Shown here: one piece after another, positions 1-64,000 of the stretch
Numbering within the stretch: the first letter of the stretch is position 1
Layout of the letters: each line of letters begins with the position of its first letter
NCBI GenBank assembly: GCA_902554325.1
Contig: CACDOH010000002.1
Coordinates: 72,275-136,274 of the forward strand
Direction: 5' to 3'
Length of the DNA stretch: 64,000 nt
Source of the DNA: an uncultured Pelagibacteraceae bacterium
Lineage (GTDB): Bacteria > Pseudomonadota > Alphaproteobacteria > Pelagibacterales > AG-422-B15
Made by a program: the position numbers and the translations under genes
Notes under the pieces: model-generated
What the model saw: the letters and a program-made list of their open reading frames with translations, nothing else
The model's database searches: none
Told to the model about the DNA's origin: nothing

Positions 1-46
1 GTTTGAGTGGATCCCACTCATTCCAGGAATTTACAATTTTAACCAT
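1..46 (-). CDS. 5' end of an amidinotransferase-like gene (partial, runs off the window start)
   Basis: The reverse complement of 1..46 reads MVKIVNSWNEWDPLK. The NEWDPL string matches the conserved N-terminus I remember for glycine/inosamine amidinotransferases (human GATM has SSYNEWDPLEEV). Only 15 codons are visible. Confidence 0.35.
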   Translation of the reverse strand, partial: MVKIVNSWNEWDPLK

Positions 47-141
47 AGTTTTCTGACAGTAAATTTGAAAAAATATTGCCTTGAATTCAAACTAAATTGA
101 AAGTAAGAGTCAAGCAATTTTCATTAAACAAGGAGTCGATC

Positions 142-1662
142 TTGGTAAACAATAATGAGAGTTTTGACATTATTATCGTTGGCTCAGGGCTATTAGGGCA
201 GATTTGTGCACTGCTGTGTAGTAAATTTAATTTAAAAACATTATTAATCTCAAAAAACTCTATTAATGAAAACGCCTTAAAAGAGATCTCGTTTGATGAC
301 GAAACAGCAAGATTGTTAGACAGCATTGGGGCTTATTCCAAGATTAACGATTTAATCAATATGCCTACATATACTGATTTAATGACTACAGATTCCACTA
401 TTGTGCAACGTAGTCCTGTCATTAAAGCAAAGAATAGCTTTCCTTCTTTAATGACATTTATCCCAGGCGATCTTGAAGAAGAAATGCTTAAAAGTTGCAG
501 TGAAGATCCAAATATAAAGGTGTTAGATAATTTTATTATTTCTCATTTTGAGAGTGGTACAAATTCTTATTCTCTCAAAAATGCTAATAGCACAATCAAA
601 GTTGAAGCACCTTTTTTGATTTGCTCAGACGAAAGTGATGAATTTGTAAATAAAAAATTAAATATCAATTATGATGACCTTGGCTACGCAAGAGAGTGGC
701 TTGTAATAGATATTTCTCTTAAAAGTGGAGATGATCTAGAAAACGTTTTTAGACAGATATGCGATCCGATCAGACCAACATCATATGTTGCACTTTCTGA
801 GATACGGTACCGATTTCAATTTCAGCTATTAACTGGAGAAAAAAAAGAGGATATGTGTTCAATAAGTAAAGTTCATGATTTAATCTCAAATTGGCTTGCT
901 CCCCATCAGTACAACATTGAATATTTAACAACTTTTGAGTTTAAGGGTAGGTGTGCAAATAATTTTCAAACAGAAAATATTTTTTTAATTGGCATGGCTG
1001 CATATCAGATTCCGCCATATGCAGCACAAAGTTTAAATAGTGGAATAAGAGACTTAGTAAACCTAATTTGGAAAATAAATTTAATAACAAATTACAAAGC
1101 TAAAGATAAGATTATTTACTCTTATAATGTCGAACGAAATGCAAAAATTAGGCAAACAATCAAGTCCTCTATTGTGCTAGGACAGCTAATCGATTCTATT
1201 TCTGTTGCTCTTCAAAATGATACTCCTCTTGAAGAAGCTATAGCGCCTGAAGCAAGAGAGCAGGCATTTGGCAAGATGCGTAAATTTAGTGATGATATTA
1301 ATGAGCCAGGCATTTATAATTCTTTAGCTCACGATATCTATACAGGTCAGCGTTTAGCAAAAAACTTAAGAGATAAAAATAATACTCTTATAGATGTGGA
1401 TAAAAATATAGGTTTTAATTTTTCTATAATTTCAAAAAATAATATATTCGATAACCTTGAAGCTGACACTGTTAGCAAATTAAAAGAACTTGATTGTAAA
1501 TTTCTATGTAATATTCAAGAAATTGATTCAGACCTAAATCTCACAGAGGTTTTGACATCAGGAGATATTATTGTAAGGCCTGATATGAAAATATTTGGCG
1601 TATCTTCGGAGAAATTAACTATTGAGCAAATGTGCCAAGATTTATTGAGCCAAATCACTTAG
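142..1662 (+). CDS. FAD-dependent aromatic-ring monooxygenase-like protein (MhpA / PheA-TfdB family), divergent
   Basis: ORF track 97..1662. Rossmann motif DIIIVGSGLLG; family blocks REWLVIDI, CDPIRPTSYV, RYRFQFQLL and PPYAAQSLNSGIRD. I placed the start at TTG 142 because AAGGAG (130-135) lies 6 nt upstream; TTG 97 is the alternative. Confidence 0.75.
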   Translation: MVNNNESFDIIIVGSGLLGQICALLCSKFNLKTLLISKNSINENALKEISFDDETARLLDSIGAYSKINDLINMPTYTDLMTTDSTIVQRSPVIKAKNSFPSLMTFIPGDLEEEMLKSCSEDPNIKVLDNFIISHFESGTNSYSLKNANSTIKVEAPFLICSDESDEFVNKKLNINYDDLGYAREWLVIDISLKSGDDLENVFRQICDPIRPTSYVALSEIRYRFQFQLLTGEKKEDMCSISKVHDLISNWLAPHQYNIEYLTTFEFKGRCANNFQTENIFLIGMAAYQIPPYAAQSLNSGIRDLVNLIWKINLITNYKAKDKIIYSYNVERNAKIRQTIKSSIVLGQLIDSISVALQNDTPLEEAIAPEAREQAFGKMRKFSDDINEPGIYNSLAHDIYTGQRLAKNLRDKNNTLIDVDKNIGFNFSIISKNNIFDNLEADTVSKLKELDCKFLCNIQEIDSDLNLTEVLTSGDIIVRPDMKIFGVSSEKLTIEQMCQDLLSQIT

Positions 1663-1801
1663 AATCAAATGTTTAAAATATACTTAAAAATGAGTGGTAT
1701 AAATATCACAATTTTTTAGTGAGTGTGAATAATCAAGTAAAATCAATATCTTAAAGATTATAAGAATCTTGTTTAGCTATATTTTGAAGTTAAAGTCTGT
1801 A

Positions 1802-1823
1802 TAAATACTACATGTAGTATTTA
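1802..1823. promoter_or_regulatory. 22-bp perfect palindrome TAAATACTACATGTAGTATTTA, candidate operator or 5'-UTR hairpin
   Basis: Read directly from the sequence. Its centre lies about 36 nt upstream of ATG 1849. An unusually strong SD (AAGGGGGAG, 1839-1847) follows. Confidence 0.3.
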
Positions 1824-1848
1824 ATAACATAACAAATAAGGGGGAGTT

Positions 1849-2064
1849 ATGATTAGAAACGCACAAAATGCAATAAAAGCATTAACAAGCCTTGGGCTTT
1901 CATTATTAGCGCTTGGAATAGTGATAGGCCTATTAAGTGGTGGTAGCCTACCATTTGTAGGAAATATTGCTGGTAATATAGTATCTCTTGTAAGCCAATT
2001 AGGTAATGCAGGTGTAGTCGGATTGATTGCAGTTGGTGTTATTCTTTGGTTGTTTCGAGACTAA
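1849..2064 (+). CDS. small 2-TM membrane protein (71 aa), unknown family
   Basis: Strong SD AAGGGGGAG. Two hydrophobic helices (LGLSLLALGIVIGLL, AGVVGLIAVGVILWLF). A paralog lies immediately downstream. Confidence 0.6.
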   Translation: MIRNAQNAIKALTSLGLSLLALGIVIGLLSGGSLPFVGNIAGNIVSLVSQLGNAGVVGLIAVGVILWLFRD

Positions 2065-2071
2065 TTAAACT

Positions 2072-2101
2072 TTCACTTCCTTGCATTAGCAGGGAAGTGA
2101 A
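2072..2101 (+). terminator. intercistronic stem-loop (13-bp stem with one G-U pair, loop ATTA), weak U-tract
   Basis: TTCACTTCCTTGC-ATTA-GCAGGGAAGTGAA, followed only by TTT. Lies between the two miniprotein genes. Could be a partial terminator or an mRNA stability/processing element. Confidence 0.35.
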
Positions 2102-2114
2102 TTTGAGGTAACTA

Positions 2115-2342
2115 ATGATATCCAGAATTAAGCAAATATTGAGAGAAATCATCGACTTTGGCCTATTGCTGATAGCTATTGCAATAATTTTGGAAGTTCT
2201 TTTTGGCCCTTCATCACCGTTTTTAGGTAAAGGCATTACTGATAACCTAGTTGGACTGTTTAATCGACTTGGTAGTGAAGGTGTCGTTGGCATCATATCT
2301 GTTGCAATAATAATTTATCTTTGGAATAGACTGCAGAAATAA
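2115..2342 (+). CDS. small 2-TM membrane protein (75 aa), paralog of 1849..2064
   Basis: Aligns with the upstream ORF using one gap; roughly 40% identity by eye. Shared blocks: G-S-PF-G and LG--GVVG-I-V-I--L. Confidence 0.6.
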   Translation: MISRIKQILREIIDFGLLLIAIAIILEVLFGPSSPFLGKGITDNLVGLFNRLGSEGVVGIISVAIIIYLWNRLQK

Positions 2343-2427
2343 TACTGAAAAACTAACATTTTTCTTGCCCATTTCATTTTTTTATTAGAACCTAGCAATC
2401 TATTTATTACAAATTGGAGGTATTTAA

Positions 2428-3261
2428 GTGAGAAATTTAAAATCAATAATAGTAGGACTAATGATATCAGCACTTTCAACTGTTGCGTTTGCTGATGGCC
2501 ACTGGTCTACTATAAAAATAGGTACAGAAGGTGCCTATGAACCATGGAACTTTACAGACTCGGATGGCAACCTTGTTGGAGCAGAATTAGATCTTGCAAG
2601 AGACTTATGTGCCCGTATGAATGCTGAATGTGAATTTGTGCAGCAAGATTGGGATGGAATTATTCCTGCATTAGTGAATGGAAAGTATGATGTAATTATG
2701 GCTGGTATGTCTGTTACGGAAGAACGAAAAAAAACAATAAGCTTTTCTAAAGCTTACATGACTGAGCCAGCGAGATTTTTCGCATTAAATAGCTCGCCAT
2801 TGAGTACGTTTTCATCGGCAAAAAATTTGAATTTGGATGATGATGGGGACTCAACTTCTGGAACTATTAGCGCTCTAAATAATGCAATGAAAGGCATGAA
2901 CGTTGGTGTTACAGTTGCAACAATTCATGAAGATTTTGCAAATAAATACCTTGATTCAAATCTGAAGGTTTATCCAACTCAAGATGAAATGAACCTTGAT
3001 TTAGCGGCTGGAAGAATTGATGCAATGTTATGTGACGTTGGTACAGCTGAAGCATTTATGGAAACAGCTGGTGGTTCAGATGTAGTAACTTTTGGTCCAA
3101 ATGTATTTGGAGGGTTACTCGGTGAAGGTGTAGGAGCTGGAATCAGACAAGGTGATGCAGATTTAAAAGCAATGTTTGATAAAGCTATTGCTGATGCAGC
3201 TGCTGATGGAACTATTTCTAAAATTTCTATGCAATGGTTTGGAAAAGACTTGGCTCCATAA
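2428..3261 (+). CDS. polar amino acid / opine ABC transporter substrate-binding protein (family 3 SBP)
   Basis: GTG start with GGAGG 7 nt upstream. Signal peptide ...LSTVAFA. Blocks GTEGAYEPWNF, GAELDLARDLC and DVIMAGMSVTEERKK are typical of HisJ/ArgT/OccT-type SBPs. Confidence 0.85.
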   Translation: MRNLKSIIVGLMISALSTVAFADGHWSTIKIGTEGAYEPWNFTDSDGNLVGAELDLARDLCARMNAECEFVQQDWDGIIPALVNGKYDVIMAGMSVTEERKKTISFSKAYMTEPARFFALNSSPLSTFSSAKNLNLDDDGDSTSGTISALNNAMKGMNVGVTVATIHEDFANKYLDSNLKVYPTQDEMNLDLAAGRIDAMLCDVGTAEAFMETAGGSDVVTFGPNVFGGLLGEGVGAGIRQGDADLKAMFDKAIADAAADGTISKISMQWFGKDLAP

Positions 3262-3285
3262 TTTTGTTAACAATAATATAAAAAG

Positions 3286-3319
3286 ACGGCTGTTTTCTTA
3301 AAGCAGCCGTTTTTTTTTA
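3286..3319 (+). terminator. rho-independent terminator/attenuator after the SBP gene
   Basis: ACGGCTG (3286-3292) pairs with CAGCCGT (3304-3310), followed by a run of 9 T. Confidence 0.6.
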
Positions 3320-3328
3320 TCTAAATAT

Positions 3329-4042
3329 ATGTTTGATGTTTTTGCATTAGGTCCAACAGGATGGGGAGACGAAATGCTCATGGGTGCCGTAATGACGGTT
3401 CTTGTCAGTTCATCATCATTATTACTTGGAATAACACTAGGAATAGTCTTCGCGGCATGTAAGCTATCTAATTTTTTCATTCTAAGAGCTATCGCAGAAG
3501 TTTATACAACAATTATTAGAGGCATACCTGAGCTATTAGTAATCTATTTGCTTTTTTTTGGAGGTAGTAGTGCCGTTATGTATCTAGCTAAGATATTTGG
3601 ATACATGGGTTATATTGAACTTAATGCTTTTACAATTGGTACGATTGCTGTTGGAGCAATCTCAGGTGCATATTCGACAGAGGTCATAAGGGGAGCAGTC
3701 AACTCAGTGCCTAAAGGACAGTTTGAGGTTGGTAAAACGCTGGGTCTCAGCGGATATAGTTTATATGGAAAAATAATTTTTCCTCAAGTTGCTCGTATTG
3801 CATTGCCAGGCATAGGGAATGTTTGGCAAATCACATTGAAAGACACGGCACTAATAAGCGTAACAGGTCTTGTAGAAATTATGAGACAGTCACGTATTGC
3901 TGCTGGCTCAACTCATGAACCATTTATATTTTATACCGCAGCGATAATCTTATATTTACTAATAACTCGTCTTTCAAATATTTTTTTTGATAGCGCTGAA
4001 AAGAAATACTCAAAAGGCTATGTTTCTAAGGAGGCTTTATGA
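3329..4042 (+). CDS. amino acid ABC transporter permease (HisQ/OccQ-like)
   Basis: Multi-TM protein. Conserved loop GAYSTEVIRGAVNSVPKGQFEVGKTLGLS is typical of polar amino acid permeases. Confidence 0.85.
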   Translation: MFDVFALGPTGWGDEMLMGAVMTVLVSSSSLLLGITLGIVFAACKLSNFFILRAIAEVYTTIIRGIPELLVIYLLFFGGSSAVMYLAKIFGYMGYIELNAFTIGTIAVGAISGAYSTEVIRGAVNSVPKGQFEVGKTLGLSGYSLYGKIIFPQVARIALPGIGNVWQITLKDTALISVTGLVEIMRQSRIAAGSTHEPFIFYTAAIILYLLITRLSNIFFDSAEKKYSKGYVSKEAL

Positions 4043-4722
4043 GACTTGAGCTAATGTATGAGTCATTCTTCAAAATAGTTGAAGGAATCCCTCTTACTTT
4101 GCAGGTAGTCTCAATCTCTACAATATTAGGTATTTTTCTTGCGGTCGCAGTTGCTTTAATGAGAATTTCTGGAAATAGATTAATGTCATTACCCGCTTAC
4201 TATTTTGTATATCTCATAAGAGGCACACCTCTGTTGTTACAACTTTACTTTGTTTACTATGGACTAAGTCAATTTGAGGCCATTAGAGAGAGTATACTAT
4301 GGCCAATATTAAAAGAACCTTACTGGTGTGGAATTATCACGCTCACCATAAGTACAGGAGCATATTCTTCAGAAATAATTCGTGGGGGAATATTATCCGT
4401 TTCAAAGAATTATATTGAGGCCTCAGGAGCTCTTGGATTATCGCAGATAAAAACTTTCCTGCTAATTACATTGCCAATTACGGTGAGACAAGCACTTCCA
4501 GCATATGGCAATGAACTTATCTTAATGGTTAAAGCAAGTTCTCTCATTTCTATTGTTACCCTGATGGAAATAACTGGAATAGCGAGAACAATTATATCTA
4601 AAACCTATGCTCCAGTTGAAATATTCCTCGTAGCTGGTTCAATTTATTTGGTGATAAATTTCATAATTGTCATGTTTGTCAACCTTGCAGAAAGAAGGCT
4701 TGGAATAGAAAAGGCTACCTGA
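4039..4722 (+). CDS. amino acid ABC transporter permease (HisM/OccM-like)
   Basis: 4-nt overlap with the previous permease gene. Loop GAYSSEIIRGGILSVSKNYIEASGALGLS. Confidence 0.85.
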   Translation: MRLELMYESFFKIVEGIPLTLQVVSISTILGIFLAVAVALMRISGNRLMSLPAYYFVYLIRGTPLLLQLYFVYYGLSQFEAIRESILWPILKEPYWCGIITLTISTGAYSSEIIRGGILSVSKNYIEASGALGLSQIKTFLLITLPITVRQALPAYGNELILMVKASSLISIVTLMEITGIARTIISKTYAPVEIFLVAGSIYLVINFIIVMFVNLAERRLGIEKAT

Positions 4723-5188
4723 GGTGTTTAACGAAATTATATTCTACAGTATCACTGATGTCATACAATCTTCTTGTCTTCTTTAATTTTTCATAATCCA
4801 TTTTTAAATACATCTTATGAGCTTCCTTAAACCTAGTATCTGTCCATAAGAAAACTTTTGATTTATTCTCTTTCACGGCAATATTTTCAACTTTTTTAAC
4901 CAAATATTTTGCTAATCCTTTTCTTCTAAATTTTTGGTCAATATATAATTTATGGATTTCAATTTCATTTGTTTTGCTTGGAAGATATCCCATGCATCCA
5001 ATAATTTTATTTTTATCTTCTACAACCCAAAACTTCCCTCTTTGTTTGTGGAAATAAGAGTAAATATACTTTAGTTCAGGTGAATCATTTTCAACATCGA
5101 GAAAGCAGTTTTTATAGTCTTTAAAACATTTTCTGATTAATTTAATAATCTGATCTGAGTCTTTATTTCTTGCTAGTCTGAGATTCAT
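4715..5188 (-). CDS. GNAT family N-acetyltransferase
   Basis: Acetyl-CoA binding motif A, QKFRRKGLAKYLV; about 157 aa, typical GNAT size. Confidence 0.8.
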   Translation of the reverse strand: MNLRLARNKDSDQIIKLIRKCFKDYKNCFLDVENDSPELKYIYSYFHKQRGKFWVVEDKNKIIGCMGYLPSKTNEIEIHKLYIDQKFRRKGLAKYLVKKVENIAVKENKSKVFLWTDTRFKEAHKMYLKMDYEKLKKTRRLYDISDTVEYNFVKHLR

Positions 5189-5208
5189 AAGATTTAATTA
5201 TACTTTAA

Positions 5209-6018
5209 ATGAGCTATTTTAATAATAAAACGATATGGATTACAGGAGCTTCCTCTGGAATAGGCGAAGCATTGGCTGTACATCTCTCAAAACTAAATGC
5301 GAACCTCATTCTTACTGCCAGACGAAAGGAAGAATTAGAAAGGGTTAAAAATAGATGTGGCAATAGCAATGTACATATATTCCCGTGTGATCTAGAGAAT
5401 ATAGATAATATAGATGAACTATCAAATAAAGTTCATACTCAGTTTAATCAAATCGATATTTTGATAAATAATGCAGGAGTATCAGCGTGGTCATCTATAA
5501 AGGATACAGATTTTGATGTATTTGAAAAAGTTATGAAGCTTAATTATTTGTCAGTGGTTAAACTAACCCAATCTGTACTGCCAAAAATGATTAAACGTAA
5601 GTCTGGGCAAATAGTCGCAAATACAAGTTTATTAGGCGTTTTAGCAATAAAGAATAGAGGAGTTTACGCATCTTCTAAGCATGCAATGCATGGCTTTATG
5701 AATGTTCTGCGCGCAGAAATGCATGAACACAACATCAAAGTGAATACTGTCGCCCCGGGTTTAGTGGATACAGAAGTTGGGGTTAAGGCTTTAACTGAAG
5801 ACGGTTCTACATATGGAAAAAATGATAGAGGTCATGCTACTAAGGGAATGTCGGCAGAAGATGCTGCTAAAATGATATTGAATGCAATAAGAAAAGATAA
5901 AAGGGAAACTTATATCATTCCAATGTTTAGTATTTCAAAAATTGCAATTTATCTAAATAGGTTTATGCCTGGTATAGCATCAATATGGTCACGAAACTAT
6001 AATGAAGTGGAAGATTAA
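5209..6018 (+). CDS. short-chain dehydrogenase/reductase (SDR)
   Basis: TGASSGIGEALA, NNAG, and catalytic YASSKHA. Confidence 0.85.
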   Translation: MSYFNNKTIWITGASSGIGEALAVHLSKLNANLILTARRKEELERVKNRCGNSNVHIFPCDLENIDNIDELSNKVHTQFNQIDILINNAGVSAWSSIKDTDFDVFEKVMKLNYLSVVKLTQSVLPKMIKRKSGQIVANTSLLGVLAIKNRGVYASSKHAMHGFMNVLRAEMHEHNIKVNTVAPGLVDTEVGVKALTEDGSTYGKNDRGHATKGMSAEDAAKMILNAIRKDKRETYIIPMFSISKIAIYLNRFMPGIASIWSRNYNEVED

Positions 6019-6027
6019 AATTTGAGT

Positions 6028-6612
6028 TTATTTCTGAATATCTTCAATTAGAAATTTCATACTGTCTATGCCCCAAAACATTTCGTTTTCAAGATAGAAT
6101 GTAGGAACGCCAAATGATCCTTTTCCAATGGCAAACTCAGTATTTTCTCTTAATTTGTTTTTTATTTCATCGCTCGATATTCCCTCAGAAAATGCATTAG
6201 CATCAATTCCAGATTGGTTTGCGACTTGGGTTAATATTTCTTGATCATTTAAATTCATTGCTTTTACCCAAATGGACTCAAACATGGTTTCCATATATTT
6301 TTCTAAAAGCCCTTCTTTTTGCGCTAATACTGCGCCTCGCATATGGGGAACAGTAAGAATTGGAAAGTAAGGATTCATTTTGAATGGAATGTCTAATTTC
6401 TTTGACCAACGAGTAATATCCTTAAACATGTACTCACCTTTTTTTGGCACAGAAGCAGGAGGTTGGTTTCCTGTAGCCTTGAAAATACCACCAAGTAAAA
6501 CAGGTAATATTTCAACTGATGCTCCAGTATCTCTTAGAGCACTTAAGTTATTATAGGCCAAATAAGAGTACGGACTTCCAAAATCAAAGCAAAATGTTAC
6601 GTTTTTAGACAT
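6028..6612 (-). CDS. 2-hydroxychromene-2-carboxylate isomerase family protein (DsbA-like fold)
   Basis: N-terminal FCFDFGSPYSYLAY and C-terminal GSFGVPTFYLENEMFWGID match the HCCA isomerase/DsbA-like family pattern. Confidence 0.7.
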   Translation of the reverse strand: MSKNVTFCFDFGSPYSYLAYNNLSALRDTGASVEILPVLLGGIFKATGNQPPASVPKKGEYMFKDITRWSKKLDIPFKMNPYFPILTVPHMRGAVLAQKEGLLEKYMETMFESIWVKAMNLNDQEILTQVANQSGIDANAFSEGISSDEIKNKLRENTEFAIGKGSFGVPTFYLENEMFWGIDSMKFLIEDIQK

Positions 6613-6653
6613 ATTTGATGGTATATATATAAAGAAAAAAAATAAATAGTAAA

Positions 6654-7799
6654 ATGAAGATTGCAGTAATTACAGGAGAAGAGTCAGGAGATAAACTAGC
6701 AGCCTCTGCTATTAGAGAACTTAAACTTCAATATAAAGAAAATATTTACCTATTTGGTATAGGAGGTAATGCCTTAAAGAATCAAGGAATAGATAATTTA
6801 TTTGATATTTCAGAAATTAATGTAATGGGCCTTATAGAAGTTTTGCCGAAGGTAATAAAGATTAATAAAATTATAAATAAAACGGTTGATAAAATCATAG
6901 AGATGAATCCGGATATTATTTTTACGGTTGACAGCCCAGACTTTACCCTGAGGGTAGCTAGGCGAATAAAAAGTAAAAAAAAAGAACTTAAAATTATTCA
7001 TTATGTAGCTCCAAGTGTATGGGCATGGAGACCTGGAAGAATTAAAACTGTAAAAAAATCTGTCGATCATTTACTCACAATACTGCCGTTCGAAAAAAAA
7101 ATCTTTGACTCTCATAACATAACAACAACTTTTGTAGGCCACCCAATAACAGAGGTAGATTTAAGCGAATACGAAAATGACAAAATTAATAAGTCAGACT
7201 CATTTCAAAAAGAAATATTTTTAGTAATGCCAGGCAGTCGTAGAAAAGAAATAGAAATGCTTCTTCCAATATATCTAAGTGCAGTCGATGAAATGAACTT
7301 AAAGGATAGATTCCAACTTGTAGTTCCAACAACAAAAAATATGACAAAATTAGTCAAAACTATCATAAAAAATTATTCATCCAATATACCTATAGAAGTA
7401 ATTGATGATGAAAAAGAAAAATATTCTTTCTTTTTCAGAGCCAATTTTGCAATTGTTACATCGGGAACAGCGGCATTGGAACTAAGTTACTTTAATACGT
7501 TATACGTTACAGCTTATCGCTTTAATCCATTAACCTTCTTCTTACTTAACTTAATGATAAAGTCAAAAATTGGAAATCTGATTAACATCATACTTGGAAA
7601 AATGGTAATTCCAGAACTGCTACAAAATGAATGTAATAAAAATAATATTATAAAATTTATCAATAAGTATTTGGAGAACGAAAATTACAGGAGCGATATT
7701 ATAAATCAAACCAAACAAGCGATTAAACAATTAAGCACTGCACAAACACCGAGCCGTTTAGCGGCGACATCCATACTAGAAGTCTACAATGAGAAATAA
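6654..7799 (+). CDS. lpxB: lipid-A-disaccharide synthase
   Basis: MKIAVITGEESGD, VDSPDFTLR, APSVWAWRPGR, PGSRRKEI and TSGTAALE are the classic LpxB blocks. Confidence 0.85.
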   Translation: MKIAVITGEESGDKLAASAIRELKLQYKENIYLFGIGGNALKNQGIDNLFDISEINVMGLIEVLPKVIKINKIINKTVDKIIEMNPDIIFTVDSPDFTLRVARRIKSKKKELKIIHYVAPSVWAWRPGRIKTVKKSVDHLLTILPFEKKIFDSHNITTTFVGHPITEVDLSEYENDKINKSDSFQKEIFLVMPGSRRKEIEMLLPIYLSAVDEMNLKDRFQLVVPTTKNMTKLVKTIIKNYSSNIPIEVIDDEKEKYSFFFRANFAIVTSGTAALELSYFNTLYVTAYRFNPLTFFLLNLMIKSKIGNLINIILGKMVIPELLQNECNKNNIIKFINKYLENENYRSDIINQTKQAIKQLSTAQTPSRLAATSILEVYNEK

Positions 7800-8319
7800 A
7801 TCCAGCTATACAGAGATTGAAGGCAAAGCCCTATGGTATTTACAGCGATACGCAACAAGCTCTGAAAACTTAAGAATATATTTAAAGAGAAAGGTTCAAG
7901 ATACACATTTAAATATTGGATCTGATGAAATAATAAATACAATTATTTCTTCATTAGAGGATCAAAAAATATTAGATGATAAACTGTTTTCTGAGAGTAA
8001 AATTAGAAACTTTCTTAACCGAGGTTGGTCATTAAAGAAAATTCAATTTAGACTTCGTGAACTTAGAGTTAAAAATAATATAATTGAAGAATGCATTGCT
8101 GAAGCAAAGGTGATAAATAAAGATTTTGATTTAGTGGCTGCGGCTAAATTAGCAAGAAAAAAATCAATAGGGCCCTTTAGAAAAAAAGAATTAAATGATA
8201 AAACTAAAAATAAAGAGTTAGGAATTTTGTCAAGAGCTGGTTTTTCTTATAACATCGTTAAACAAGTTTTATTTGAATCAGAAATTGAGGAACTAGAGGA
8301 ATTATATGATCAAAGGTAA
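7789..8319 (+). CDS. recX: RecX-like regulatory protein
   Basis: About 176 aa of helical repeats. ALWYLQRYATSSENLRIYLKRK and LNRGWSLKKIQFRLRELRV resemble RecX repeats. Overlaps lpxB by 11 nt. Family call is moderate. Confidence 0.55.
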   Translation: MRNKSSYTEIEGKALWYLQRYATSSENLRIYLKRKVQDTHLNIGSDEIINTIISSLEDQKILDDKLFSESKIRNFLNRGWSLKKIQFRLRELRVKNNIIEECIAEAKVINKDFDLVAAAKLARKKSIGPFRKKELNDKTKNKELGILSRAGFSYNIVKQVLFESEIEELEELYDQR

Positions 8320-9061
8320 AGTAGTTATTGTAACAGGAGCAGCGAGAGGTTTAGGTCAGAAATATATTATTGAGCTGGCTAAAGAGGGAGCTCAAGTTGT
8401 CTTCGCAGATATCAATGACTGCAGTGAAACTGAAGCGAAAGTGTCAGAAATAACAAATGATTACCTTAGTCTTAATCTGGACGTTACAGAATTTGACTCG
8501 TGTGGCAATCTAGTCAGTTGTGCTGTTGAAAAATTTGGGAAAGTTGATGTTCTTGTCAATAATGCAGCATTATATGGAGCGCTTAAAAGCTCTAGGTTTG
8601 AAGATATTGATCCAGAACAATGGGATAGAGCCATGAATGTAAATGTGAAAGGCTTATGGAATTGTTGCCGTGCAGTTTCTCCAGTTATGAGAGAAAATAA
8701 AAATGGATCAATAATCAATATAGCCTCACTAGCTGCAAAATACGGAATGCCCTATGCTGCAGACTATGCAACTTCAAAAGCAGCGGTAATCGGACTTACT
8801 CGTGTAATGGCAAGGGAAATGGGTAAAGACAACATTCGAGTGAATGCAGTTGCTCCTTCTATGGTAAAGACAGAATCAGCAAAAGAGTTCTTAGGAGAAA
8901 AAGCTGAAAGAGGATTTGAAGTTATTTCAAAAGGGCAAATACTTCAAAAAACACTAGAAGTAGATGATATTTATGGGACAATTTTATATTTGGCCAGTGA
9001 TCATAGTAAATTTGTTACTGGACAGACAATAATGGTGGATGGGGGTAGTATACTATCCTAG
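8306..9061 (+). CDS. SDR family oxidoreductase (FabG-like)
   Basis: VTGAARGLG, NNAA, YATSKAA; C-terminal GQTIMVDGG. Confidence 0.85.
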   Translation: MIKGKVVIVTGAARGLGQKYIIELAKEGAQVVFADINDCSETEAKVSEITNDYLSLNLDVTEFDSCGNLVSCAVEKFGKVDVLVNNAALYGALKSSRFEDIDPEQWDRAMNVNVKGLWNCCRAVSPVMRENKNGSIINIASLAAKYGMPYAADYATSKAAVIGLTRVMAREMGKDNIRVNAVAPSMVKTESAKEFLGEKAERGFEVISKGQILQKTLEVDDIYGTILYLASDHSKFVTGQTIMVDGGSILS

Positions 9062-9063
9062 GT

Positions 9064-9192
9064 ATGGTTGAAAAAAGAAGACTCAAAAGCAATCCAATAG
9101 CAAGAGAGTTGAGGACTACAAAATATAAACCACATAAAATTCAGAATAAAAAAAAAATTCAGGAACGTAAGCGAGTAAAAATTAAAGTATGA
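9064..9192 (+). CDS. unlisted 42-codon highly basic ORF (MVEKRRLKSNPIARELRTTKYKPHKIQNKKKIQERKRVKIKV)
   Basis: Hand-translated. Starts 3 nt after the stop of 8306..9061, and its TGA overlaps ATG 9189 of the next gene (ATGA). It fills the otherwise empty 127-nt gap exactly. 17 of 42 residues are K/R. Confidence 0.4.
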   Translation: MVEKRRLKSNPIARELRTTKYKPHKIQNKKKIQERKRVKIKV

Positions 9193-9854
9193 TTAGTGTC
9201 TCTGAGGCTGTTGAAAATCGAAAATCGATAAGATCATTTATTGATAAGCCCGTAAATGATGAAATAATTATAAGAATTTTAGAAAAGTCAGGCCGATCAC
9301 CGTCCGGAGGTAACTTACAGCCTTGGAAGATTTATATTCTAAATGGGCAAACAATGAATGACTTTCTTTCTTTTCAAAAAGATTGGAAAGGCACAGACCA
9401 TCCTGAGTACCCGATCTATCCATCAAAGCTTAAGGAGCCATACAGGACGTCAAGATTTGAGGTGGGTGAACAGCTTTACGGCTCAATAGGCATTGAACGC
9501 GAAGACAAAGAAGCAAGGTATAATCAGATGCTTGAAAATTTTAACTTTTTTGGAGCTCCTGCGGCGCTTTTTTGCTTTATAGATCGTCAGATGAACCAGC
9601 CTCAATGGTCAGATTTAGGCATGTTTTTACAAACATTTATGTTATTAGCGCAAGAGGAGGGTATTGATACGTGCGCTCAAGAGTCGTGGTCGTTAAAGCA
9701 AAAATTAGTTTCAGAGTTTGTCAATGCTGAAGCTGATCTTATGTTGTTCTGTGGTATGGCAATTGGATATAAAGAAATGTCTGCACCAATAAATAATTAT
9801 CAAACCAAGAGAAGAAACATTGATGAATGGGTGACGTTCGTTTCTAAAAAGTAA
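9189..9854 (+). CDS. nitroreductase family protein
   Basis: RKSIRSF, SPSGGNLQPW, and a C-terminal FMN-binding-like region, as in the NfnB/NfsA superfamily. Confidence 0.8.
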   Translation: MISVSEAVENRKSIRSFIDKPVNDEIIIRILEKSGRSPSGGNLQPWKIYILNGQTMNDFLSFQKDWKGTDHPEYPIYPSKLKEPYRTSRFEVGEQLYGSIGIEREDKEARYNQMLENFNFFGAPAALFCFIDRQMNQPQWSDLGMFLQTFMLLAQEEGIDTCAQESWSLKQKLVSEFVNAEADLMLFCGMAIGYKEMSAPINNYQTKRRNIDEWVTFVSKK

Positions 9855-9855
9855 A

Positions 9856-10749
9856 TTACTTATAAAGATTGATTACAGCTTCAGCTAACTCTTCTGGCTG
9901 ATCTTCTTGGATAAAATGTCCACCATGAATTAACTTATGATTCATTCCTTCACAACCAGGAATTAATTTTTGAAATATTTTTTCGCCTCCAGCAGAGACT
10001 TTATCTTCAGTTCCGAATATCGTTACTGTTGGCTTTTTGAATTGCTTTAAAATTTTCCAAGCTTCTATATTTTCAGGGACACTTGGAGCATCTGGATCCA
10101 TGGGCACAAGAGTTGGAAACTGTCTTGCGCATGCTAAATAGTCCTCGCCTGGAAAGGGAGCATTGTAGGCCTCAACTGCTTTATCTGATATTTTGTTGAC
10201 TGTTCCTCCATATACAATTCTTCCAGAATTAAACTTTTCAACAGTTTGACTATATTTTTTCCAGGCATCAAACCCCTCTGAAGACCCTTTGCCAATAGGA
10301 AGCCAAGTATTTGATAGCACAAGGCCATCAAATAGTTCGGGATGATTGGCAACTATTCTCAAACCAATAAGTCCTCCCCAATCTTGTGCAAAAAGAGTTA
10401 TATTTTTTAATCCTAACTGGCTTATAATTTCGGATGTCCATACTACATGCCTTTCATAAGTATATTCTTCTTTTTCTTTAATCTTATCTGATTTACCAAA
10501 ACCAATTAAATCAGGGGCAATTATACGTTTTCCACTTTTTTCCAAAATGGGAATCATTTTTCTGTAAAGATATGACCATGTTGGCTCACCATGAAGAAGT
10601 AATATTGTTTCATTACTATTACTGTTAACATCAACATAATGCATTCTGGCACTAAGATTATCAGCTATTTTAATCGTAATATAATTTTCACTAAAATTGT
10701 AATCTTCAAGGTTATTGAAGTATTCTTCTGGTGTCCTTAGAATTTCCAT
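9856..10749 (-). CDS. haloalkane dehalogenase (HLD-I, DhlA-like alpha/beta hydrolase)
   Basis: LHGEPTWSYLYRKMIP, nucleophile elbow QDWGG, AWKKY, GTEDK and GGHFIQED align with my recollection of Xanthobacter DhlA (LHGEPTWSYLYRKMIP, QDWGG, AWKYD, MKDK, AGHFVQE). Confidence 0.8.
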   Translation of the reverse strand: MEILRTPEEYFNNLEDYNFSENYITIKIADNLSARMHYVDVNSNSNETILLLHGEPTWSYLYRKMIPILEKSGKRIIAPDLIGFGKSDKIKEKEEYTYERHVVWTSEIISQLGLKNITLFAQDWGGLIGLRIVANHPELFDGLVLSNTWLPIGKGSSEGFDAWKKYSQTVEKFNSGRIVYGGTVNKISDKAVEAYNAPFPGEDYLACARQFPTLVPMDPDAPSVPENIEAWKILKQFKKPTVTIFGTEDKVSAGGEKIFQKLIPGCEGMNHKLIHGGHFIQEDQPEELAEAVINLYK

Positions 10750-10802
10750 AAACTAATACTACAATAAGATTAAAATAAAAAAATACTAATTATCATCAAT
10801 GA

Positions 10803-12041
10803 TTAATCTTCAAGGAATTCTTCTGCGTCAGGATAAAGCTCCATGGAAGTAGGGGCTGCACGACTACTCATTAATACAGTATTTCCTTGCTCATCAAGCG
10901 GTACGGCTGTTCGAACTGACATTCTGTATAGACCAAATAAACCTAAGCTAGAATGAGTTACAAATAAATAAATCCAGAAACCATTCGCTCCAATTAAGTC
11001 AATGGCTAACCCTGCTAGAATTGGTCCAAGCGTAAGGCCTATGCCTCCGGCAAGTTGAAGACCTGAGCTTGCGGCAACCATTTCTTTTTTAGAAAGAAAG
11101 TCATTAGTATGAGCAATAGCAAGTGGATAAAGAGGGACAGTCAAACCACCAAAAATAAAAGTGATAGATATTAAAAAGAAAAAACTGTTTCCAAAAATTA
11201 CTGCGAGCACAGCCAACAGTCCTGCTGACAATGATACAATTACTATAATAGTTCTTCTATCGTATTTATCTGAGAGGTATCCAACAAGGTATTGGTTTAT
11301 TGCACCGCCAATGATAAAGGTAAACATAAACATGGACACTTGTTGAACTGTCAGACCGCTTGTAATTCCATAAATAGTCCCAATGCCCCATAATGCTCCA
11401 TGAGCGAGACCAGTAAGCATAGCTGCCACTACTCCTAATGGTGAAGCTTTATATAATTCTTTAATTGATAAGAATTCAATTACACTAAAATCTGGCTGCT
11501 TACTAACAACTACCAAAATAGGTACTAATGAAATTGAAATAAGGATTGAAACCAACATGAATAGTGAAGCTGTTTCTGGATCAGCAATATTTAAAAAAAG
11601 TTGCCCTAAAGCACTTCCCGCCATACTTACCATCATGTAAACAGACAAGGCCTGTCCTCGATTTTCATTTTCAGATAAATCATTAATCCAACTTTCTGCC
11701 ACTGTGTACATGCCAACAAAGCACATTCCAGAAATGAATCTCATTAAAAACCATCCTAGAAAACTTATGTGAATTGAGTGAAACAGAATAGATATTGATG
11801 CGATTGAAGCTAAAGCAGCGAACATTCTTACATGTCCAACTTTTCTTATACGATGAGGAATAATTAAAGCACCACTTAAGAAACCTGCATAATAGCCAGT
11901 TAAGATTATGCCAGCAGAAAGGGCAGAGTATCCTTCAATTGATGCTCTTACTCCAATAAGGCTTCCTTGAAGTCCATTGGCAAGCATCATCATGCCAACT
12001 CCAAAAAACAGAGCCCATGTTCCCTTGAGCAAATTATACAT
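10803..12041 (-). CDS. MFS transporter
   Basis: 412 aa with about 12 predicted TM helices and MFS-like organisation. Confidence 0.8.
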   Translation of the reverse strand: MYNLLKGTWALFFGVGMMMLANGLQGSLIGVRASIEGYSALSAGIILTGYYAGFLSGALIIPHRIRKVGHVRMFAALASIASISILFHSIHISFLGWFLMRFISGMCFVGMYTVAESWINDLSENENRGQALSVYMMVSMAGSALGQLFLNIADPETASLFMLVSILISISLVPILVVVSKQPDFSVIEFLSIKELYKASPLGVVAAMLTGLAHGALWGIGTIYGITSGLTVQQVSMFMFTFIIGGAINQYLVGYLSDKYDRRTIIVIVSLSAGLLAVLAVIFGNSFFFLISITFIFGGLTVPLYPLAIAHTNDFLSKKEMVAASSGLQLAGGIGLTLGPILAGLAIDLIGANGFWIYLFVTHSSLGLFGLYRMSVRTAVPLDEQGNTVLMSSRAAPTSMELYPDAEEFLED

Positions 12042-12060
12042 AGTAATTTTAGAAATTAAT

Positions 12061-12558
12061 TCAAAGCCATCTTCTGACTGACTTCTTATAGTCTAAATAA
12101 ACTTTTCCAAATTCTTTTTCAAGATATTTTTCCTCAGGTACTATGACCCCATAAGTGAGAAGTGGAATAGATATGGCAGCAGCAAAAATGTACCACCAAG
12201 AATTAAATGCAACCCCACAGCTTGATAAAATAATAACCATTGCAAGATAAATTGGATTTCTAGAAAATCTGAAACTTCCCCCCACAAATAATTGATGTTG
12301 TATTGATTTTGGATGAGGATTTTCTTCATTATCAGAGAATATCTTCAAAGTATAGATTGCGAGTAAGAATGACAAAACTGCAACAGTTAATCCAATAATT
12401 AAAAACGCTACATTGCCTTTAAAAATTGGTAAATGAATTAAAAAACTATCGAGTAGGCTGGACACTAATAATCCAATCATTAGAGCATAAGGTGGAAAAA
12501 AAGTTGTTCTAGCCCCTTGGGCTCTGACAGGCTTTATAGGGTCATTTTCACGATTCAT
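12061..12558 (-). CDS. isoprenylcysteine carboxyl methyltransferase (ICMT/PEMT) family membrane protein
   Basis: Multi-TM protein. FSRNPIYLAMVI and EEKYLEKEFG are typical of the ICMT/PEMT family. Confidence 0.7.
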   Translation of the reverse strand: MNRENDPIKPVRAQGARTTFFPPYALMIGLLVSSLLDSFLIHLPIFKGNVAFLIIGLTVAVLSFLLAIYTLKIFSDNEENPHPKSIQHQLFVGGSFRFSRNPIYLAMVIILSSCGVAFNSWWYIFAAAISIPLLTYGVIVPEEKYLEKEFGKVYLDYKKSVRRWL

Positions 12559-12635
12559 ACATTTAATTTTTCTTTAATTTATTGAACATTTAATTTTTTT
12601 AAGTTAAACCCACGATAATTTATTTTACAAGAAAA

Positions 12636-13103
12636 ATGATGTTTAAAAAGCGAAATTCAGTAGAGCAGGTAGAAGAGAGCGAAGATCTTGCTCCAAAATT
12701 TGATGAGAACGGTCTCATTGTAGTTACTACTATAGATCACCAAACAAAAGAGATCTTGATGACAGGGTATATGAATAAAGAATCCCTAACCAAATCAATT
12801 GAGACTAAAGAGGCTCACTATTACAGCAGGAGTCGAAATGCCATATGGCACAAGGGAGCAAAAAGCGGCTATGTTCAAAAAATCAAAGAAATTTTAATAG
12901 ATGATGACCAAGACTCCCTTTGTATGATGGTTGACATTGGTGAAAATGGTGCGAGCTGCCATGTTGGTTATAAGTCTTGTTTTTATAGAGAAATTGACTT
13001 AGAAGATACAAAAAATAAACCGGGTTTAAGGTTTAAAACAACTAAGAAAGTTTTTGATCCTAACACAGTTTACGGAGATGAGCCTAACCCAACTAAACTA
13101 TAA
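12636..13103 (+). CDS. hisI: phosphoribosyl-AMP cyclohydrolase
   Basis: MTGYMNKESL, YYSRSRNAIWHKGAKSG, DDDQDSL, CHVGYKSCFYR. Confidence 0.85.
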   Translation: MMFKKRNSVEQVEESEDLAPKFDENGLIVVTTIDHQTKEILMTGYMNKESLTKSIETKEAHYYSRSRNAIWHKGAKSGYVQKIKEILIDDDQDSLCMMVDIGENGASCHVGYKSCFYREIDLEDTKNKPGLRFKTTKKVFDPNTVYGDEPNPTKL

Positions 13104-13117
13104 GGAACTTATTAGAA

Positions 13118-13303
13118 ATGGCCGTACCTAAGAGTAAGATATCAAATTCAAGAAGAGGAATGAGGAGATCTCATCTAAGATTAAAAGGTAAAAATTTTAT
13201 TGAAGATAAAGAGTCTGGTGAAATGCGTTTACCACATCATGTTGACATGACTACAGGCACATATAACGGAAAAAAAATCTTTACCCCTAAAGCTGAAAAG
13301 TAA
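13118..13303 (+). CDS. rpmF: 50S ribosomal protein L32
   Basis: MAVPKSKISNSRRGMRRSH is the canonical L32 N-terminus. Confidence 0.9.
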   Translation: MAVPKSKISNSRRGMRRSHLRLKGKNFIEDKESGEMRLPHHVDMTTGTYNGKKIFTPKAEK

Positions 13304-13306
13304 TTT

Positions 13307-14290
13307 TTAACCCCAACAAAGTTCTTCACCTATTTTCATCATCCCATTGGAATAAACTATTCCATTTTTTCTATCCTCATTTAGAAAACAGGGGCCATCA
13401 AGATCTATAAAATCTGCATTCTTGTATAAAGGCAGTATTTGCATCATTGAAACAGAGCTGGATACCATGCAGCCAAGCATAACCTTCAATCCTTTTTCTT
13501 TTGCTTTTTTTTGAATTTTTAAGGCCTCAGTCAAACCACCAGTTTTGTCTAACTTGATATTTATTGTATCATATTTTGCAGTGATCTTATCTAAATCAGA
13601 ACTGTCGTGAAAAGACTCATCTGCACATATAGATATAGGATAATTCATATTCAACAATTTATCATCGTTAGTTGATATCAGAGGTTGTTCTAACAGATCA
13701 ATCTTTGTTCGTACAAAAAGATCAATATTTTTATTTAAGTCATCCGCTTCAAAAGACTCATTAGCGTCAACTATAATTGTTGTATTGGGTAAACTCTCCC
13801 TTGCGTTAGTAAGAATTTTGTCTAAATTTTGATTATCTACTTTAATTTTTATTGTAGGGAATTCTCTATGGTTATAAATATCATCAATCATTTTGTCTGG
13901 GTCATCCAAGACAACGGTGTAACTGCTTGGAATTTCTTGAGGCTTTTGAATACCAAGCATTGACCATACAGACTTTTTCTTTTTTTTACTTTCCAAATCC
14001 CAGAGAGCACAATCAACAGCATTTCTTGCAGCTCCGTTATTAATAAATTGATCAAGATTTTCTCTGTTAATTTCTAAATTTTCAATACCATCTTTTAACT
14101 CTAATATTTCTTTTTGAACACTTTCCAAAGTTTCAGCGTATCGTAAATAGGGAACGCATTCTCCTATTCCAGTAAATTTATTGTCAGTAAGCTTTACTTC
14201 AATTGTTTCGGCAATATTTTTTGATCCTCTAGAAATATTAAAAGACTTATTTAGTTGCCAAGATAAATGAGAAATATCAAGTTTAATCAT
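13307..14290 (-). CDS. enolase-superfamily dipeptide epimerase / N-acyl-amino-acid racemase (MLE subgroup)
   Basis: KxK motif (IKIKVD); metal ligands in VDANESF, LLEQPL and CADES; second catalytic Lys in NIKLDKTGG. Confidence 0.75.
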   Translation of the reverse strand: MIKLDISHLSWQLNKSFNISRGSKNIAETIEVKLTDNKFTGIGECVPYLRYAETLESVQKEILELKDGIENLEINRENLDQFINNGAARNAVDCALWDLESKKKKKSVWSMLGIQKPQEIPSSYTVVLDDPDKMIDDIYNHREFPTIKIKVDNQNLDKILTNARESLPNTTIIVDANESFEADDLNKNIDLFVRTKIDLLEQPLISTNDDKLLNMNYPISICADESFHDSSDLDKITAKYDTINIKLDKTGGLTEALKIQKKAKEKGLKVMLGCMVSSSVSMMQILPLYKNADFIDLDGPCFLNEDRKNGIVYSNGMMKIGEELCWG

Positions 14291-15286
14291 TTATATTTTT
14301 TCTAAAAGATTAATGAAGGGATCCAAGTTGTCAGTTATTGGATCTATACAAGGTAGCTGATATTGGGATGAAATTTCTTTTTTTATGTCACTCGTATTGT
14401 CTTTCATATTAGAAGTATTAAGAGCAATACCAACGCAGTGAATATTTTTATTAGTTAATTTACCGCACTGAATTGTTTGTTCTATTACATCACCTATACT
14501 AGGCAGAGTAGCTTCGACACCTCTCATCTGAGTTCTAGTTGGCTCATGACAAACTATAAAAGCGTCTGGTTGACTTCCATGAAGTAGTCCAAGCGAAACA
14601 CCAGCAAATGAAGGGTGAAACAATGAACCTTGTCCCTCAATTATATCCCAATGATCTCTATCATTATCAGGAGATAACCATTCTACTGCACCAGAAATAA
14701 AATCAGATACTATTGCATCTATGGCAATACCATTTTCAGCAATCAATACGCCCGTTTGACCAGTTGCCTTAAAAGATACTTTTATGTTTTTTTCAAGCAT
14801 TGCTTTCTCTAAGGCAAGTGCTGTGTATTTTTTCCCAACCGAGCAATCAGTACCGACTGTTAGTAATCGTTTTCCAGTTCGTTTAAGTCCTTTTCCTGTG
14901 TTGAATTCAATGTTGTTATACCTAAGGTCGTGCAATTTAACACCATGCTTAATCGCAGCTTTAGATATTTCATCAAAAGAAGATAATCGTGAGTGCATAC
15001 CGCTAGCGATATCTAAGCCAAGTGATATTGCCTTTACAATTATATCGATCCAACCTTTAGGCATTTTCCCCCCGGCGTTAACAACCCCAAGTACAAAAGT
15101 TTTAGCTCCACGAATAACTGCTTCTTCTAGGGAGATTTCATCAATGCCAAGACTTGATTTTGCATTCGGCAGACTCATTTGGCCAATACACCATTCTGGA
15201 CGCCAATAGTTAATTCCGGCAGCAGTCTTAATAGCTAATTCATCTTTTGCGTCACCTAAAAATAATAAGTATGGTTTGGATATCAT
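14291..15286 (-). CDS. DUF1611 family protein (P-loop-like; DgcN-type N-acetyltransferase candidate)
   Basis: VGTDCSVGKKYT and WDIIEGQGSLFHPSFAGVSLGLLHGSQPD are typical DUF1611 blocks. Abuts the epimerase gene with a 0-nt gap. Confidence 0.75.
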   Translation of the reverse strand: MISKPYLLFLGDAKDELAIKTAAGINYWRPEWCIGQMSLPNAKSSLGIDEISLEEAVIRGAKTFVLGVVNAGGKMPKGWIDIIVKAISLGLDIASGMHSRLSSFDEISKAAIKHGVKLHDLRYNNIEFNTGKGLKRTGKRLLTVGTDCSVGKKYTALALEKAMLEKNIKVSFKATGQTGVLIAENGIAIDAIVSDFISGAVEWLSPDNDRDHWDIIEGQGSLFHPSFAGVSLGLLHGSQPDAFIVCHEPTRTQMRGVEATLPSIGDVIEQTIQCGKLTNKNIHCVGIALNTSNMKDNTSDIKKEISSQYQLPCIDPITDNLDPFINLLEKI

Positions 15287-15391
15287 GTGGTTAAGTCAGG
15301 GTTTGCTGTGGAAAGGGCGGTTAGTAAAATGTGGATAACTTTTATTCATAATATTATTCTTGTAGCATAAAATATCGTTTTCTAAAATTAA

Positions 15392-16369
<978 letters not shown>

Positions 16370-16377
<8 letters not shown>

Positions 16378-16969
16378 CTTTACAGCTCAATTTCTCTATT
16401 TTTGGCAAATCTACTCTTTTTAACTTTGAAAAATATTCCTCTCCAGGCAAATATATTCTTAGCGCAACTGAAAAGTGCTCGTCATTAGGAACTCTTATCC
16501 AGTTTTTTTCAGAAATTTCAGAAATAAAATTATCTTCACTTGTTAAAAAAATCTCAAAACCGCCTTCAAAATTAAAGTCAACCGTCTCACTGTTTAAGGC
16601 ATAGATTTTTTCATCGTTCTCAACTAAATAGCCATCTTCATTGTAGACAGTAATGCTCCACCATCTAGACTCAATGTCATCCCCAATAATATTGTAAGTG
16701 CAATTTCCCATTAATTTTACATCCTCAATATCGTTAAATGCATGAAAATAAGCTGCCTCAGGCTTTGAAAGCGCAAATGTTCCTCGCATTGCAACAGAAG
16801 CTCTTGTGTACATATCTCTATCTTTGTCGCCTGGGGATGGCAAAATCTGCCAATTATCATTTTTTATAAATGCAAATTCCTCATAAAGCTTGGCTGAAGC
16901 GTAAGTAAAAGCAACGGCAATTAGTATCACAGCAATTAAATATAAGAGGTATCTGCGTAATAAAATCAT
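16370..16969 (-). CDS. DUF1214-like membrane-anchored protein
   Basis: N-terminal TM helix. RWWSITVYNEDGY and NWIRVPNDEHFSVALRIYLP resemble DUF1214 blocks. 8-nt overlap with the downstream DUF1254-like gene. Confidence 0.55.
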
Positions 16970-17021
16970 TGTATAATCAACAAGTAATATTATTTATTAT
17001 CATATAACAAGGAATAAATAT

Positions 17022-18047
17022 ATGTCTGAAACTATCAAAACTGATTGCTTAATAATTGGAGGCGGTCCTGTAGGTTTATTTGCAGTCTTTGAATTGGGAA
17101 TATTGGGACTTGATAGTCATGTTGTAGATAACCTCGATAAAATTGGTGGACAATGTGCCGAATTATATCCAGACAAACCTATTTATGATATTCCTGCTTT
17201 GCCTGAGTGTACGGGTTTATCATTAATTGAAAATCTTCAAAAACAAATCAAACCTTTCAATACACCCTTTCATTTAAATGAAAGAATTAATGAAATATCA
17301 AATCATGAGAATGTTTGGAAATTAAAAACCTCAAGCGACAAAGTATTTGAAACCCCAAATATATTTATAGCTGGTGGAGTTGGATCGTTTGAGCCACGTA
17401 AGCCTCCAATTGAAAATGTTTCTAAGTATGAAAATAAAGGTATTCAATACTCTATTTCGAACAAAAATCACTATACTAATAAAAAAATTATAATCTTTGG
17501 TGGAGGCGACAGTGCTCTAGATTGGGCCGTTGAACTTTCTAAGATAGCTTCACATATCACATTGGTCCATAGACGAGATGAATTTAAAGCTGCAAATCAT
17601 ACTGTCAGTTTAATGAAAGAACTGGTCAAAGAAGGCAAAGTTGACTTAATAACTAAAAATCAGATTAGCGATGTTCAAGGCAGTGATAGAGTTGAAAGAG
17701 CAATTATTAAAGATAGTGATGGGAATGAAAAATCATTAGATTGTGATGAGATTTTAATTTTCTATGGATTAAAGATGGAGCTTGGACCTATTAATGATTG
17801 GGGTCTTAACTTGAATGCAAAACAAATTGAAGTAAATACTGAGAATTTTGAGACAAATCTAGCGGGTGTATTTGCAATGGGAGATATTTCTTATTATCCA
17901 GGCAAACTAAAGTTAATTCTATCAGGATTCCATGAAGCTGCATTAGCGGCTCAAAAAGCTTTTGTACGAGCTAGGCCCGATGAAACATTAACTTTTCGAT
18001 ATACGACTTCATCAAGTGATATTCAAAAGAAATTAGGGGTAAAATAA
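17022..18047 (+). CDS. ferredoxin--NADP+ reductase (thioredoxin-reductase-like type)
   Basis: IIGGGPVGLFA, GGQCAELYPDKPIYDIP, FGGGDSALDWA and GDISYYPGKLKLILSGFHEAA are typical of TrxR-type FNR. Confidence 0.85.
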   Translation: MSETIKTDCLIIGGGPVGLFAVFELGILGLDSHVVDNLDKIGGQCAELYPDKPIYDIPALPECTGLSLIENLQKQIKPFNTPFHLNERINEISNHENVWKLKTSSDKVFETPNIFIAGGVGSFEPRKPPIENVSKYENKGIQYSISNKNHYTNKKIIIFGGGDSALDWAVELSKIASHITLVHRRDEFKAANHTVSLMKELVKEGKVDLITKNQISDVQGSDRVERAIIKDSDGNEKSLDCDEILIFYGLKMELGPINDWGLNLNAKQIEVNTENFETNLAGVFAMGDISYYPGKLKLILSGFHEAALAAQKAFVRARPDETLTFRYTTSSSDIQKKLGVK

Positions 18048-18674
18048 TTGCTTCAAAAACTTTACGATAAATATGTCTGCCCTCATCTCATAAATTATGC
18101 GATGCAAATGAAACCGTTCAGAAAACAGAGAGAAAAAGTAATACCCTCTGCGTCAGGCAGGGTCTTAGAAATCGGTATAGGTTCAGGGTTAAATTTTAAT
18201 TATTACAATAAAGAAAATGTATCAGAGGTATTTGCTGTTGAACCAGACGGCATATTATTAGAAAAAGCTCAACAAAATGCAAAAATAAACAATATAAATT
18301 TGAACGTTCAACAACTAAAAGCTGAAGAATTGCCTTTTGATAATAACGCATTTGATACAATAATTAGCACATACACGATGTGTTCTATTCCTGGCCTCAG
18401 AAGTGCAATGTCAGAAATCAATAGAGTTGTGAAGCCAAGTGGTAAATTGCTTTTTTCAGAGCATGGAAAATCTCCTGATATGAATGTCTTCAAGTGGCAA
18501 AAAAGAATGAATGGAATCCAGAAAAGAATAGCCGGCGGTTGTCATCTAGATGTGGATATTCCAAATGAAATAATAAAAGCTAAATTTAAATTGAATAAAA
18601 TTGATAGTATGTACGTTCCTGGGCCAAAATTTTTAAGTTATCATTATTGGGGCGTTGCTAGTCCGCTGAAATAA
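18048..18674 (+). CDS. class I SAM-dependent methyltransferase
   Basis: TTG start immediately after the FNR stop, with GGGG about 7 nt upstream. SAM motif I VLEIGIGSGLNF; post-I and motif II present (FDTIISTYTMC). Confidence 0.75.
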   Translation: MLQKLYDKYVCPHLINYAMQMKPFRKQREKVIPSASGRVLEIGIGSGLNFNYYNKENVSEVFAVEPDGILLEKAQQNAKINNINLNVQQLKAEELPFDNNAFDTIISTYTMCSIPGLRSAMSEINRVVKPSGKLLFSEHGKSPDMNVFKWQKRMNGIQKRIAGGCHLDVDIPNEIIKAKFKLNKIDSMYVPGPKFLSYHYWGVASPLK

Positions 18675-18677
18675 ACT

Positions 18678-19307
18678 ATGTTGATGCGACAAACTTTAGA
18701 TTACGTTTTTTCAAATGCTGAAAAAAATAATCCAAAATCAATTTTACAAACAATCGATAATTTTGTTCTTGAAAGTGGTCAGTTCTTAATGAATGTGGGT
18801 CCAGAAAAAGGAAAAATTCTAAGAGACCATCTTGTAAAGTCAAAACCAAATAATGTTATTGAGTTAGGGACATTTATTGGATATTCAGCAGTATTAATCT
18901 CATCTACCATTGGAGAAAAAAGCAAATTAACTTCAATTGATTCAGACAGTCACTCTATAGAAATAGCGAAAGAACTAATCAACTTTGCTGGGTTAGATGA
19001 TAAAGTAAATTTTATGCATGGAAACGCTGAAGAAATTATACCCGAATTAAATTTTAATGCTGATTTTGTGTTTATTGATCATGCAAAGAAAAAGTATCTT
19101 TCAGATTTAAAGCTTTTGGAAAGAGAGGAAATAATTATCAAGAATTGTACTGTATTTGCTGACAATGTAGGGATTTTCAAAGACGAAATGGTAGAATACT
19201 TCGATCATGTCAGAAATTCTGGGAAATACCAGTCTCAAAATTTTAGCTCGAAATTAGAGTATAGAAATAATATATATGATGCAGTTGAAATATCGATTAA
19301 GAATTAA
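18678..19307 (+). CDS. O-methyltransferase (catechol/caffeoyl-CoA OMT-like, class I)
   Basis: VIELGTFIGYSAV, SIDSD and FVFIDHAKKKY match the family-3 O-methyltransferase pattern. Confidence 0.7.
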   Translation: MLMRQTLDYVFSNAEKNNPKSILQTIDNFVLESGQFLMNVGPEKGKILRDHLVKSKPNNVIELGTFIGYSAVLISSTIGEKSKLTSIDSDSHSIEIAKELINFAGLDDKVNFMHGNAEEIIPELNFNADFVFIDHAKKKYLSDLKLLEREEIIIKNCTVFADNVGIFKDEMVEYFDHVRNSGKYQSQNFSSKLEYRNNIYDAVEISIKN

Positions 19308-19312
19308 CTATT

Positions 19313-20764
19313 ATGGAAAATAGCAATCATTTTAATGTCATTGTAATTGGTGCTGGAATATCAGGAATTGGTGCTGGATATTATTTAAAAAAGAATTGTC
19401 CAAACAAATCATTTTGCATAATCGAGGGAAGAGAGAATATAGGCGGTACATGGGATTTGTTTAAGTATCCAGGAATAAGATCAGATTCTGATATGTTCAC
19501 ACTTGGCTACGCTTTCAAACCTTGGAAAGAGCAAAAAACAATTGCAAACGGACCTTCAATTTTAAATTACTTAGAAGAAACTGTTGAAGAAAATAACCTA
19601 CGCGAAAAAATAAAGTTTAGTCATAAAGTCTTAAGTGCTAATTGGAATTCAGGCAGTCAAAAATGGGAGGTAAGAGCTGCTCATCATGAGCAAGAAATAC
19701 TGTTAACGGCTAATTTTCTTTTCATGGGAACAGGATATTATAATTATGATGAGGGATATACGCCTGATTTTAATGATCTAAATAAGTATGAAGGTAAATT
19801 AATACATCCTCAGAAGTGGCCTGAAGATTATGATTATACAGATAAAAAAATGGTTGTAATTGGCAGTGGCGCAACAGCAGCTACGATAATTCCTGAATTG
19901 TCTAAAAAAGCGAAACATGTCACGATGTTGCAGCGCTCACCGACATACTATTTCCCAAGTCCAGACGAAGATAGATTTGCAAATTTCTTAAAAAAAATAC
20001 TGCCATCAAAAATGTCTTATACAGTTGTAAGGTTACGGAATGTATTTTTCCAGCAACTTCTGTATAGAATTTGTCGATCATACCCTAAATATGTAAAACG
20101 AAAACTCATAGATGGAGTAAAAAAATTATTACCTAATCACGATATCTCAAAAAATTTTACTCCACGATATTATCCGTGGGAGCAAAGAATGTGCCTTATT
20201 CCAAATGGCGATTTATTTGAGTCTATACGAGAAAATAGGGCATCAGTAATTACAGATCAGATTGACCGGTTTACATCCAAGGGTATTACACTAAAATCAG
20301 GACAAAATATTGAAGCTGATGTTGTAGTAACTGCAACAGGATTAAATCTACAATCCTTTGGTGGCGTACAAGTGCATATTGATGGAAAGTTGGTTGAGCC
20401 CTCTGAAACCATGACTTATAAAAGTATGATGTTCAGTGGAATTCCAAATTTTGTAAATTCTTTTGGTTATATTAATGCATCTTGGACGTTGAAAGCAGAT
20501 TTAACCTGTGAATATGCTTGTCGTTTAATAAATTATCTTGATAAAAATAACTACAGTCATTGTGTGCCAAGGGTTCCTGTGGATGTGAAAGCTGAAAAAG
20601 ATTGGCTAGCAACCGAGTTTTCATCAGGATACATTCATAGAGCTATACATTTATTTCCCCAACAAGGCAGCAGGTCACCATGGGTAAACACACAAAATTA
20701 TTTTAAAGATTTTTTTGGTATTAAATTTGGTCGTCTGAATGATGACTCTATCCACTTTTCCTAA
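19313..20764 (+). CDS. flavin-dependent Baeyer-Villiger-type monooxygenase (EthA-like)
   Basis: VIGAGISGIGAG; GGTWDLFKYPGIRSDS; BVMO fingerprint YEGKLIHPQKWP (FxGxxxHxxxWP with Y in place of F); second Rossmann VIGSGATA. Confidence 0.8.
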   Translation: MENSNHFNVIVIGAGISGIGAGYYLKKNCPNKSFCIIEGRENIGGTWDLFKYPGIRSDSDMFTLGYAFKPWKEQKTIANGPSILNYLEETVEENNLREKIKFSHKVLSANWNSGSQKWEVRAAHHEQEILLTANFLFMGTGYYNYDEGYTPDFNDLNKYEGKLIHPQKWPEDYDYTDKKMVVIGSGATAATIIPELSKKAKHVTMLQRSPTYYFPSPDEDRFANFLKKILPSKMSYTVVRLRNVFFQQLLYRICRSYPKYVKRKLIDGVKKLLPNHDISKNFTPRYYPWEQRMCLIPNGDLFESIRENRASVITDQIDRFTSKGITLKSGQNIEADVVVTATGLNLQSFGGVQVHIDGKLVEPSETMTYKSMMFSGIPNFVNSFGYINASWTLKADLTCEYACRLINYLDKNNYSHCVPRVPVDVKAEKDWLATEFSSGYIHRAIHLFPQQGSRSPWVNTQNYFKDFFGIKFGRLNDDSIHFS

Positions 20765-22404
20765 GCGTCAGCATTTTTAGCCATTTCTCTTAGCTCATAC
20801 TTCAATATCTTTCCAGTTGAAGTTTTGGGTAGCTCAGTAAATATAACTTTTTTAGGACACTTAAAGCCAGCAAGAGTTTCTTTACAAAAAGATATTATGT
20901 CTTTCTCTGTTACATTGTCGTCCTGACTTTTTAGTTCAATAAAAGCACAGGGAGTTTCGCCCCATTTTTCATCAGGTTTGGCAACTACTGCAACAAAAAG
21001 AACTGATGGGTGTTTGTACAATGTATTTTCTATCTCAACTGAAGATACATTTTCTCCGCCAGATATAATGATATCTTTACTTCTATCTTTGATCTGGACA
21101 TATCCATTAGGATGCATCACTGCTAAATCTCCAGAATGAAACCAGCCGCCTGACATTGACTTATCAGTTTCTTCTTTATTTTTAAGGTAACCTTTCATAA
21201 CACAATTACCTTTAATCATAATTTCACCAATTTCTTCACCATCATTTTTGACCTCTTTCATGGTCTCTGGATTCATAACCGTAAGGCCTTCCATCATTGG
21301 AAATTTTACACCTTGCATTGATCTCAATTTTGATTGTTCCTCAACTGATAATTCATTCCATTCATCTTGCCATGCACACATCGATACATGACCATAAGTT
21401 TCAGTTAATCCATACACGTGCGTTACATCAAAGCCCATTTGTTGAACTGCTTCAAGGGTGGCTGCAGGTGGTGGGGCTCCGGCGGTAACAACATTAACTT
21501 TATGAGAATAGTCTCTTTTTTCATCATCAGTCGCTTGAGCTATAAAGTTTAATACAATAGGCGCCCCTCCGAAATGCGTGACTTTGTGATCAGCTATTGC
21601 ATCAAAAAGATTTTTTGCAGATACATATCGTAAGCATACACTTGTTCCTGCTAGGGCAGTTAATGTGTATGGATTACCCCAGCCATTACAATGAAACATC
21701 GGGACTACCCACATGTAAGTTGGATGCATTGCCATGCTAAATGCTGTAACTGAACCTAATGCCATTAAATATGAACCTCGATGATGGTAAACTACACCTT
21801 TAGGAAGACCTGTGGTTCCCGATGTATAATTAAGAGCAAGTGAATCCCATTCATCTTCTGGCAAACTCCATTCAAAATTTTCGTCACCAGTTTTAAGGAA
21901 CTCTTCATAATTTAGACTTCCAAGATTTTCTCCGGCACCTTCAGGATGATTAGCAAGCTCATCATCAATATCTATAACCAAAGGTTTAGTTTTTATTTTG
22001 TTTAACACTTCCTTCATGGTAGGTGAGAGTTCATTATCAGTGATTACTACTTTTGCTTCTCCGTGCTCAAGAATATAAGAAATGGTATCTACATCTAATC
22101 TAATATTAATTGTATTAATTATCGCTCCAATCATAGGAATTCCATAATGAGCTTCGTAAATTTCTGGAGTATTAAAACATAAGACTGCAACTGTATCACC
22201 TTTACCAACACCTTTTTTTGTGAGAGCGCTAGCTAGCTGCTTACTTCTCTTAAAAGTATCTGACCATGTATACTTTTTAGAACCATGAATAATTGATAGT
22301 CTATTTGGATAAACTTCAGCCGATCTTTGTAAAAAACTTAATGGAGAAAGTGGCGTGAAGTTAGCGTGATTCTTGTCTAAGTTAGTATTATACATATCAG
22401 TCAT
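20761..22404 (-). CDS. AMP-forming acyl-CoA synthetase (short/medium-chain, AAE7-like)
   Basis: YTSGTTGLPKGV, GWFHSGDLA, DRSKDIIISGGENV, PKTSTGKI. The start overlaps the fhs stop by 1 nt (TAATG). Confidence 0.85.
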   Translation of the reverse strand: MTDMYNTNLDKNHANFTPLSPLSFLQRSAEVYPNRLSIIHGSKKYTWSDTFKRSKQLASALTKKGVGKGDTVAVLCFNTPEIYEAHYGIPMIGAIINTINIRLDVDTISYILEHGEAKVVITDNELSPTMKEVLNKIKTKPLVIDIDDELANHPEGAGENLGSLNYEEFLKTGDENFEWSLPEDEWDSLALNYTSGTTGLPKGVVYHHRGSYLMALGSVTAFSMAMHPTYMWVVPMFHCNGWGNPYTLTALAGTSVCLRYVSAKNLFDAIADHKVTHFGGAPIVLNFIAQATDDEKRDYSHKVNVVTAGAPPPAATLEAVQQMGFDVTHVYGLTETYGHVSMCAWQDEWNELSVEEQSKLRSMQGVKFPMMEGLTVMNPETMKEVKNDGEEIGEIMIKGNCVMKGYLKNKEETDKSMSGGWFHSGDLAVMHPNGYVQIKDRSKDIIISGGENVSSVEIENTLYKHPSVLFVAVVAKPDEKWGETPCAFIELKSQDDNVTEKDIISFCKETLAGFKCPKKVIFTELPKTSTGKILKYELREMAKNADA

Positions 22405-24071
22405 TAAAATAATCCTTCAATTTCACCATCATCATTTAAGTGTATCGCATTTGCAGCGGGAATTCTAGGCAGACCAGGCATGGTCATTATTTTATCACAC
22501 ACCACTACAAGAAATTCAGCTCCAGCTGCTAATCGTATTTCTCTAATTGGAACTATGTGATCCTTAGGAGCCCCTCGCAAATTCGGATCTGTTGAAAAAC
22601 TGTATTGAGTTTTTGCAATACAAATAGGGTAATGACCATAGTTTTCCTGCAGCTCATCGAATTGTGTTCTTATTTTTTGATCTGCAATAATATCTTTTGC
22701 TCCATAAATATCTTGTGCAATTTTCTGAACTTTATCCCACAGTTTCATTTCATTAGGGTAAAGGTGCTTTATTTTTGGATTTTCCTCAGTTGTTACATCT
22801 ACAATGTGTTGCGCCAAGGTTTCTGCCCCAGCTCCACCATTGCTCCAGTGAGTACAATTAAACGATTTAATGCCAAGCTCATCACAGCATTCACTGATTA
22901 TTGAGAGTTCATTATCAGTATCGGTTATAAAATGATTAATTGCTATAGACACAGGAACTCCATATTTTTTCATATTCGAAATATGTTGTTGCAAGTTCGA
23001 TAGACCTTTCCTCAAGGCGTCTAGATTTTCATTTTTCAGTTCCTTTTTATCCATGCCGCCATGCATTTTTAAAGCCCTTACAGTAGCTACAATGACTATT
23101 GCAGAAGGATTTAAATTTCCTTTTCTGCATTTTATATCTAGAAATTTTTCTGCGCCAAGATCCGCTCCAAATCCAGCTTCTGTTACTACATAATCGCTTA
23201 GCTTAAGAGCAGTTTGAGTTGCTATAAGTGAATTGCAGCCATGCGCAATGTTAGCAAAAGGACCGCCATGAATGATTGCAGGATTTTCTTCTAACGTTTG
23301 AACTAGGTTTGGGAGAAAAGCATCTTTAAGTAGAGTCGTCATTGCTCCATCTGCATTTACGTCACGAGCTTTGATTTCTTTTTTATCTCGTGTGTAACCA
23401 ATGATAATATTGCCAAGTCTTTTTTGCAGATCACTTAGACTTGTTGATAAACAAAAGATCGCCATTACCTCAGAAGCAACTGTAATATCAAACTTATCTT
23501 CTCTGGGAAAACCGTTTGCTATGCCTCCAAGATTTATATTTGTATTTCGCAAAGCTCGGTCATTTAAATCTACAACTCGACCCCAAACTATTCGCCTTGT
23601 ATCTATATTTAGATCATTTCCCCAATAGATGTGATTGTCGATCATAGAAGCAAGCAGGTTATGAGCAGATGTGATTGCATGAAAATCACCTGTAAAATGA
23701 AGATTAATCTTATCCATTGGGACCACTTGAGCATAGCCACCTCCAGCAGCTCCACCTTTAACGCCAAAACAGGGACCTAAGCTTGGTTCTCTGAGGCATA
23801 CCAATGATTGTTTGCCTATTTTATTGAGTGCATCGTTCAAACCCACTGAAGTAGTAGTTTTACCCTCACCCGCAGGAGTTGGTGAAATGGCTGTAACTAA
23901 TATCAATTTTCCATTTTTGTTTTGATTTTTCAATGTGTTGGTATCAATTTTTGCAATATGATGGCCAAACTTTTGAAGGCTATCTTCCTCAAGTTTTAGT
24001 TTTGAGGCTACCTTTTCAATTGGTACCATTTGATTTTTTCTTGCTATTTCAATGTCTGATAGAACATCCAT
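22404..24071 (-). CDS. fhs: formate--tetrahydrofolate ligase
   Basis: [34 protein letters not shown]; full-length at 555 aa. Confidence 0.95.
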
Positions 24072-24265
24072 TACTTCACCTCTTAAATTTAAGTCTAGAC
24101 AACTTAAGAATTTTAATTCGTGGAGTCTACAAAAATGTATTGTAATACACCTAAATTTTAAATAGATTTCTCACTAAGGAGACTCAAAGAACGTTGCAAA
24201 ATTAAGCCAAGCAGCGTTACTTAATAATCGCGTGGCTTAAGCGTATACACTTAGAATTTTTAATT

Positions 24266-25006
24266 ATGGGAAATGTGAATTTTTCATTAGAGGTGACTAC
24301 GCGGACCAACTTGTCTGAGCTACCCAAGCTTAATGATATATATGTAACATTCTTACCGGGTACAAGTTACAAGGACGTCATTGAACAGACAAAAGCTTTA
24401 TCAAAATCAGGTTTTAATGCAATTCCTCACTTTCCAGCTAGATCAATAACTGATTTAGACATGCTGAAAGATTATGTAGGTCAAGTTAAAGAAGCTGGCG
24501 TTAAGCAAGTATTAATAATTGGAGGCGATAGAGATATTCTTGGCAATTATCACTGTTCACTTCAATTAATTGAAACAGGTTTATTCGATGGAATGAAAAT
24601 TGGTATAGCTGGTCATCCCGAGGGATCTCCGAATATGAGCGATCAAGCAATAGATGAAGCAATGAAATCTAAATCTTCATTTGCAGATTATATTGTTACG
24701 CAATGGACACAGGATACAAATGCATTATCTGAATTTGTTAACGAAGCTCCATTGCCCGTTCATGTCGGCCTTGCAGGACCAGCCTCAATGAAAACGTTAA
24801 TAAAATTTGCTGGTTTCGTAGGATTAAAGAATACACTTAGCTTTGCTAAAAAAAATGCATCGAAAATTTTTGATTTATTGACGGTACAAACACCGCATGA
24901 TGTAATTAAAGAATTAAAAGGTAATGTAGATAATTTTCACATTTATGCATTTGGTGGAATAAAAAAAACAAGCGAATGGCTACAAAAGGAGAACTACTAT
25001 GTCTAA
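24266..25006 (+). CDS. methylenetetrahydrofolate reductase-like protein (short form)
   Basis: SLEV..YVTFLPG, PHFPARSI, LIIGGDR, GIAGHPEG, YIVTQ and VGLAGPAS follow the MTHFR fold blocks. Only 246 aa. Overlaps the next gene by 8 nt. Confidence 0.65.
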   Translation: MGNVNFSLEVTTRTNLSELPKLNDIYVTFLPGTSYKDVIEQTKALSKSGFNAIPHFPARSITDLDMLKDYVGQVKEAGVKQVLIIGGDRDILGNYHCSLQLIETGLFDGMKIGIAGHPEGSPNMSDQAIDEAMKSKSSFADYIVTQWTQDTNALSEFVNEAPLPVHVGLAGPASMKTLIKFAGFVGLKNTLSFAKKNASKIFDLLTVQTPHDVIKELKGNVDNFHIYAFGGIKKTSEWLQKENYYV

Positions 25007-26342
25007 AAAATTAGAACACAATACTACAGTTGATCAAAGTGATCGTCATGTGCCTTATAACTTACGTCAAAGTGGACCAACAAAAGTTGAAATGCTGATT
25101 TCTACAAGAGTCAGAAAATCACCTTATTGGCATAAATCAATGGAAGCTGGATGCTGGAGAGCAACAGTTTACAATCGTATTTATCATCCCAGGGGATATG
25201 TAAAGCCAGAAGATGGTGGAGCAATGGTTGAATACGAAGCAATTAAAAACCACGTCACTATGTGGAATGTTGCTGTTGAAAGACAGATATGTGTAAAAGG
25301 ACCTGATGCAGAGAAATTTACAGACTATGTTATTACTAGAGATGCAACAAAAATATCACCTTTAAGAGCAAGATATGTAATTCTCTGTAACTATAAGGGT
25401 GGAGTTTTAAACGATCCGATTCTTTTGAGAATTTCTAAAGATGAGTTTTGGTTTAGTTTATCAGACTCAGATATTGGTCTATATCTTCAAGGTGTGAATG
25501 CTGACAAAAGATTTAATGTAGAAATTGATGAAATTGATGCATGTCCAGTTCAAATTCAAGGACCAAAAGCTGCCGCATTAATGAAAGATTTAGTTGGTGA
25601 TCAAGTAGATCTCGACAACATTCCATTTTATGGACTAGCAGAAGTTACTGTTGGTGGTCGCAGCTGTGTTATCTCGCAGACAGGTTTCTCTGGAGAGTCT
25701 GGATACGAAATCTATTTGAGAGATGCGACTCTTTATGCTGATGATATGTGGGATGCAGTTTTGGAAGCTGGCAAAAAGCATAACTTAATGGTAATTGCCC
25801 CGGCCCACCACAGAAGAATTCAAGCTGGAATTCTATCATGGGGTCAGGATATGGATCATGAGCATAATCCATTCCAGTGCAACTTAGGATACCAAGTATC
25901 ATTATCTGGAAAAGGAGAATGGGAAAAGAAAGGTGACTATGTTGGAAAACAAGCTCTTGAGAAGATGAAAGCTGATCTTGCTGACGGTCACAAGCCTTAT
26001 AAATTACAACTAGTTGGTTTTGAACTAGAAGGTAAACCAATTGAAGAATATGCGCCTGACTTCTGGCTCGTATCTCCTGGCGATGGTGGAGATCCATGTG
26101 GTTTCATTACATCTCCTTGGTACCATCCAGAAAAAGGAAAAAACATAGCAATGGGTTATGTCCCTTTTGACGGCTCTTTGAATTCCAATGGATTCCCAAA
26201 ATGGGAGCTTGGAAAGAAATATAAAATTCACCTACCAGATATTTATGCAGACACACCGGGTGAACCAGTAGATGCAGTGACTGTGGATGTGCCGTTCACT
26301 GAGTCATTCAATGCAAATACAAGGGAAGTAGTTAAAGGTTAA
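24999..26342 (+). CDS. GcvT-fold aminomethyltransferase-family protein (THF-dependent demethylase candidate), 447 aa
   Basis: MWNVAVERQICVKGPDAEKF, GGVLNDPILLRISKDEFWFSLSDSD, CPVQIQGPKA and SQTGFSGESGYEIY are GcvT/DmdA-family blocks. Confidence 0.8.
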   Translation: MSKKLEHNTTVDQSDRHVPYNLRQSGPTKVEMLISTRVRKSPYWHKSMEAGCWRATVYNRIYHPRGYVKPEDGGAMVEYEAIKNHVTMWNVAVERQICVKGPDAEKFTDYVITRDATKISPLRARYVILCNYKGGVLNDPILLRISKDEFWFSLSDSDIGLYLQGVNADKRFNVEIDEIDACPVQIQGPKAAALMKDLVGDQVDLDNIPFYGLAEVTVGGRSCVISQTGFSGESGYEIYLRDATLYADDMWDAVLEAGKKHNLMVIAPAHHRRIQAGILSWGQDMDHEHNPFQCNLGYQVSLSGKGEWEKKGDYVGKQALEKMKADLADGHKPYKLQLVGFELEGKPIEEYAPDFWLVSPGDGGDPCGFITSPWYHPEKGKNIAMGYVPFDGSLNSNGFPKWELGKKYKIHLPDIYADTPGEPVDAVTVDVPFTESFNANTREVVKG

Positions 26343-26354
26343 ATTTAAATAATT

Positions 26355-26381
26355 CTGGCGTCTTAAATAAGAAGACGCCGG
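26355..26381. terminator. bidirectional hairpin between convergent genes
   Basis: CTGGCGTCTT-AAATAA-GAAGACGCCGG: 10-bp stem with one G-U. GC-rich island in an AT-rich spacer. Confidence 0.5.
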
Positions 26382-26386
26382 AGTGA

Positions 26387-26881
26387 TTAAGATTTGTGCT
26401 GGACGTATAGCTGGTGATAGCACACTTTGCCGTTCTTCTCGATAAAGTCCTGATGATATTCCTCTGCAGGGTAGAACTTAACAGCTTCTCTTAATTCTGT
26501 GGCTACCTTTCCTTGATGTTCACCTGAGTCATCAATTTGTTTTATTTTTTCTTCAGCAATAGTTTTTTCATTTTGTGAATTATAAAATATTACAGACTTA
26601 TATTGCTCCCCAATATCCGGACCTTGTCGGTTAAATTGAGTGGGATCATGTATAAAAAAAAATTTATCTAGAAGTGCTTCATATGTAGTTTCTGAGTCAT
26701 CATATTCAATTTCAACAACTTCAATATGACCTGTGGTTCCTGAACAAATAGTCTCATACGTAGGATTATCAGTGTGACCACCTGCATATCCTGATATAAC
26801 TTTTTTGACACCTGGGATTGCTTCAAAGAGCACTTCAACCCCCCAAAAACATCCGGCTCCTAAAACTAATTTTGCATTCAT
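26387..26881 (-). CDS. msrA: peptide-methionine (S)-S-oxide reductase
   Basis: GAGCFWGVE active site, GYAGG, HDPTQ.NRQG.D.G.QY. Confidence 0.9.
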   Translation of the reverse strand: MNAKLVLGAGCFWGVEVLFEAIPGVKKVISGYAGGHTDNPTYETICSGTTGHIEVVEIEYDDSETTYEALLDKFFFIHDPTQFNRQGPDIGEQYKSVIFYNSQNEKTIAEEKIKQIDDSGEHQGKVATELREAVKFYPAEEYHQDFIEKNGKVCYHQLYVQHKS

Positions 26882-26956
26882 TACTTAACATAAAAGTTTT
26901 TTTATATATGTTAAAGATCAAAATTAATAATATTCCAACTAATATTCATACTTGCA

Positions 26957-28093
26957 ATGAAAAAAGAGATAAACATTGGCAAACTTTCTAGTGTGAAGAT
27001 TTGGATAACCAATGCTCATAAAAGTAAGAACAATTGGTCAAATACTAAAAAATTTATCTTTATAAAAATAACAACGACTGATGGAGTTGAAGGGTGGGGA
27101 GAAGCATTCTCCATTCATCTCAGAGAAAAGGCAATTGCAACAATAATAATTGAATTGTTTAAAGAAATATCAGAAATTAAAAACTTATCATTAAACTCAT
27201 TTTATAATAAAATATTTTTTCTTAGAGATGACCATGGAGGATTAGATTTTAGTTCTGCTACAAGTGCAATTGAAATTGCACTATGGGACATAGCTGGCAA
27301 ATTGAAAAATCTCCCTTTGAATTGCTTATTAACAGATAATCCTAAGCCTGATGTATCTATTTATGCTACGTGTTGGAGTGATCTAAAAAAAGATGAGGAA
27401 AATTATTTACATCAAGTAGAAAAATATTTTGAAAAAAAATATGGAGGTATTAAAATTTACCCATTATTTGAAAACACTTCAAACTCAGTTAAGTTTGTCG
27501 ATCGAGTAAGAAAAATAGTGGGAATGGAATACCCTCTCATGCTAGACTTAGCCATACCTAAAGATTTAGATCAAACAAAGACCTTCTTAAAAGAGGTATC
27601 TTTTTTAAAGCCTTATTGGATTGAAGAGCCGGTTGATGGAGAAAATATTAGCCTACTTACCGAAATTAAAAATGATTTTGATATGAGAGTTGTGACTGGC
27701 GAAAAACAGAGTGGTCTCCCTCATTTTAAAGAAATTATTAAAAGAGATGCGGCAGATATACTTAATCCTGACATTTCAGGAATAGGAGGAATTATTGATA
27801 TGTTTTACGTTTCAAAGGAAGCTTTAAATAATAATATCTCTATTTCTCCCCATTGTTGGAATTCTATGTCTGTATCAGCATCCGCAATGCTTCATGTTTG
27901 TTCAAGTATCCCAAATTCCGAAAAGGCAGAAATATTTCCTGATTATATTGAATTCTCAAAAGAGTTTTGTGAGCTGTCTTTTAATATCGTAGAGGATAGA
28001 GCAATACTTAATCAGTCTGCTGGACTTGGAATGGTAATTCATGAAGATATTTTGTCAAAGTTAAGCACTTATAGGATGGATGAAAAAAATTAA
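26957..28093 (+). CDS. enolase superfamily (mandelate racemase / muconate lactonizing enzyme family) protein
   Basis: EIALWDIAGK; metal ligands in LMLDLA, WIEEP and TGEKQ; ADILNPDISGIGG; HCWNS. Confidence 0.75.
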   Translation: MKKEINIGKLSSVKIWITNAHKSKNNWSNTKKFIFIKITTTDGVEGWGEAFSIHLREKAIATIIIELFKEISEIKNLSLNSFYNKIFFLRDDHGGLDFSSATSAIEIALWDIAGKLKNLPLNCLLTDNPKPDVSIYATCWSDLKKDEENYLHQVEKYFEKKYGGIKIYPLFENTSNSVKFVDRVRKIVGMEYPLMLDLAIPKDLDQTKTFLKEVSFLKPYWIEEPVDGENISLLTEIKNDFDMRVVTGEKQSGLPHFKEIIKRDAADILNPDISGIGGIIDMFYVSKEALNNNISISPHCWNSMSVSASAMLHVCSSIPNSEKAEIFPDYIEFSKEFCELSFNIVEDRAILNQSAGLGMVIHEDILSKLSTYRMDEKN

Positions 28094-29604
28094 TGACTGA
28101 AGCAAACTATCTTTTTGATAAAATCTTTAAATCTAATGAAACTAAGGAAAAAATATTTTTAATTAATAAGTGTAAAAAATTAAGCTACATAGAATTTCAT
28201 GAGGTAGTTAATAAAATCTCTAATTATCTAATAGAAATTAATTTGTCTCCAGGTGACCGCGTTGCAGTCCAAGCAGAAAAAAATATAATTCAATTAGCAT
28301 TATATGTCGCTACTATCAAAGCTGGTGGTGTATATTTACCGCTCAATACAGGATATACTCTCAATGAGTTAGAATATTTTTTTGATGATGCAAAACCTAA
28401 GGTGATTGTTGTTGATGATAAAATTCAAAGCAAAATAGATAGCATTGCAAGCACTTCATCAGCTTCAATCCTAACATTAAATTTAGATGAAAGTGGCTCT
28501 CTTACCGAAAGAATTAAGAACCACCCAACAAAGTTTCACGCTATTGCTCGAAGTGAAAATGACTTAGCAGCTATTTTGTATACATCGGGAACTACTGGAA
28601 AATCAAAAGGCGCGATGTTATCGCATAGAAATTTAGTTTCTAACTCAGAAGTTTTAAGAGATTTTTGGAAATTTACAGAGAGTGACGTGCTCTTGCATAT
28701 GCTACCGATCTATCACACACACGGTCTCTTTGTCGCTTGTAATCTATTGGCAATTGTTGGTGGATCAATGATTTTTTTAGAAAAATTTGATGTTAAAGAA
28801 GCTATGTTCTGGATGAAAGATTCAACTTCAATGATGGGAGTGCCTACTTTTTACACAAGACTGCTAGCAAGTGAAGAGTTAAATGCTGAACGTACTAAAC
28901 ATATGCGACTATTTATTTCAGGTTCTGCACCCCTGTTATCTGAAACTCATATAGATTTTGAAAAACGAACTGGTAAAAAAATTCTTGAGAGATATGGAAT
29001 GACAGAAACTAATATGAATATTTCAAATCCATATGACGGAGAGAGAAAAGCGGGAACGGTTGGCATTCCGCTTCCTGGCATTGAAATTAGGGTAGTTAAT
29101 GAGGAGGGAAAAGAAGTAGAAAATGGAAAAATAGGTACCATTGAACTCAAGGGTGAAAATGTTTTTCAAGGATATTGGAAAATGAAAGAAAAAACAGAAG
29201 AGGCATTTAGGGAAGATGGCTTTTTTATAACAGGCGATCTCGCACAAAAGGACGAAAACGGTTATTTTACTATTGTTGGAAGAGATAAGGATATGATTAT
29301 AAGTGGTGGGCTAAATGTTTACCCTAAAGAAATAGAAGACGTGTTAAATGAATTGCCAAATGTATTAGAGTCTGCCGTTTTTGGATTACAACATGCTGAT
29401 TTTGGTGAGGCAGTTGTTGCAGCTGTTGTCGTAAATGATGATAAAAAAGATGAAAATCAAATAATTGAATTTACAAAAGACAAAATTGCTAAATATAAGC
29501 AGCCAAAAAAAATTATTTTCATGGATAGCTTGCCAAGGAATTCAATGGGCAAAGTTCAAAAAAATTTATTACGGAAAAATAATCAGAATTTATTTAAGGG
29601 TTAG
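28093..29604 (+). CDS. malonyl-CoA synthetase-like AMP-binding enzyme (MatB-like)
   Basis: SPGDRVAVQAEKN, GGVYLPLNTGYTLNELEYFFDDAKPKV, YTSGTTGKSKGA, GRDKDMIISGGLNVYP, PRNSMGKVQK. N-terminal blocks resemble my recollection of rhizobial MatB. The start overlaps the upstream stop by 1 nt. Confidence 0.75.
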   Translation: MTEANYLFDKIFKSNETKEKIFLINKCKKLSYIEFHEVVNKISNYLIEINLSPGDRVAVQAEKNIIQLALYVATIKAGGVYLPLNTGYTLNELEYFFDDAKPKVIVVDDKIQSKIDSIASTSSASILTLNLDESGSLTERIKNHPTKFHAIARSENDLAAILYTSGTTGKSKGAMLSHRNLVSNSEVLRDFWKFTESDVLLHMLPIYHTHGLFVACNLLAIVGGSMIFLEKFDVKEAMFWMKDSTSMMGVPTFYTRLLASEELNAERTKHMRLFISGSAPLLSETHIDFEKRTGKKILERYGMTETNMNISNPYDGERKAGTVGIPLPGIEIRVVNEEGKEVENGKIGTIELKGENVFQGYWKMKEKTEEAFREDGFFITGDLAQKDENGYFTIVGRDKDMIISGGLNVYPKEIEDVLNELPNVLESAVFGLQHADFGEAVVAAVVVNDDKKDENQIIEFTKDKIAKYKQPKKIIFMDSLPRNSMGKVQKNLLRKNNQNLFKG

Positions 29605-30586
29605 CTCTTATCCAATTATTTATTTCTTCAACAAATAGTTCGTCTTGAGGAGAGTTAAGAATTCCAATTATATCATGATAGTTGAAACCGCCTAAGTTAG
29701 TATTGTTATTAATTATTTTCTTAGGTCCTTTCCACTCTTTAAATATCTTTTTAACTCCTTCAGCTTTTACAACCTTATCTTTTTCTTCGTAAAAGACCAA
29801 AAGAGGCAGATTTGTTTTTGGAAATTCAAGATTTCTTCCAGAATAAGCAGCTTTCCAAAGTTGTTTTGGAAGCGTTCTGTGAAATTCATTAACCCAAAAA
29901 GGATCCCATTCTTTATTTGGCAAACTAAAATAACCAGGAAAATTGAATTTATAATTACTTTTAAAAAATAATCCTGTGGCTGCTATGAAATACGGAAGCG
30001 AAAGTTTTGGGGTCCAAGGTGCAATGAGCACTAAATGACTAACTTTCTCCAACATTTTCTTGTCCTTAGCTGCCATTAATGCGAACGAACCCCCAGCTGA
30101 GAAACCCATCAATATCACTTTCTCGCCTATTTTATTGCCTACTGAAATAGCCTCAGCAGCATCTTCGAGGAAATTTTCAGCTTTTACATTTTTTGTAGAT
30201 TCAAATCCTGACCCATGTCCGGCAAGTCTTGATATAAATAAATTAGCCTTCAATTTTTCTGCAACTTTTACTAAGACATCTTCTTGCTGATATCCTGTAG
30301 CAAAACTTCCGTGAAGATAAACAATTGAATATTCAGTTTTAATTTTTGCATCGTTATTCCATATTATTTTCTTCTTTGCTTTTGCATTAGTATTCTCAAA
30401 GTCTAATTCTTTTTCAGCAATGTATCTTTCTACATCTTTACCTATAGTAATTTCAGGGAAACTTACTTTTATTGTATTGAATAAATAAGGCAAAGTTACA
30501 CCAACAATGAAGAGAAGGGGGATTATTAAAATAATAGAAGCTATAACCAAGACTCGATAAATCTTAAATCTGGTCGCTCTAGACAT
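29594..30586 (-). CDS. membrane-anchored alpha/beta hydrolase
   Basis: N-terminal TM helix; HGS oxyanion region; nucleophile elbow GFSAGG. Confidence 0.7.
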   Translation of the reverse strand: MSRATRFKIYRVLVIASIILIIPLLFIVGVTLPYLFNTIKVSFPEITIGKDVERYIAEKELDFENTNAKAKKKIIWNNDAKIKTEYSIVYLHGSFATGYQQEDVLVKVAEKLKANLFISRLAGHGSGFESTKNVKAENFLEDAAEAISVGNKIGEKVILMGFSAGGSFALMAAKDKKMLEKVSHLVLIAPWTPKLSLPYFIAATGLFFKSNYKFNFPGYFSLPNKEWDPFWVNEFHRTLPKQLWKAAYSGRNLEFPKTNLPLLVFYEEKDKVVKAEGVKKIFKEWKGPKKIINNNTNLGGFNYHDIIGILNSPQDELFVEEINNWIRANP

Positions 30587-30962
30587 TTACACTTGTATAT
30601 GAACAAATTTTATTTCCATCTGGATCTCTTACATAAGCATAATAAACGTCACTATCATGTGGTCGAAATCCAGGATTTCCCTCATTTGTCGCTCCAAGAC
30701 CAAGGGCAATTTGGTGAAATTTTTCTACTTGCTCTTTTGTTTTGGTAAGAAAAGATATTTGTGTACCATTTCCAAATGTAACAGGCTCTCCATTAGCAGG
30801 TTTGGTAATATAGAATTCTACATCTGCATTTCCTTCATGAGCGTAACCTATGCAAACTTCATCTTCATACATTGAACCCATTCCTAAGACAGCTAGAACT
30901 TCATCATAGAAGGCTCTGGAAGTATTTAAATTGCTTGATCCAACCATAACGTACCCTTTCAT
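30579..30962 (-). CDS. VOC (glyoxalase/bleomycin resistance/dioxygenase) family protein
   Basis: 127 aa with FYDEVLAVLG and the C-terminal YVRDPDGNK motif typical of the VOC fold. Confidence 0.7.
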   Translation of the reverse strand: MKGYVMVGSSNLNTSRAFYDEVLAVLGMGSMYEDEVCIGYAHEGNADVEFYITKPANGEPVTFGNGTQISFLTKTKEQVEKFHQIALGLGATNEGNPGFRPHDSDVYYAYVRDPDGNKICSYTSVNV

Positions 30963-30974
30963 ATTAAATCCTTT

Positions 30975-32138
30975 CTATGAATATTTTTTTGAGGTTACTT
31001 CTTCAAGCATGAGTATCATTTTAGTTTTATACTCTTCATCTGTAGCTGAGTCAGTTTCTAAAACAGAAAAAAAACCTGCCACAACATTAGTTTCTAAATT
31101 AATCATTAAAAACTGTCCTCCATATCCAGAATGCCCAATCCAATTATTCGATTTCATTGTTTGATTTGCATAATAAACATATTTACCACCTTTTAAGTGC
31201 ATATATTTTGGACCTTTATTAGATACAGTTTCGTTAATAAATTTCTCAGAGCCGATAATTCTATCTCTTATTCCTCTGCCTCTCCTTGAGAATAAGAGGC
31301 CCATACGTAAAAAATCTCTTGTCATTAGGCAACCTCCACCAGATAACCAAGGCATTCCACCTCTATCAGTTGCCATATACAAGCCATCTTCAAAACCCAT
31401 GGCTTCAACAGAAGAAAGAAGCCAGTCACGCAATTTCCGATCACTTATTTTTTCGATTAATAGTGCAATAACATCACTGTTTGCTGACTTATAATATGCA
31501 TTATCTGTATTATTTGCTACGGAACCACTCACATCTGTTTCAATTTTATTTAGAAAATCTTCTTGTAAGACTTCATTCGTACCGTCACCTGGTATTCGCC
31601 AGCCACCCACAGTTTCGTGCATAAATGATGTTGAATAAGGATCAGTATAATCTTCAGTGAAAGCATTAACTATATTCATGTTTAAAACATTTTGAACAGT
31701 TGCCTTGGCGTAACCACTTCCAATATTGGGCAGATAATATGAAATAGGTTTTTCTAATTGCAATTTGCCTTTTTCCAAAAGCTCACCAACAAATAAATTA
31801 AGAAACATTTTTGAGATTGACATGATTGTTTGTGGCTGCGAAGAAGAGAAATCTTCCGCGTATTTCTCATAAAATACATCTTGATCTCTTCCTACAATTA
31901 GAGAGCAAAACGATTTATGACTAGTCATTTCCTTTACTGATGATATTCCTTGAATTTCATTTTTGGTATTTTCATTTAATGTCAGAACATAATCTGACCT
32001 TAATAAAATTCCGTATCTATTAATTTTGTGAAGGTTTCTATAGCCAATCCTACGATACTCGGGAAGATTCCATTTGGCCTTATTATCACTTAAAGTTACA
32101 AGAGTTGGATTTGGAGTGTGAGTCAGCTTATTATTCAT
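30975..32138 (-). CDS. beta-lactamase-family serine hydrolase (esterase / D-aminopeptidase-like)
   Basis: SxxK motif in IMSISKMF; HSGYGGQ near the C-terminus; about 387 aa. Confidence 0.65.
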   Translation of the reverse strand: MNNKLTHTPNPTLVTLSDNKAKWNLPEYRRIGYRNLHKINRYGILLRSDYVLTLNENTKNEIQGISSVKEMTSHKSFCSLIVGRDQDVFYEKYAEDFSSSQPQTIMSISKMFLNLFVGELLEKGKLQLEKPISYYLPNIGSGYAKATVQNVLNMNIVNAFTEDYTDPYSTSFMHETVGGWRIPGDGTNEVLQEDFLNKIETDVSGSVANNTDNAYYKSANSDVIALLIEKISDRKLRDWLLSSVEAMGFEDGLYMATDRGGMPWLSGGGCLMTRDFLRMGLLFSRRGRGIRDRIIGSEKFINETVSNKGPKYMHLKGGKYVYYANQTMKSNNWIGHSGYGGQFLMINLETNVVAGFFSVLETDSATDEEYKTKMILMLEEVTSKKYS

Positions 32139-33555
32139 TTATTATATTGGGTTGTATTTTTGAACGATTAAAAACTTCTTCATAGCACTTTCCAACATGA
32201 ATCACTTTTGCATCTGATTTGTTTTTACCAATTAATTGCATTCCCATCGGAAGTCCCTTTTCATTAAAGCCAACAGGGACTGAAATGGTAGGTAGTTGGA
32301 ACATACTCGCAAATACTGTGACTTCCATCCATCGATGATATGTGTCCATTTGAGTTTCTTGGATATTTTTTGGGAAATCTATTTCTTTATCAAATGGAAA
32401 TAGTTGGGCAGAAGGCAAAGCGAGAAAGTCGTATTTATCAAATAGGCTTTCAACATAAGAACGATCCTTTAAATAATAATCTATAGCATTGGAAATATCA
32501 GACTCTTTTATTTTTTCTCCTTGTTCATATTCCCATTTGACAGGAAAGCCTAACTCTTCAAAATTTTGAATGCGCATAGAAGATAGATCATCAAATGTTA
32601 TTTTTGATCTTAGATTACACCATACTTCCCATAATTTATTAGGATCTATATTTATATTGCATCGCTCTATTGATATTTTCTTTTCTGCAGAAGCAAATTG
32701 ATTTAATGCAATCTCACATAATTCTATAATCCCTTTTTCAAAAGTATAATTTTCAACAAAGTTACTCAACCAGCCAATTTTTATTTCACTATTTAAATGT
32801 GTTTCAATTGATCGAAAGGAGCCTTCAAAACTGTAGGAATAATAATCCTCATCATCTATACCTGATACTGAATCCAAAAAAATACTTAAGTCTTCCGGAG
32901 TTCGAGCAATACCGCCGGGGGTTGTTAATACTGGGTATTTACTTTCTCCTCTTTTATCGGGAATGAGCCCAGGACTCGGTCTAAAACCATATAAATTTGT
33001 ATAAGCTGCAGGGTTTCTGCAAGACCCCATCATATCAGTCCCATCTGAAAATGGGATAAGGCAACTGGCTACAGCAGCCGATGCTCCTCCGCTGGAGCCG
33101 CCTGGTGATAGACTGAGGTTATATGGATTAGAAGTTGATTTAAATAACTTATTCTTTGTATGTGATCCTATTGCTAACTCTGCCATATTTGATTTCCCAA
33201 TAATAGTAGCACCCTGTTGCTTTAGATTTTTTACAATTAATGAGTCAGTCTTTGGAAATTCATTTTTATACTCAGGTATTCCATAAGTAGTTGGCAGCTC
33301 TTTGACATCAAATAATTCTTTAGTGGCAATTGGTAGCCCAAATAAAATTTGTTTAATTTTAATATCTTGTTTTAAGGAATCTTGCTCTTGAGCTTTTTTT
33401 ATAATCCAATCTCGATCCCTTAATGATACAATGGCGTTGAGTTGGGGATTGAGTTTGTCAATATTTGATAAGTATTCTTGAAAAAGCTCCTCTATTTTTA
33501 TTTCTTTTTTATTAATTAAATCAATTTGCTTCTGTAAAGATAATTGAGTAATCAT
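32131..33555 (-). CDS. amidase (amidase-signature family)
   Basis: GGSSGGASAAVA, Ser-cisSer-Lys signature region, GTDMMGSCRNPAA. Confidence 0.85.
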   Translation of the reverse strand: MITQLSLQKQIDLINKKEIKIEELFQEYLSNIDKLNPQLNAIVSLRDRDWIIKKAQEQDSLKQDIKIKQILFGLPIATKELFDVKELPTTYGIPEYKNEFPKTDSLIVKNLKQQGATIIGKSNMAELAIGSHTKNKLFKSTSNPYNLSLSPGGSSGGASAAVASCLIPFSDGTDMMGSCRNPAAYTNLYGFRPSPGLIPDKRGESKYPVLTTPGGIARTPEDLSIFLDSVSGIDDEDYYSYSFEGSFRSIETHLNSEIKIGWLSNFVENYTFEKGIIELCEIALNQFASAEKKISIERCNINIDPNKLWEVWCNLRSKITFDDLSSMRIQNFEELGFPVKWEYEQGEKIKESDISNAIDYYLKDRSYVESLFDKYDFLALPSAQLFPFDKEIDFPKNIQETQMDTYHRWMEVTVFASMFQLPTISVPVGFNEKGLPMGMQLIGKNKSDAKVIHVGKCYEEVFNRSKIQPNIINE

Positions 33556-33567
33556 TTTTGGAGCTTT

Positions 33568-34758
33568 TTATCGAGCTCCAAAAATGCTTGTCTTAACAAG
33601 TTCTCTTACATCATCCAATGTAGCAGCTCTCGGATTTGTGCCAAAAGCTGTATCTATCATCGACTTTTCAGATATTCTCTCGATGCAATCTTCTGGAACA
33701 CCAATTTCATTTAAGCCCCTTGGAATTTTAATCCTATCAAGTATTTTTTCAATATTCTCAATGAACTGACTTGATGAATGGTCAGTATATTGCATAGCCT
33801 GTGACATTCTTATTATTTTCTCCTCCATATCAGGAAGATTAAATCTAAGGACTGCAGGTAAAATAATTGCGTTAGTTAATCCGTGGTGAGTATTAAATTC
33901 AGCACCAACCATGTGGGCAATCGCATGCACAAGTCCAAGTCCCTTTATGAATGAAATGCCTCCTAGACATGAAGCTACCAGCATTGCACCGCGTGCTTCT
34001 AAATTATTCGGTTCTTCAACAACAGTTACAAGTGATTTGGAGATTAAATATAAACTCTCAAGTGCAGCTCCATCGCATAAAGGATGAAAACCCGGTACGC
34101 AATAACCTTCAATAGAGTGTATCATTGCGTCAGCACCAGTCCATGCAGTAAGATTTGACGGCAAACCCAAAGTAAGTTCTGGATCAAGTATGGCTATAGA
34201 GGGTTTGAGGTCGGGATGCATTATACAAAGTTTAATTCCTTGTTTTGTATCCGTAACCATTGCCGTACTCTCAGTTTCTGCACCAGTGCCTGCAGTTGTG
34301 GGTATTGTTATAAGTGGAGGAAATTTATTATTAGGACTAATTTTCTGAGGAGTTTTTTCCCATTCAAAATCAAATAACTCAATTTCATTATTGGCAGTTA
34401 GACAAATTGACTTTCCGCCATCCATTGCACTACCACCGCCAATGGCAATTATCGCATCATGATTATTATTTCTAAATAATTGTTTCCCCTCTGAAATTTC
34501 GTCGTCTCTTGGGTTAGGAGAAATCTTTGAATAAATACCTGAATTTACTTTTGCTTTTTTTAAAATTTCGACCAGCTTATCTATAAACGGAAGATTAACA
34601 CTTCCGCTATCTGTGACAATTAGAGGATTCTTTATTTGATTTTCATAGCAATAATTGCCGATTTCAGCAAATCTGCCCGGACCATACGCTATCGGCACCG
34701 GAAAACCCCAATCTTGTGGAGTTAGTATTTCCTCTTTGTCTAAAATAAAGAGTGTCAT
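33568..34758 (-). CDS. iron-containing (type III) alcohol dehydrogenase
   Basis: GGGSAMDGGK, TTAGTGAETE, HSIEG, HAIAHMVGAEFNTHHG. Confidence 0.85.
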   Translation of the reverse strand: MTLFILDKEEILTPQDWGFPVPIAYGPGRFAEIGNYCYENQIKNPLIVTDSGSVNLPFIDKLVEILKKAKVNSGIYSKISPNPRDDEISEGKQLFRNNNHDAIIAIGGGSAMDGGKSICLTANNEIELFDFEWEKTPQKISPNNKFPPLITIPTTAGTGAETESTAMVTDTKQGIKLCIMHPDLKPSIAILDPELTLGLPSNLTAWTGADAMIHSIEGYCVPGFHPLCDGAALESLYLISKSLVTVVEEPNNLEARGAMLVASCLGGISFIKGLGLVHAIAHMVGAEFNTHHGLTNAIILPAVLRFNLPDMEEKIIRMSQAMQYTDHSSSQFIENIEKILDRIKIPRGLNEIGVPEDCIERISEKSMIDTAFGTNPRAATLDDVRELVKTSIFGAR

Positions 34759-34777
34759 AATATAATTTTATATTTTC

Positions 34778-35821
34778 TTAAGACGATGTCATTGATTTTA
34801 AAACAATTGAGCGATCTATTTCACCAACGAGTTCACCACTGTTTGTATCAATTACTGGATAGGTTTTATCAGAGTCGGCAATCTGATTAATTAAATTATC
34901 AATTTTTGTATCACTTGCAATGCAATCATTACCTTTTGCAAACATAGCTTTAGTCTCTTCACAGCATTCAGTTCTTGCACATTTCCCTGCGCTTAAAACT
35001 TTATATTTCGGTACATCTTCAGTAAAATCTTTAACATACTGATCAATGGGATTTGCAACAATTTCTTCAGGTGTCCCAACTTGTGAAATTTCCCCATCTT
35101 TCATTATAGCAATATGATCTCCCATTTTAATTGCTTCCGAAAAATCATGAGTAATAAAAACCATTGTCTTTTGAACCAATTTTTGAATACTTAATAACTC
35201 ATCTTGCATTTCTCTTCTGATTAGAGGATCGAGTGCTGAAAATGGTTCATCAAAAATTAATATTTCAGGATCAACTGCAAGTGCCCTTGCTAATCCAACT
35301 CTTTGTTGCATGCCACCAGATAATTCTCTTGGATAATGTTGATCCCATCCGTCCAAGCCAACTAAGTTTAGTGTTTCCATAGATTTTTCTAATCTATCTT
35401 TTTTCTTTACGCCTCTGATTTCAAGACCGTAGCCAATATTTTCAATTACTCTCCTATGAGGAAAAAGCCCAAAGTGTTGAAAAACCATGCTCATTCTATT
35501 TCTTCGTAATTCTGTTAAATCCCTGTTGCTCATTGTGGTAACATCTTGACCATCAATACTAACTTGCCCCGCTGTTGGCTCGATTAATCTTGATAAGCAC
35601 CTAACCAGAGTTGATTTACCACTTCCAGAAAGTCCCATGACGACAAATGTCTCACCTTTTTGAACTGAGAAGGTTACATCTTTTACAGCTACTACGTGTC
35701 CAGTTTTTTCCTGTACCTCGCTTCTTGTCAGAGTTTTATCCAGATTTGAAAGGACATTTTTTTCGTTGGGTCCAAATACCTTCCAAATATCAGTGCATAC
35801 TATTTTATCGTTTTTTTCCAT
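34778..35821 (-). CDS. proV: glycine betaine/proline-type ABC transporter ATP-binding protein
   Basis: Walker A GLSGSGKST, signature LSGGMQQRV, Walker B ILIFDEPFSALD; C-terminal CBS-like regulatory tail. Confidence 0.9.
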   Translation of the reverse strand: MEKNDKIVCTDIWKVFGPNEKNVLSNLDKTLTRSEVQEKTGHVVAVKDVTFSVQKGETFVVMGLSGSGKSTLVRCLSRLIEPTAGQVSIDGQDVTTMSNRDLTELRRNRMSMVFQHFGLFPHRRVIENIGYGLEIRGVKKKDRLEKSMETLNLVGLDGWDQHYPRELSGGMQQRVGLARALAVDPEILIFDEPFSALDPLIRREMQDELLSIQKLVQKTMVFITHDFSEAIKMGDHIAIMKDGEISQVGTPEEIVANPIDQYVKDFTEDVPKYKVLSAGKCARTECCEETKAMFAKGNDCIASDTKIDNLINQIADSDKTYPVIDTNSGELVGEIDRSIVLKSMTSS

Positions 35822-35908
35822 TATTTATGAGTGATATATTTGCTGAATGTTATACTATGTTGAGGATTTTTGAATAACTTATTTTAATTTGTAAATTCTA
35901 AATTTATT

Positions 35909-38029
35909 ATGGCTTTTACTCAAGATACCTCTGCTTTCTCTTCAAAAAACAATTATCAGAATTTAATTATTCCAGGAATAATATTTGCTGCTCTACTATT
36001 TTCAATATGGCTAGTATTTCAAAGTGAAGACGTTTCTGAATTTCCAGTTTTTGTCACAGACTCTTTTACATTTACTGCTTGGGTTAATCAGGGTGAGGAT
36101 TTCTTAAAAGACAATATTAAAGTATATACTAGAGCAGTTGCTGCATACGTAAAAGAACTCTATTGGATGCTTGAAGATTTTCTTTTAGACTCGTCGTGGG
36201 TGTTTATTGTGGCGCTTCTACTTATACCTTCTCTTGCATTTGGTGGAATTAAACTTGGTTTCCTTGTTCTATTTGGGACTATGTATTGGGGAATGGTTGG
36301 ACTATGGGATTCTGCAATGGAAACTTTAGCTCTAATGGGGCTATCAGTATTTTTGTCAGTTGTAGTTGGGGTCATACTTGGTATTTTTTGTGCCTTAAGT
36401 GATCGATTTGAACGAAACATGAAGCCGGCTCTTGATGTTATGCAAGTGATGCCAGCCTTTGTATATCTCATACCAGCAATGTTTTTCTTTGGTATTGGTG
36501 GCGCCCCAGCAATACTTGCAACAATGATTTACTCAATGCCACCCATCATTCGTTTGACAAACTTGGGGATACGTCAAGTTCCAAATGAAACAATAGAGAC
36601 TGCGACTGCATTTGGCTCAACAAAAAGTCAGGTTCTGTTTAAAGTACAAATTCCACTCGCATTGCCTAGCATAATGATGGGCGTTAACCAGACAATTATG
36701 ATGGCTTTAGCTCTAGTTGTTTTAGCAACTTTTATTGGTGCACAAGGATTAGGCTCAGACATTTGGGTATCAATTAAAAAACTTGAAGTAGGTGCTGCAT
36801 TAGAAGGCGGCTTTTGTGTTTTGTTAATGGCCATTATGTTTGATAGATTTGGGAAGGCGGCCAGTCGAGAGACTGTAACGCTTCCAGTTGACAGCCAGAA
36901 GTTCTATCTTCTTCCTCAGACATGGGACATTTACCCTTTAGCAAGACAAATTGAGAAGCCATTAATGTACATTCATATTGCTGTGGCTTTTATATTTTCA
37001 AGTATTATTAGAATATTCTCTTTTGTAATTAATTTAGTAGTTTCATTATTTAATAAAGACTATGGAAGATTAATTGAACAATTCATAAATGCTCATTATT
37101 TCATGTTCTCAGGGATATTCATCTTATTGGGAATAATTTATTATGATTCAAATATTGCTACCATTGGAAGTTTTCCTGACTCATGGAACTTATCAATCAG
37201 AGATGAAATAGCAGCAGGCGTTAAGTCATTAACAGTAAACCCAACATTTATTGAAATAACTCGCTCAATCCGAGCTACGGTTGTGATTTATCTTTTAAGG
37301 CCTCTTGATACCTATCTAACTTATCTCCCTTATTGGTTCACAATCGGCGCATTAGTTTTAATGAGTTGGAAGGCTGTTGGCTTGAGATTTGCAATTGTGA
37401 CAACTTTTTTATTAGCTTTTATTGGAGCATGCAATATTTGGACCGAAGCGATGATTACTTTATCTTCAGTTCTAATCTCAGTTCTTTTATGTTTTGTGAT
37501 AGGGGTTCCAATTGGCATTATGGCCTCGTACAGTAAAAGATTTCAAAATATCAACGAGGTCATTTTAGATGCAATGCAAACACTGCCTTATTTCTGTTAT
37601 CTTGTTCCTGTTTTGATGTTCTTTGGTGGTGGATCATTTTCTGCATTACTTGCAACAATCATTTATGCGATACCTCCAATTATCCGACTTACGGTCTTAG
37701 GCTTGTCACAGGTATCAACAACATATTCAGAGGTATCGAGATCATTTGGAGGCTCAACGTTACAAACATTAAGTAAAATTAAATTTCCTCTTGCGGTACC
37801 AAGTTTGGTAATGGGTTTCAATCAAACAGTCATGATGGCTTTTGCAATGCAAATTGTCACACCTTTAATTGGAGGAAAAGGTCTTGGCCTTGAAGTTTTT
37901 AATGGCTTAGCTCGCTCTGATACGGGTAGAGCACTCGCAGCAGGTATTGGAATTTGCCTATTAGCAATGATAATTGACCGTATAAGCCTTGCTTATACAA
38001 AAAAACAAAGAGATGCCTTAGGTTTATAG
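35909..38029 (+). CDS. proW: fused tandem ProW-ProW betaine-type ABC permease (706 aa, two complete permease modules)
   Basis: Internal duplication visible by eye: ...MQVMPAFVYLIPAMFFFGIGGAPAILATMIYSMPPIIRLTNLGIRQV in half 1, ...MQTLPYFCYLVPVLMFFGGGSFSALLATIIYAIPPIIRLTVLGLSQV in half 2. Confidence 0.85.
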   Translation: MAFTQDTSAFSSKNNYQNLIIPGIIFAALLFSIWLVFQSEDVSEFPVFVTDSFTFTAWVNQGEDFLKDNIKVYTRAVAAYVKELYWMLEDFLLDSSWVFIVALLLIPSLAFGGIKLGFLVLFGTMYWGMVGLWDSAMETLALMGLSVFLSVVVGVILGIFCALSDRFERNMKPALDVMQVMPAFVYLIPAMFFFGIGGAPAILATMIYSMPPIIRLTNLGIRQVPNETIETATAFGSTKSQVLFKVQIPLALPSIMMGVNQTIMMALALVVLATFIGAQGLGSDIWVSIKKLEVGAALEGGFCVLLMAIMFDRFGKAASRETVTLPVDSQKFYLLPQTWDIYPLARQIEKPLMYIHIAVAFIFSSIIRIFSFVINLVVSLFNKDYGRLIEQFINAHYFMFSGIFILLGIIYYDSNIATIGSFPDSWNLSIRDEIAAGVKSLTVNPTFIEITRSIRATVVIYLLRPLDTYLTYLPYWFTIGALVLMSWKAVGLRFAIVTTFLLAFIGACNIWTEAMITLSSVLISVLLCFVIGVPIGIMASYSKRFQNINEVILDAMQTLPYFCYLVPVLMFFGGGSFSALLATIIYAIPPIIRLTVLGLSQVSTTYSEVSRSFGGSTLQTLSKIKFPLAVPSLVMGFNQTVMMAFAMQIVTPLIGGKGLGLEVFNGLARSDTGRALAAGIGICLLAMIIDRISLAYTKKQRDALGL

Positions 38030-38052
38030 ATATAATTTTTATATCTTTTTCT
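38028..38052 (+). terminator. weak AT-rich hairpin with a T-rich tail between the permease and SBP genes
   Basis: AGATATA-ATTTT-TATATCT followed by TTTTTCTTT. Low stability, so it may be chance. Confidence 0.25.
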
Positions 38053-38149
38053 TTATTTAAATTTTCAAATAAACTTCATAAACCAGTTTACTAATTGATC
38101 TTTTTCAGGCTAAAATTAATTATTAATTAATTAATAAAGGGGAAATTTA

Positions 38150-39154
38150 ATGAACAAATCATTATTTTTAAAAACTTTTACTGCCCTTATATTGTCGTCT
38201 TTTCTCGTATTTTCAGCGGGTACAGCGCACGCAAAACGCTTAACTGCTGCTGTTGCTGACTGGACTGGCGGAGAGATTACATGTCAAGTTGCAGTAAGTA
38301 TGTTAGAGCAAGAACTAGGATATCGTGTAGATAGAATAGAATTTGCATCAGGAACTGGTCTTTGGGAAGCAATCGCTGCTGGTGATATTGACTTTGCATG
38401 TGAGAGCTGGCCAAGCTATGCAGAAGCTGACGACGTAATGCTTAATGAGCCGTTATATTACGATGGTGCAGTTGTCCAAGAGTACTCAGGAACTGGTGAA
38501 GTGATGGCATTTACAACTGGTATCATTGGTGCATCAGATTATTATGTACCGAAGTATTTTGTTGATGCCAATCCTGACTTTAATGGTTGGGAAGATCTTA
38601 ATAAGTTCAAAGATCAATTTGCAACAGTTGAAACTGGTTCTAAGGGACGACTTATAGGATGTCCAGTAGCTGGTTGGAACTGTCATGATCAAAAAAGACT
38701 TGATATTATGGGAATTGACTTTGAAGCAGTTGAACTTGGAACAGAGGTTGCGCTTCTAGCAGAGGCACAAGGTTCTTACGATAGACAAGAACCATTCTTA
38801 ATGTACCTTTGGGAGCCACACTTTTTCTTTGGTAAAAATGAAATGGTAGGAATTGGTCTTCCTCCTCACCAAGCTTGTGACTCTTTCACTGAGGCAAACA
38901 ACTGGCAAGATTGTGGTATGGGATCTTGGCCTGCAAGTAACTGGGCTAAAGATTACACTATGAACTACATGAACCCAGCAACAATGCAGAAGCCAGAAAA
39001 TGCTGAAGCACTTGCATTCTTTAAGAAAATGAAGTTTGCGAACGTCGACCAAGCAAAAATGCTTGTTAGAGTAGGCGATGATGGCTTATCTGTTGAAGAA
39101 GCGGTTCAAGAATGGAAAGACAGTACTAACGATTGGCAAGCTTGGCTTCCATAA
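38150..39154 (+). CDS. proX: glycine betaine-type ABC transporter substrate-binding protein (ProX/OpuAC family)
   Basis: Signal peptide ending GTAHA. ADWTGGEITCQVAVSMLEQELGY and an aromatic-rich (Trp) binding region. SD GGGG upstream. Confidence 0.85.
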   Translation: MNKSLFLKTFTALILSSFLVFSAGTAHAKRLTAAVADWTGGEITCQVAVSMLEQELGYRVDRIEFASGTGLWEAIAAGDIDFACESWPSYAEADDVMLNEPLYYDGAVVQEYSGTGEVMAFTTGIIGASDYYVPKYFVDANPDFNGWEDLNKFKDQFATVETGSKGRLIGCPVAGWNCHDQKRLDIMGIDFEAVELGTEVALLAEAQGSYDRQEPFLMYLWEPHFFFGKNEMVGIGLPPHQACDSFTEANNWQDCGMGSWPASNWAKDYTMNYMNPATMQKPENAEALAFFKKMKFANVDQAKMLVRVGDDGLSVEEAVQEWKDSTNDWQAWLP

Positions 39155-39178
39155 GTCTGTACTAATAAAATAAAAATT

Positions 39179-39212
39179 AAGGCCTTGTATAATTATACAA
39201 GGCCTTTTTTTT
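39179..39212 (+). terminator. strong rho-independent terminator after proX
   Basis: Perfect palindrome AAGGCCTTGTATAATTATACAAGGCCTT followed by TTTTTT. Confidence 0.8.
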
Positions 39213-39228
39213 GCTCTATTATATATAA

Positions 39229-40143
39229 GTGAACACTTCTCGCCACCCATATCATTATAGCATTAGCTTTGCATTACTGATTGCAGCTGGATTATGGGGA
39301 TTATTTTGGATACCCCAAAGAGCACTCGAGGCTGGTGGCTTAACTGGCGGCTGGGCCACTATTTCACAAATGATTATTCCCTTTTTAATTCTGCTTCCAG
39401 TTGCTATGTGGAGAAAATATAAAGGTAATTCATTTGGTCTTGATTATCCAATTATAGGACTTTTATTTGGCGCTGGAATTGCATGTTACGCCAATAGCTT
39501 TCTATTAACGGACGTAGTGAGAGCTTTAATCCTATTTTATATTACTCCAGTCTGGACAACTATTTTTGAAATGATATTCCTTAGGCAGGTTCCACGCTAC
39601 TATAGATACATCACTCTTATTCTCGCTTTATCTGGAGTTTGGATTGTCTTTGGTCAGGATGGATTTATTCCAATTCCTCAAAACTCTGGTGACTGGATAG
39701 CACTATTAGGCGGTATATTTATAGCAGCTTCAGCAGTTCGAATGGAAGTTAAAAAACCAGAGGGCATCTTTCCAATTCTTTTTTCATTCTTTTTTTATGG
39801 TGGCATATTTACTTTAGTGCAAGCTTACTTTCTCAGAGATGTAATGGGCTCTGCGCCATCTTTAGATTCTTGGCTTACAATGATGCCATGGCTCTTATTA
39901 ATAGCCATCTTATTTCATCTACCAACTAATGTAGTTATACTAGGAGCACCCAGTAGAATTGGGGCAGGATTATTCTCTATAATCATTCTTTTTGAAATTG
40001 TAGTTGGTACGTTTAGCGCTGCGATATTAACTGATGAACTTTTTGGTTGGCGAGAGATATTAGGAAGCTCATTAATAATCTTGGCAGGATTAACAGAGAT
40101 TATTTTTGCCTCAAATGTAGCTATAAAAAAGAATAACTTATAA
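39229..40143 (+). CDS. DMT (EamA-like) superfamily transporter
   Basis: GTG start; about 10 TM helices; two-repeat EamA-like organisation. Confidence 0.7.
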   Translation: MNTSRHPYHYSISFALLIAAGLWGLFWIPQRALEAGGLTGGWATISQMIIPFLILLPVAMWRKYKGNSFGLDYPIIGLLFGAGIACYANSFLLTDVVRALILFYITPVWTTIFEMIFLRQVPRYYRYITLILALSGVWIVFGQDGFIPIPQNSGDWIALLGGIFIAASAVRMEVKKPEGIFPILFSFFFYGGIFTLVQAYFLRDVMGSAPSLDSWLTMMPWLLLIAILFHLPTNVVILGAPSRIGAGLFSIIILFEIVVGTFSAAILTDELFGWREILGSSLIILAGLTEIIFASNVAIKKNNL

Positions 40144-41061
40144 TTTGTTCAGTAATTTTATGTGCTCAACAGTTGTGCCACAGCAACCTCCGATAATTTG
40201 CGCTCCTGCATCTTTCCATTTTTTGGCTTCGACTAAATAATCATTTGGCTGAATTACATTGCTCATGTCATAGTGTGGAAAATTAAATACAGCTACTTCT
40301 GGATAAGCCATTATAGGAAGATTGTATACTTCCTTGAGTTCTTTTATACTTTCTTCTATTACACTAATATCACAATGCATTATGCCAACCGCATCCAATT
40401 TATGGTGTTTAACGTTGCTGATCATTTTTTTAAAACTATACTCATAGTCAGTCGTAAGAGCTATCAAGCCATCTTTGTTTCTAGAAGAAAACCCAGCCCA
40501 TACTGGTAAACCAACTTTGCTTGCTGAATCAAAAATTATATCAATTCGATCTGGCCTATACATAAGCTCCAATAAAATAAAATCACATCCGTTATCCGCT
40601 AAAAAAAATGCCAGCTCATCAAAAGATTTTTGAAAATATTCTGGGGTAAGTTTCTTAATATATTTATCTTTTTCTTCTTGCGATCTAAAAGCATCTTCAT
40701 ACGGTATTTGGTGAGATAAGGATCCTGCCACAAGTACATCATCTCGACCACATTCTTCTCTTGCTTGGATAGCTGCATTTATTGCAGATAGATTAATTTC
40801 TTTAAATTTATCTTCAACTCCAGCCACTTCTAATATCATTCGATTTGAAGCATAGGTATTTGTTGTAATTATTTTTGCTCCAGCATTGATGTAGTCTTTA
40901 TGGATTTGTTTTAGAATATCAAACTCAAGTGAGGCTGTTGCGCACCAAGAGTTATCCATTTTAATACCTCTGTTTTCAAGTTCGGATCCAGTGGCTCCAT
41001 CAAGCAATATAGTTTCCCCTGAACGGAGAACTTCTAAAAATTTTTTATACCTTTGATTCAT
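40138..41061 (-). CDS. homocysteine S-methyltransferase family protein (BHMT/MmuM-like)
   Basis: LLDGATGSELE N-terminal block, TNTYASN, and the C-terminal zinc-site motif GGCCGTTVEHI. Confidence 0.8.
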   Translation of the reverse strand: MNQRYKKFLEVLRSGETILLDGATGSELENRGIKMDNSWCATASLEFDILKQIHKDYINAGAKIITTNTYASNRMILEVAGVEDKFKEINLSAINAAIQAREECGRDDVLVAGSLSHQIPYEDAFRSQEEKDKYIKKLTPEYFQKSFDELAFFLADNGCDFILLELMYRPDRIDIIFDSASKVGLPVWAGFSSRNKDGLIALTTDYEYSFKKMISNVKHHKLDAVGIMHCDISVIEESIKELKEVYNLPIMAYPEVAVFNFPHYDMSNVIQPNDYLVEAKKWKDAGAQIIGGCCGTTVEHIKLLNKL

Positions 41062-41169
41062 AACTTGTTAATTATCATTTAAAGCTTAATTAAGTAAATA
41101 TATTATTGAAAATGATTTACTTTATCTCATTTTTTAGTTTATAAGATCGGATCAATTTGGAGATTGCTT

Positions 41170-42306
41170 ATGTCAAAAGGGATTATTTATACACCCAGAG
41201 TTAGAAAGTCACCCTTCTTTGAGGAAACTATAAAATCTGGAGCAACTAATTTCACTACTTATAATCATATGACGATGCCTGTGGGATACACTACACCTGA
41301 GCAGGAATATCATTCATTAATTAATGATGTGACGTTATGGGATGTTGCAGCGGAAAGACAAGTTGAGGTTGTTGGGGAAGATGCAGCTAAATTTGTCCAA
41401 TATATGACGCCGAGAAACTTATCTACATTTAAAGATGGTTTTTGTAGATACGCATTTATGACAGATGAAAATGGTGGAATTATCAATGATCCATTAATAT
41501 TAAAATTCAATGATAACAAATTTTGGTTAAGTATTGCTGATTCCGACGCAATCCTTTGGTGTAAAGGCGTCGCTCTATCTGGAAAATTTAATGTTAAAAT
41601 TTCAGAACCTGAGGCATGTCCTTTATCTTTGCAAGGGCCAAGATCAAAAGAGCTTATTAGAAAAGTAACAAATGATGATCCGATTATAATGGGACTAAAA
41701 TACTACCAATTTATCGAGACTAATCTTTTTGGAATAGATATTATTATTGCTAGAAGTGGCTGGAGCAATCAGTTTGGTTATGAAATATACATCACTCGAG
41801 AAATTGATGCCCCAACACTTTGGAACTCTTTAATGGATGCTGGTAAAGAATTTAGGATTGTTCCTAGTTGCCCAAATCAAATAGATAGAATTGAAGCAGG
41901 CATGATTTCACATCAAGGTGACACATCCCTAGAGGAAAACCCTTTAGAGCTCAATCTCCCCAAGTTTTATGATCTTGATCAGGAGGCTGATTTTGTAGGT
42001 AAAGAAGCCCTTCTCAAAATAAGAGAGGAAGGTATTAAGAAACAATTCACTGGATTTAAAATTTCAGGAAAAAAAATTGGTTATAATATGGCTAGAATTC
42101 CTCTGTTTAATAAAAATGGGGAACAGCAAGGATTTGTAACTAGTACAATCTATAGCCCTAATTTTGGATGCAATATTGCCCTCGGATACATTGATATTAA
42201 TCTAACCAACTCTGAAGATGTATTTAATATTAATCATGATGGCGAAGAAAGAGAAGTTGAGGTTGTTCCATTACCATTTAGTTCAAGACTAGAAAAAATG
42301 GAATAA
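41170..42306 (+). CDS. DmdA-like GcvT-fold THF-dependent demethylase candidate
   Basis: PRVRKSPFFE, TTYNHMTMP, LWDVAAERQVEVVGEDA, GGIINDPLILKFNDNKFWLSIADSD, ARSGWSNQFGYEIY and CPNQIDRIEAGMISHQGD parallel my recollection of DmdA blocks. ATG 41170 has GGAG 7 nt upstream; the ORF-track TTG 41164 does not. Confidence 0.8.
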   Translation: MSKGIIYTPRVRKSPFFEETIKSGATNFTTYNHMTMPVGYTTPEQEYHSLINDVTLWDVAAERQVEVVGEDAAKFVQYMTPRNLSTFKDGFCRYAFMTDENGGIINDPLILKFNDNKFWLSIADSDAILWCKGVALSGKFNVKISEPEACPLSLQGPRSKELIRKVTNDDPIIMGLKYYQFIETNLFGIDIIIARSGWSNQFGYEIYITREIDAPTLWNSLMDAGKEFRIVPSCPNQIDRIEAGMISHQGDTSLEENPLELNLPKFYDLDQEADFVGKEALLKIREEGIKKQFTGFKISGKKIGYNMARIPLFNKNGEQQGFVTSTIYSPNFGCNIALGYIDINLTNSEDVFNINHDGEEREVEVVPLPFSSRLEKME

Positions 42307-42953
42307 TGCTTTCAAAGAATATAATTAATAAATTTTTATTTATATCGATTATATTACTTGCAATTATCGCAGGCTGGGCAGTTTCAGAATTATTTAATAA
42401 AGATAGCACGTCTCCCTCTAACAATATACTTTTGAATTTTGAAGCAGTTGACCATATGGGAAATAATGTATCTACATCGAGTTACGATGGCTTCAGTAAA
42501 GTATTTTTTTTTGGTTTCACGCACTGTCCAGATATTTGTCCTATAAGCGCAAACTTGATGAGCAATGCCATTGAGCAATTAAATAGAGAAAACTTTTCAA
42601 CTGAGAAAATAAAATTTTTTTTTGTCACTGTTGATCCAGCAAGAGATAGTCCAGAAAGATTAAAAGAATTTTTGATCAACTTTGGCGATGATTTCATTGG
42701 ACTAACAGGAAGTCATGAGTCACTAATGCCAATCTGGAAAGATTTTTTTGTACATGTAGAGCCAGCGACAACTTCAGAGCATCAAAATCACTTAAGTGCC
42801 TCCAAACAAACTGAAGCTGGAGAAGACAATTCTAACTATATGGTGCAGCATACTGCTTTCTATTATATTTTCGATGATACAAACACACTTCAAAGCATTT
42901 TACCTTTCGGATCAAGTATTGATAAAATGGTTGAAGATATTAAGAAACTGTAA
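42306..42953 (+). CDS. SCO1/SenC family copper chaperone / thiol-disulfide oxidoreductase
   Basis: N-terminal TM helix, CxxxC in FFGFTHCPDICP, distal His in MVQHTAFYYIFD. The ATG overlaps the upstream TAA by 1 nt. Confidence 0.85.
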   Translation: MLSKNIINKFLFISIILLAIIAGWAVSELFNKDSTSPSNNILLNFEAVDHMGNNVSTSSYDGFSKVFFFGFTHCPDICPISANLMSNAIEQLNRENFSTEKIKFFFVTVDPARDSPERLKEFLINFGDDFIGLTGSHESLMPIWKDFFVHVEPATTSEHQNHLSASKQTEAGEDNSNYMVQHTAFYYIFDDTNTLQSILPFGSSIDKMVEDIKKL

Positions 42954-42955
42954 AA

Positions 42956-43201
42956 ATGAAAAAAATAATATTCATATTATTTCCTATAATCATTTTGTCT
43001 TGTTCTGAAAGCAATAAACAAATGTATGAAAGTTTGGCTATTGAAAAAGCTAATGAGAAAAACTGTAACTCAAATGTTGAATTACTTTTAACCTATGAAA
43101 AAACAGAACTATGGTCATCTTATCATAATAAAGATCAAAAACTTTTATGTGTTTTCACTTGTGTAAATGAAGTATGTATGTTCTCAACTGAAAGAGATTA
43201 G
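42956..43201 (+). CDS. small Cys-rich lipoprotein (81 aa), no recognised family
   Basis: Lipobox IILSC after a hydrophobic signal. Four more Cys in the mature part (C37, C65, C69, C74). 2-nt gaps to both neighbouring genes. Confidence 0.5.
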   Translation: MKKIIFILFPIIILSCSESNKQMYESLAIEKANEKNCNSNVELLLTYEKTELWSSYHNKDQKLLCVFTCVNEVCMFSTERD

Positions 43202-43202
43202 T

Positions 43203-43661
43203 ATGGCTAGAAAATTCTTAGTCATGATAATATTTTTAAGTCTATTAAAAGTTTCACATGCACATCAGTTTCAGGAAAAGCATATAAATATTAATCATCC
43301 TCATATTAAATTTACAATCTCATCTGGGTCAGCGGCAGGATATATGAAAATTGTTAATATGGGGTATGAAATTGATCGCTTGGTGGGTGTAGAAGTAAAT
43401 TTTGCAGACGCAGAATTGTATTCCACTGAAGTAAAAGACGGAATGACAAAAATGATAAAAGTTGATTATATCGATTTACCCGCACAAAAAGCTAAATCGC
43501 TTATACCTGGAAACCATCATATTATGTTCTCAAACCTTAAAATTGAACTCATAGAGGGAATGTCTTTAGAGGGAACATTGACATTTGAAACAGCGGGACA
43601 AATCATTGTATTATTTGAAGTTGAGAAACAAAATAATAATAAGGATTATACCGAGCATTGA
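43203..43661 (+). CDS. periplasmic copper chaperone PCu(A)C (DUF461)
   Basis: Signal peptide ...KVSHA. AAGYMKIVNMG, DRLVGVEV, MTKMIKV and PGNHHIMFSNL follow the PCuAC H/M copper-site pattern. ATG 43203 preferred over 43167. Confidence 0.8.
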   Translation: MARKFLVMIIFLSLLKVSHAHQFQEKHININHPHIKFTISSGSAAGYMKIVNMGYEIDRLVGVEVNFADAELYSTEVKDGMTKMIKVDYIDLPAQKAKSLIPGNHHIMFSNLKIELIEGMSLEGTLTFETAGQIIVLFEVEKQNNNKDYTEH

Positions 43662-44548
43662 ATATGAAAACATTAAGATTTGAATATACCGTAACACTTA
43701 TTTCACTTTCATCTTTGGTGGTGATTGCTTGGTATTACTTATTTTTGATGTCTGCTCAGCCCTCAATGGACATGACAATGCAAAATGAAAATTCAATGAA
43801 TATGTCAATGGAAACAATGTCTGATAATGAAATAGAAATGGGAAATATAACAGAAGACTCCATGAAAACTAATTCTATGGAAATGAATCAGACAAAATCA
43901 ACAATTAATTTCTTGATGATGCCGATGACTGGTCAATGGACGGTTAGTGAATTTATTGTGATGTTTGTAATGTGGACAATAATGATGTTTGCTATGATGT
44001 TGCCTTCCACTTTTATATTTCTCAATGTCTTTAGACTTATGCGATCAAATATGCAAATAACTTCAAGTCCTTTATTAGAAATGATAATTATTTCATCTGC
44101 ATATTTTTTAATCTGGATATTCTTTTCACTTTTAGCCTGTACACTTCAATATATACTGCACAACAGTGGAGTCGTAGACATGATGGGCGCTATTCAAAAC
44201 AAAATTCTAGCCGGATTAGTCTTAATAGGAGCAGGAGCCTTTCAATTTACAAGCTTGAAAGATACTTGTCTTGAAAAGTGCAGAAATCCTCTTTCGTTTA
44301 TAATGTCGGGACCAATAAAAGGATATGCGAATGTCGCATATGTTGGTTTGCAGCATGGAGTTTTTTGCCTCGGATGTTGCTGGGTATTGATGTTATTATT
44401 GTTTGTGAACGGCGTTATGAATTTACTGTGGGTTGCTGTATTAACAATCGTTGTTTTAATTGAAAAAATGCTCCCATATGAGAAACTTAGCTCTAGATTT
44501 CTAGGCTTTCTTCTAGTAGGTTGGGGAGCGTACTTAATATTTATTTAA
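43658..44548 (+). CDS. DUF2182 family integral membrane protein (predicted metal-binding) with a Met-rich N-terminal insert
   Basis: Multi-TM core (WTIMMFAMMLPS, ...GVFCLGCCWVLMLLLF) matches the DUF2182 pattern. Start is TTG 43658 (overlaps the PCuAC stop) or ATG 43664. Confidence 0.65.
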   Translation: MNMKTLRFEYTVTLISLSSLVVIAWYYLFLMSAQPSMDMTMQNENSMNMSMETMSDNEIEMGNITEDSMKTNSMEMNQTKSTINFLMMPMTGQWTVSEFIVMFVMWTIMMFAMMLPSTFIFLNVFRLMRSNMQITSSPLLEMIIISSAYFLIWIFFSLLACTLQYILHNSGVVDMMGAIQNKILAGLVLIGAGAFQFTSLKDTCLEKCRNPLSFIMSGPIKGYANVAYVGLQHGVFCLGCCWVLMLLLFVNGVMNLLWVAVLTIVVLIEKMLPYEKLSSRFLGFLLVGWGAYLIFI

Positions 44549-44552
44549 TTCT

Positions 44553-45233
44553 ATGACTGTAAATCCATTAAACTTACACTGGGAAATAAAAGGAAATTTT
44601 TTACTTAATTGCAATTGTGATGTTTTTTGCAATTGTCCTATGTCTCTTGGAAAGGCTGTACCTAACTCACCTAACGGCAAATGTTTTTCATGGTGGGGTA
44701 TTAACATCGAGGAAGGCTATGCTGAAGAAAAGTGGTCTGGGTTTAACCCCATAAAGAGAGAGGTCAAAGGTATAATGGATTTAAGTGGATTGAATGTTGC
44801 TATACTTTTAGAGGTTCCAGGACCTCTGGGTTCAGGGGGTTGGACTGCTGGTCTATACATTGATGAAAAAGCTTCTGATGATGCAGCAGATGCTTTGGCA
44901 GTAATATTTTCAGGCCAAGCTGGCGGGCAGACAGGCTGGTTTAGACATATGATAGCAAATTTTCTTGGAGTTAAAAGATGTTCTATTTCATATAAAGAAA
45001 CTGATGAAGGATGGTCATTTACGATACCTGAAATACTTGATGGGCGCATTGAGCATGAAGCGGGCAAAGAACGTGGTGAGGTTGTGAAAGTTTCAAATTT
45101 AAAGTATTGGGTTGCGCCAGAGATAATAGTCTGTAAAGGGTCAAAAAGAAGTCGGATTAGAGATCACGGTCGTAATTGGGATTTCACTGGGGGAAGCGCT
45201 GAATACTGCGCTGTTGACTGGGCAGGCCCTTAA
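44553..45233 (+). CDS. DUF1326 family protein
   Basis: Cys cluster NCNCDVFCNCP near the N-terminus; IFSGQAGGQTGWF block. DUF1326 is the usual genomic partner of DUF2182. Confidence 0.65.
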   Translation: MTVNPLNLHWEIKGNFLLNCNCDVFCNCPMSLGKAVPNSPNGKCFSWWGINIEEGYAEEKWSGFNPIKREVKGIMDLSGLNVAILLEVPGPLGSGGWTAGLYIDEKASDDAADALAVIFSGQAGGQTGWFRHMIANFLGVKRCSISYKETDEGWSFTIPEILDGRIEHEAGKERGEVVKVSNLKYWVAPEIIVCKGSKRSRIRDHGRNWDFTGGSAEYCAVDWAGP

Positions 45234-45236
45234 TCC

Positions 45237-47672
45237 ATGAAGAATAAAGCTAAAGTTGTCGTCATAGGTGGCGGTGTAGTTGGAGTAAGTACGTTATACC
45301 ATCTTGCAAAAAAAGGATGGTCAGATGTCGTTTTATGTGAACGTAAAGAGCTAACTTCAGGTTCAACCTGGCATGCGGCTGGTCTCATGCCTTTATTTAA
45401 TATGAGTTATTCGGTTGGACAAATTCATAAATACTCTGTCAAATTTTATCAAGAGCTTGAAAAAGAAACAGGACAAGATGTTGGTTTTAGGGAGGTTAGC
45501 AATATACGACTGGCTGAGAACCAAGATCGGATGGATGAATATAGGCAATATGCTGGTGTTGCTGAAACTATTGGAGTTAAGGTAAATTTTCTTACACCTG
45601 AAGAAATTCAAAAAGCTTGGCCGCTATGTTCTATTGATGGACTTGTTGGAGCAATACAACATCCTGAAGATGGTTACATTCAACCAAATGATTTAACACA
45701 AGCACTTGCAAAAGGAGCGAGAGCACTTGGAGCAGAAATTTATAGACAAACAACAGTAACGGGCCTAGAGCAATTGCCTGATGACAGTTGGATTGTGACA
45801 ACTGATAAAGGTGAGATTAAGTGTGATGTTGTAGTTTCTTGTTCAGGTAATTTTGTAAGACAAACAGGTGAGATGGTTGGTTTAGACATACCTGTAATCC
45901 CTGTAGAGCATCAGTACATTGTAACAGAAGCGCACCCAAAAATTTTAGAGAGACAAAAAGAAGGCCTTCCTGAAATGGGGGTGTTAAGAGGCTCAGATGG
46001 CGCATGGTATATGCGAGAAGAAGCAGGAGGTCTTATCTTGGGTCCATATGAAAAAGGAGCGCCAGCTTGTTATGTAGATGGTCCCAGCAAAGATTGTGAA
46101 TATGAATTATTTCAAGAGGATCTTGATCGACTAGGCCCACATATTGAGCATGCAATAAATCGAGTCCCAATTTTTGGTGAGGCTGGAATTAAAAAAGTTT
46201 ACAATGGAGCAATTTGTTATACGCCAGATGGAAGTCCTATTATAGGCCCTGCATGGGATAGAAAAAATCTTTATCTGAATGATGGCCATTCATTCGGTGT
46301 TACAGCAGCAGGAGGTGCCGGATGGCAAATAGCAGAATGGATCGTAGACGGCGAACCTACAATTGACATGCTTGGTGTTGAGCCAAGAAGGTTTGGCGAT
46401 TATGCCTCGAAAGCTTATTTAATTAAAAAAAATGAAGAGGCTTACGCTAATGTATTTACTATTCATTATCCTGATGAAGAGAGACCTGCTGGAAGACCAT
46501 TAAGACAAGCGCCATGTTACGATCGATTAAAAAATCTTGGGGCTGTATTTGGACAGAAATTTGGCTGGGAAAGAGCCAATTGGTTTGCACCAGAAGGAGT
46601 TCCTCAAGAGGATGATTGGTCATTTAGGCGCTCTACGTGGTTTGAACACATTGGCAATGAATGTAAGAATGTTTCGGAAAACGTAGGATTGCTTGACATG
46701 AGTGCCTTTGCAAAATGTAGAGTTAGTGGACCAGGTGCCGAAGAGTTTCTTGATAATCTAGTCGCTAATAAACTTCCTAAAAAAATTGGCAGAACAAATT
46801 TATGTCATGCACTAAATACAAAAGGTGGAGTTCATTCAGAATTTACAATAATGAGAGAATCTACAGACAGTTTTTACTGTGTTTCAGCAGGTGCATGGCA
46901 AAGATTAGATCATGATTGGATCAAAAAGCATATGCCAGAAGATAGAAGTGTTAAATTTGAAAATATCACCAATCAAATGGGGGTATTGGTTATTGCAGGC
47001 CCTAAGTCTAGGGAGTTGCTAGAGTGTGTTTCCTCTGATGATTTCAGCAATGAAGCTTTTCCGTGGTTATCGGGTAAAAATATTAAAATTGGCAGTGCTG
47101 AAACATTGGCAATCAGAGTTAACTTTGTGGGTGAACTTGGATGGGAAATACATTCGCCTATTGAAGTTCAAAATCATATTTTTGACGCCTTAATGGATGC
47201 AGGAAAAGACCTGGGATTGAAACCTTTTGGAATTAGAGCCATGGACTCATTAAGATTAGAAAAATCTTATAAGCTAATTGGAACAGAGCTATCAATTGAG
47301 TATGCTGGATACGAGTCAGGCATTGATCGATTTATTCACCCAAATAAAGGCCAATTCATTGGAAGAGATGCGCTTGTTCAATGGAGGGAAAAAGGTTTTG
47401 AAAATTCTTTTGTCACATTAGAAGTACATGGAGTTTCTGATGCTGATGTTTTAGGCAACAATCCTATCTACAGTAATGGAAAAGTTGTAGGTAGAGCGAC
47501 AGGTGGCAATTATGGATTTAGAGTAAACAAATCACTTGCCCTAGCAATGGTCAATCCGGCTCAGTCAGAAGTTGGTACAAAATTACAAATTGATATACTA
47601 GGCAATATGCATGATGTAACAGTTATACCAGAGAGTCCGTATGACCCCAAAAATGAAAAAATAAGAGCATAA
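45237..47672 (+). CDS. dimethylglycine dehydrogenase family flavoprotein (FAD oxidase domain plus GcvT-fold domain)
   Basis: VVVIGGGVVGVSTLYHL; covalent-FAD His context SGSTWHAAGL; C-terminal aminomethyltransferase fold (LLDMSAFAKCRVSGPGAEEF). 811 aa. Confidence 0.9.
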   Translation: MKNKAKVVVIGGGVVGVSTLYHLAKKGWSDVVLCERKELTSGSTWHAAGLMPLFNMSYSVGQIHKYSVKFYQELEKETGQDVGFREVSNIRLAENQDRMDEYRQYAGVAETIGVKVNFLTPEEIQKAWPLCSIDGLVGAIQHPEDGYIQPNDLTQALAKGARALGAEIYRQTTVTGLEQLPDDSWIVTTDKGEIKCDVVVSCSGNFVRQTGEMVGLDIPVIPVEHQYIVTEAHPKILERQKEGLPEMGVLRGSDGAWYMREEAGGLILGPYEKGAPACYVDGPSKDCEYELFQEDLDRLGPHIEHAINRVPIFGEAGIKKVYNGAICYTPDGSPIIGPAWDRKNLYLNDGHSFGVTAAGGAGWQIAEWIVDGEPTIDMLGVEPRRFGDYASKAYLIKKNEEAYANVFTIHYPDEERPAGRPLRQAPCYDRLKNLGAVFGQKFGWERANWFAPEGVPQEDDWSFRRSTWFEHIGNECKNVSENVGLLDMSAFAKCRVSGPGAEEFLDNLVANKLPKKIGRTNLCHALNTKGGVHSEFTIMRESTDSFYCVSAGAWQRLDHDWIKKHMPEDRSVKFENITNQMGVLVIAGPKSRELLECVSSDDFSNEAFPWLSGKNIKIGSAETLAIRVNFVGELGWEIHSPIEVQNHIFDALMDAGKDLGLKPFGIRAMDSLRLEKSYKLIGTELSIEYAGYESGIDRFIHPNKGQFIGRDALVQWREKGFENSFVTLEVHGVSDADVLGNNPIYSNGKVVGRATGGNYGFRVNKSLALAMVNPAQSEVGTKLQIDILGNMHDVTVIPESPYDPKNEKIRA

Positions 47673-47683
47673 ATAAATATTTT

Positions 47684-48736
47684 GTGTCTAGTGCAATCAA
47701 ACTTTACAAGAAAATTTGTTCGGAAGAGCAAGTAAAATATAATCCTAAACAAGAACTCTTAATTTTCCAGCTTGATGAGTTCCTAAGTCACAAGAAAAAG
47801 AATTTTATTTTTAAGATATTCGAAACATCGAATAGCAGAAAAAAGAAATGCTTTTATATTCATGGAGGTGTCGGAGTTGGCAAGACTCTTATTATGGATT
47901 TATTTAATGGTATTGTAAAAAATAAACAAAGAATTCATTTTCATAAATTTATGATTGAAATTCATGATGAATTGCATTCTTTAAGAAGCCAAAATAAGTC
48001 AAAAGAGTTTTTAATAGTCCAGCTTGCAAAAAAAATTAAAGAAAAATATAGATTCATTTTTTTTGATGAATTCCAAGTAACCAATATTGCTGACGCCATG
48101 ATACTTGGACATTTATTTAATGAATTATTTAAAAACAATGTTTACATAATACTAACATCAAATAACAAGCCTGAAGATTTATATAAAGATGGTTTACAAA
48201 GAGAGTTGTTTCTTCCTTTCATAGAAATAGTAAAAGAGAATTCAATTATTCATCATTTAGATATAGAAACAGATTACAGAACAGAAAATTTAAATAGTCG
48301 AGAGACCTTTTTTATTTCTAATTCATCAGTCAGTAGTCTTAAAATAAAAGATATATATGAAAAAATTATAGAAGGTCACATACCAAAGGATGAAACTATA
48401 TCTATAAAAAAAAGAGACTTTGTCATAAGAAAACTAGCGAATCGCGTTGCTTGGTTTCAGTTTGAGCAACTTTGTGGAGGTCATATTGGTGCCGAGGACT
48501 ACCTTGAGATGATTAAGTATACAGATCAAATTATCATTGAGAATGTGCCAATTTTTAATAATGCAAACGCAAATATGCAAGAGAGGTTTATTAACCTGAT
48601 TGATGTACTTTATGATAATAAGATTCAAATCATTATTAGTTCTGTTAAAGAAATTGAAAAGATAGGAAGCGCGTTCTACCTTAAAGATAAGTTTCAAAGA
48701 ACGGTAAGTAGATTAATTGAAATGAGATCTAACTAG
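47684..48736 (+). CDS. zapE: ZapE / AFG1-like ATPase
   Basis: GTG start; Walker A GGVGVGKT; Walker B FFDEFQV; LTSNNKPEDLY. Confidence 0.8.
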   Translation: MSSAIKLYKKICSEEQVKYNPKQELLIFQLDEFLSHKKKNFIFKIFETSNSRKKKCFYIHGGVGVGKTLIMDLFNGIVKNKQRIHFHKFMIEIHDELHSLRSQNKSKEFLIVQLAKKIKEKYRFIFFDEFQVTNIADAMILGHLFNELFKNNVYIILTSNNKPEDLYKDGLQRELFLPFIEIVKENSIIHHLDIETDYRTENLNSRETFFISNSSVSSLKIKDIYEKIIEGHIPKDETISIKKRDFVIRKLANRVAWFQFEQLCGGHIGAEDYLEMIKYTDQIIIENVPIFNNANANMQERFINLIDVLYDNKIQIIISSVKEIEKIGSAFYLKDKFQRTVSRLIEMRSN

Positions 48737-48750
48737 AAATAAATTTTTAT

Positions 48751-49980
48751 ATGAAGATAGCAGTTATAGGCGCAGGAATTGTAGGCATTTCTTCTGCTAA
48801 TTGGTTACAGAAATACGGACAAGATGTTACATTATTTGACATGAATGACCCTGGCAGCCAAGCAAGCTTTGGGAATGCAGGGACCTATGCGAGGTATGCA
48901 AATATTCCTACTAACTCCTCATCATTTTTTTATCTTTTTCCATACCTTCTTTTAAATAAAAACAGTCCTCTTTTTATAAGATTTAAAAGACTTAACAAGA
49001 CTTTGCCTTGGATCCTAAATTACTTATACAACTGTAGAAATAGTAATGTAAATACGACAACAAATAATTTAACAAAGCTTCTTTCTAAAATGGATGATGG
49101 ATATGAAGAATTGTTTAAAGAGGCAGGCGTTGAACCCTATTTGTCAAGAAAAGCTATTATGTACGGATGGTCAACAAAATTATTTTTTAATTCAGCAAAA
49201 AAAGATTTTAGCAAACGTGAACAAACTGGAATTAAGATACAAGTACTTAGTCATGATGAGATCTCAGATTTAGAGCCAAATATAAATAATATATTTTATA
49301 AAGGCGCATTGTTTGAGGGAAGTTATTTTGCTAAAAATCCAAAGAAAGTGAGTCAGTTATTAATTAATTTATTTTTAAATAAGGGGGGAATTTTCAAAAA
49401 AGCAAAAGTAACAAATATTGAAAATCTTGAAAAAAGTAAATTACAAATAACTACAGGCAGTACAAGTGAAGTATTTGATAGGGTTATTATTGCCTCTGGG
49501 GTATGGTCAAAAAGTTTGGTAGAAGCAACGGGTGACAAAGTGCCACTGGAAGCTGAGCGCGGCTACCACATTGTTAACCCTGAACTTAAGGATATTATTT
49601 CACGTCCTATTTCTTGGCAAGAAAGAGGAACGTATTTTACACCTATGGAAGATGGACTCAGAACTGGAGGAATAGTCGAATTTGGCGATACAGATTATGA
49701 AGAAAATCCTAAGGTTATTAATTTTCTAGAAAGGGCGCTTAAATCAATATTCCCTCAGTCTAATCGTCCTACGCAATCCTGGGTTGGCTTTAGACCTTCT
49801 GTTCCAGATTCGCTTCCAGTTATTGGACAATCTTCAAAAAACCCTTATATTTATTATTGTTTTGGTCATCAGCACATTGGATGGTCATTAGGAGGTATAT
49901 CAGGAAAACTGATTGCCCAAAAAATTTGTGCAAATAAAACTGATATTGATTTGGCGCCTTACTCGTTGGAGAGACTTTAA
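48751..49980 (+). CDS. FAD-dependent oxidoreductase (DadA/DAO-like amino acid dehydrogenase)
   Basis: KIAVIGAGIVGISSA, GRCYHI-like ERGYHIV, GFRPSVPDSLPVIG, GHQHIGWSLG. Confidence 0.8.
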   Translation: MKIAVIGAGIVGISSANWLQKYGQDVTLFDMNDPGSQASFGNAGTYARYANIPTNSSSFFYLFPYLLLNKNSPLFIRFKRLNKTLPWILNYLYNCRNSNVNTTTNNLTKLLSKMDDGYEELFKEAGVEPYLSRKAIMYGWSTKLFFNSAKKDFSKREQTGIKIQVLSHDEISDLEPNINNIFYKGALFEGSYFAKNPKKVSQLLINLFLNKGGIFKKAKVTNIENLEKSKLQITTGSTSEVFDRVIIASGVWSKSLVEATGDKVPLEAERGYHIVNPELKDIISRPISWQERGTYFTPMEDGLRTGGIVEFGDTDYEENPKVINFLERALKSIFPQSNRPTQSWVGFRPSVPDSLPVIGQSSKNPYIYYCFGHQHIGWSLGGISGKLIAQKICANKTDIDLAPYSLERL

Positions 49981-49982
49981 AT

Positions 49983-51224
49983 ATGAAATATTCTTTTTAT
50001 AATTTAGTTCGTAACTCATTTTCATATCATGAAAACTGGGAAAAAGCATGGAGTAGTCCAGAGCTTAAACCCGAGTATGATGTCATTATTGTAGGTGGAG
50101 GAGGCCATGGACTTGGTACAGCTTATTACTTAGCTAAAGAATTTGGTGTAAAAAATATTGCTGTTCTAGAAAAAGGTTGGATCGGTGGTGGTAATACAGG
50201 TCGAAATACGACAATTATTCGCTCTAACTATTTATGGGATGAAAGTGCAGCACTTTATAACCATGCAGTTAATTTGTGGGAAGGTCTTTCAAGTGAATTA
50301 AATTTTAATGTAATGTTTTCTCAACGCGGACTATTCCACTTAGCTCATTCAGTTCACGACATGCAAGAAATCACAAGAAGAGGGTATTCAAATTACTTGA
50401 ATGGAATAGATGCTGAGATTTTGAACCAAGAGCAAGTTGCAAAAAAAATTCCCCATATGAATATGCATGGCAGGTATCCTGTATTGGGTGCATTGCTTCA
50501 AAGACGTGCCGGTACCGCAAGACACGATGCTGTTGCTTGGGGATACGCAAGGGCTGCTGAGAATCTAGGGGTTGATATAATTCAAAACTGTGAGGTGAAA
50601 GGAATTGATATTTCAAATGGCAAGGTTGTCGGGCTTCAAACAACAAAAGGTTCAGTGAAGGTTGATAAGGTTGGATTAGTACCTGCTGGACATTCATCTG
50701 TGTTGGCCGACATGGCAGGCTTTACTTTGCCTATTAATTCAGTGCCACTTCAAGCACTTGTAAGCGAGCCGATAAAGCCAATTTTAGATTGTGTCATCAT
50801 GTCAAACTCCGTACATGTTTACGTAAGTCAGTCTGATAAGGGTGAATTGGTTGTCGGTGCAGGTTCTGATGCATATAACTCGTATTCTCAAAGAGGTTCA
50901 TTTGATATGATTGAACATATGATGGCCCCATTAGTTGAACTGTTTCCAATATTTTCACGACTAAAAATGCTAAGAAGCTGGGGAGGCATTGTAGATGTAA
51001 CACCTGACCGAAGTCCAATAATTGGAAAAACTCCGGTGAAAGATTTATTTATTAATTGCGGTTGGGGCACAGGTGGATTTAAAGCCACCCCAGGATCAGC
51101 TCATGTATTTGCGGAAACAGTCGCAAAAGGCGAACCTAACGATATTGCTGCTCCATTTTCATTAGACAGACATTACTCTGGCGCTTTAGTAGACGAAGCC
51201 GCAGCAGCAGCTGTAGCTCACTAA
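49983..51224 (+). CDS. soxB: sarcosine oxidase subunit beta
   Basis: YDVIIVGGGGHGLGTAYYLAKEFGVKNIAVLEKGWIGGGNTGRNTTIIRSNYLWDES is near-canonical heterotetrameric SoxB. Confidence 0.9.
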   Translation: MKYSFYNLVRNSFSYHENWEKAWSSPELKPEYDVIIVGGGGHGLGTAYYLAKEFGVKNIAVLEKGWIGGGNTGRNTTIIRSNYLWDESAALYNHAVNLWEGLSSELNFNVMFSQRGLFHLAHSVHDMQEITRRGYSNYLNGIDAEILNQEQVAKKIPHMNMHGRYPVLGALLQRRAGTARHDAVAWGYARAAENLGVDIIQNCEVKGIDISNGKVVGLQTTKGSVKVDKVGLVPAGHSSVLADMAGFTLPINSVPLQALVSEPIKPILDCVIMSNSVHVYVSQSDKGELVVGAGSDAYNSYSQRGSFDMIEHMMAPLVELFPIFSRLKMLRSWGGIVDVTPDRSPIIGKTPVKDLFINCGWGTGGFKATPGSAHVFAETVAKGEPNDIAAPFSLDRHYSGALVDEAAAAAVAH

Positions 51225-51228
51225 TTGT

Positions 51229-51513
51229 ATGTTTGTTATTAAATGTCCATACTGTGGCGAGAGAGATCAAACTGAATTTGCATGTCATGGCGAAGCGCAT
51301 ATAGCTAGACCAGATAATCCTGCAGAAGTAAGTGATGAGGAATGGGGAGAGTACCTTTTTTTTAGGAATAATCCAAAAGGAATACATTTCGAAAGGTGGA
51401 CACATGATCATGGTTGTAGACGATGGTTCAATGTTATGAGAGATACAGTTAGCGATAAAATAATAAGGACATACAAGATGGGTGATCAAAAACCAGGAGT
51501 TCAAGATGTCTAA
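51229..51513 (+). CDS. soxD: sarcosine oxidase subunit delta
   Basis: MFVIKCPYCGERDQTEFACHGEAHIARP zinc-ribbon N-terminus; 94 aa. Confidence 0.9.
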   Translation: MFVIKCPYCGERDQTEFACHGEAHIARPDNPAEVSDEEWGEYLFFRNNPKGIHFERWTHDHGCRRWFNVMRDTVSDKIIRTYKMGDQKPGVQDV

Positions 51514-54511
51514 TCAAAATAGAACAATGTTCGGTGGTCGAATTGATCGTGGCCAAGTCATCAATTTTGTTTTTAATGGAAAAAACTATAAAGGCTTTCA
51601 TGGTGATACTTTAGCATCAGCATTACTTGCTAACGACGTTCATTTGGTTGGGAGAAGTTTTAAATATCATCGTGCCCGAGGAATCCTAACTGCAGGATCT
51701 GAAGAGCCTAATGCAATAGTCCAGTTAGGTTTAGGCGCAAGAACAGAGCCAAATATGAGAGCGACAGAAATTGAGCTGTACGAAGGTCTCGAAGCAGCTA
51801 GTCAGAATTGTTGGCCATCTGTAAATTATGATGTTGGTTCATTAAATAATATTTTATCAAGTATATTTCCTGCTGGTTTCTACTACAAAACATTTAAGTG
51901 GCCACCAAGTTTGTGGTTATTCTATGAACACTTTATTAGAAAAGCAGCTGGACTAGGGTACTCGCCAACTGCTAAAAACCCTGACCGTTACGAGCAAAAG
52001 TTTTATTATTGTGATTTGACAATCGTAGGTGGAGGAATATCAGGCTTGCTATCTGCACTTGCTGCAGGTCGCTCAGGATGTAGCGTATTACTAATTGATG
52101 AAAATCCTGAACTTGGAGGGTACTTATTAGATTATAATTTTTCAATTAATGAAAAAGATGGTCTTAAATGGATCAAGAATATAGTCGATGAATTGTACTC
52201 AATGGATAATGTTCGTATCTTAAAACGGACTACTGCAATGGGATACTATGATTATAATTATCTTACAGCGTTACAGAAAGTAACTAATCACTGCGATCAA
52301 CTATCAAAAACTACACCGCGAGAAAGATATTGGAGAGTAAGATCAAAAAAAATTGTATTAGCACAAGGCGCTTTTGAAAGACCTCTAGTTTTTGCTGATA
52401 ATGATAGGCCTGGAATAATGATGGCATCCGCTGGAAAGAAGTACTTATCAAGATATGGCGTTCTGCCAGGTAAATCAGTAGTTTTATTCACAAATAATGA
52501 TCATGCCTATCAAACAGCATTCGAGTTTAATGATAAAGGTGCGAAGATATCAGTTATTGATACTAGAGAGAATATTGACATAAGAATTCAAAATAAATGT
52601 GACGACCTTGGAATAAAGTTATATTCGTCTTCTTCAATAATCTCTACAAGTGGAAACAAAAAGGTAAATCAAATAGAAGTTCAGAAAGTTGATAGAAAAC
52701 AAAATGAACTGTCTGGTGAATGTATAACCTTAGATGTTGATTGTATTTTAATGTCAGGTGGATGGAATCCAGCTGTTCAATTGTTTAGTCAATCAAGAGG
52801 GAAATTAAAATACGATAAAGTATTAAATACCTTCGTTCCTGATAAACTAATTCAAGATCAAATAATTATAGGATGTAACAATGGATGTTTTGATCTGTCA
52901 AAAAACTTGAATCATTCTTATCAGGAGGGCCTTAATGCAGCTAAAGATTTAAACTATGAAGTTGCACATAATATTAATTGGAAAGGTGAGGAGGAAATTT
53001 CCTTTACTGAGTCATCAGTCGAGCCTTATATGTTTGGTAAGAAAAAGGTTACAAAGGGTTCAAAGCATTTTATCGATTTTCAAAATGATGTCACGGCTGC
53101 CGATATTTTCTTAGCACAAAGAGAAGGGTATATCAGTGTCGAGCATACTAAAAGATATACAACTACTGGAATGGGAACTGATCAAGGCAAAACTTCAAAT
53201 GTAAATGCACTAGCATTGATGTCTCATATTCACGAAAAACCGGTAGATGAAATAGGGCATACAACATTTAGACCTCCTTTTTCACCTCAAACTTTTGGAG
53301 CAATTGCGGGAAGAAGTGTCGATCATTTATTTGATCCTGAAAGGAGAACTTCAATTCATAAATGGCATGAAGAGAATAATGCTGTTTTTGAGGATGTAGG
53401 TCAGTGGAAAAGACCTTATTATTTCCCCAAGAAGAATGAAAATATTCATGATGCAGTAAAGAGAGAATGTCTAGCGGTAAGGAATAGTCTTGGAATGCTT
53501 GATGCATCCACACTAGGTAAAATTGACTTAAGAGGGCCGGATACGGCAAAATTTTTAAACATGATCTACACAAATGCCTGGTCAAAACTAGAAATCGGCT
53601 CATGCAGGTATGGATTAATGTGCAATGAGCATGGAATGATTTTTGATGACGGGGTAACAACGAGATTAGGTGATGATCACTATCATATGACGACTACGAC
53701 TGGTGGGGCGGCAAGGGTGATGTCATGGCTAGAAGAATTTCTTCAAACAGAATGGTTAGACATGAAGGTTTTTTGCACATCAGTTACTGAGCAATGGACT
53801 GTTCTTTCAATTTCTGGCCCCAATTCAAGAAAATTTCTTCAGGAATTAACAGACATTGATCTATCAAAAGAAAATTTTCCTTTTATGAAATTTAGAGAGG
53901 GAAAAGTGTGCGGCATAGATTCAAGGGTCTTTAGAATAAGTTTCACTGGCGAATTGAGTTTTGAGGTCAATGTACCTTCCCGATACGGTAGATTTGTCTG
54001 GGAGCAGTTTATGCACCACGGTAAAAAATACAACATAACACCATACGGCACTGAAACGATGCATGTTCTCAGGGCTGAAAAAGGATTTATTATTGTGGGA
54101 CAAGATACTGATGGAAGCGTTACTCCTATGGACATGAATATGGACTGGATCGTATCTAAAAAGAAACAAGATTTTTTAGGAAAACGATCATTTACACGAT
54201 CAGATACTTTGCGATCTGATAGAAAAAAATTTGTAGGACTTCTTGTGAATGACAAGAAAACAGTTTTACCTGAGGGGTCGCATATCGTAGAAAAAGCACT
54301 TAAACAACCGCCAATGAAGATGCTTGGCCATGTAACATCAAGTTACTATAGCCCGATCTTGGGTCACCCTATAGCATTGGCAATGATTAAAAATGGCATG
54401 AATCTTCTTGGTGAAAAAGTCGAAATTCCTCTAATGAATGGCAAGGTTATAGAAGCAACAATCTCTGATACAGTTTTTTATGATAAGGAGGGCAATAAAA
54501 ATAATGAATAA
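51506..54511 (+). CDS. soxA: sarcosine oxidase subunit alpha
   Basis: About 1000 aa. N-terminal 2Fe-2S-like fold, NAD(P)-binding IVGGGISGLLSALAA, C-terminal GcvT fold. ATG 51506 overlaps the soxD stop (ATGTCTAA); ORF-track start 51482 is the alternative. Confidence 0.9.
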   Translation: MSNQNRTMFGGRIDRGQVINFVFNGKNYKGFHGDTLASALLANDVHLVGRSFKYHRARGILTAGSEEPNAIVQLGLGARTEPNMRATEIELYEGLEAASQNCWPSVNYDVGSLNNILSSIFPAGFYYKTFKWPPSLWLFYEHFIRKAAGLGYSPTAKNPDRYEQKFYYCDLTIVGGGISGLLSALAAGRSGCSVLLIDENPELGGYLLDYNFSINEKDGLKWIKNIVDELYSMDNVRILKRTTAMGYYDYNYLTALQKVTNHCDQLSKTTPRERYWRVRSKKIVLAQGAFERPLVFADNDRPGIMMASAGKKYLSRYGVLPGKSVVLFTNNDHAYQTAFEFNDKGAKISVIDTRENIDIRIQNKCDDLGIKLYSSSSIISTSGNKKVNQIEVQKVDRKQNELSGECITLDVDCILMSGGWNPAVQLFSQSRGKLKYDKVLNTFVPDKLIQDQIIIGCNNGCFDLSKNLNHSYQEGLNAAKDLNYEVAHNINWKGEEEISFTESSVEPYMFGKKKVTKGSKHFIDFQNDVTAADIFLAQREGYISVEHTKRYTTTGMGTDQGKTSNVNALALMSHIHEKPVDEIGHTTFRPPFSPQTFGAIAGRSVDHLFDPERRTSIHKWHEENNAVFEDVGQWKRPYYFPKKNENIHDAVKRECLAVRNSLGMLDASTLGKIDLRGPDTAKFLNMIYTNAWSKLEIGSCRYGLMCNEHGMIFDDGVTTRLGDDHYHMTTTTGGAARVMSWLEEFLQTEWLDMKVFCTSVTEQWTVLSISGPNSRKFLQELTDIDLSKENFPFMKFREGKVCGIDSRVFRISFTGELSFEVNVPSRYGRFVWEQFMHHGKKYNITPYGTETMHVLRAEKGFIIVGQDTDGSVTPMDMNMDWIVSKKKQDFLGKRSFTRSDTLRSDRKKFVGLLVNDKKTVLPEGSHIVEKALKQPPMKMLGHVTSSYYSPILGHPIALAMIKNGMNLLGEKVEIPLMNGKVIEATISDTVFYDKEGNKNNE

Positions 54512-55085
54512 CGATAAAGAACATTTGTCTCCATTAGTTGATAAAATTGCAATCAACTCAAATAATATATCTCTACAGCAAAATGAATTTATTGGAAAAA
54601 TAAACTTAAGAGTGAAAGAAAACGATCTAAAGGCAAGAGAAGTAATTGAAAATTATTTTGATTATAATCTTCCAAAATCTTCAGGAGAAGTTAGTGGTAA
54701 TGATGAAGGCAGAGTACTATGGCTCGGTCCCAATGAGTATCTAATTCTATGTAGTGATCAAAATAAATCAAATATTATCAATAATTTAAATGAAAATCTT
54801 AAAACATCATTTTATGCTCTCACTGATGTTTCTGATTATTACCTTACAATGAGACTAAGTGGACCCAAAAGCATTGAGGTGCTTAGTAAAGCTTGCCCAC
54901 TTAATTTTGAAAAAAATTTACTGAAAAAAAACTCATGTGCACAATCATATATCAGTAAAGCAACAGTATTGATTGACAGATTATCTGATGAACCTATTTT
55001 CGATATCTCAGTTCGTTGGAGTTTTGCTGAATACTTATGGGATTGGTTGGCAGATTCAAGTAGTGAATTCGTAATCAGTGAGTAG
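54504..55085 (+). CDS. soxG: sarcosine oxidase subunit gamma
   Basis: Position after soxA, about 190 aa, GcvT-like half fold (LWLGPNEYLIL). AAGGAGG (54485-54491) lies 12 nt upstream of ATG 54504. Confidence 0.8.
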   Translation: MNNDKEHLSPLVDKIAINSNNISLQQNEFIGKINLRVKENDLKAREVIENYFDYNLPKSSGEVSGNDEGRVLWLGPNEYLILCSDQNKSNIINNLNENLKTSFYALTDVSDYYLTMRLSGPKSIEVLSKACPLNFEKNLLKKNSCAQSYISKATVLIDRLSDEPIFDISVRWSFAEYLWDWLADSSSEFVISE

Positions 55086-55093
55086 TATTTATT

Positions 55094-55441
55094 ATGAAAA
55101 TTTCGCTAATACTTGCTCTATCCCGATCAATATTGAAAAGATGTCCGCGTTGTGGCAAAGCCAGTATTTATAAAAGATACCTTAAGCTAAGATCAAATTG
55201 TAATCATTGCAATGAGCAGCTCTCAATTTATAGAACTGATGACTTTGGGCCTTGGCTTACAATCATTATTGCTGGCCACATTATTGTCCCGCTCGTTTTA
55301 TTTATTGAACAAGTTTACGCCCCTGATCTTTGGTTGCAAGCTATGACGTGGATTCCATTAACTATAGCAACAGTACTTTTTATACTTCCTGTATCTAAAA
55401 GTATTTGTTTAGCGATACTATGGAATCTAAATGATAAATAA
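55094..55441 (+). CDS. DUF983 family membrane protein (zinc-ribbon plus 2 TM)
   Basis: CPRCGK...CNHCN followed by two TM helices; typical DUF983 layout. Confidence 0.7.
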   Translation: MKISLILALSRSILKRCPRCGKASIYKRYLKLRSNCNHCNEQLSIYRTDDFGPWLTIIIAGHIIVPLVLFIEQVYAPDLWLQAMTWIPLTIATVLFILPVSKSICLAILWNLNDK

Positions 55442-56468
55442 TTTTATCAAAGTAGCTTTATTGATCGTTTCTCTATTATATTCTCTGCCAACCTACTCTA
55501 ACGAAGTGATTAATAGTTCAGCGCATCATCTTTCAGATGGTACATACGCAAATACTAGTGGAGTAGCATATGAGAGTAGCTTTAATAAATTATTAAAATG
55601 GAGTTGGGAGAGAAGAAGTAAAAATTTAGAAACTTTTGAATTTGAAGTTGAAGTGCCTAATTACAAAGAAATTTATGAAAATGAGAATATTGTTACAACC
55701 TGGATTGGGCATGAAACTTTTTTGTATCAAAATAAAGATATAAATATTCTTACTGATCCACATTTTACACAGAGAGCATCCCCATTAAATTTTGCAGGAC
55801 CCAAGAGATATATGGCGCCTGGAATGAAGATTGATGATTTACCTAATATTGACGTAGTTACTATCTCGCACAGTCATTACGACCATCTTGATTACATGAG
55901 TGTAAAATTATTAGCCGAAAAATTTGATAACATACTTTTCCTTGTTCCTCTGGGTCTAAAAAAATGGTTTGAGAGCAAAGATATTTATAATGTTAGGGAG
56001 CTTGATTGGTGGGACTCTCTAATAATTCAAGAAACACTTATTACCTTCGCTCCAGTGCAACATTGGTCTGCTCGTGGTTTATTTGATCGAAATGAAACTT
56101 TATGGGGCGCATGGCATTTTAAAAACAAGTTTCACAGCTTTATACACTTAGGAGATACTGGATACACAGATGATTTTAAGGCAATCAAAGAAAAATTGGG
56201 CCCAGTTGATCTAGCGGCAATCCCCATTGGAGCCTATGAACCAAGGTGGATCATGGAATTCTCTCATATAAACCCTGAGGAAGCTGTAATGACATTTCTT
56301 GACTTGGAAGCAAGTAAAGCTATCGGCATGGCATGGGGAACTTTTATCTTAACTGATGAGCCGGTTACGGAACCTCCTCGCCAGTTACTAAAAGAACTAA
56401 AAAAATACAATATACCAAATGAAGATTTTTTTACTTTAAAGCACGGCGAAAGTTATTTGATTGATTGA
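55431..56468 (+). CDS. secreted MBL-fold metallo-hydrolase (NAPE-PLD-like)
   Basis: Signal peptide; TWIGHETFLY; HSHYDHLD metal motif; GDTGY. Confidence 0.75.
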   Translation: MINNFIKVALLIVSLLYSLPTYSNEVINSSAHHLSDGTYANTSGVAYESSFNKLLKWSWERRSKNLETFEFEVEVPNYKEIYENENIVTTWIGHETFLYQNKDINILTDPHFTQRASPLNFAGPKRYMAPGMKIDDLPNIDVVTISHSHYDHLDYMSVKLLAEKFDNILFLVPLGLKKWFESKDIYNVRELDWWDSLIIQETLITFAPVQHWSARGLFDRNETLWGAWHFKNKFHSFIHLGDTGYTDDFKAIKEKLGPVDLAAIPIGAYEPRWIMEFSHINPEEAVMTFLDLEASKAIGMAWGTFILTDEPVTEPPRQLLKELKKYNIPNEDFFTLKHGESYLID

Positions 56469-57343
56469 AGCTTAACTTTTGAAAGAAGAAATAGTGCAAT
56501 AAATGAGATATAGGCGCCTAATATAAAGGAGCTCATGCCAATTTCGAACCACTCAGGTAAAATAACTTGATCAAATCCAGTTTCTAAAAATTTATTTAAA
56601 ATTAGAAAGACAATTAATGCCAATGAACACGAAAAATAGTGCATAAAGGTATTTGATACCCGTTCGTAACCAAAATATTTTTTATCTAAATCTGATCCTA
56701 TCATGAAGCCCAATATAAGTCCTCCCAAACCTGTAACTAATTCATGACCATGATCCATTGGCCACGAGAAATAAAACACGATCAGTAGAATAATCGTTAA
56801 TACATATTTAAATAGTTTGTTTAAATTATATTTTCCCAAGTCAATATTTTGATAAAATAGATGAGCGGCATATAGAGTGAATAACCCCACTATCATTCCA
56901 CCAAGAATATCTCCGATATCATGTACGCCAAGGTAGATACGACTAAAAGGCACACCTAATAAAAAAATAATTGATACAATTTTCGCAAAGAGATTCTTTA
57001 CATTGAGTGCAATATAAAGCCATATAACAACTGCTATTTGAGCATGACCACTTGGAAACCCAAAAGAGGTTTCTGCTTGAAGCCACGGATCTATATTGAG
57101 ATAGAGATCTGGCCTTGGGTCTTGAAAAAAATCTTTTAACCAAGAATTAATTATCGCACTAAAAAATACAATTAGAGCTAGTCTACCAAATATTTTCCTA
57201 TCAAAGCACCAATAAGTAAATGGAATGAACATAAAAAGAAAATCTCTGTACCCAAGCCATGTTAAAAACTCAAATATTGGAGTTAAAAATGGAGATCTTA
57301 AGTTAACAACCCAGGAAATATCTGTTAGCATTTGATAAAACAT
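56453..57343 (-). CDS. PAP2 family phosphatase (membrane)
   Basis: KDFFQDPRP, PSGH and SRIYLGVHDIGD are the three PAP2 motifs. Confidence 0.8.
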   Translation of the reverse strand: MFYQMLTDISWVVNLRSPFLTPIFEFLTWLGYRDFLFMFIPFTYWCFDRKIFGRLALIVFFSAIINSWLKDFFQDPRPDLYLNIDPWLQAETSFGFPSGHAQIAVVIWLYIALNVKNLFAKIVSIIFLLGVPFSRIYLGVHDIGDILGGMIVGLFTLYAAHLFYQNIDLGKYNLNKLFKYVLTIILLIVFYFSWPMDHGHELVTGLGGLILGFMIGSDLDKKYFGYERVSNTFMHYFSCSLALIVFLILNKFLETGFDQVILPEWFEIGMSSFILGAYISFIALFLLSKVKLQSIK

Positions 57344-57400
57344 TTACTCGCCTTATTTATTACATTATATAATCAATTTTTAATTTTAAAATTAATTATT

Positions 57401-58351
57401 ATGAAAGCAATTGGATATAATTCATATGGAGGCATTGACAAACTCCAAATATTAGAAGTTGAGAGTCCAAAACCAAAGCGTCATGAGGTTGCCGTTAAAG
57501 TCTCAGCAATTTCAGTTAATCCTGTTGACTTAAAAAAAATGAGAGGTGGGTTTAAGCCCATTACTAGCATAAAAAAATTTCCAATAATAACTGCATGTGA
57601 TTTTAGCGGTGAAATAGTTGAAATTGGCAATGACGTTGGTGCGTTTAAGGTCGGCGACAAGGTATTTGGCATGCAGGATATATTATTTAACGGAAGTGCA
57701 GCTGAAAAAATTACTATATCTCAAAAATATATATCTTTAGCTCCTAATAATTTTGAACTATCTGATTCAGCGGCAATTCCTCAAGTGGGCAATACATCTT
57801 TATTAGCGCTAAGAAATATAGCGTCTTTAAGAAAAGGACATAAATTGTTAATCAATGGTGCCTCGGGAGGAGTTGGTACATTTGCACTTCAAATGGCAAA
57901 AATATATGAGGCCGATATTACCGCTGTAACAAGCGATAGAAATATTGAATGGATAAAAAATGAATTTGATATCGAAAATATTATTGATTATACAAAAACT
58001 GACATCACTGATACATCCGATAAATACGATATTATTTTTGATGCTAACGGAAATCTTTCCTTTCCAAAAATTTCTAATTCTTTGTCGACAAATGGTATTT
58101 ATGTTACAACAAAATTTAATATCTATAATAACATTGATACTGCAAAACAGTTTTTTAAACGAAAAAAATCTCGTACAGTACTTTCTGGTAGAACATCTAC
58201 ATCAAACCTTGATATGTTCAGGATGTGGATGGAAGACGGTAAATTGAAACCTGTAATTGAAAAAACTTATTCATTTGACCAGTACCATGAGGCTTATGAG
58301 CATTTATCAAGTGGTAGGGCAAAAGGAAAATTGTTAATAAAAATTAATTAA
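57401..58351 (+). CDS. NADPH:quinone oxidoreductase / zinc-type alcohol dehydrogenase-like (MDR family)
   Basis: MKAIGYNSYGG..., GDKVFG, INGASGGVGTFALQMAK, KGKLLI. ATG 57401 preferred over the upstream ORF-track start 57332. Confidence 0.8.
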   Translation: MKAIGYNSYGGIDKLQILEVESPKPKRHEVAVKVSAISVNPVDLKKMRGGFKPITSIKKFPIITACDFSGEIVEIGNDVGAFKVGDKVFGMQDILFNGSAAEKITISQKYISLAPNNFELSDSAAIPQVGNTSLLALRNIASLRKGHKLLINGASGGVGTFALQMAKIYEADITAVTSDRNIEWIKNEFDIENIIDYTKTDITDTSDKYDIIFDANGNLSFPKISNSLSTNGIYVTTKFNIYNNIDTAKQFFKRKKSRTVLSGRTSTSNLDMFRMWMEDGKLKPVIEKTYSFDQYHEAYEHLSSGRAKGKLLIKIN

Positions 58352-58353
58352 TT

Positions 58354-59199
58354 ATGCGCAGTACTATTAACCAGATTATATCGCCAATAAACACATCAGA
58401 TGGCGCAGGTGTTAAATTAAAGAGATCAATTGGCACTCAGCTTATTGATTATTTTGACCCATTCTTAATGCTGGATGAATTTGGCTCTGATAAAAGTGAT
58501 GATTATCTTGGCGGGTTTCCAGCACACCCACATAGAGGCATAGAAACAGTTACATATATGCTAAATGGTGAATTTGAACATAAGGATAGTACCGGGGCAG
58601 TAGGGATCATGAAGTCAGGTGATGTTCAGTGGATGAAGACAGGAAGTGGGATTATTCACTCAGAAATGCCAGCAATGTCTGAAGGAAAGCTTCATGGCTT
58701 CCAGCTTTGGATCAATATGCCTGCAGAAAAAAAAATGGACGACCCAGAATATATTTACTTAGATTCAAATCAAATCAAAACATATGAAGATAGTGATGTT
58801 AAAGTGAAGGTTATTGCTGGTTCCTTTAAAGAAATAGAAGGGTCTATAAAAAAACATAACGTTAATCCAACATATCTTGATATTCAAATAACGAGCAACC
58901 AGCCATTTACATACAATCTAGATAAAGAATACAATTCATTTATTTACGTATACTCTGGCAGTATTCATTTGGATGGTGAAAATAGTGAAATTAAGAGTTC
59001 GCATTTAATTACTTTTAATCAAGGTGGAAGTTTAGTGGTTACAAGTGAAAATAAAGCAAAGTTTCTATTAGTGTCTGGCAAGCCAATTGGTGAACCGATT
59101 GCCAGAGGCGGTCCTTTTGTAATGAATACAAGAGAAGAAATTATTTCTGCTATCAGTGATTATAACAATGGCACATTTGTTAAAGCAGGTGTGAAGTAA
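58354..59199 (+). CDS. pirin family protein
   Basis: GFPAHPHRGIETVTYMLNGEFEHKDS and QLWINMP. Confidence 0.9.
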   Translation: MRSTINQIISPINTSDGAGVKLKRSIGTQLIDYFDPFLMLDEFGSDKSDDYLGGFPAHPHRGIETVTYMLNGEFEHKDSTGAVGIMKSGDVQWMKTGSGIIHSEMPAMSEGKLHGFQLWINMPAEKKMDDPEYIYLDSNQIKTYEDSDVKVKVIAGSFKEIEGSIKKHNVNPTYLDIQITSNQPFTYNLDKEYNSFIYVYSGSIHLDGENSEIKSSHLITFNQGGSLVVTSENKAKFLLVSGKPIGEPIARGGPFVMNTREEIISAISDYNNGTFVKAGVK

Positions 59200-59664
59200 A
59201 TGAAAAGTATTTACGATTTTTCCGTAAAAGACATTGATCACGAAGAAATCAGTCTTGAAAAATTCAAGGGTAAAACTTTGCTTATTGTTAATGTTGCTAG
59301 TAGATGTGGTTTTACATCACAATACACTGGACTTCAGAGTTTATATGAAAAATATAAAGATAAAGGTTTTGAAATCCTAGCTTTTCCTTGTAACCAGTTT
59401 GGGTCACAGGAAAAAGGAACTAATGATGAGATCAAGGAATTTTGTAGCACTGAGTATAATGTGTCCTTTAAGCTATTTGATAAAATTGAAGTAATTGGCG
59501 ACAATGCTTCACCTTTATTTAGAAAACTTACTCAAGATGCAGGTAGAGAAATACAATGGAATTTTACCAAATATCTAATAAATAAAGACGGTGATTTTGT
59601 ACGTGGATTTGGAACTCAAAAAAAACCAGAAGAAATAGAAGAGCATATCGTTAAAATCTTATAA
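59200..59664 (+). CDS. glutathione peroxidase (Cys type)
   Basis: NVASRCGFT, FPCNQFGSQE, WNFTKYLI. Confidence 0.9.
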   Translation: MKSIYDFSVKDIDHEEISLEKFKGKTLLIVNVASRCGFTSQYTGLQSLYEKYKDKGFEILAFPCNQFGSQEKGTNDEIKEFCSTEYNVSFKLFDKIEVIGDNASPLFRKLTQDAGREIQWNFTKYLINKDGDFVRGFGTQKKPEEIEEHIVKIL

Positions 59665-59666
59665 TT

Positions 59667-60242
59667 ATGGCAGATCAAATACATCAAATATTTACCGAAC
59701 CGCAGACTTGCTATAAGTTTTTAGATAAAGAAGTCTCTAATCAATCTCTTGATGATTTGTATAGTTTACTAAAGTGGGGTCCTACATCTTTTAACTGCAG
59801 TCCTATCAGGTTAAAATTTCTTAAAAGCAAGCAAGCAAAAGAAAATTTATCACGATTTGTGAGTGAGGATAATGTAAGTAAAGTTCTGAACGCACCTGTT
59901 TGCACCATTATCGGTATGGATATCGAATTTTGGAGAGACTTACCAAAGAATTATCTTCGGGAGGATGCAAAACAATATTTTGAAAATGACTTAGAAAAAT
60001 CTGAAATTACTGCATTTAGAAATTCATCAATACAGGGAGGCTATTTTTTAAAAGCAGCCAATGCGCTTGGTCTGGCTGTGGGTCCAATGTCTGGATTTTC
60101 TAACGAATTAGTTGATAAAGAATTTTTTAATGACACATCAATTAAAAGTAATTTTTTATGTAACCTAGGTTACCCCGATAAAGATGGATATTATGAAAGA
60201 GCACCACGGTATAGCTTTAGTGATATTGCAGAAATTCTTTAA
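59667..60242 (+). CDS. nitroreductase-family NADPH-dependent oxidoreductase (RutE/malonic semialdehyde reductase-like)
   Basis: KWGPTSFNCSPIRLKFL and AANALGLAVGPMSGF resemble the RutE/YdjA-type nitroreductase fold. Confidence 0.65.
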   Translation: MADQIHQIFTEPQTCYKFLDKEVSNQSLDDLYSLLKWGPTSFNCSPIRLKFLKSKQAKENLSRFVSEDNVSKVLNAPVCTIIGMDIEFWRDLPKNYLREDAKQYFENDLEKSEITAFRNSSIQGGYFLKAANALGLAVGPMSGFSNELVDKEFFNDTSIKSNFLCNLGYPDKDGYYERAPRYSFSDIAEIL

Positions 60243-61210
60243 GCCGCAATTAGATTTAAATAGGCATACTCAAGTTTTTGAATATCTCTTGATCTGATCA
60301 AATCATTGACTTCTTGCTTAAATTTTTTTGATCCAGGAACCCCAAAGCAAAGCGCTAAAAGGGGACTTAATAGTTCATAGGTTGAAATCAAATCAACATT
60401 CTCTTTTACATAATCAAAATATTTCTTTACTACGAAACTCCTATCTATCTCTATCTTTTCTAAGTTGTAAAATTTGGAGTCAACATCTTCTAAAAAAAAT
60501 GGATTGGCTTGAATTGATCTTCCTACCATCACTCCATCTAAATAATTCAGCTGATCTAGACAATCATCAATATTGTCCAAACCACCATTGATTATAAATT
60601 TAATACGTGGAAATTCTTTTTTAATTTTATAAACAAAGTCATATTTAAGAGGTGGTAACGTACGGTTTCTTTTAGGGTCAAGACCTTTGAGGTACGCTTT
60701 ACGCGCATGAATAAAGATAATTTTGATACCACTTTCAATTACTGTCGAAATAAAACTTTTGAAAAATTCATATGTGTCAAATTCATCTACTCCAATTCGA
60801 CATTTCAACGAGACGTCAATTACAGTTTCAGCCTTCATTCCTTCTAAGCATTGTTTGACCAGATTTGCTTCCTTCATCAGACATGCGCCCATTTTACCTT
60901 GTGATACTTTTTTTGAAGGGCAGCCGACATTTAGATTTATTCCTTGATAGTTATGTTTGTTTGCTAGTTCTGTTGAATATTTCAATAGGTTGATATCAGA
61001 ACCTCCTACTTGAAGAACCACAGGTGACTCTATAGTTTCCTTTCTGAGCATTTTCTTAAAGTCACCTCGATGCAACGCTTGGCTGGCTATCATTTCTGTA
61101 AATAAAATTGCTTCCTTAGAAATCAATCTATACATATAGCGTGCGCTTGATGTGGTTACACCCATCATTGGTGCGACAGAAAACTTATAATCTAAATTTA
61201 ATTCATTCAT
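60239..61210 (-). CDS. dusA: tRNA-dihydrouridine synthase A
   Basis: FSVAPMMGVTTSSARYMYRLISK..LFTEMI, INLNVGCPS, IHARKA. Confidence 0.85.
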   Translation of the reverse strand: MNELNLDYKFSVAPMMGVTTSSARYMYRLISKEAILFTEMIASQALHRGDFKKMLRKETIESPVVLQVGGSDINLLKYSTELANKHNYQGINLNVGCPSKKVSQGKMGACLMKEANLVKQCLEGMKAETVIDVSLKCRIGVDEFDTYEFFKSFISTVIESGIKIIFIHARKAYLKGLDPKRNRTLPPLKYDFVYKIKKEFPRIKFIINGGLDNIDDCLDQLNYLDGVMVGRSIQANPFFLEDVDSKFYNLEKIEIDRSFVVKKYFDYVKENVDLISTYELLSPLLALCFGVPGSKKFKQEVNDLIRSRDIQKLEYAYLNLIAA

Positions 61211-62067
61211 ATTTTTTGTTTAATCGTAATTAAAACCCCACTACTAACAATGCAAAGAATACCAAAACACACAATTATATTTGGTATATCTTTAAAAAAT
61301 AAAACGCTTATTAACATATTACTTATGATTTCAAAATAGTGAAATGGCGCTAAAATACTAGCTTCAGCATTCTGATAAGCTTTAATAAATATAAAATGTA
61401 CCAAAATCACAACTAATCCAATTGAGCCCATCAATAAATATTGGTCAATTGATGGAGAGCTTTGCCAAAAAAATGGAAGACAAACTGTCATTATTGCTGC
61501 ACCGGGTATAGCGGTATAGCACAAGCTTACCCAAGGATCAGAACTAAAATTAACCCGCCTCGTGTAGACTAAGTACATGGCATAACAAAATCCAGACAAT
61601 AGAGCCAAAAGCGAATAGAAATTAAACTCCTCAAATCCAGGTTGTATTACTAGCAATGTTCCAAAAAAACCAAAGAAGGTGCAAAATATTTTAAAAGAAT
61701 TTAATTGTTCTTTCAGAATATAAGAAGACATGAATACTACGATGATTGGAGCTACGAGCATTATGCTTAAGGCATTAGCAAGAGGAATTTCTGATATAGC
61801 GCCATAGAAAAAAGCAGTAGCTAAAAAAATAAAAATTCCTCTAACAATTTGATGTTTAGATGAAGAATTAAAAAATAGTTTTTTTCCTTTTATGAAATAA
61901 ACAAGAGGCACCAGAAAAATAAAATGACTAAAAAACCTAGCCCAGATGATTTCTAAAATGTGAATGTCTTCACTTAAGTATTTAGCCAGGGCGTCATAAA
62001 GAGGCGCAATTAGTAATCCTAAGCATAATAACGATATGCCTAAGATAACATTCTGCTTTGGAAGCAT
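61207..62067 (-). CDS. DMT (EamA-like) superfamily transporter
   Basis: 10 TM helices with a two-repeat organisation; 4-nt overlap with dusA. Confidence 0.75.
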   Translation of the reverse strand: MLPKQNVILGISLLCLGLLIAPLYDALAKYLSEDIHILEIIWARFFSHFIFLVPLVYFIKGKKLFFNSSSKHQIVRGIFIFLATAFFYGAISEIPLANALSIMLVAPIIVVFMSSYILKEQLNSFKIFCTFFGFFGTLLVIQPGFEEFNFYSLLALLSGFCYAMYLVYTRRVNFSSDPWVSLCYTAIPGAAIMTVCLPFFWQSSPSIDQYLLMGSIGLVVILVHFIFIKAYQNAEASILAPFHYFEIISNMLISVLFFKDIPNIIVCFGILCIVSSGVLITIKQKI

Positions 62068-62070
62068 TAA

Positions 62071-63249
62071 TTATTTATTAAGCTCGCGCATGGCCTGATC
62101 AATACCTTCAATAGTTAAAGGAAACATTCTATCCGAAAAAATTTGCTTTATTATTGAAGCAGATGATATGCGGTCCCAATACCTCTCTGGTATTGGATTT
62201 AACCATATTGCGTTTTCATAGATATTCAGAAGCCTGGTTAGCCACGTTTCGCCAGACTCTTCATTCCAAAATTCAACACTTCCACCAGGATATGTAATTT
62301 CATATGGACTCATTTCGGCATCACCAACAAATATAACTTTATAGTCTGAAGGATATTTATGAAGAAGATCCCAGGTCTTTATGTTCTCATTGTACCTTCT
62401 TTTATTGTCTTTCCATACAGCGTCATAGAGACAGTTATGATAATAAAAATACTCCATGTGCTTAAATTCTGTTCTTGCTGCAGAAAAGAGCTCTTCACAT
62501 ATTTTCACATGAGCATCCATCGACCCACCCACATCGAAAAATAAAAGTACTTTTATTTTATTCCTACGTTCGGGCATCATCTTTACGTCAATGTAACCTT
62601 TATGTGCAGTAGATTTGATTGTATTATCTAAATCTAGTTCTGTTTCAACTCCTTCACGAGCAAATTTTCTTAGTCTTCGAAGCGCAACTTTAATATTACG
62701 TGTTCCCAACTCAACATCACCATCGAGGTTACTAAATTCTCTTTTGTCCCAAACTTTTACAGCTTTTTTATTTCGACTTTCTTTTTGACCAATCCGAATG
62801 CCTTCAGGATTATATCCATATGCGCCGAAAGGAGATGTTCCTCCTGTACCAATCCACTTACTACCGCCTTGGTGACGTTTTTTTTGTTCTTCTAAACGTT
62901 GTTTTAATGTTTCCATCAGCTTGTCCCAACCGCCTAAGGACTCAACCATTTTTTTCTCCTCGTCAGTAAGGTATTTTTGCCCCATGAGCTTCAACCACTC
63001 TTCTGGTATTTCTTTTTCTGTTTCCCCTTCAGAATTTTCAAGTCCTTTAAAAGAATGTCCAAAGACTCTGTCAAATTTGTCTAGATATCTCTCGTCTTTA
63101 ACTAGTGCTGATCGACTTAAGTAATAAAAATCATTTACATTAAAAGAGTCTACAACCCTTTTATTCATGGCTTCCATGAGCATTAAATATTCTTTTAAGG
63201 ATACAGGTAAACTTGCTTGCTTAAGGTCAAAGAAGAAATTAATGAACAT
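62071..63249 (-). CDS. VWA domain-containing CoxE-like protein
   Basis: N-terminal FFFDLKQASLPVSLKEYLMLMEAM; C-terminal VWA with the MIDAS-like LLFFDVGGSM. Confidence 0.75.
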   Translation of the reverse strand: MFINFFFDLKQASLPVSLKEYLMLMEAMNKRVVDSFNVNDFYYLSRSALVKDERYLDKFDRVFGHSFKGLENSEGETEKEIPEEWLKLMGQKYLTDEEKKMVESLGGWDKLMETLKQRLEEQKKRHQGGSKWIGTGGTSPFGAYGYNPEGIRIGQKESRNKKAVKVWDKREFSNLDGDVELGTRNIKVALRRLRKFAREGVETELDLDNTIKSTAHKGYIDVKMMPERRNKIKVLLFFDVGGSMDAHVKICEELFSAARTEFKHMEYFYYHNCLYDAVWKDNKRRYNENIKTWDLLHKYPSDYKVIFVGDAEMSPYEITYPGGSVEFWNEESGETWLTRLLNIYENAIWLNPIPERYWDRISSASIIKQIFSDRMFPLTIEGIDQAMRELNK

Positions 63250-63277
63250 GTTAATTTATCTTAATGAAAAATCAGTT

Positions 63278-64000
63278 CTACTCAAGATTCTCATTTTCTC
63301 TTCGAGAGATAAAGGCTAATCGCTCGAATAAATGTACATCTTGCTCATTTTTTAGAAGGGCTCCATGAAGAGGTGGAATTAGTTTTTTAGGATCTTTTTC
63401 CCTCAATATTTTTGCATCTACGTCATCGGTCATCAACAATTTAAGCCAATCAATAAGTTCTGATGTTGACGGCTTTTTTTTGATACCTGGGACTTCTCTA
63501 ATATCATAAAAAATCTTAAATGCTTCTTGTATAAGGTCTTTTTTAATTTCTGGATAATGCACATTAACAATCTCTTCCATAGTATCTGGATCAGGAAACT
63601 TAATATAATGAAAAAAACATCTCCTTAAAAAGGCATCAGGTAGTTCTTTTTCGTTATTTGAAGTAATGATTACAATAGGTCTATTTTCTGCCTTTATGGT
63701 TTCTCCTGTCTCATAAACAAAAAATTCCATTTTATCAAGTTCGAGAAGAAGATCGTTTGGAAATTCAATATCTGCTTTATCAATCTCATCAATTAAAAGT
63801 ACAGGTCTTTTATTGCTTTCAAAAGCATTCCACAATTTACCCTTACTTATATAATTTTTAATATCTTTTACTTTTTCATCTCCAAGCTGAGAGTCTCTTA
63901 ACCTAGTAACAGCATCATACTCATACAGCCCCTGTTGAGCTTTGGTCGTTGACTTAATATGCCATGTAATAATATCAGCCCCTAATGATTGAGCAACCTC
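63278..64000 (-). CDS. MoxR/CoxD-like AAA+ ATPase (partial, continues past the window end)
   Basis: Hand translation shows the frame stays open to 64000 (...ADIITWHIKSTTKAQQGLYEYDAVTRLRDSQ...). Walker B VLLIDEIDKA; sensor region TSNNEKELPDAFLRRC. Confidence 0.75.
   Translation of the reverse strand, partial: EVAQSLGADIITWHIKSTTKAQQGLYEYDAVTRLRDSQLGDEKVKDIKNYISKGKLWNAFESNKRPVLLIDEIDKADIEFPNDLLLELDKMEFFVYETGETIKAENRPIVIITSNNEKELPDAFLRRCFFHYIKFPDPDTMEEIVNVHYPEIKKDLIQEAFKIFYDIREVPGIKKKPSTSELIDWLKLLMTDDVDAKILREKDPKKLIPPLHGALLKNEQDVHLFERLAFISRRENENLE

Follow-up and report, generated by a model that had tools for sequence, protein, structure and literature searches.

A conserved SAR11 gene pair with divergent fhs as a candidate tetrahydrofolate-dependent glycine betaine demethylase and methyl-THF oxidase module

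The window, a stretch of 64,000 nucleotides of SAR11 DNA, contains two divergent gene pairs separated by a spacer (Table 1). An earlier sequence-only reading had described the four open reading frames, their overlaps of one and eight nucleotides and their divergent orientation, all of which agree with the ORF list. The single base shared by fhs and the acyl-CoA ligase gene lies in a TAATG at 22402-22406, and the 8-nt overlap is that of the genes for the MTHFR-like protein and the methyltransferase homologue AMT. Since 14 of the 41 same-strand neighbour pairs in the window overlap, with a median gap of 3 nt, these overlaps are real but weak evidence for functional coupling, for which conservation provides stronger evidence. 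An enolase-superfamily gene is also found near the module.

Table 1. Genes and other features of the window discussed in the text.
Feature	Positions	Strand	Length	Match or remark
Acyl-CoA synthetase (AMP-binding)	20761-22404	-	547 aa	NCBIfam PRK08162, 864 bits (cut-off 677)
Fhs, formate-THF ligase	22404-24071	-	555 aa	NF010030, 881 bits (cut-off 652); PF01268, 863 bits
Divergent spacer	24072-24265		194 nt	Between the fhs/ligase and MTHFR-like/AMT pairs
Structured leader	~24187-24243	+		Conserved, ahead of the MTHFR-like gene
MTHFR-like, SAR11_1264 orthologue	24266-25006	+	246 aa	Weak PF02219 match, 30 bits
AMT, SAR11_1265 orthologue	24999-26342	+	447 aa	GCV_T and GCV_T_C domains
Enolase-superfamily gene	26957-28093
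DMGDH-family enzyme	45237-47672	+	811 aa	Full-length match to rat and human DMGDH, E 1e-186

The spacer is the largest divergent one in the window and presumably holds both promoters. Two blocks, of 20 and 15 nt, are invariant in all loci of the window's own SAR11 family (f1). For the leader, RNAalifold predicted an 11-pair stem with compensatory changes at seven pairs, and the sequence TGGCTTAA further downstream is complementary to the loop TTAAGCCA. The leader occurs as a single copy in the genome and has no Rfam match.

In each of the 20 SAR11 loci examined, which belong to two families, f1 and the Pelagibacteraceae (f2), the MTHFR-like and AMT genes are direct neighbours. The whole four-gene layout was kept in the six f1 relatives with enough flanking sequence, from three genera (a seventh f1 locus ends inside fhs); the layout was seen in none of the 13 Pelagibacteraceae loci examined. 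The fhs gene adjoins the pair divergently in all f1 loci and lies within 7 kb of it in 3 of the 13 f2 loci. The pair in Pelagibacter is flanked divergently by a GbcA-like Rieske gene, and DMGDH and ETF genes lie ~5 kb away (L144). AMT is present in 174 of 201 Pelagibacterales genomes, and other carriers were found in Proteobacteria and Actinobacteria. The window locus can be regarded as a family-specific layout of a conserved SAR11 module for the harvesting of methyl groups.

The best PDB sequence match and the best fold match of AMT were both Pelagibacter DmdA (3TFH), followed by GcvT. Identification as a glycine-cleavage T protein was rejected, as the protein fell below both GcvT cut-offs (153 bits against 300 for the NCBIfam model) and true GcvT was distant in the tree (branch 2.3), in line with the earlier view that the 447-residue protein is not GcvT. 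DmdA proper was rejected as well, with 233 bits against a cut-off of 410 and placement in a separate clade, while the LigM and DesA models gave 38 and 47 bits (cut-offs 580 and 800). In the tree, AMT forms a tight clade of its own (support 100/99), apart from Pelagibacter DmdA. Its sequence places AMT in the DmdA-like group of THF methyltransferases; no biochemical characterisation of AMT-clade members was found in the literature searched.

Gene neighbourhoods outside SAR11 were compared in a sample of 20 AMT-clade loci (64-83% identity). Neighbours include genes for BCCT or OpuAC betaine transporters, choline dehydrogenase, DMGDH with ETF, sarcosine oxidase, BHMT-like proteins, MTHFR and Fhs. 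In L151, BCCT, AMT, DMGDH and SoxBDAG genes form a single array with MTHFR divergent; L150 has SoxBDAG, MTHFR, an AraC/DJ-1 regulator and AMT, with BCCT ~3 kb beyond; L099 has AMT, BCCT and SoxGADB; and L149 has a BHMT-like gene, AMT, a GMC oxidoreductase and an OpuAC ABC transporter. In the Nocardioidaceae locus L100, ETF, DMGDH, IclR and MTHFR genes are divergent from AMT, BCCT, betA (which passes TIGR01810) and an aldehyde dehydrogenase gene. The Saxibacter locus L098 contains ETF, DMGDH, IclR, AMT, MTHFR, FTHFS and cyclohydrolase genes, so that the combination of demethylase, MTHFR and Fhs first read from the window recurs in an actinobacterium, with FTHFS adjoining AMT and MTHFR. A DMGDH-type gene adjoins AMT in 9 of the 20 loci: orthologues of the window's DMGDH (57-77% identical) in L083, L088, L090, L091, L092 and L097, and Pfam-called genes in L098, L100 and L151. 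L094 has a cut 61% match to the window's DMGDH ~6.5 kb from AMT.

Because of these neighbours, glycine betaine is proposed as the substrate, and we consider it moderately probable that the locus encodes a module of THF-dependent glycine betaine demethylase, methyl-THF oxidase and Fhs. AMT would methylate THF at N5 with an onium compound, most likely glycine betaine, as donor, giving dimethylglycine and 5-methyl-THF, and the short MTHFR, presumably co-transcribed, would convert the latter to 5,10-methylene-THF. FolD would then yield 10-formyl-THF, from which Fhs would produce formate and ATP, and formate dehydrogenase would carry out the last oxidation to CO2. Dimethylglycine could be converted to sarcosine by the DMGDH-type enzyme and further processed by sarcosine oxidase, both encoded 19-30 kb downstream in the window. 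The methylated carboxylate that the sequence-only reading had proposed as donor is compatible with glycine betaine, and its identity, then called not obvious, is now pointed to by the contexts in other bacteria; the pathway is not self-contained as had been supposed, since FolD, formate dehydrogenase and the downstream demethylases are needed and encoded elsewhere. Compared with the sulfonium of DMSP, a quaternary ammonium is a chemically more demanding methyl donor, and we know of no precedent for corrinoid-free methyl transfer from such a donor to THF; nor did the literature searched yield a report of a GcvT-fold betaine:THF methyltransferase.

AMT could instead demethylate another onium osmolyte that feeds the same downstream enzymes or uses the same transporters, such as proline betaine, hydroxyproline betaine, dimethylsulfonioacetate, carnitine-derived betaines or choline; we regard this as rather unlikely. 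The commonest direct neighbours of AMT are DMGDH-type, sarcosine oxidase and choline-to-betaine genes, which together follow the order of steps in the glycine betaine route, and the uniformity of the AMT clade (64-72% identity across phyla) suggests one substrate throughout. However, many different betaines are substrates of BCCT and OpuAC transporters, and genes of the ornithine-cyclodeaminase family (upstream of AMT in L099, L101 and L148, and ~4 kb upstream in L086) and of the enolase superfamily (in the window and near AMT in L088) also fit substrates of the proline betaine type. BHMT and GbcA are known betaine demethylases. BHMT-like genes, which adjoin AMT in six loci and are also found in SAR11, may already cover the glycine betaine step, in which case AMT might take another betaine; neither BHMT nor GbcA was found above curated cut-offs in five genomes with betaine-type AMT clusters.

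The proposed glycine betaine module would require an MTHFR that works in the oxidative direction. The MTHFR-like protein matched the type 4 enzyme of Sphingobium SYK-6 (PDB 7XG9/7XLF) with E 4e-32 over residues 19-239. Enzymes of this type oxidise CH3-THF, make no use of NADH and accompany THF-dependent demethylases (Yu et al. 2025, PMC11868366), which strengthens the role in methyl-THF recycling earlier suggested for the short protein. Leu48-Pro49, Phe215, Tyr267, Phe269-Gly-Gly, Asp107 and Gln175 are kept, of which Leu48-Pro49 and Phe269-Gly-Gly block NADH. Arg78, Cys219 and Pro268 are replaced by Ser, Val and Ala, a deviation from the published type 4 motif that weighs against the proposed module, as do the MTHFRs adjoining AMT in the two actinobacteria, which are without type 4 motifs. 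The gene is the sole MTHFR-family match in the window's genome (79% complete), where neither MetH nor MetE, the consumers of CH3-THF, was found. In HTCC1062, the mRNAs of SAR11_1264 and SAR11_1265 drop together in stationary phase.

The presence of this MTHFR also bears on whether AMT is a methyltransferase. In Tdm, DMGDH and sarcosine oxidase, GcvT-like domains capture formaldehyde or an iminium to form methylene-THF, and solved enzymes with such domains are among the matches of AMT, which could likewise be a free-standing folate partner of an oxidative demethylase, either Rieske GbcA-like or flavin-dependent. We consider this very unlikely: a dedicated MTHFR beside AMT in Alphaproteobacteria, Actinobacteria and others is sensible only if methyl-THF is made, no MetH was found in SAR11 that could use methyl-THF made by reduction, and the nearest characterised relative of AMT is a true methyltransferase. 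The divergent Rieske gene of Pelagibacter, and a GbcA-like one near AMT in L102, would suit such a partnership, but a Rieske gene is absent from the f1 locus and from most other contexts.

The acyl-CoA ligase scored 326 bits against a Ruegeria-type DmdB model (cut-off 822) and is a one-to-one orthologue (59-62% identical) of a Pelagibacter ligase located ~0.8 kb from dmdA; with that Pelagibacter ligase as query, the best match in the window's genome was the ligase of Table 1 (646 bits, 59%) and the next reached 167 bits. The Pelagibacter orthologue, of DmdB type, belongs to the dmdA operon, which is far from AMT, and no acyl-CoA ligase was found beside the demethylase in 25 non-SAR11 loci (20 of the AMT clade and five of a sister grade), the gene adjoining the module only in f1. 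The CoA-activation step included in the sequence-only reading was therefore not retained: the ligase is probably outside the module, or at least no obligate part of it, and may have a separate function in activating a short-chain acid or MMPA, possibly under shared regulation.

AMT could instead act in DMSP catabolism, as a second DMSP demethylase or in the demethylation of MMPA to 3-mercaptopropionate, on which Sun et al. 2011 (PMC3160333) speculated; the DmdB-type ligase would then be its true partner. In f1 the ligase gene runs in the same direction as fhs, divergently from the pair, AMT falls inside the DmdA-like superclade with DmdA as its top structural match, and its abundance in ocean metagenomes is similar to that of dmdA (Sun et al. 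2011, PMC3160333). Across Pelagibacterales, AMT and DmdA-model matches occur in the same genera, and within g9 in the same two genomes, so that a DMSP-linked role also fits, although any osmolyte-catabolic gene would be expected to share this marine distribution. However, dmdB-, dmdC- and dmdD-like genes were found in none of the 20 non-SAR11 AMT loci, where genes of choline, betaine, dimethylglycine and sarcosine metabolism stand in their place, AMT is found beside betA and aldehyde dehydrogenase genes in non-marine-type actinobacteria, and the Pelagibacter ligase is distant from AMT, leading us to judge a role in DMSP catabolism unlikely.

The gene pair itself has been known since 2011 as a methyltransferase without a named substrate: in 'Candidatus Pelagibacter ubique' HTCC1062 the same orthologous pair is SAR11_1264 (metF) and SAR11_1265 (gcvT-like), the latter described as AMT with its substrate then unassigned and the adjoining MetF thought to be a methyl-THF oxidiser (Sun et al. 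2011, PMC3160333). AMT is 83-87% identical to its Pelagibacteraceae orthologues and the MTHFR-like protein 51-57%. The window differs from Pelagibacter in the divergent fhs and DmdB-type ligase genes, in place of which Pelagibacter has the Rieske gene, with fhs elsewhere or a few kb off, and in the conserved structured leader, an f1 feature that Pelagibacter lacks.

With the ligM-metF-ligH cluster of SYK-6 the locus shares the logic of a GcvT-fold THF demethylase followed by a dedicated, NADH-blind MTHFR and a formyl-THF enzyme. The MTHFR is clearly homologous to the type 4 enzyme of SYK-6, although 42 residues shorter, whereas AMT is not a LigM/DesA member and its contexts are without aromatic-catabolic genes. 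The survey of type 4 MTHFRs began only from LigM, DesA, CmuAB and Dmt homologues, with SAR11 and DmdA unmentioned (Yu et al. 2025, PMC11868366).

Pelagibacter ubique DmdA (3TFH) is the closest characterised enzyme to AMT (E 9e-44; TM 0.84 on target), and the two have NDP in common at a motif that reads DDL in Thermotoga GcvT. DmdA passes a methyl group from an onium zwitterion to THF, as proposed here for AMT. However, AMT and Pelagibacter DmdA share ~31% identity, AMT exceeds DmdA by ~80 residues and has an invariant N-terminal extension of ~35 residues, and the gene contexts differ. The proposed outcome, glycine betaine to dimethylglycine, is that of BHMT, of the Rieske monooxygenase GbcAB/BmoAB and of the corrinoid-dependent MtgB, whose cluster position beside transporters, DMGDH and sarcosine oxidase AMT also occupies; its fold and acceptor differ, as THF would stand in for homocysteine, O2 or a corrinoid protein in an activity proposed from gene context.

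The divergent four-gene locus delineated by the sequence-only reading was recovered in full, with four open reading frames, a TAATG junction, an 8-nt overlap and a 194-nt divergent spacer. One arm contains genes for an acyl-CoA synthetase and a formate-THF ligase (Fhs), the latter with a PF01268 alignment covering positions 2-556 of 556 and a score above the curated NF010030 cut-off. The other arm contains genes for a short MTHFR-like protein and for a DmdA-like GcvT-fold protein, here named AMT. Gene overlap by itself says little in this genome and was dropped as proof of functional coupling, since, of the window's 41 pairs of neighbouring same-strand genes, 14 overlap (median gap, 3 nt).

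Coordinates of the AMT locus and associated features (window positions unless a locus or contig is named; L-numbers are AMT-bearing loci of other genomes, C16 is a contig of the window's own genome)
Feature	Position	Strand	Match or remark
Acyl-CoA synthetase (AMP-binding), 547 aa	20761-22404	-	PRK08162, 864 bits (cut-off 677)
Formate-THF ligase (Fhs), 555 aa	22404-24071	-	NF010030, 881 bits (cut-off 652)
Divergent spacer	24072-24265		194 nt
Structured leader	24187-24243	+	within the spacer
MTHFR-like, 246 aa	24266-25006	+	weak PF02219 match, 30 bits
AMT, 447 aa	24999-26342	+	GCV_T and GCV_T_C domains
AMT residues 1-35	24999-25103	+	N-terminal extension
Enolase-superfamily gene and MatB-like CoA ligase gene	26957-29604		past msrA
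proVWX	34.8-39.2 kb		
BHMT-like gene	40138-41061 (40.1 kb)		divergent from the DmdA-like gene
DmdA-like gene, 380 aa	41164-42306		
Full-length DMGDH homologue	45.2 kb		E 1e-186 against mammalian DMGDH
soxBDAG	50-55 kb		
Site of the missing dmdA block	C16:5267-7342		
Actinobacterial MTHFR beside AMT	L098:10484-11341		no type 4 motifs
Actinobacterial MTHFR beside AMT	L100:7924-8787		no type 4 motifs
MTHFR with DUF5981 (PF12225) partner gene	L150:6072-7636		beside AMT
MTHFR with DUF5981 (PF12225) partner gene	L151:5397-6967		beside AMT
Enolase-superfamily gene	L088:11794-12933		after AMT-DMGDH
Rieske/Ring_hydroxyl_A oxygenase	L144:6983-8179		Pelagibacter, divergent from the MTHFR/AMT pair
Rieske/Ring_hydroxyl_A oxygenase	L102:16185-17396		another bacterium, near AMT

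Of the 201 Pelagibacterales genomes sampled, 174 carry AMT, with no match in four of the genera covered, and the MTHFR-like gene adjoins it in 20 of 20 SAR11 loci from two families. The four genes are also syntenic in relatives: the layout is kept in all six relatives of the window's family with enough flanking sequence, from three genera, a count that leaves aside a seventh whose locus ends inside fhs. The layout was not detected in the 13 Pelagibacteraceae loci examined from the second family, in which fhs lies elsewhere or, in three of the 13, 1-7 kb from the pair. Between the two SAR11 families AMT is 83-87% identical, against 51-57% for the MTHFR-like protein, 61-65% for Fhs and about 60% for the ligase, and SAR11 AMT shares 65-72% identity with the aligned non-SAR11 sequences, among them those of Actinobacteria and Acidiferrobacterales. 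Because this identity is maintained across phyla, and exceeds that of the neighbouring genes between families, AMT is, judged by its sequence, under very strong constraint, and the same values suggest that the gene has spread laterally.

Close homologues of AMT are named merely "aminomethyltransferase family protein", with Candidatus Pelagibacter as the source. The pair itself corresponds to SAR11_1264 and SAR11_1265 of HTCC1062, described as a putative metF, supposed to oxidise methyl-THF, and as a dmdA-related, gcvT-like aminomethyltransferase without known substrate, whose abundance in ocean metagenomes is that of recA (Sun et al. 2011, PMC3160333). In stationary phase the mRNAs of both genes drop in concert, by 5-10-fold (Smith et al. 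2016, PMC5069961). Given the earlier description, the core of the present finding is a known pair. No report of a characterised SAR11_1265, SAR11_0248 or THF-dependent betaine demethylase was found in the literature searched, and glycine betaine is a well-supported new candidate substrate for this already known pair.

The separation of AMT from glycine-cleavage T proteins held in a 64-sequence tree, where its orthologues form a tight clade (support 100/99) nested in a DmdA-like superclade, while five GcvT-type sequences (top PF01571 matches of ~370 aa from five genomes) make up a clade of their own, whose branch is 2.3 changes per site long. AMT was rejected as a bona fide GcvT because of this distance, of scores below both GcvT cut-offs (NF001567, 153 bits against 300; TIGR00528, 127 against 236) and of the lack of gcvH and gcvP beside it; neither gene was found in any AMT gene context examined, and the flanking genes in the window are the MTHFR-like gene, fhs, msrA and an enolase-superfamily gene. 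Membership of the DmdA family was also rejected, since the NF009133 cut-off was missed (233 bits against 410; Pelagibacter DmdA scores 540-640) and Pelagibacter DmdA falls apart from the AMT clade in the tree. An aryl O-demethylase of LigM or DesA type was discarded on scores far below the curated cut-offs (37.6 bits against 580 and 47.3 against 800, respectively).

The best solved relative of AMT by sequence is Pelagibacter DmdA (E 9e-44), and an alignment-based AF2 model (mean pLDDT 73) has 3tfh as its best PDB match (TM 0.84 on the target, E 4e-28), with a weaker match to LigM (TM 0.56-0.59). The modelled structure is that of a GcvT-type three-domain fold with a THF-binding core, as in DmdA. 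Residues 1-35 have no counterpart in DmdA and are almost invariant from SAR11 to Actinobacteria, with near-invariant N-terminal residues such as R16, V18, P19, N21-Q24, T28, R37, R39 and K40. Despite this conservation AlphaFold models the extension at a pLDDT below 40; its possible roles include those of a lid, of a segment for partner binding or of a portion of the substrate site.

Among 401 alphaproteobacterial genomes sampled from outside Pelagibacterales, 13 carry AMT-clade orthologues (64-83% identity), and five further genomes have members of a sister grade (50-53%). Named members of the clade also come from Algihabitans, Kiloniellales, Acidiferrobacterales, a Planctomycetota MAG, Saxibacter and a Nocardioidaceae strain. 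Twenty non-SAR11 AMT-clade loci were compared, ten of them unannotated and searched by tblastn with known proteins, and ten with pre-computed Pfam annotation; some of our own ORF calls in high-GC loci had no Pfam match, and tblastn and the annotated contigs were used instead. A DMGDH-type gene adjoins AMT in nine of these loci, and Sox genes (7/20), BHMT-like genes (6/20) and MTHFR genes (5/20) are found nearby. The gene orders are DUF5981-MTHFR <> BCCT-AMT-DMGDH-SoxB-SoxD-SoxA-SoxG in L151; ETFab-DMGDH-IclR-IclR-MTHFR <> AMT-BCCT-betA-aldehyde dehydrogenase in the Nocardioidaceae locus L100, where betA passes TIGR01810; ETFab-DMGDH-IclR-AMT-MTHFR-FTHFS-FTCD_C in Saxibacter (L098); SoxBDAG-DUF5981-MTHFR-AraC/DJ-1 regulator-AMT in L150, with a BCCT gene ~3 kb further; BHMT-like-AMT-GMC oxidoreductase-OpuAC-ABC transporter in L149; and AMT-BCCT-ADH-SoxGADB-serine dehydratase in L099. 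Pelagibacter has its MTHFR/AMT pair 5 kb away from a block of DMGDH and ETF genes.

Two AMT-bearing loci, one of them from Pelagibacter, also contain a Rieske oxygenase gene. In both cases the best model is the glycine betaine monooxygenase GbcA (124-128 bits, cut-off 670), and the product may be a second, O2-dependent demethylase of a related betaine.

The window carries the same set of functions as these clusters. In five genomes with AMT-betaine clusters, neither BHMT nor GbcA was detected above curated cut-offs, which makes AMT the remaining candidate for turning betaine into dimethylglycine. On balance we favour AMT as a THF-dependent glycine betaine demethylase within a methyl-oxidation module. 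A transporter would import betaine, or choline would be oxidised to it; AMT would hand one betaine methyl to THF, giving methyl-THF; MTHFR, FolD and Fhs would then oxidise that methyl; and DMGDH with ETF, followed by sarcosine oxidase, would take the other two methyls as methylene-THF. A transfer of methyl from a quaternary amine to THF that needs no corrinoid is not known to us, which counts against this scheme.

Three further observations count against betaine. BHMT-like genes often adjoin AMT, and some AMT contexts suit proline-betaine-type substrates equally well; the latter give some room to another onium compound as the substrate, which we regard as unlikely. The third is that AMT and DmdA-like genes have a common genus-level distribution. 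This would agree with a role in the DMSP pathway, and removal of the second methyl in DMSP breakdown has been the speculation for SAR11_1265 (Sun et al. 2011, PMC3160333); with AMT set next to DMGDH-type and betaine transporter genes, such a role seems to us rather improbable. For the 380-aa DmdA-like gene of the window, identity as a true DmdA was rejected, with 39% identity to Pelagibacter DmdA; this gene is divergent from the BHMT-like gene.

The methyl group taken up by AMT would pass to the MTHFR-like partner, to which, among solved structures, only that of the 288-aa MTHFR from Sphingobium lignivorans SYK-6 is related (7XG9/7XLF, E 4e-32). The SYK-6 enzyme (S6MTHFR) oxidises CH3-THF, is nearly unreactive towards NADH and serves to define a "type 4" group that accompanies the THF-dependent demethylases LigM, DesA, CmuAB and Dmt (Yu et al. 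2025, PMC11868366); SAR11 and DmdA are not mentioned there. The analogy with LigM-MetF-LigH drawn from the sequence is thus strengthened by this enzymology, and the window gene is likewise encoded with a candidate THF-dependent demethylase, overlapping AMT by 8 nt.

The published S6MTHFR positions were mapped onto the SAR11 proteins. The window protein keeps the catalytic Asp107 and Gln175, and Glu21 falls outside the aligned stretch. In loop beta2-alpha3 the NADH-blocking Leu48-Pro49 is present in all SAR11 MTHFRs, while Arg78, which holds these residues in place in S6MTHFR (Yu et al. 2025, PMC11868366), is Ser, with the neighbouring Arg77 kept. Helix alpha8 keeps Phe215 and has Val for Cys219, and loop beta8-alpha11 keeps Tyr267 and Phe269-Gly-Gly, with Pro268 replaced by Ala (Thr in Pelagibacter) and Leu272 by Ile. 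With some motif residues kept and Arg78, Cys219 and Pro268 changed, the protein is likely, if not cleanly, a type 4 member; a single-sequence AF2 model reached a pLDDT of just 56. In three Pelagibacter/g10 loci (L045, L047 and L052), Ser occupies the position of Asp107 (Asp120 of E. coli MetF), which is Asp in the window's family, through either a shifted alignment or a genuine substitution of a reportedly essential residue.

The window's MTHFR-like gene is the only MTHFR-family match in its genome (79% complete), in which neither MetH nor MetE was found; in complete genomes of the same genus, MetE is represented by only a short MetE-like gene, and no frame has the length of a MetH. Methyl-THF would therefore have no obvious sink except oxidation, in which MTHFR and Fhs would both run in the oxidative direction. 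Capture of formaldehyde by AMT is a further reading, to which we attach very little probability. Beyond SAR11 the type of MTHFR beside AMT varies: the actinobacterial proteins were rejected as type 4, as they lack the motifs, and in two further loci the MTHFR gene has a DUF5981 partner. AMT appears to recruit whatever MTHFR type the host has.

The acyl-CoA synthetase had been likened to DmdB and placed in the AMT pathway; its identity stands, and its place in the pathway is not supported, as the gene adjoins the module in one SAR11 family only and no acyl-CoA ligase gene was found near AMT in the 20 non-SAR11 AMT-clade loci. The ligase scores 326 bits against the DmdB model NF005426 (cut-off 822) and passes the broader PRK08162. 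Searches of Pelagibacterales gave one match per genome, and the Pelagibacter match is 59-62% identical and lies ~0.8 kb from dmdA; conversely, the best match of the Pelagibacter ligase in the window's genome is the window's ligase (646 bits, the second 167). Work by Reisch and colleagues in Nature in 2011 is said to have measured DmdB activity for the Pelagibacter ligase. A figure legend in Sun et al. 2011 (PMC3160333) also supports this activity, and the same paper describes a dmdA-mhpC-fadD-mmgC unit; the one Pelagibacter locus mapped here has this block, with a dmdC-type dehydrogenase, the ligase, a hydrolase and dmdA in that order. On contig C16 the genes that flank this dmdA-mhpC-dmdB-dmdC block adjoin each other and the block is missing, and the best homologues of DmdA and DmdC in the window's genome are 39% and 37% identical. 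The ligase orthologue, beside fhs, is the sole survivor of the block in the window's family. By its dmdA-operon orthology and best matches in both directions, the ligase is an orthologue of DmdB type, a neighbour of fhs in this SAR11 family alone, and its association with the AMT module is probably incidental and family-specific. The description of the locus as a self-contained pathway was too strong.

Past msrA, an enolase-superfamily gene and a MatB-like CoA ligase gene keep their position across the window's family, and an unrelated alphaproteobacterium (L088) likewise has an enolase-superfamily gene after AMT-DMGDH. Its product may have a betaine racemase or epimerase-type function.

A conserved structured leader was found in the spacer, ~30 nt before the MTHFR start. 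In all loci of the window's family it comprises three successive segments, namely an invariant TTGCAAAATTAAGCCAAGCA, a variable stretch and an invariant CGCGTGGCTTAAGCG, and seven of the 11 pairs of its enclosing stem show compensatory changes. The loop TTAAGCCA is complementary to the downstream TGGCTTAA, with which it could form a pseudoknot. The element is single-copy in the window's genome and was not found upstream of the Pelagibacter MTHFR/AMT pair. As an Rfam scan of window 20000-27500 (E up to 1) came back empty, the leader is no riboswitch of a catalogued kind, and it has the look of a regulatory RNA for the operon that is specific to this family. A bolder proposal, which we hold tentatively, is that AMT is the first of widespread corrinoid-independent glycine betaine:THF N-methyltransferases, sparing homocysteine and O2, and is controlled in the window's family by a new pseudoknotted leader that senses one of the pathway's metabolites.

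A betaine demethylase role would resolve the function, open since 2011, of a core SAR11 gene and add AMT to the metagenome marker genes for betaine turnover. The first betaine demethylation in SAR11 is presently ascribed to BHMT, which uses one homocysteine per betaine methyl; this one-for-one cost is hard to reconcile with the oxidation of betaine methyls to CO2 that has been observed. A THF-dependent betaine demethylase with a methyl-THF oxidase and Fhs would account for the flux from methyl to CO2, and SAR11 and many other bacteria would gain energy from the first methyl of betaine at no cost in homocysteine or oxygen. The partnership between demethylases and type 4 MTHFRs would then extend from lignin degraders to the dominant bacteria of the ocean.

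What the first reader, a model, noticed from the sequence alone, without database searches (positions are those of the whole stretch)
42306..45233. Five-gene copper-handling module translationally coupled into a methylamine-oxidation gene array
What the sequence shows:
- Five tightly packed genes: SCO1/SenC (CxxxC), an 81-aa Cys-rich lipoprotein, PCu(A)C, DUF2182 (integral membrane) and DUF1326 (soluble, with a CxCx3CxC cluster, NCNCDVFCNCP, at 44610-44636).
- Gaps between them are 2 to 4 nt, or they overlap.
- The SCO1 ATG overlaps the TAA of the upstream DmdA-like gene (TAATG at 42304-42308).
- Dimethylglycine dehydrogenase starts 4 nt after the DUF1326 stop.

Established knowledge: SCO1 and PCuAC deliver Cu(I) to the CuA and CuB sites of cytochrome oxidases. 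The DUF2182/DUF1326 pair has no experimentally defined function, as far as I know.

Inference: DUF2182/DUF1326 may be the membrane and cytoplasmic arm of a Cu relay whose periplasmic arm is SCO1, the lipoprotein and PCuAC. Placement in a betaine/sarcosine catabolic transcription unit is unexpected and suggests co-regulation of Cu supply with C1 oxidation.
Basis: partly seen in the sequence, partly recalled or inferred. Interest (0 to 1): 0.7.

Follow-up and report, generated by a model that had tools for sequence, protein, structure and literature searches.

The report
SAR11 DmdEF-like copper-handling gene module
In a SAR11 ocean bacterium, three copper-chaperone-type genes sit directly beside a membrane/soluble protein pair (DUF2182/DUF1326, named DmdE/DmdF in 2026) that other marine bacteria need to break down DMSP and that was reported missing from SAR11; this points to copper as a testable clue to what the pair does.

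Summary
Five same-strand genes at 42306-45233 encode SCO1, an 81-aa lipoprotein, PCuAC, DUF2182 and DUF1326, wedged between a DmdA-like aminomethyltransferase and dimethylglycine dehydrogenase. The window is Pelagibacteraceae (SAR11).

- Pfam now names DUF2182 "PpoB2, copper chaperone".
- Fu et al. 2026 named the DUF2182/DUF1326 pair DmdE/DmdF. It is co-transcribed with dmdA in Roseobacters and required for growth on DMSP.
- That paper states SAR11 lacks both genes. Here at least 44 species-level Pelagibacteraceae genomes carry DUF1326.

Survey results:
- The pair is adjacent in 32 of 36 non-SAR11 loci, next to betaine/DMSP genes.
- SCO1 and PCuAC occur in 0 of those 36 loci, but SCO1 is in 53 of 55 SAR11 loci.
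- SAR11 shows three layouts: five genes (28 loci), no PCuAC (6), and SCO1-DUF1326 only (14).
- SAR11 DUF2182 has gained a 35-55-residue Met-rich periplasmic loop.
- Five cysteines are invariant across the whole DUF1326 family.

Best reading (about 0.45): a SAR11 variant of DmdEF extended into a periplasm-to-cytoplasm copper relay. Main rival: SCO1 and PCuAC are housekeeping cytochrome oxidase factors that only happen to lie here. Tight gene packing is the genome norm and proves little. I rate this a new variant of a known kind.

The parts
40138..41061 (-). Homocysteine S-methyltransferase family gene (BHMT-like), divergent from the unit; context only
   Evidence: Pfam S-methyl_trans, 171 bits. 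The same family is the second commonest neighbour of DUF2182/DUF1326 pairs in other phyla.
41170..42306 (+). DmdA-like aminomethyltransferase with unverified substrate. Its stop overlaps the SCO1 start (TAATG).
   Evidence: Pfam GCV_T + GCV_T_C. Best NCBIfam model is DMSP demethylase at 351 bits, below its 410 cut-off. 39% identical to P. ubique DmdA (3TFH) and 36% to Marinovum DmdA. ATG 41170 follows a GGAG. 80%-identical orthologues in other SAR11 contigs are not followed by the module.
42306..42953 (+). SCO1/SenC, membrane-anchored and facing the periplasm. CxxxC at 42525-42539; ligand His182 at 42849-42851.
   Evidence: Pfam, 118 bits. N-terminal hydrophobic anchor. FFGFT.CPD.CP and Y.V.H are invariant in 43 distinct SAR11 copies. 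Identity falls from 41-99% (the 41-44% group is ~25 clusters of 226-233 aa; only one, P0163/L094, was looked up, and it lies in this locus) to 38% or less for generic SCO proteins.
42956..43201 (+). 81-aa lipoprotein found only in SAR11. Lipid Cys16 at 43001-43003; invariant Cys37 and C65xxxC69xxxxC74 (43148-43177).
   Evidence: No Pfam or NCBIfam match. Lipobox and four invariant Cys in 27 distinct copies. Only 8 representative clusters among 1.84 billion proteins. Present in the five-gene and four-gene layouts and absent from the two-gene layout.
43203..43661 (+). PCuAC-family periplasmic protein. Signal peptide predicted to be cleaved A20|H21, leaving an N-terminal His (43263-43265). ININHPH at 43284-43304. 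Partial canonical site Y73..M84..H106-I-M108 (43419-43526). C-terminal TEH.
   Evidence: Pfam, 75.8 bits. PDB matches include canonical PCuAC and the PmoF1/PmoF2 chains, which align from their first residues to H21. AH.Q..ININHPH is invariant in 33 copies; the first canonical His is H, Y or F.
43658..44548 (+). DUF2182/PpoB2-family (DmdE-like) polytopic membrane protein; start is TTG 43658 or ATG 43664. Met-rich periplasmic loop at 43757-43933. Invariant MWxxMxxAMMxP at 43970-44005, C204xxxC208 at 44267-44281, H233..C237xxC240C241 at 44354-44380.
   Evidence: Pfam, 188 bits. 32% identical to Marinovum DmdE. Invariant residues across 65 sequences; the Met-rich loop (12-24 Met) occurs only in SAR11 copies. 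The positive-inside rule places the Cys/His cluster on a K/R-rich cytoplasmic loop.
44553..45233 (+). DUF1326 (DmdF-like) soluble protein with no signal peptide. CxCx3CxC at 44610-44636 plus Cys44 at 44682-44684.
   Evidence: Pfam, 125.7 bits. 42% identical over 96% of its length to Roseobacter DmdF homologues. Five Cys invariant across SAR11, marine MAGs, Roseobacters, Streptomyces, Polaromonas, Cupriavidus and Bacillus. AlphaFold model pLDDT 84; the Cys loop is low-confidence. Weak resemblance to the acetoacetate-decarboxylase-like fold.
45237..47672 (+). Dimethylglycine dehydrogenase-like flavoenzyme (DAO + FAO_M + GCV_T). It is the constant downstream neighbour of the module in SAR11.
   Evidence: Pfam. 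It follows DUF1326 in every SAR11 locus with enough downstream sequence. A 39%-identical homologue lies beside dmdEF on Marinovum pMaD9.
47684..48736 (+). AFG1-like ATPase, which always follows DMGDH in these loci; context only
   Evidence: Pfam AFG1_ATPase, 281.6 bits; synteny.

Best explanation
This is the SAR11 (Pelagibacteraceae) version of the DUF2182/DUF1326 pair known from Roseobacters as DmdE/DmdF. It is embedded in the betaine/DMSP methyl-oxidation operon directly upstream of dimethylglycine dehydrogenase. On its 5' side it is extended by three periplasm-facing copper-chaperone-type proteins.

Proposed mechanism:
1. Membrane-anchored SCO1 (CxxxC...H), the Cys-rich lipoprotein and PCuAC (N-terminal His plus M/HxM) capture scarce periplasmic copper.
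2. They hand it to the Met-rich periplasmic loop that SAR11 DUF2182 has acquired.
3. The metal passes along the invariant Met-lined helix (MWxxMxxAMMxP) to the invariant CxxxC/H/CxxCC cluster on the cytoplasmic face.
4. It is delivered to the invariant five-Cys site of the soluble DUF1326. DUF1326 is then the client, just as tyrosinase is the client of PpoB2.
5. Metallated DUF1326 supports or protects the folate- and flavin-dependent demethylases. The reported activity is H2O2 consumption.

Shown here: gene content, motifs, inferred topology, co-occurrence patterns, and homology to DmdE/DmdF and PpoB2.
Inferred: that the metal is copper, that the direction is inward, that DUF1326 is the acceptor, and what it does once loaded.
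For: Family identity:
- Pfam assigns all four domain families well above cut-off, and PF09948 is now curated as 'PpoB2, copper chaperone'.
- PpoB2 is reported to transfer copper specifically to its operon partner tyrosinase (PMC2855505).
- DmdE/DmdF are adjacent, co-transcribed with dmdA and required for growth on DMSP (PMC12992908).
- The SAR11 proteins are 42% (DUF1326) and 32% (DUF2182) identical to the Roseobacter plasmid copies that sit in dmdR-dmdE-dmdF-(dmdB)-dmdA-acuI clusters.

Co-occurrence within SAR11:
- The SCO1 model hits 53 of 55 loci that carry DUF1326.
- All four contexts reached from the SCO1 side carry DUF1326.
- The SCO1 copies at >=50% identity, plus the one 41% copy looked up (L094), all lie in this locus; identity then drops to 38% or less for generic SCO proteins.
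- The copper-type genes are interleaved with the pair, in the order SCO1-lipoprotein-PCuAC-DUF2182-DUF1326.

Motifs and topology:
- SAR11 DUF2182 has a 35-55-residue MxM/MDM-rich loop with 12-24 Met. Homologues in other phyla have 0-3 Met, or short Met- or His-rich motifs, at the same place.
- By the positive-inside rule that loop is periplasmic and the invariant Cys/His cluster is cytoplasmic.
- The SCO1 ligands are invariant. PCuAC keeps M and HxM plus an invariant N-terminal His that aligns with the first residues of the PmoF1/2 structures.
- The five Cys of DUF1326 are invariant from SAR11 to Bacillus. By my recollection, CxC...CxC motifs are typical of Cu(I)-thiolate sites such as CopY and Ace1.

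Transcription signals: no promoter- or terminator-like signal above chance lies inside the unit.
Against: - Outside SAR11 the pair is never next to SCO1 or PCuAC: 0 of 36 loci within +/-10 kb, and none on two Roseobacter plasmids or four other annotated plasmids. The link rests on one lineage whose loci are not independent.
- 14 SAR11 loci keep SCO1-DUF1326 but lack DUF2182, PCuAC and the lipoprotein. A membrane conduit is therefore dispensable, or is supplied from elsewhere.
- Tight packing and overlapping stops are the norm in this genome and do not show functional coupling.
- No cytoplasmic copper enzyme is known in this pathway.
- DUF1326 resembles no known copper chaperone and has only a weak ADC-like fold match (TM 0.4).
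- Fu et al. report a peroxidase-type activity without mentioning copper.
- Metal specificity was not tested. Five Cys could equally bind Zn or an Fe-S cluster.
Confidence: 0.45

Rival explanations
1. There are two unrelated functions side by side. SCO1, PCuAC and perhaps the lipoprotein are the cell's ordinary CuA/CuB assembly factors for aa3 cytochrome oxidase. They have merely come to lie in this operon in a streamlined genome. DUF2182/DUF1326 act separately as the DmdEF-type system, giving oxidative-stress protection during demethylation with a non-copper cofactor or none.
For: - SCO1 and PCuAC are absent from all 36 non-SAR11 DUF1326 loci and from the Roseobacter dmdEF clusters.
- 96% coding density and a 2-nt median gap make adjacency cheap.
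- The two-gene layout keeps SCO1 while losing PCuAC and DUF2182, as expected if SCO1 is essential for respiration.
- No second SCO1 appeared in the 64-kb window, and no recognisably AT-rich SAR11-like SCO was among the 16 more distant hits whose sequences were read (of ~63 listed at <=38% identity).
- Purified DmdF consumes H2O2, and copper is not invoked.
Against: - The SCO1 clade was seen only in DUF1326-bearing loci in this sample, and cluster sizes are similar for the two proteins. If it were the universal SAR11 housekeeping SCO1, orthologues from the abundant cultured-type SAR11 lacking DUF1326 should dominate the hits, and none was seen.
- DUF2182 acquired a Met-rich periplasmic loop only in the lineage where it sits beside periplasmic copper chaperones.
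- DUF2182 belongs to a family with a reported copper-transfer role.
Confidence: 0.25
2. An outward copper-supply line. Cytoplasmic DUF1326 buffers Cu(I) on its Cys site. DUF2182 moves it to the periplasm. PCuAC, SCO1 and the lipoprotein insert it into a periplasmic copper enzyme tied to methylated-sulfur or C1 metabolism. That enzyme could be the Cu-dependent methanethiol oxidase MtoX/SBP56, or the terminal oxidase that receives electrons from methyl-group oxidation.
For: - mtoX is commonly co-located with SCO1/senC (PMC5739008).
- On Marinovum algicola pMaD9 the dmdE-dmdF-dmdB-dmdA-acuI cluster is followed directly by an SBP56 gene (561 bits).
- The Roseobacter dmdE mutant is partly rescued by deleting dmdA. 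This fits a toxic demethylation product such as methanethiol accumulating when a downstream copper enzyme is inactive; that link is my inference.
Against: - No SBP56 was found in the window or in any fetched SAR11 locus.
- The Met (periplasm) to Cys (cytoplasm) ligand gradient in DUF2182 suits inward rather than outward Cu(I) flow (inference).
- The two-gene SAR11 layout has no exporter.
Confidence: 0.15
3. A thiol-disulfide (reducing-equivalent) relay rather than a metal relay. Cys-rich cytoplasmic DUF1326 passes electrons through the membrane Cys pairs of DUF2182, in the manner of DsbD/CcdA, to the thioredoxin-fold SCO1 and the four-Cys lipoprotein in the periplasm.
For: - Every component except PCuAC carries invariant Cys pairs: SCO1 CxxxC; lipoprotein C37 and C65/C69/C74; DUF2182 CxxxC and CxxCC; DUF1326 five Cys.
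- SCO proteins have a thioredoxin fold. PF00578 AhpC-TSA co-hits appear on generic SCO homologues.
- A redox role would fit the reported oxidative-stress phenotype.
Against: - The conserved Met-lined helix and the Met/His-rich loops of DUF2182 are metal ligands, not redox relays.
- PpoB2 is reported to act in copper transfer.
- PCuAC has no Cys.
- The DUF2182 Cys cluster lies on one (cytoplasmic) face rather than spanning the membrane.
Confidence: 0.1

Closest known systems
DmdE/DmdF of Roseobacters (Fu et al. 2026, EMBO J, PMC12992908)
   Same: An adjacent DUF2182 membrane protein and DUF1326 soluble protein, on one strand with a DmdA-type aminomethyltransferase and methyl-osmolyte catabolic genes. 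DUF1326 is 42% identical over 96% of its length and DUF2182 is 32% identical to Roseobacter plasmid copies. Both values exceed that paper's own thresholds of at least 30% identity and 70% coverage.
   Different: - No DmdR/GntR regulator, no acuI and no dinB-type neighbour.
- The pair lies downstream, not upstream, of the DmdA-like gene and directly before DMGDH.
- It is preceded by SCO1, a lipoprotein and PCuAC.
- DUF2182 carries a Met-rich loop.
- Some SAR11 genomes keep DUF1326 without DUF2182, whereas the paper found the two 'always adjacent'.
- The paper states that SAR11 lacks both genes.
PpoB1/PpoB2 of Marinomonas mediterranea (tyrosinase and its membrane copper chaperone; PF09948/COG5486)
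   Same: The same Pfam family for the membrane protein (188 bits). In both cases it is encoded next to a soluble protein that could be its client.
   Different: The neighbour is DUF1326, not a tyrosinase. No type-3 copper protein is in the window.
ScoI/PcuC (SCO1/PCuAC) CuA assembly line of cytochrome oxidase (for example Bradyrhizobium, PMC6669012)
   Same: A membrane-anchored SCO1 with CxxxC...H, and a periplasmic PCuAC-family protein encoded close by.
   Different: - No cox genes are adjacent.
- PCuAC has lost the first canonical His in the window copy. It has a PmoF-like N-terminal His.
- The genes are interleaved with DUF2182/DUF1326 and a lineage-specific lipoprotein.
mtoX-SCO1/senC-mauG clusters (Cu-dependent methanethiol oxidase; Eyice et al. 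2018, PMC5739008)
   Same: A SCO1-type chaperone encoded with genes of the DMSP/methanethiol pathway rather than with cox genes. On Marinovum pMaD9 an SBP56 gene follows the dmdEF-dmdA cluster.
   Different: No SBP56 or MauG was found in the window or in related SAR11 loci.

Membership tests
SCO1/SenC (PF02630) | Profile match above the curated cut-off | tested here: met
   118.4 bits against a 22.8 cut-off.
SCO1/SenC (PF02630) | CxxxC plus a distal His as copper ligands, on a membrane-anchored periplasmic thioredoxin fold | tested here: met
   C74PDIC78 and His182 (YMVQH) are invariant in 43 distinct SAR11 copies. N-terminal hydrophobic anchor at residues ~1-31.
SCO1/SenC (PF02630) | Delivers copper to CuA of cytochrome oxidase | not testable with these tools
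   No cox genes are adjacent. Whether this is the only SCO1 in the genome could not be checked.
PCuAC (PF04314) | Profile match above the curated cut-off, and a signal peptide | tested here: met
   75.8 bits against a 29.4 cut-off. N-terminal MARKFLVMIIFLSLLKVSHA|H.
PCuAC (PF04314) | Canonical Cu(I) site H(M)X10MX21HXM (motif recalled from the literature) | tested here: not met
   The window copy has Y73 in place of the first His, and relatives have H, Y or F there. M84 and H106-I-M108 are kept. An invariant N-terminal His and ININHPH align with the PmoF1/PmoF2 chains 6P16/6P1G from their first residues.
PpoB2 / DUF2182 (PF09948) | Profile match above the curated cut-off; polytopic membrane protein with conserved Cys/His/Met | tested here: met
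   188.1 bits against a 28.7 cut-off. Invariant MWxxMxxAMMxP, CxxxC, H and CxxCC in 65 sequences. Hydrophobic segments and loop charges.
PpoB2 / DUF2182 (PF09948) | Encoded with, and needed for copper loading of, a tyrosinase | tested here: not met
   No tyrosinase in the window. The neighbour is DUF1326. Copper transfer itself is not testable here.
DUF1326 (PF07040) | Profile match above the curated cut-off; N-terminal CxCx3CxC plus a fifth Cys | tested here: met
   125.7 bits against a 25 cut-off. C20, C22, C26, C28 and C44 are invariant in 73 close relatives and in Streptomyces, Polaromonas, Cupriavidus and Bacillus members.
DmdE/DmdF system (Fu et al. 2026) | Adjacent DUF2182 and DUF1326 genes with at least 30% identity and 70% coverage to reference proteins | tested here: inconclusive
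   The genes are adjacent with a 4-nt gap. DUF1326 is 42% identical over 96% and DUF2182 is 32% identical over about 75% of its length, but to Marinovum/Antarctobacter homologues.
DmdE/DmdF system (Fu et al. 2026) | Operonic with dmdA and/or acuI and next to the GntR-type repressor DmdR | tested here: not met
   The upstream gene is DmdA-like only: 351 bits against a 410 cut-off, and 39% identity to ratified P. ubique DmdA. No DmdR or AcuI homologue is in the window, nor in SAR11 loci L001-L055.
DmdE/DmdF system (Fu et al. 2026) | Required for growth on DMSP; DmdF consumes H2O2 | not testable with these tools
   These are genetic and biochemical properties reported only for R. lacuscaerulensis.
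Bacterial lipoprotein (the 81-aa ORF) | Signal peptide ending in a lipobox Cys | tested here: met
   MKKIIFILFPIIILS-C16-SE. The CSE motif is invariant in 27 copies. There is no family match in Pfam or NCBIfam, and only 8 representative clusters exist worldwide.

The most novel reading that the evidence does not exclude
DmdE/DmdF is a previously unrecognised copper import and insertion system. DUF2182 takes Cu(I) from the periplasm and loads a five-Cys site on DUF1326, which would be a new kind of Cys-ligated copper protein whose H2O2-consuming activity is copper-dependent. In SAR11 this line is fed by dedicated periplasmic chaperones. If so, methyl-group oxidation of DMSP and glycine betaine by some of the ocean's most abundant bacteria depends on copper supply. 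Copper availability could then influence the demethylation/cleavage balance that sets DMS release.
Probability: 0.25. Interest if true: 0.85.

Novelty: new variant of a known kind. Interest (0 to 1): 0.6.

Why it matters
- **Published claim.** DmdE/DmdF were described in 2026 as essential for the main marine DMSP degradation route. DmdE has no known function and DmdF only a tentative peroxidase role. They were reported absent from SAR11, which was used to argue that SAR11 must use different protection.
- **What this window shows.** Many SAR11 genomes do carry the pair, or DUF1326 alone. In SAR11 it is physically joined to copper chaperones and has a Met-rich loop. The same membrane family has a documented copper-transfer member.
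- **What follows.** This gives a concrete, cheap-to-test hypothesis (copper) for the mechanism of DmdE/DmdF. It also revises their estimated distribution in the ocean.
- **If the rival is right.** If the copper link turns out to be coincidental adjacency, the finding reduces to a distribution correction.

Tried and rejected
- **NCBIfam:** no model for any of the five proteins.
- **PDB sequence search with a DUF1326 profile:** only chance kinase hits with E about 0.4.
- **Foldseek of the DUF1326 model against PDB:** only a weak acetoacetate-decarboxylase-like match (TM 0.4, rmsd 12-14 Å). There was no chaperone, peroxidase or catalase fold, so I drew no functional inference from it.
- **Rfam on the whole window:** no match, so there is no known riboswitch ahead of the unit.
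- **Promoter/terminator scan of 39000-52000:** counts at chance level. The only strong terminator is at 39179-39206, outside the unit.
- **Composition:** DUF1326 and DMGDH are about 0.41 GC against 0.29-0.34 for the four upstream genes. There is no clear sign of recent transfer.
- **Searches for methanethiol oxidase (SBP56), AcuI and DmdR homologues** in the window and in all loci held at the time of each search (L001-L093): none outside the Roseobacter plasmids.
- **First neighbour selection by longest ORF** in GC-rich loci was unreliable. I replaced it with GC3-guided selection.
- **Literature terms** DUF1326, DUF2182, COG5486, COG5588, PF09948 and PF07040 returned only two relevant papers. 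A Pelagibacter + SenC/SCO1/PCuAC search gave nothing on this locus.
- **Is the upstream AMT the orthologue of SAR11_1303 or of dmdA?** I could not settle this.
- **Is this SCO1 the only one in the genome?** I could not test this, because only loci of 20 kb or less and the window itself are readable.

Full report
**1. What is there**

The + strand of 41170-48736 carries an uninterrupted run of genes:
- a GcvT-family aminomethyltransferase (AMT)
- SCO1/SenC (42306-42953)
- an 81-aa ORF (42956-43201)
- a PCuAC-family protein (43203-43661)
- a PF09948 membrane protein (43658/43664-44548)
- a DUF1326 protein (44553-45233)
- a dimethylglycine-dehydrogenase-type flavoenzyme (45237-47672)
- an AFG1-like ATPase

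Pfam places four of the five proteins far above the curated cut-offs. NCBIfam has no model for any of them.

Two caveats apply. The longer PCuAC ORF from 43167 is not supported by conservation. The AMT probably starts at ATG 41170, after a GGAG.

The tight packing carries little weight. In this window 29 of 41 same-strand junctions are 5 nt or less or overlap, the median gap is 2 nt, and about 96% of the sequence is coding.

**2. Whose genome**

The DUF1326 protein is 100% identical to one in Pelagibacteraceae single-cell genome AG-337-G06 (QBZX01000002.1). The best 44 loci of a scan of one genome per GTDB species are all Pelagibacteraceae or Pelagibacterales. The window is therefore SAR11, with GC 0.35.

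**3. What the literature already says**

Pfam now calls PF09948 (formerly DUF2182) 'PpoB2, copper chaperone'. PpoB2 of Marinomonas mediterranea is encoded with a tyrosinase and is reported to transfer copper specifically to it. It was the first COG5486 protein with an assigned role (PMC2855505).

The only paper in the library that mentions DUF1326 or DUF2182 is Fu et al. 2026 (PMC12992908). Its main points are:
- In Roseobacters the DUF2182/DUF1326 pair, named DmdE/DmdF, lies in the DmdR-controlled operon with dmdA-acuI.
- dmdE and dmdF mutants of Ruegeria lacuscaerulensis cannot grow on DMSP, and deleting dmdA partly rescues the dmdE mutant.
- DmdE is not a DMSP transporter and its function is unknown.
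- Purified DmdF consumes H2O2.
- The paper never mentions copper.
- It states twice that SAR11 lacks dmdE and dmdF.

Its surprise at finding the pair among betaine/DMSP genes is misplaced.

**4. Direct comparison with Roseobacter clusters**

A tblastn search of plasmids found two Roseobacter records:
- Marinovum algicola pMaD9 carries GntR, DUF2182, DUF1326, acyl-CoA ligase, DmdA, alcohol dehydrogenase (AcuI-type), then SBP56. An 811-aa DMGDH-like gene lies divergently upstream.
- Antarctobacter heliothermus pSMS3-2 carries GntR, DUF2182, DUF1326, DmdA and an MDR oxidoreductase.

The window proteins are 42% (DUF1326, 96% coverage) and 32% (DUF2182) identical to these. That is above the thresholds of at least 30% identity and 70% coverage that Fu et al. 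applied. The SAR11 genes were probably missed because of the genome set and taxonomic labels used. That explanation is my inference.

**5. Neighbourhood survey**

I called ORFs in 91 fetched loci and searched them with the window proteins and with profiles built here.

Within SAR11, SCO1 is found in 53 of 55 DUF1326 loci. Among the 48 loci with enough upstream sequence there are three layouts:

| Layout | Loci |
|---|---|
| SCO1-lipoprotein-PCuAC-DUF2182-DUF1326 | 28 |
| SCO1-lipoprotein-DUF2182-DUF1326 | 6 |
| SCO1-DUF1326 only | 14 |

The two-gene layout includes metagenome-abundant forms; one such protein is indexed in 592 blocks of the collection.

Coming from the SCO1 side, all four contexts examined carry DUF1326. 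One of them has DUF2182 and DUF1326 truncated by a deletion. SCO1 identity falls from 41-99% to 38% or less for generic SCO proteins; the copies whose contexts were examined (99%, 61%, 50% and 41%) all lie in this locus.

The constant neighbour is DMGDH-AFG1 downstream. The upstream gene varies: it is the 378-aa AMT in most loci and a 447-aa GCV_T protein in others. 80%-identical AMT orthologues in other SAR11 contigs are not followed by the module at all.

Outside SAR11, I examined 36 loci from Entotheonella, Myxococcota, Acidobacteriota, Chloroflexota and others:
- DUF2182 lies beside DUF1326 in 32.
- SCO1, PCuAC and the lipoprotein are found in none within +/-10 kb.
- A Pfam census of 109 flanking proteins shows zinc-ADH/MDR (6), homocysteine S-methyltransferase (5), BCCT transporters (3), GCV_T (2) and haem-dependent N-demethylase (2).
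- DmdA-like or DMGDH-like genes lie within 10 kb in seven loci.
- In Streptomyces, Polaromonas, Cupriavidus and Bacillus plasmids the pair stands alone.

I draw two conclusions. The link between the pair and methylated-osmolyte catabolism is general for this marine clade. The link to copper chaperones is specific to SAR11.

**6. Evidence inside the proteins**

- **SCO1.** It has an N-terminal anchor, C74xxxC78 and His182, all invariant.
- **The 81-aa protein.** It has a lipobox and four further invariant Cys (C37, C65, C69, C74). Only eight representative clusters exist among 1.84 billion proteins, so it is a SAR11 orphan.
- **PCuAC.** It has a signal peptide predicted to be cleaved before an invariant His, followed by an invariant ININHPH. 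PDB matches include the PmoF1/PmoF2 structures, which align from their first residues to that His. Of the canonical Cu(I) site (recalled as H(M)X10MX21HXM), the first His is Tyr in the window and H, Y or F in relatives. The Met and HxM are kept.
- **DUF2182.** MWxxMxxAMMxP, C204xxxC208, H233 and C237xxC240C241 are invariant across 65 sequences from all phyla. SAR11 copies alone carry a 35-55-residue loop of MxM/MDM repeats with 12-24 Met, where other members have 0-3 Met or a short His- or Met-rich motif. Family-averaged hydropathy and K/R counts place that loop in the periplasm and the Cys/His cluster on a K/R-rich cytoplasmic loop.
- **DUF1326.** It has no signal peptide. C20, C22, C26, C28 and C44 are invariant even in Bacillus and Streptomyces members. 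An AlphaFold model is confident overall (pLDDT 84, pTM 0.86) but not in the Cys loop. Its only PDB resemblance is a weak match to acetoacetate-decarboxylase-like beta-cone proteins (TM 0.4). There is no sequence relative in the PDB. It therefore looks like neither a known copper chaperone nor a known peroxidase.

**7. Mechanism**

The reading I favour (about 0.45) has these elements:
- The pair is the SAR11 form of DmdE/DmdF.
- DUF2182 works like PpoB2, moving Cu(I) from a periplasmic Met site through a Met-lined helix to cytoplasmic thiolates.
- DUF1326 is the acceptor and client.
- SAR11, living at very low copper, has added SCO1, a lipoprotein and PCuAC as periplasmic feeders.

Only the anatomy, motifs, topology and co-occurrence are shown. 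The identity of the metal, the direction of transfer and the acceptor are inferred.

The main rival (0.25) is that SCO1 and PCuAC are the ordinary cytochrome oxidase assembly factors, parked in this operon by genome streamlining. It is supported by their absence next to the pair everywhere else, by the two-gene layout, and by the fact that I saw no second SCO1.

A third reading (0.15) reverses the direction, with copper supplied outward to a periplasmic enzyme such as methanethiol oxidase. SCO1 is known beside mtoX (PMC5739008), and SBP56 follows the dmdEF-dmdA cluster in Marinovum. However, no SBP56 is in the window or in the related SAR11 loci.

A thiol-disulfide relay (0.1) fits the many Cys pairs but not the Met-rich features.

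**8. Regulation**

No Rfam family matches anywhere in the window. Promoter- and terminator-like matches in 39000-52000 are at chance level, and none stands out inside the module. No DmdR-like regulator is present. The unit probably starts in the 41062-41169 spacer, divergent from the BHMT-like gene. This was not tested.

**9. Verdict**

What is new relative to the literature:
- SAR11 does carry DmdF-like genes, and usually DmdE-like genes too.
- In SAR11 they are joined to copper-chaperone genes and have gained a Met-rich loop.
- DUF1326 can persist with SCO1 but without DUF2182.

This is a new variant of a known kind. Its value lies in giving the poorly understood DmdE/DmdF system a specific, testable copper hypothesis, and in correcting its reported distribution.

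Noticed in passing
L001-L011, L047, L052-L054 (e.g. L001:7295-8648): Many SAR11 contigs, including very abundant metagenome forms, keep only SCO1 followed after about 58 nt by DUF1326. They lack the lipoprotein, PCuAC and DUF2182. Fu et al. described the DUF2182/DUF1326 genes as 'always adjacent'.
   Followed up: partly
L094:7001-9218: In one SAR11 metagenome contig, DUF2182 is cut after about residue 189 and DUF1326 begins at about residue 53, so it loses the Cys motif. A gap of about 200 nt lies between them. This is either a deletion intermediate on the way to the reduced layout or an assembly artefact.
   Followed up: partly
L037-L040, L046, L048 (SCO1 genes, e.g. L040:8167-8868): In the six loci that lack PCuAC, the loop of SCO1 before the ligand His is longer (median 41 against 27 residues) and richer in His (median 4.5 against 1; for example HEDHDSHDSHGDHG). 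The DUF2182 loop there is almost pure MDM repeats. The loci are probably one clade, so this is not independent evidence.
   Followed up: partly
L092 (Marinovum algicola pMaD9, CP010864.1 70219-84812): The Roseobacter dmdR-dmdE-dmdF-dmdB-dmdA-acuI cluster is followed directly by an SBP56 (methanethiol oxidase family) gene and a 218-aa membrane protein with no Pfam match. An 811-aa DMGDH-like gene lies divergently upstream. The 2015 annotation already called the pair 'protein involved in DMSP breakdown'.
   Followed up: partly
window 47684-48736, and the same position in all SAR11 loci: An AFG1-like ATPase always follows DMGDH. By my recollection, mitochondrial Afg1 is linked to turnover of cytochrome oxidase subunits, which is curious beside SCO1 and PCuAC. 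I did not examine this.
   Followed up: no
window 20761-26342: A DmdB-like acyl-CoA ligase (48% identical to Marinovum DmdB), formate-tetrahydrofolate ligase, an MTHFR-like gene and a 447-aa DmdA-related GCV_T protein form a second block of DMSP/C1 genes. The last two correspond to the SAR11_1264/1265 arrangement of Sun et al. 2011. In some SAR11 contigs (L095, L096) this block directly precedes the SCO1 module.
   Followed up: partly
L100 (Cupriavidus necator H16 pHG1, 110971-112670): The DUF1326-DUF2182 pair is followed by a small 'GDCCVxC domain-containing (seleno)protein'. This is another Cys-rich partner in a distant member of the system.
   Followed up: no
window 44553-47672 versus 42306-44548: DUF1326 and DMGDH have about 0.41 GC, while the four genes upstream have 0.29-0.34. 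The 116-aa antisense ORF at 44717-45067 inside DUF1326 is probably a by-product of this composition.
   Followed up: no
L102-L105 (e.g. L102:4833-10404): In other SAR11 contigs the 80%-identical AMT lies between the BHMT-like gene and a PMSR / MR_MLE / malonyl-CoA-synthase block. In this window that block sits 13 kb upstream (26387-29604). The island has therefore been rearranged between SAR11 lineages.
   Followed up: no
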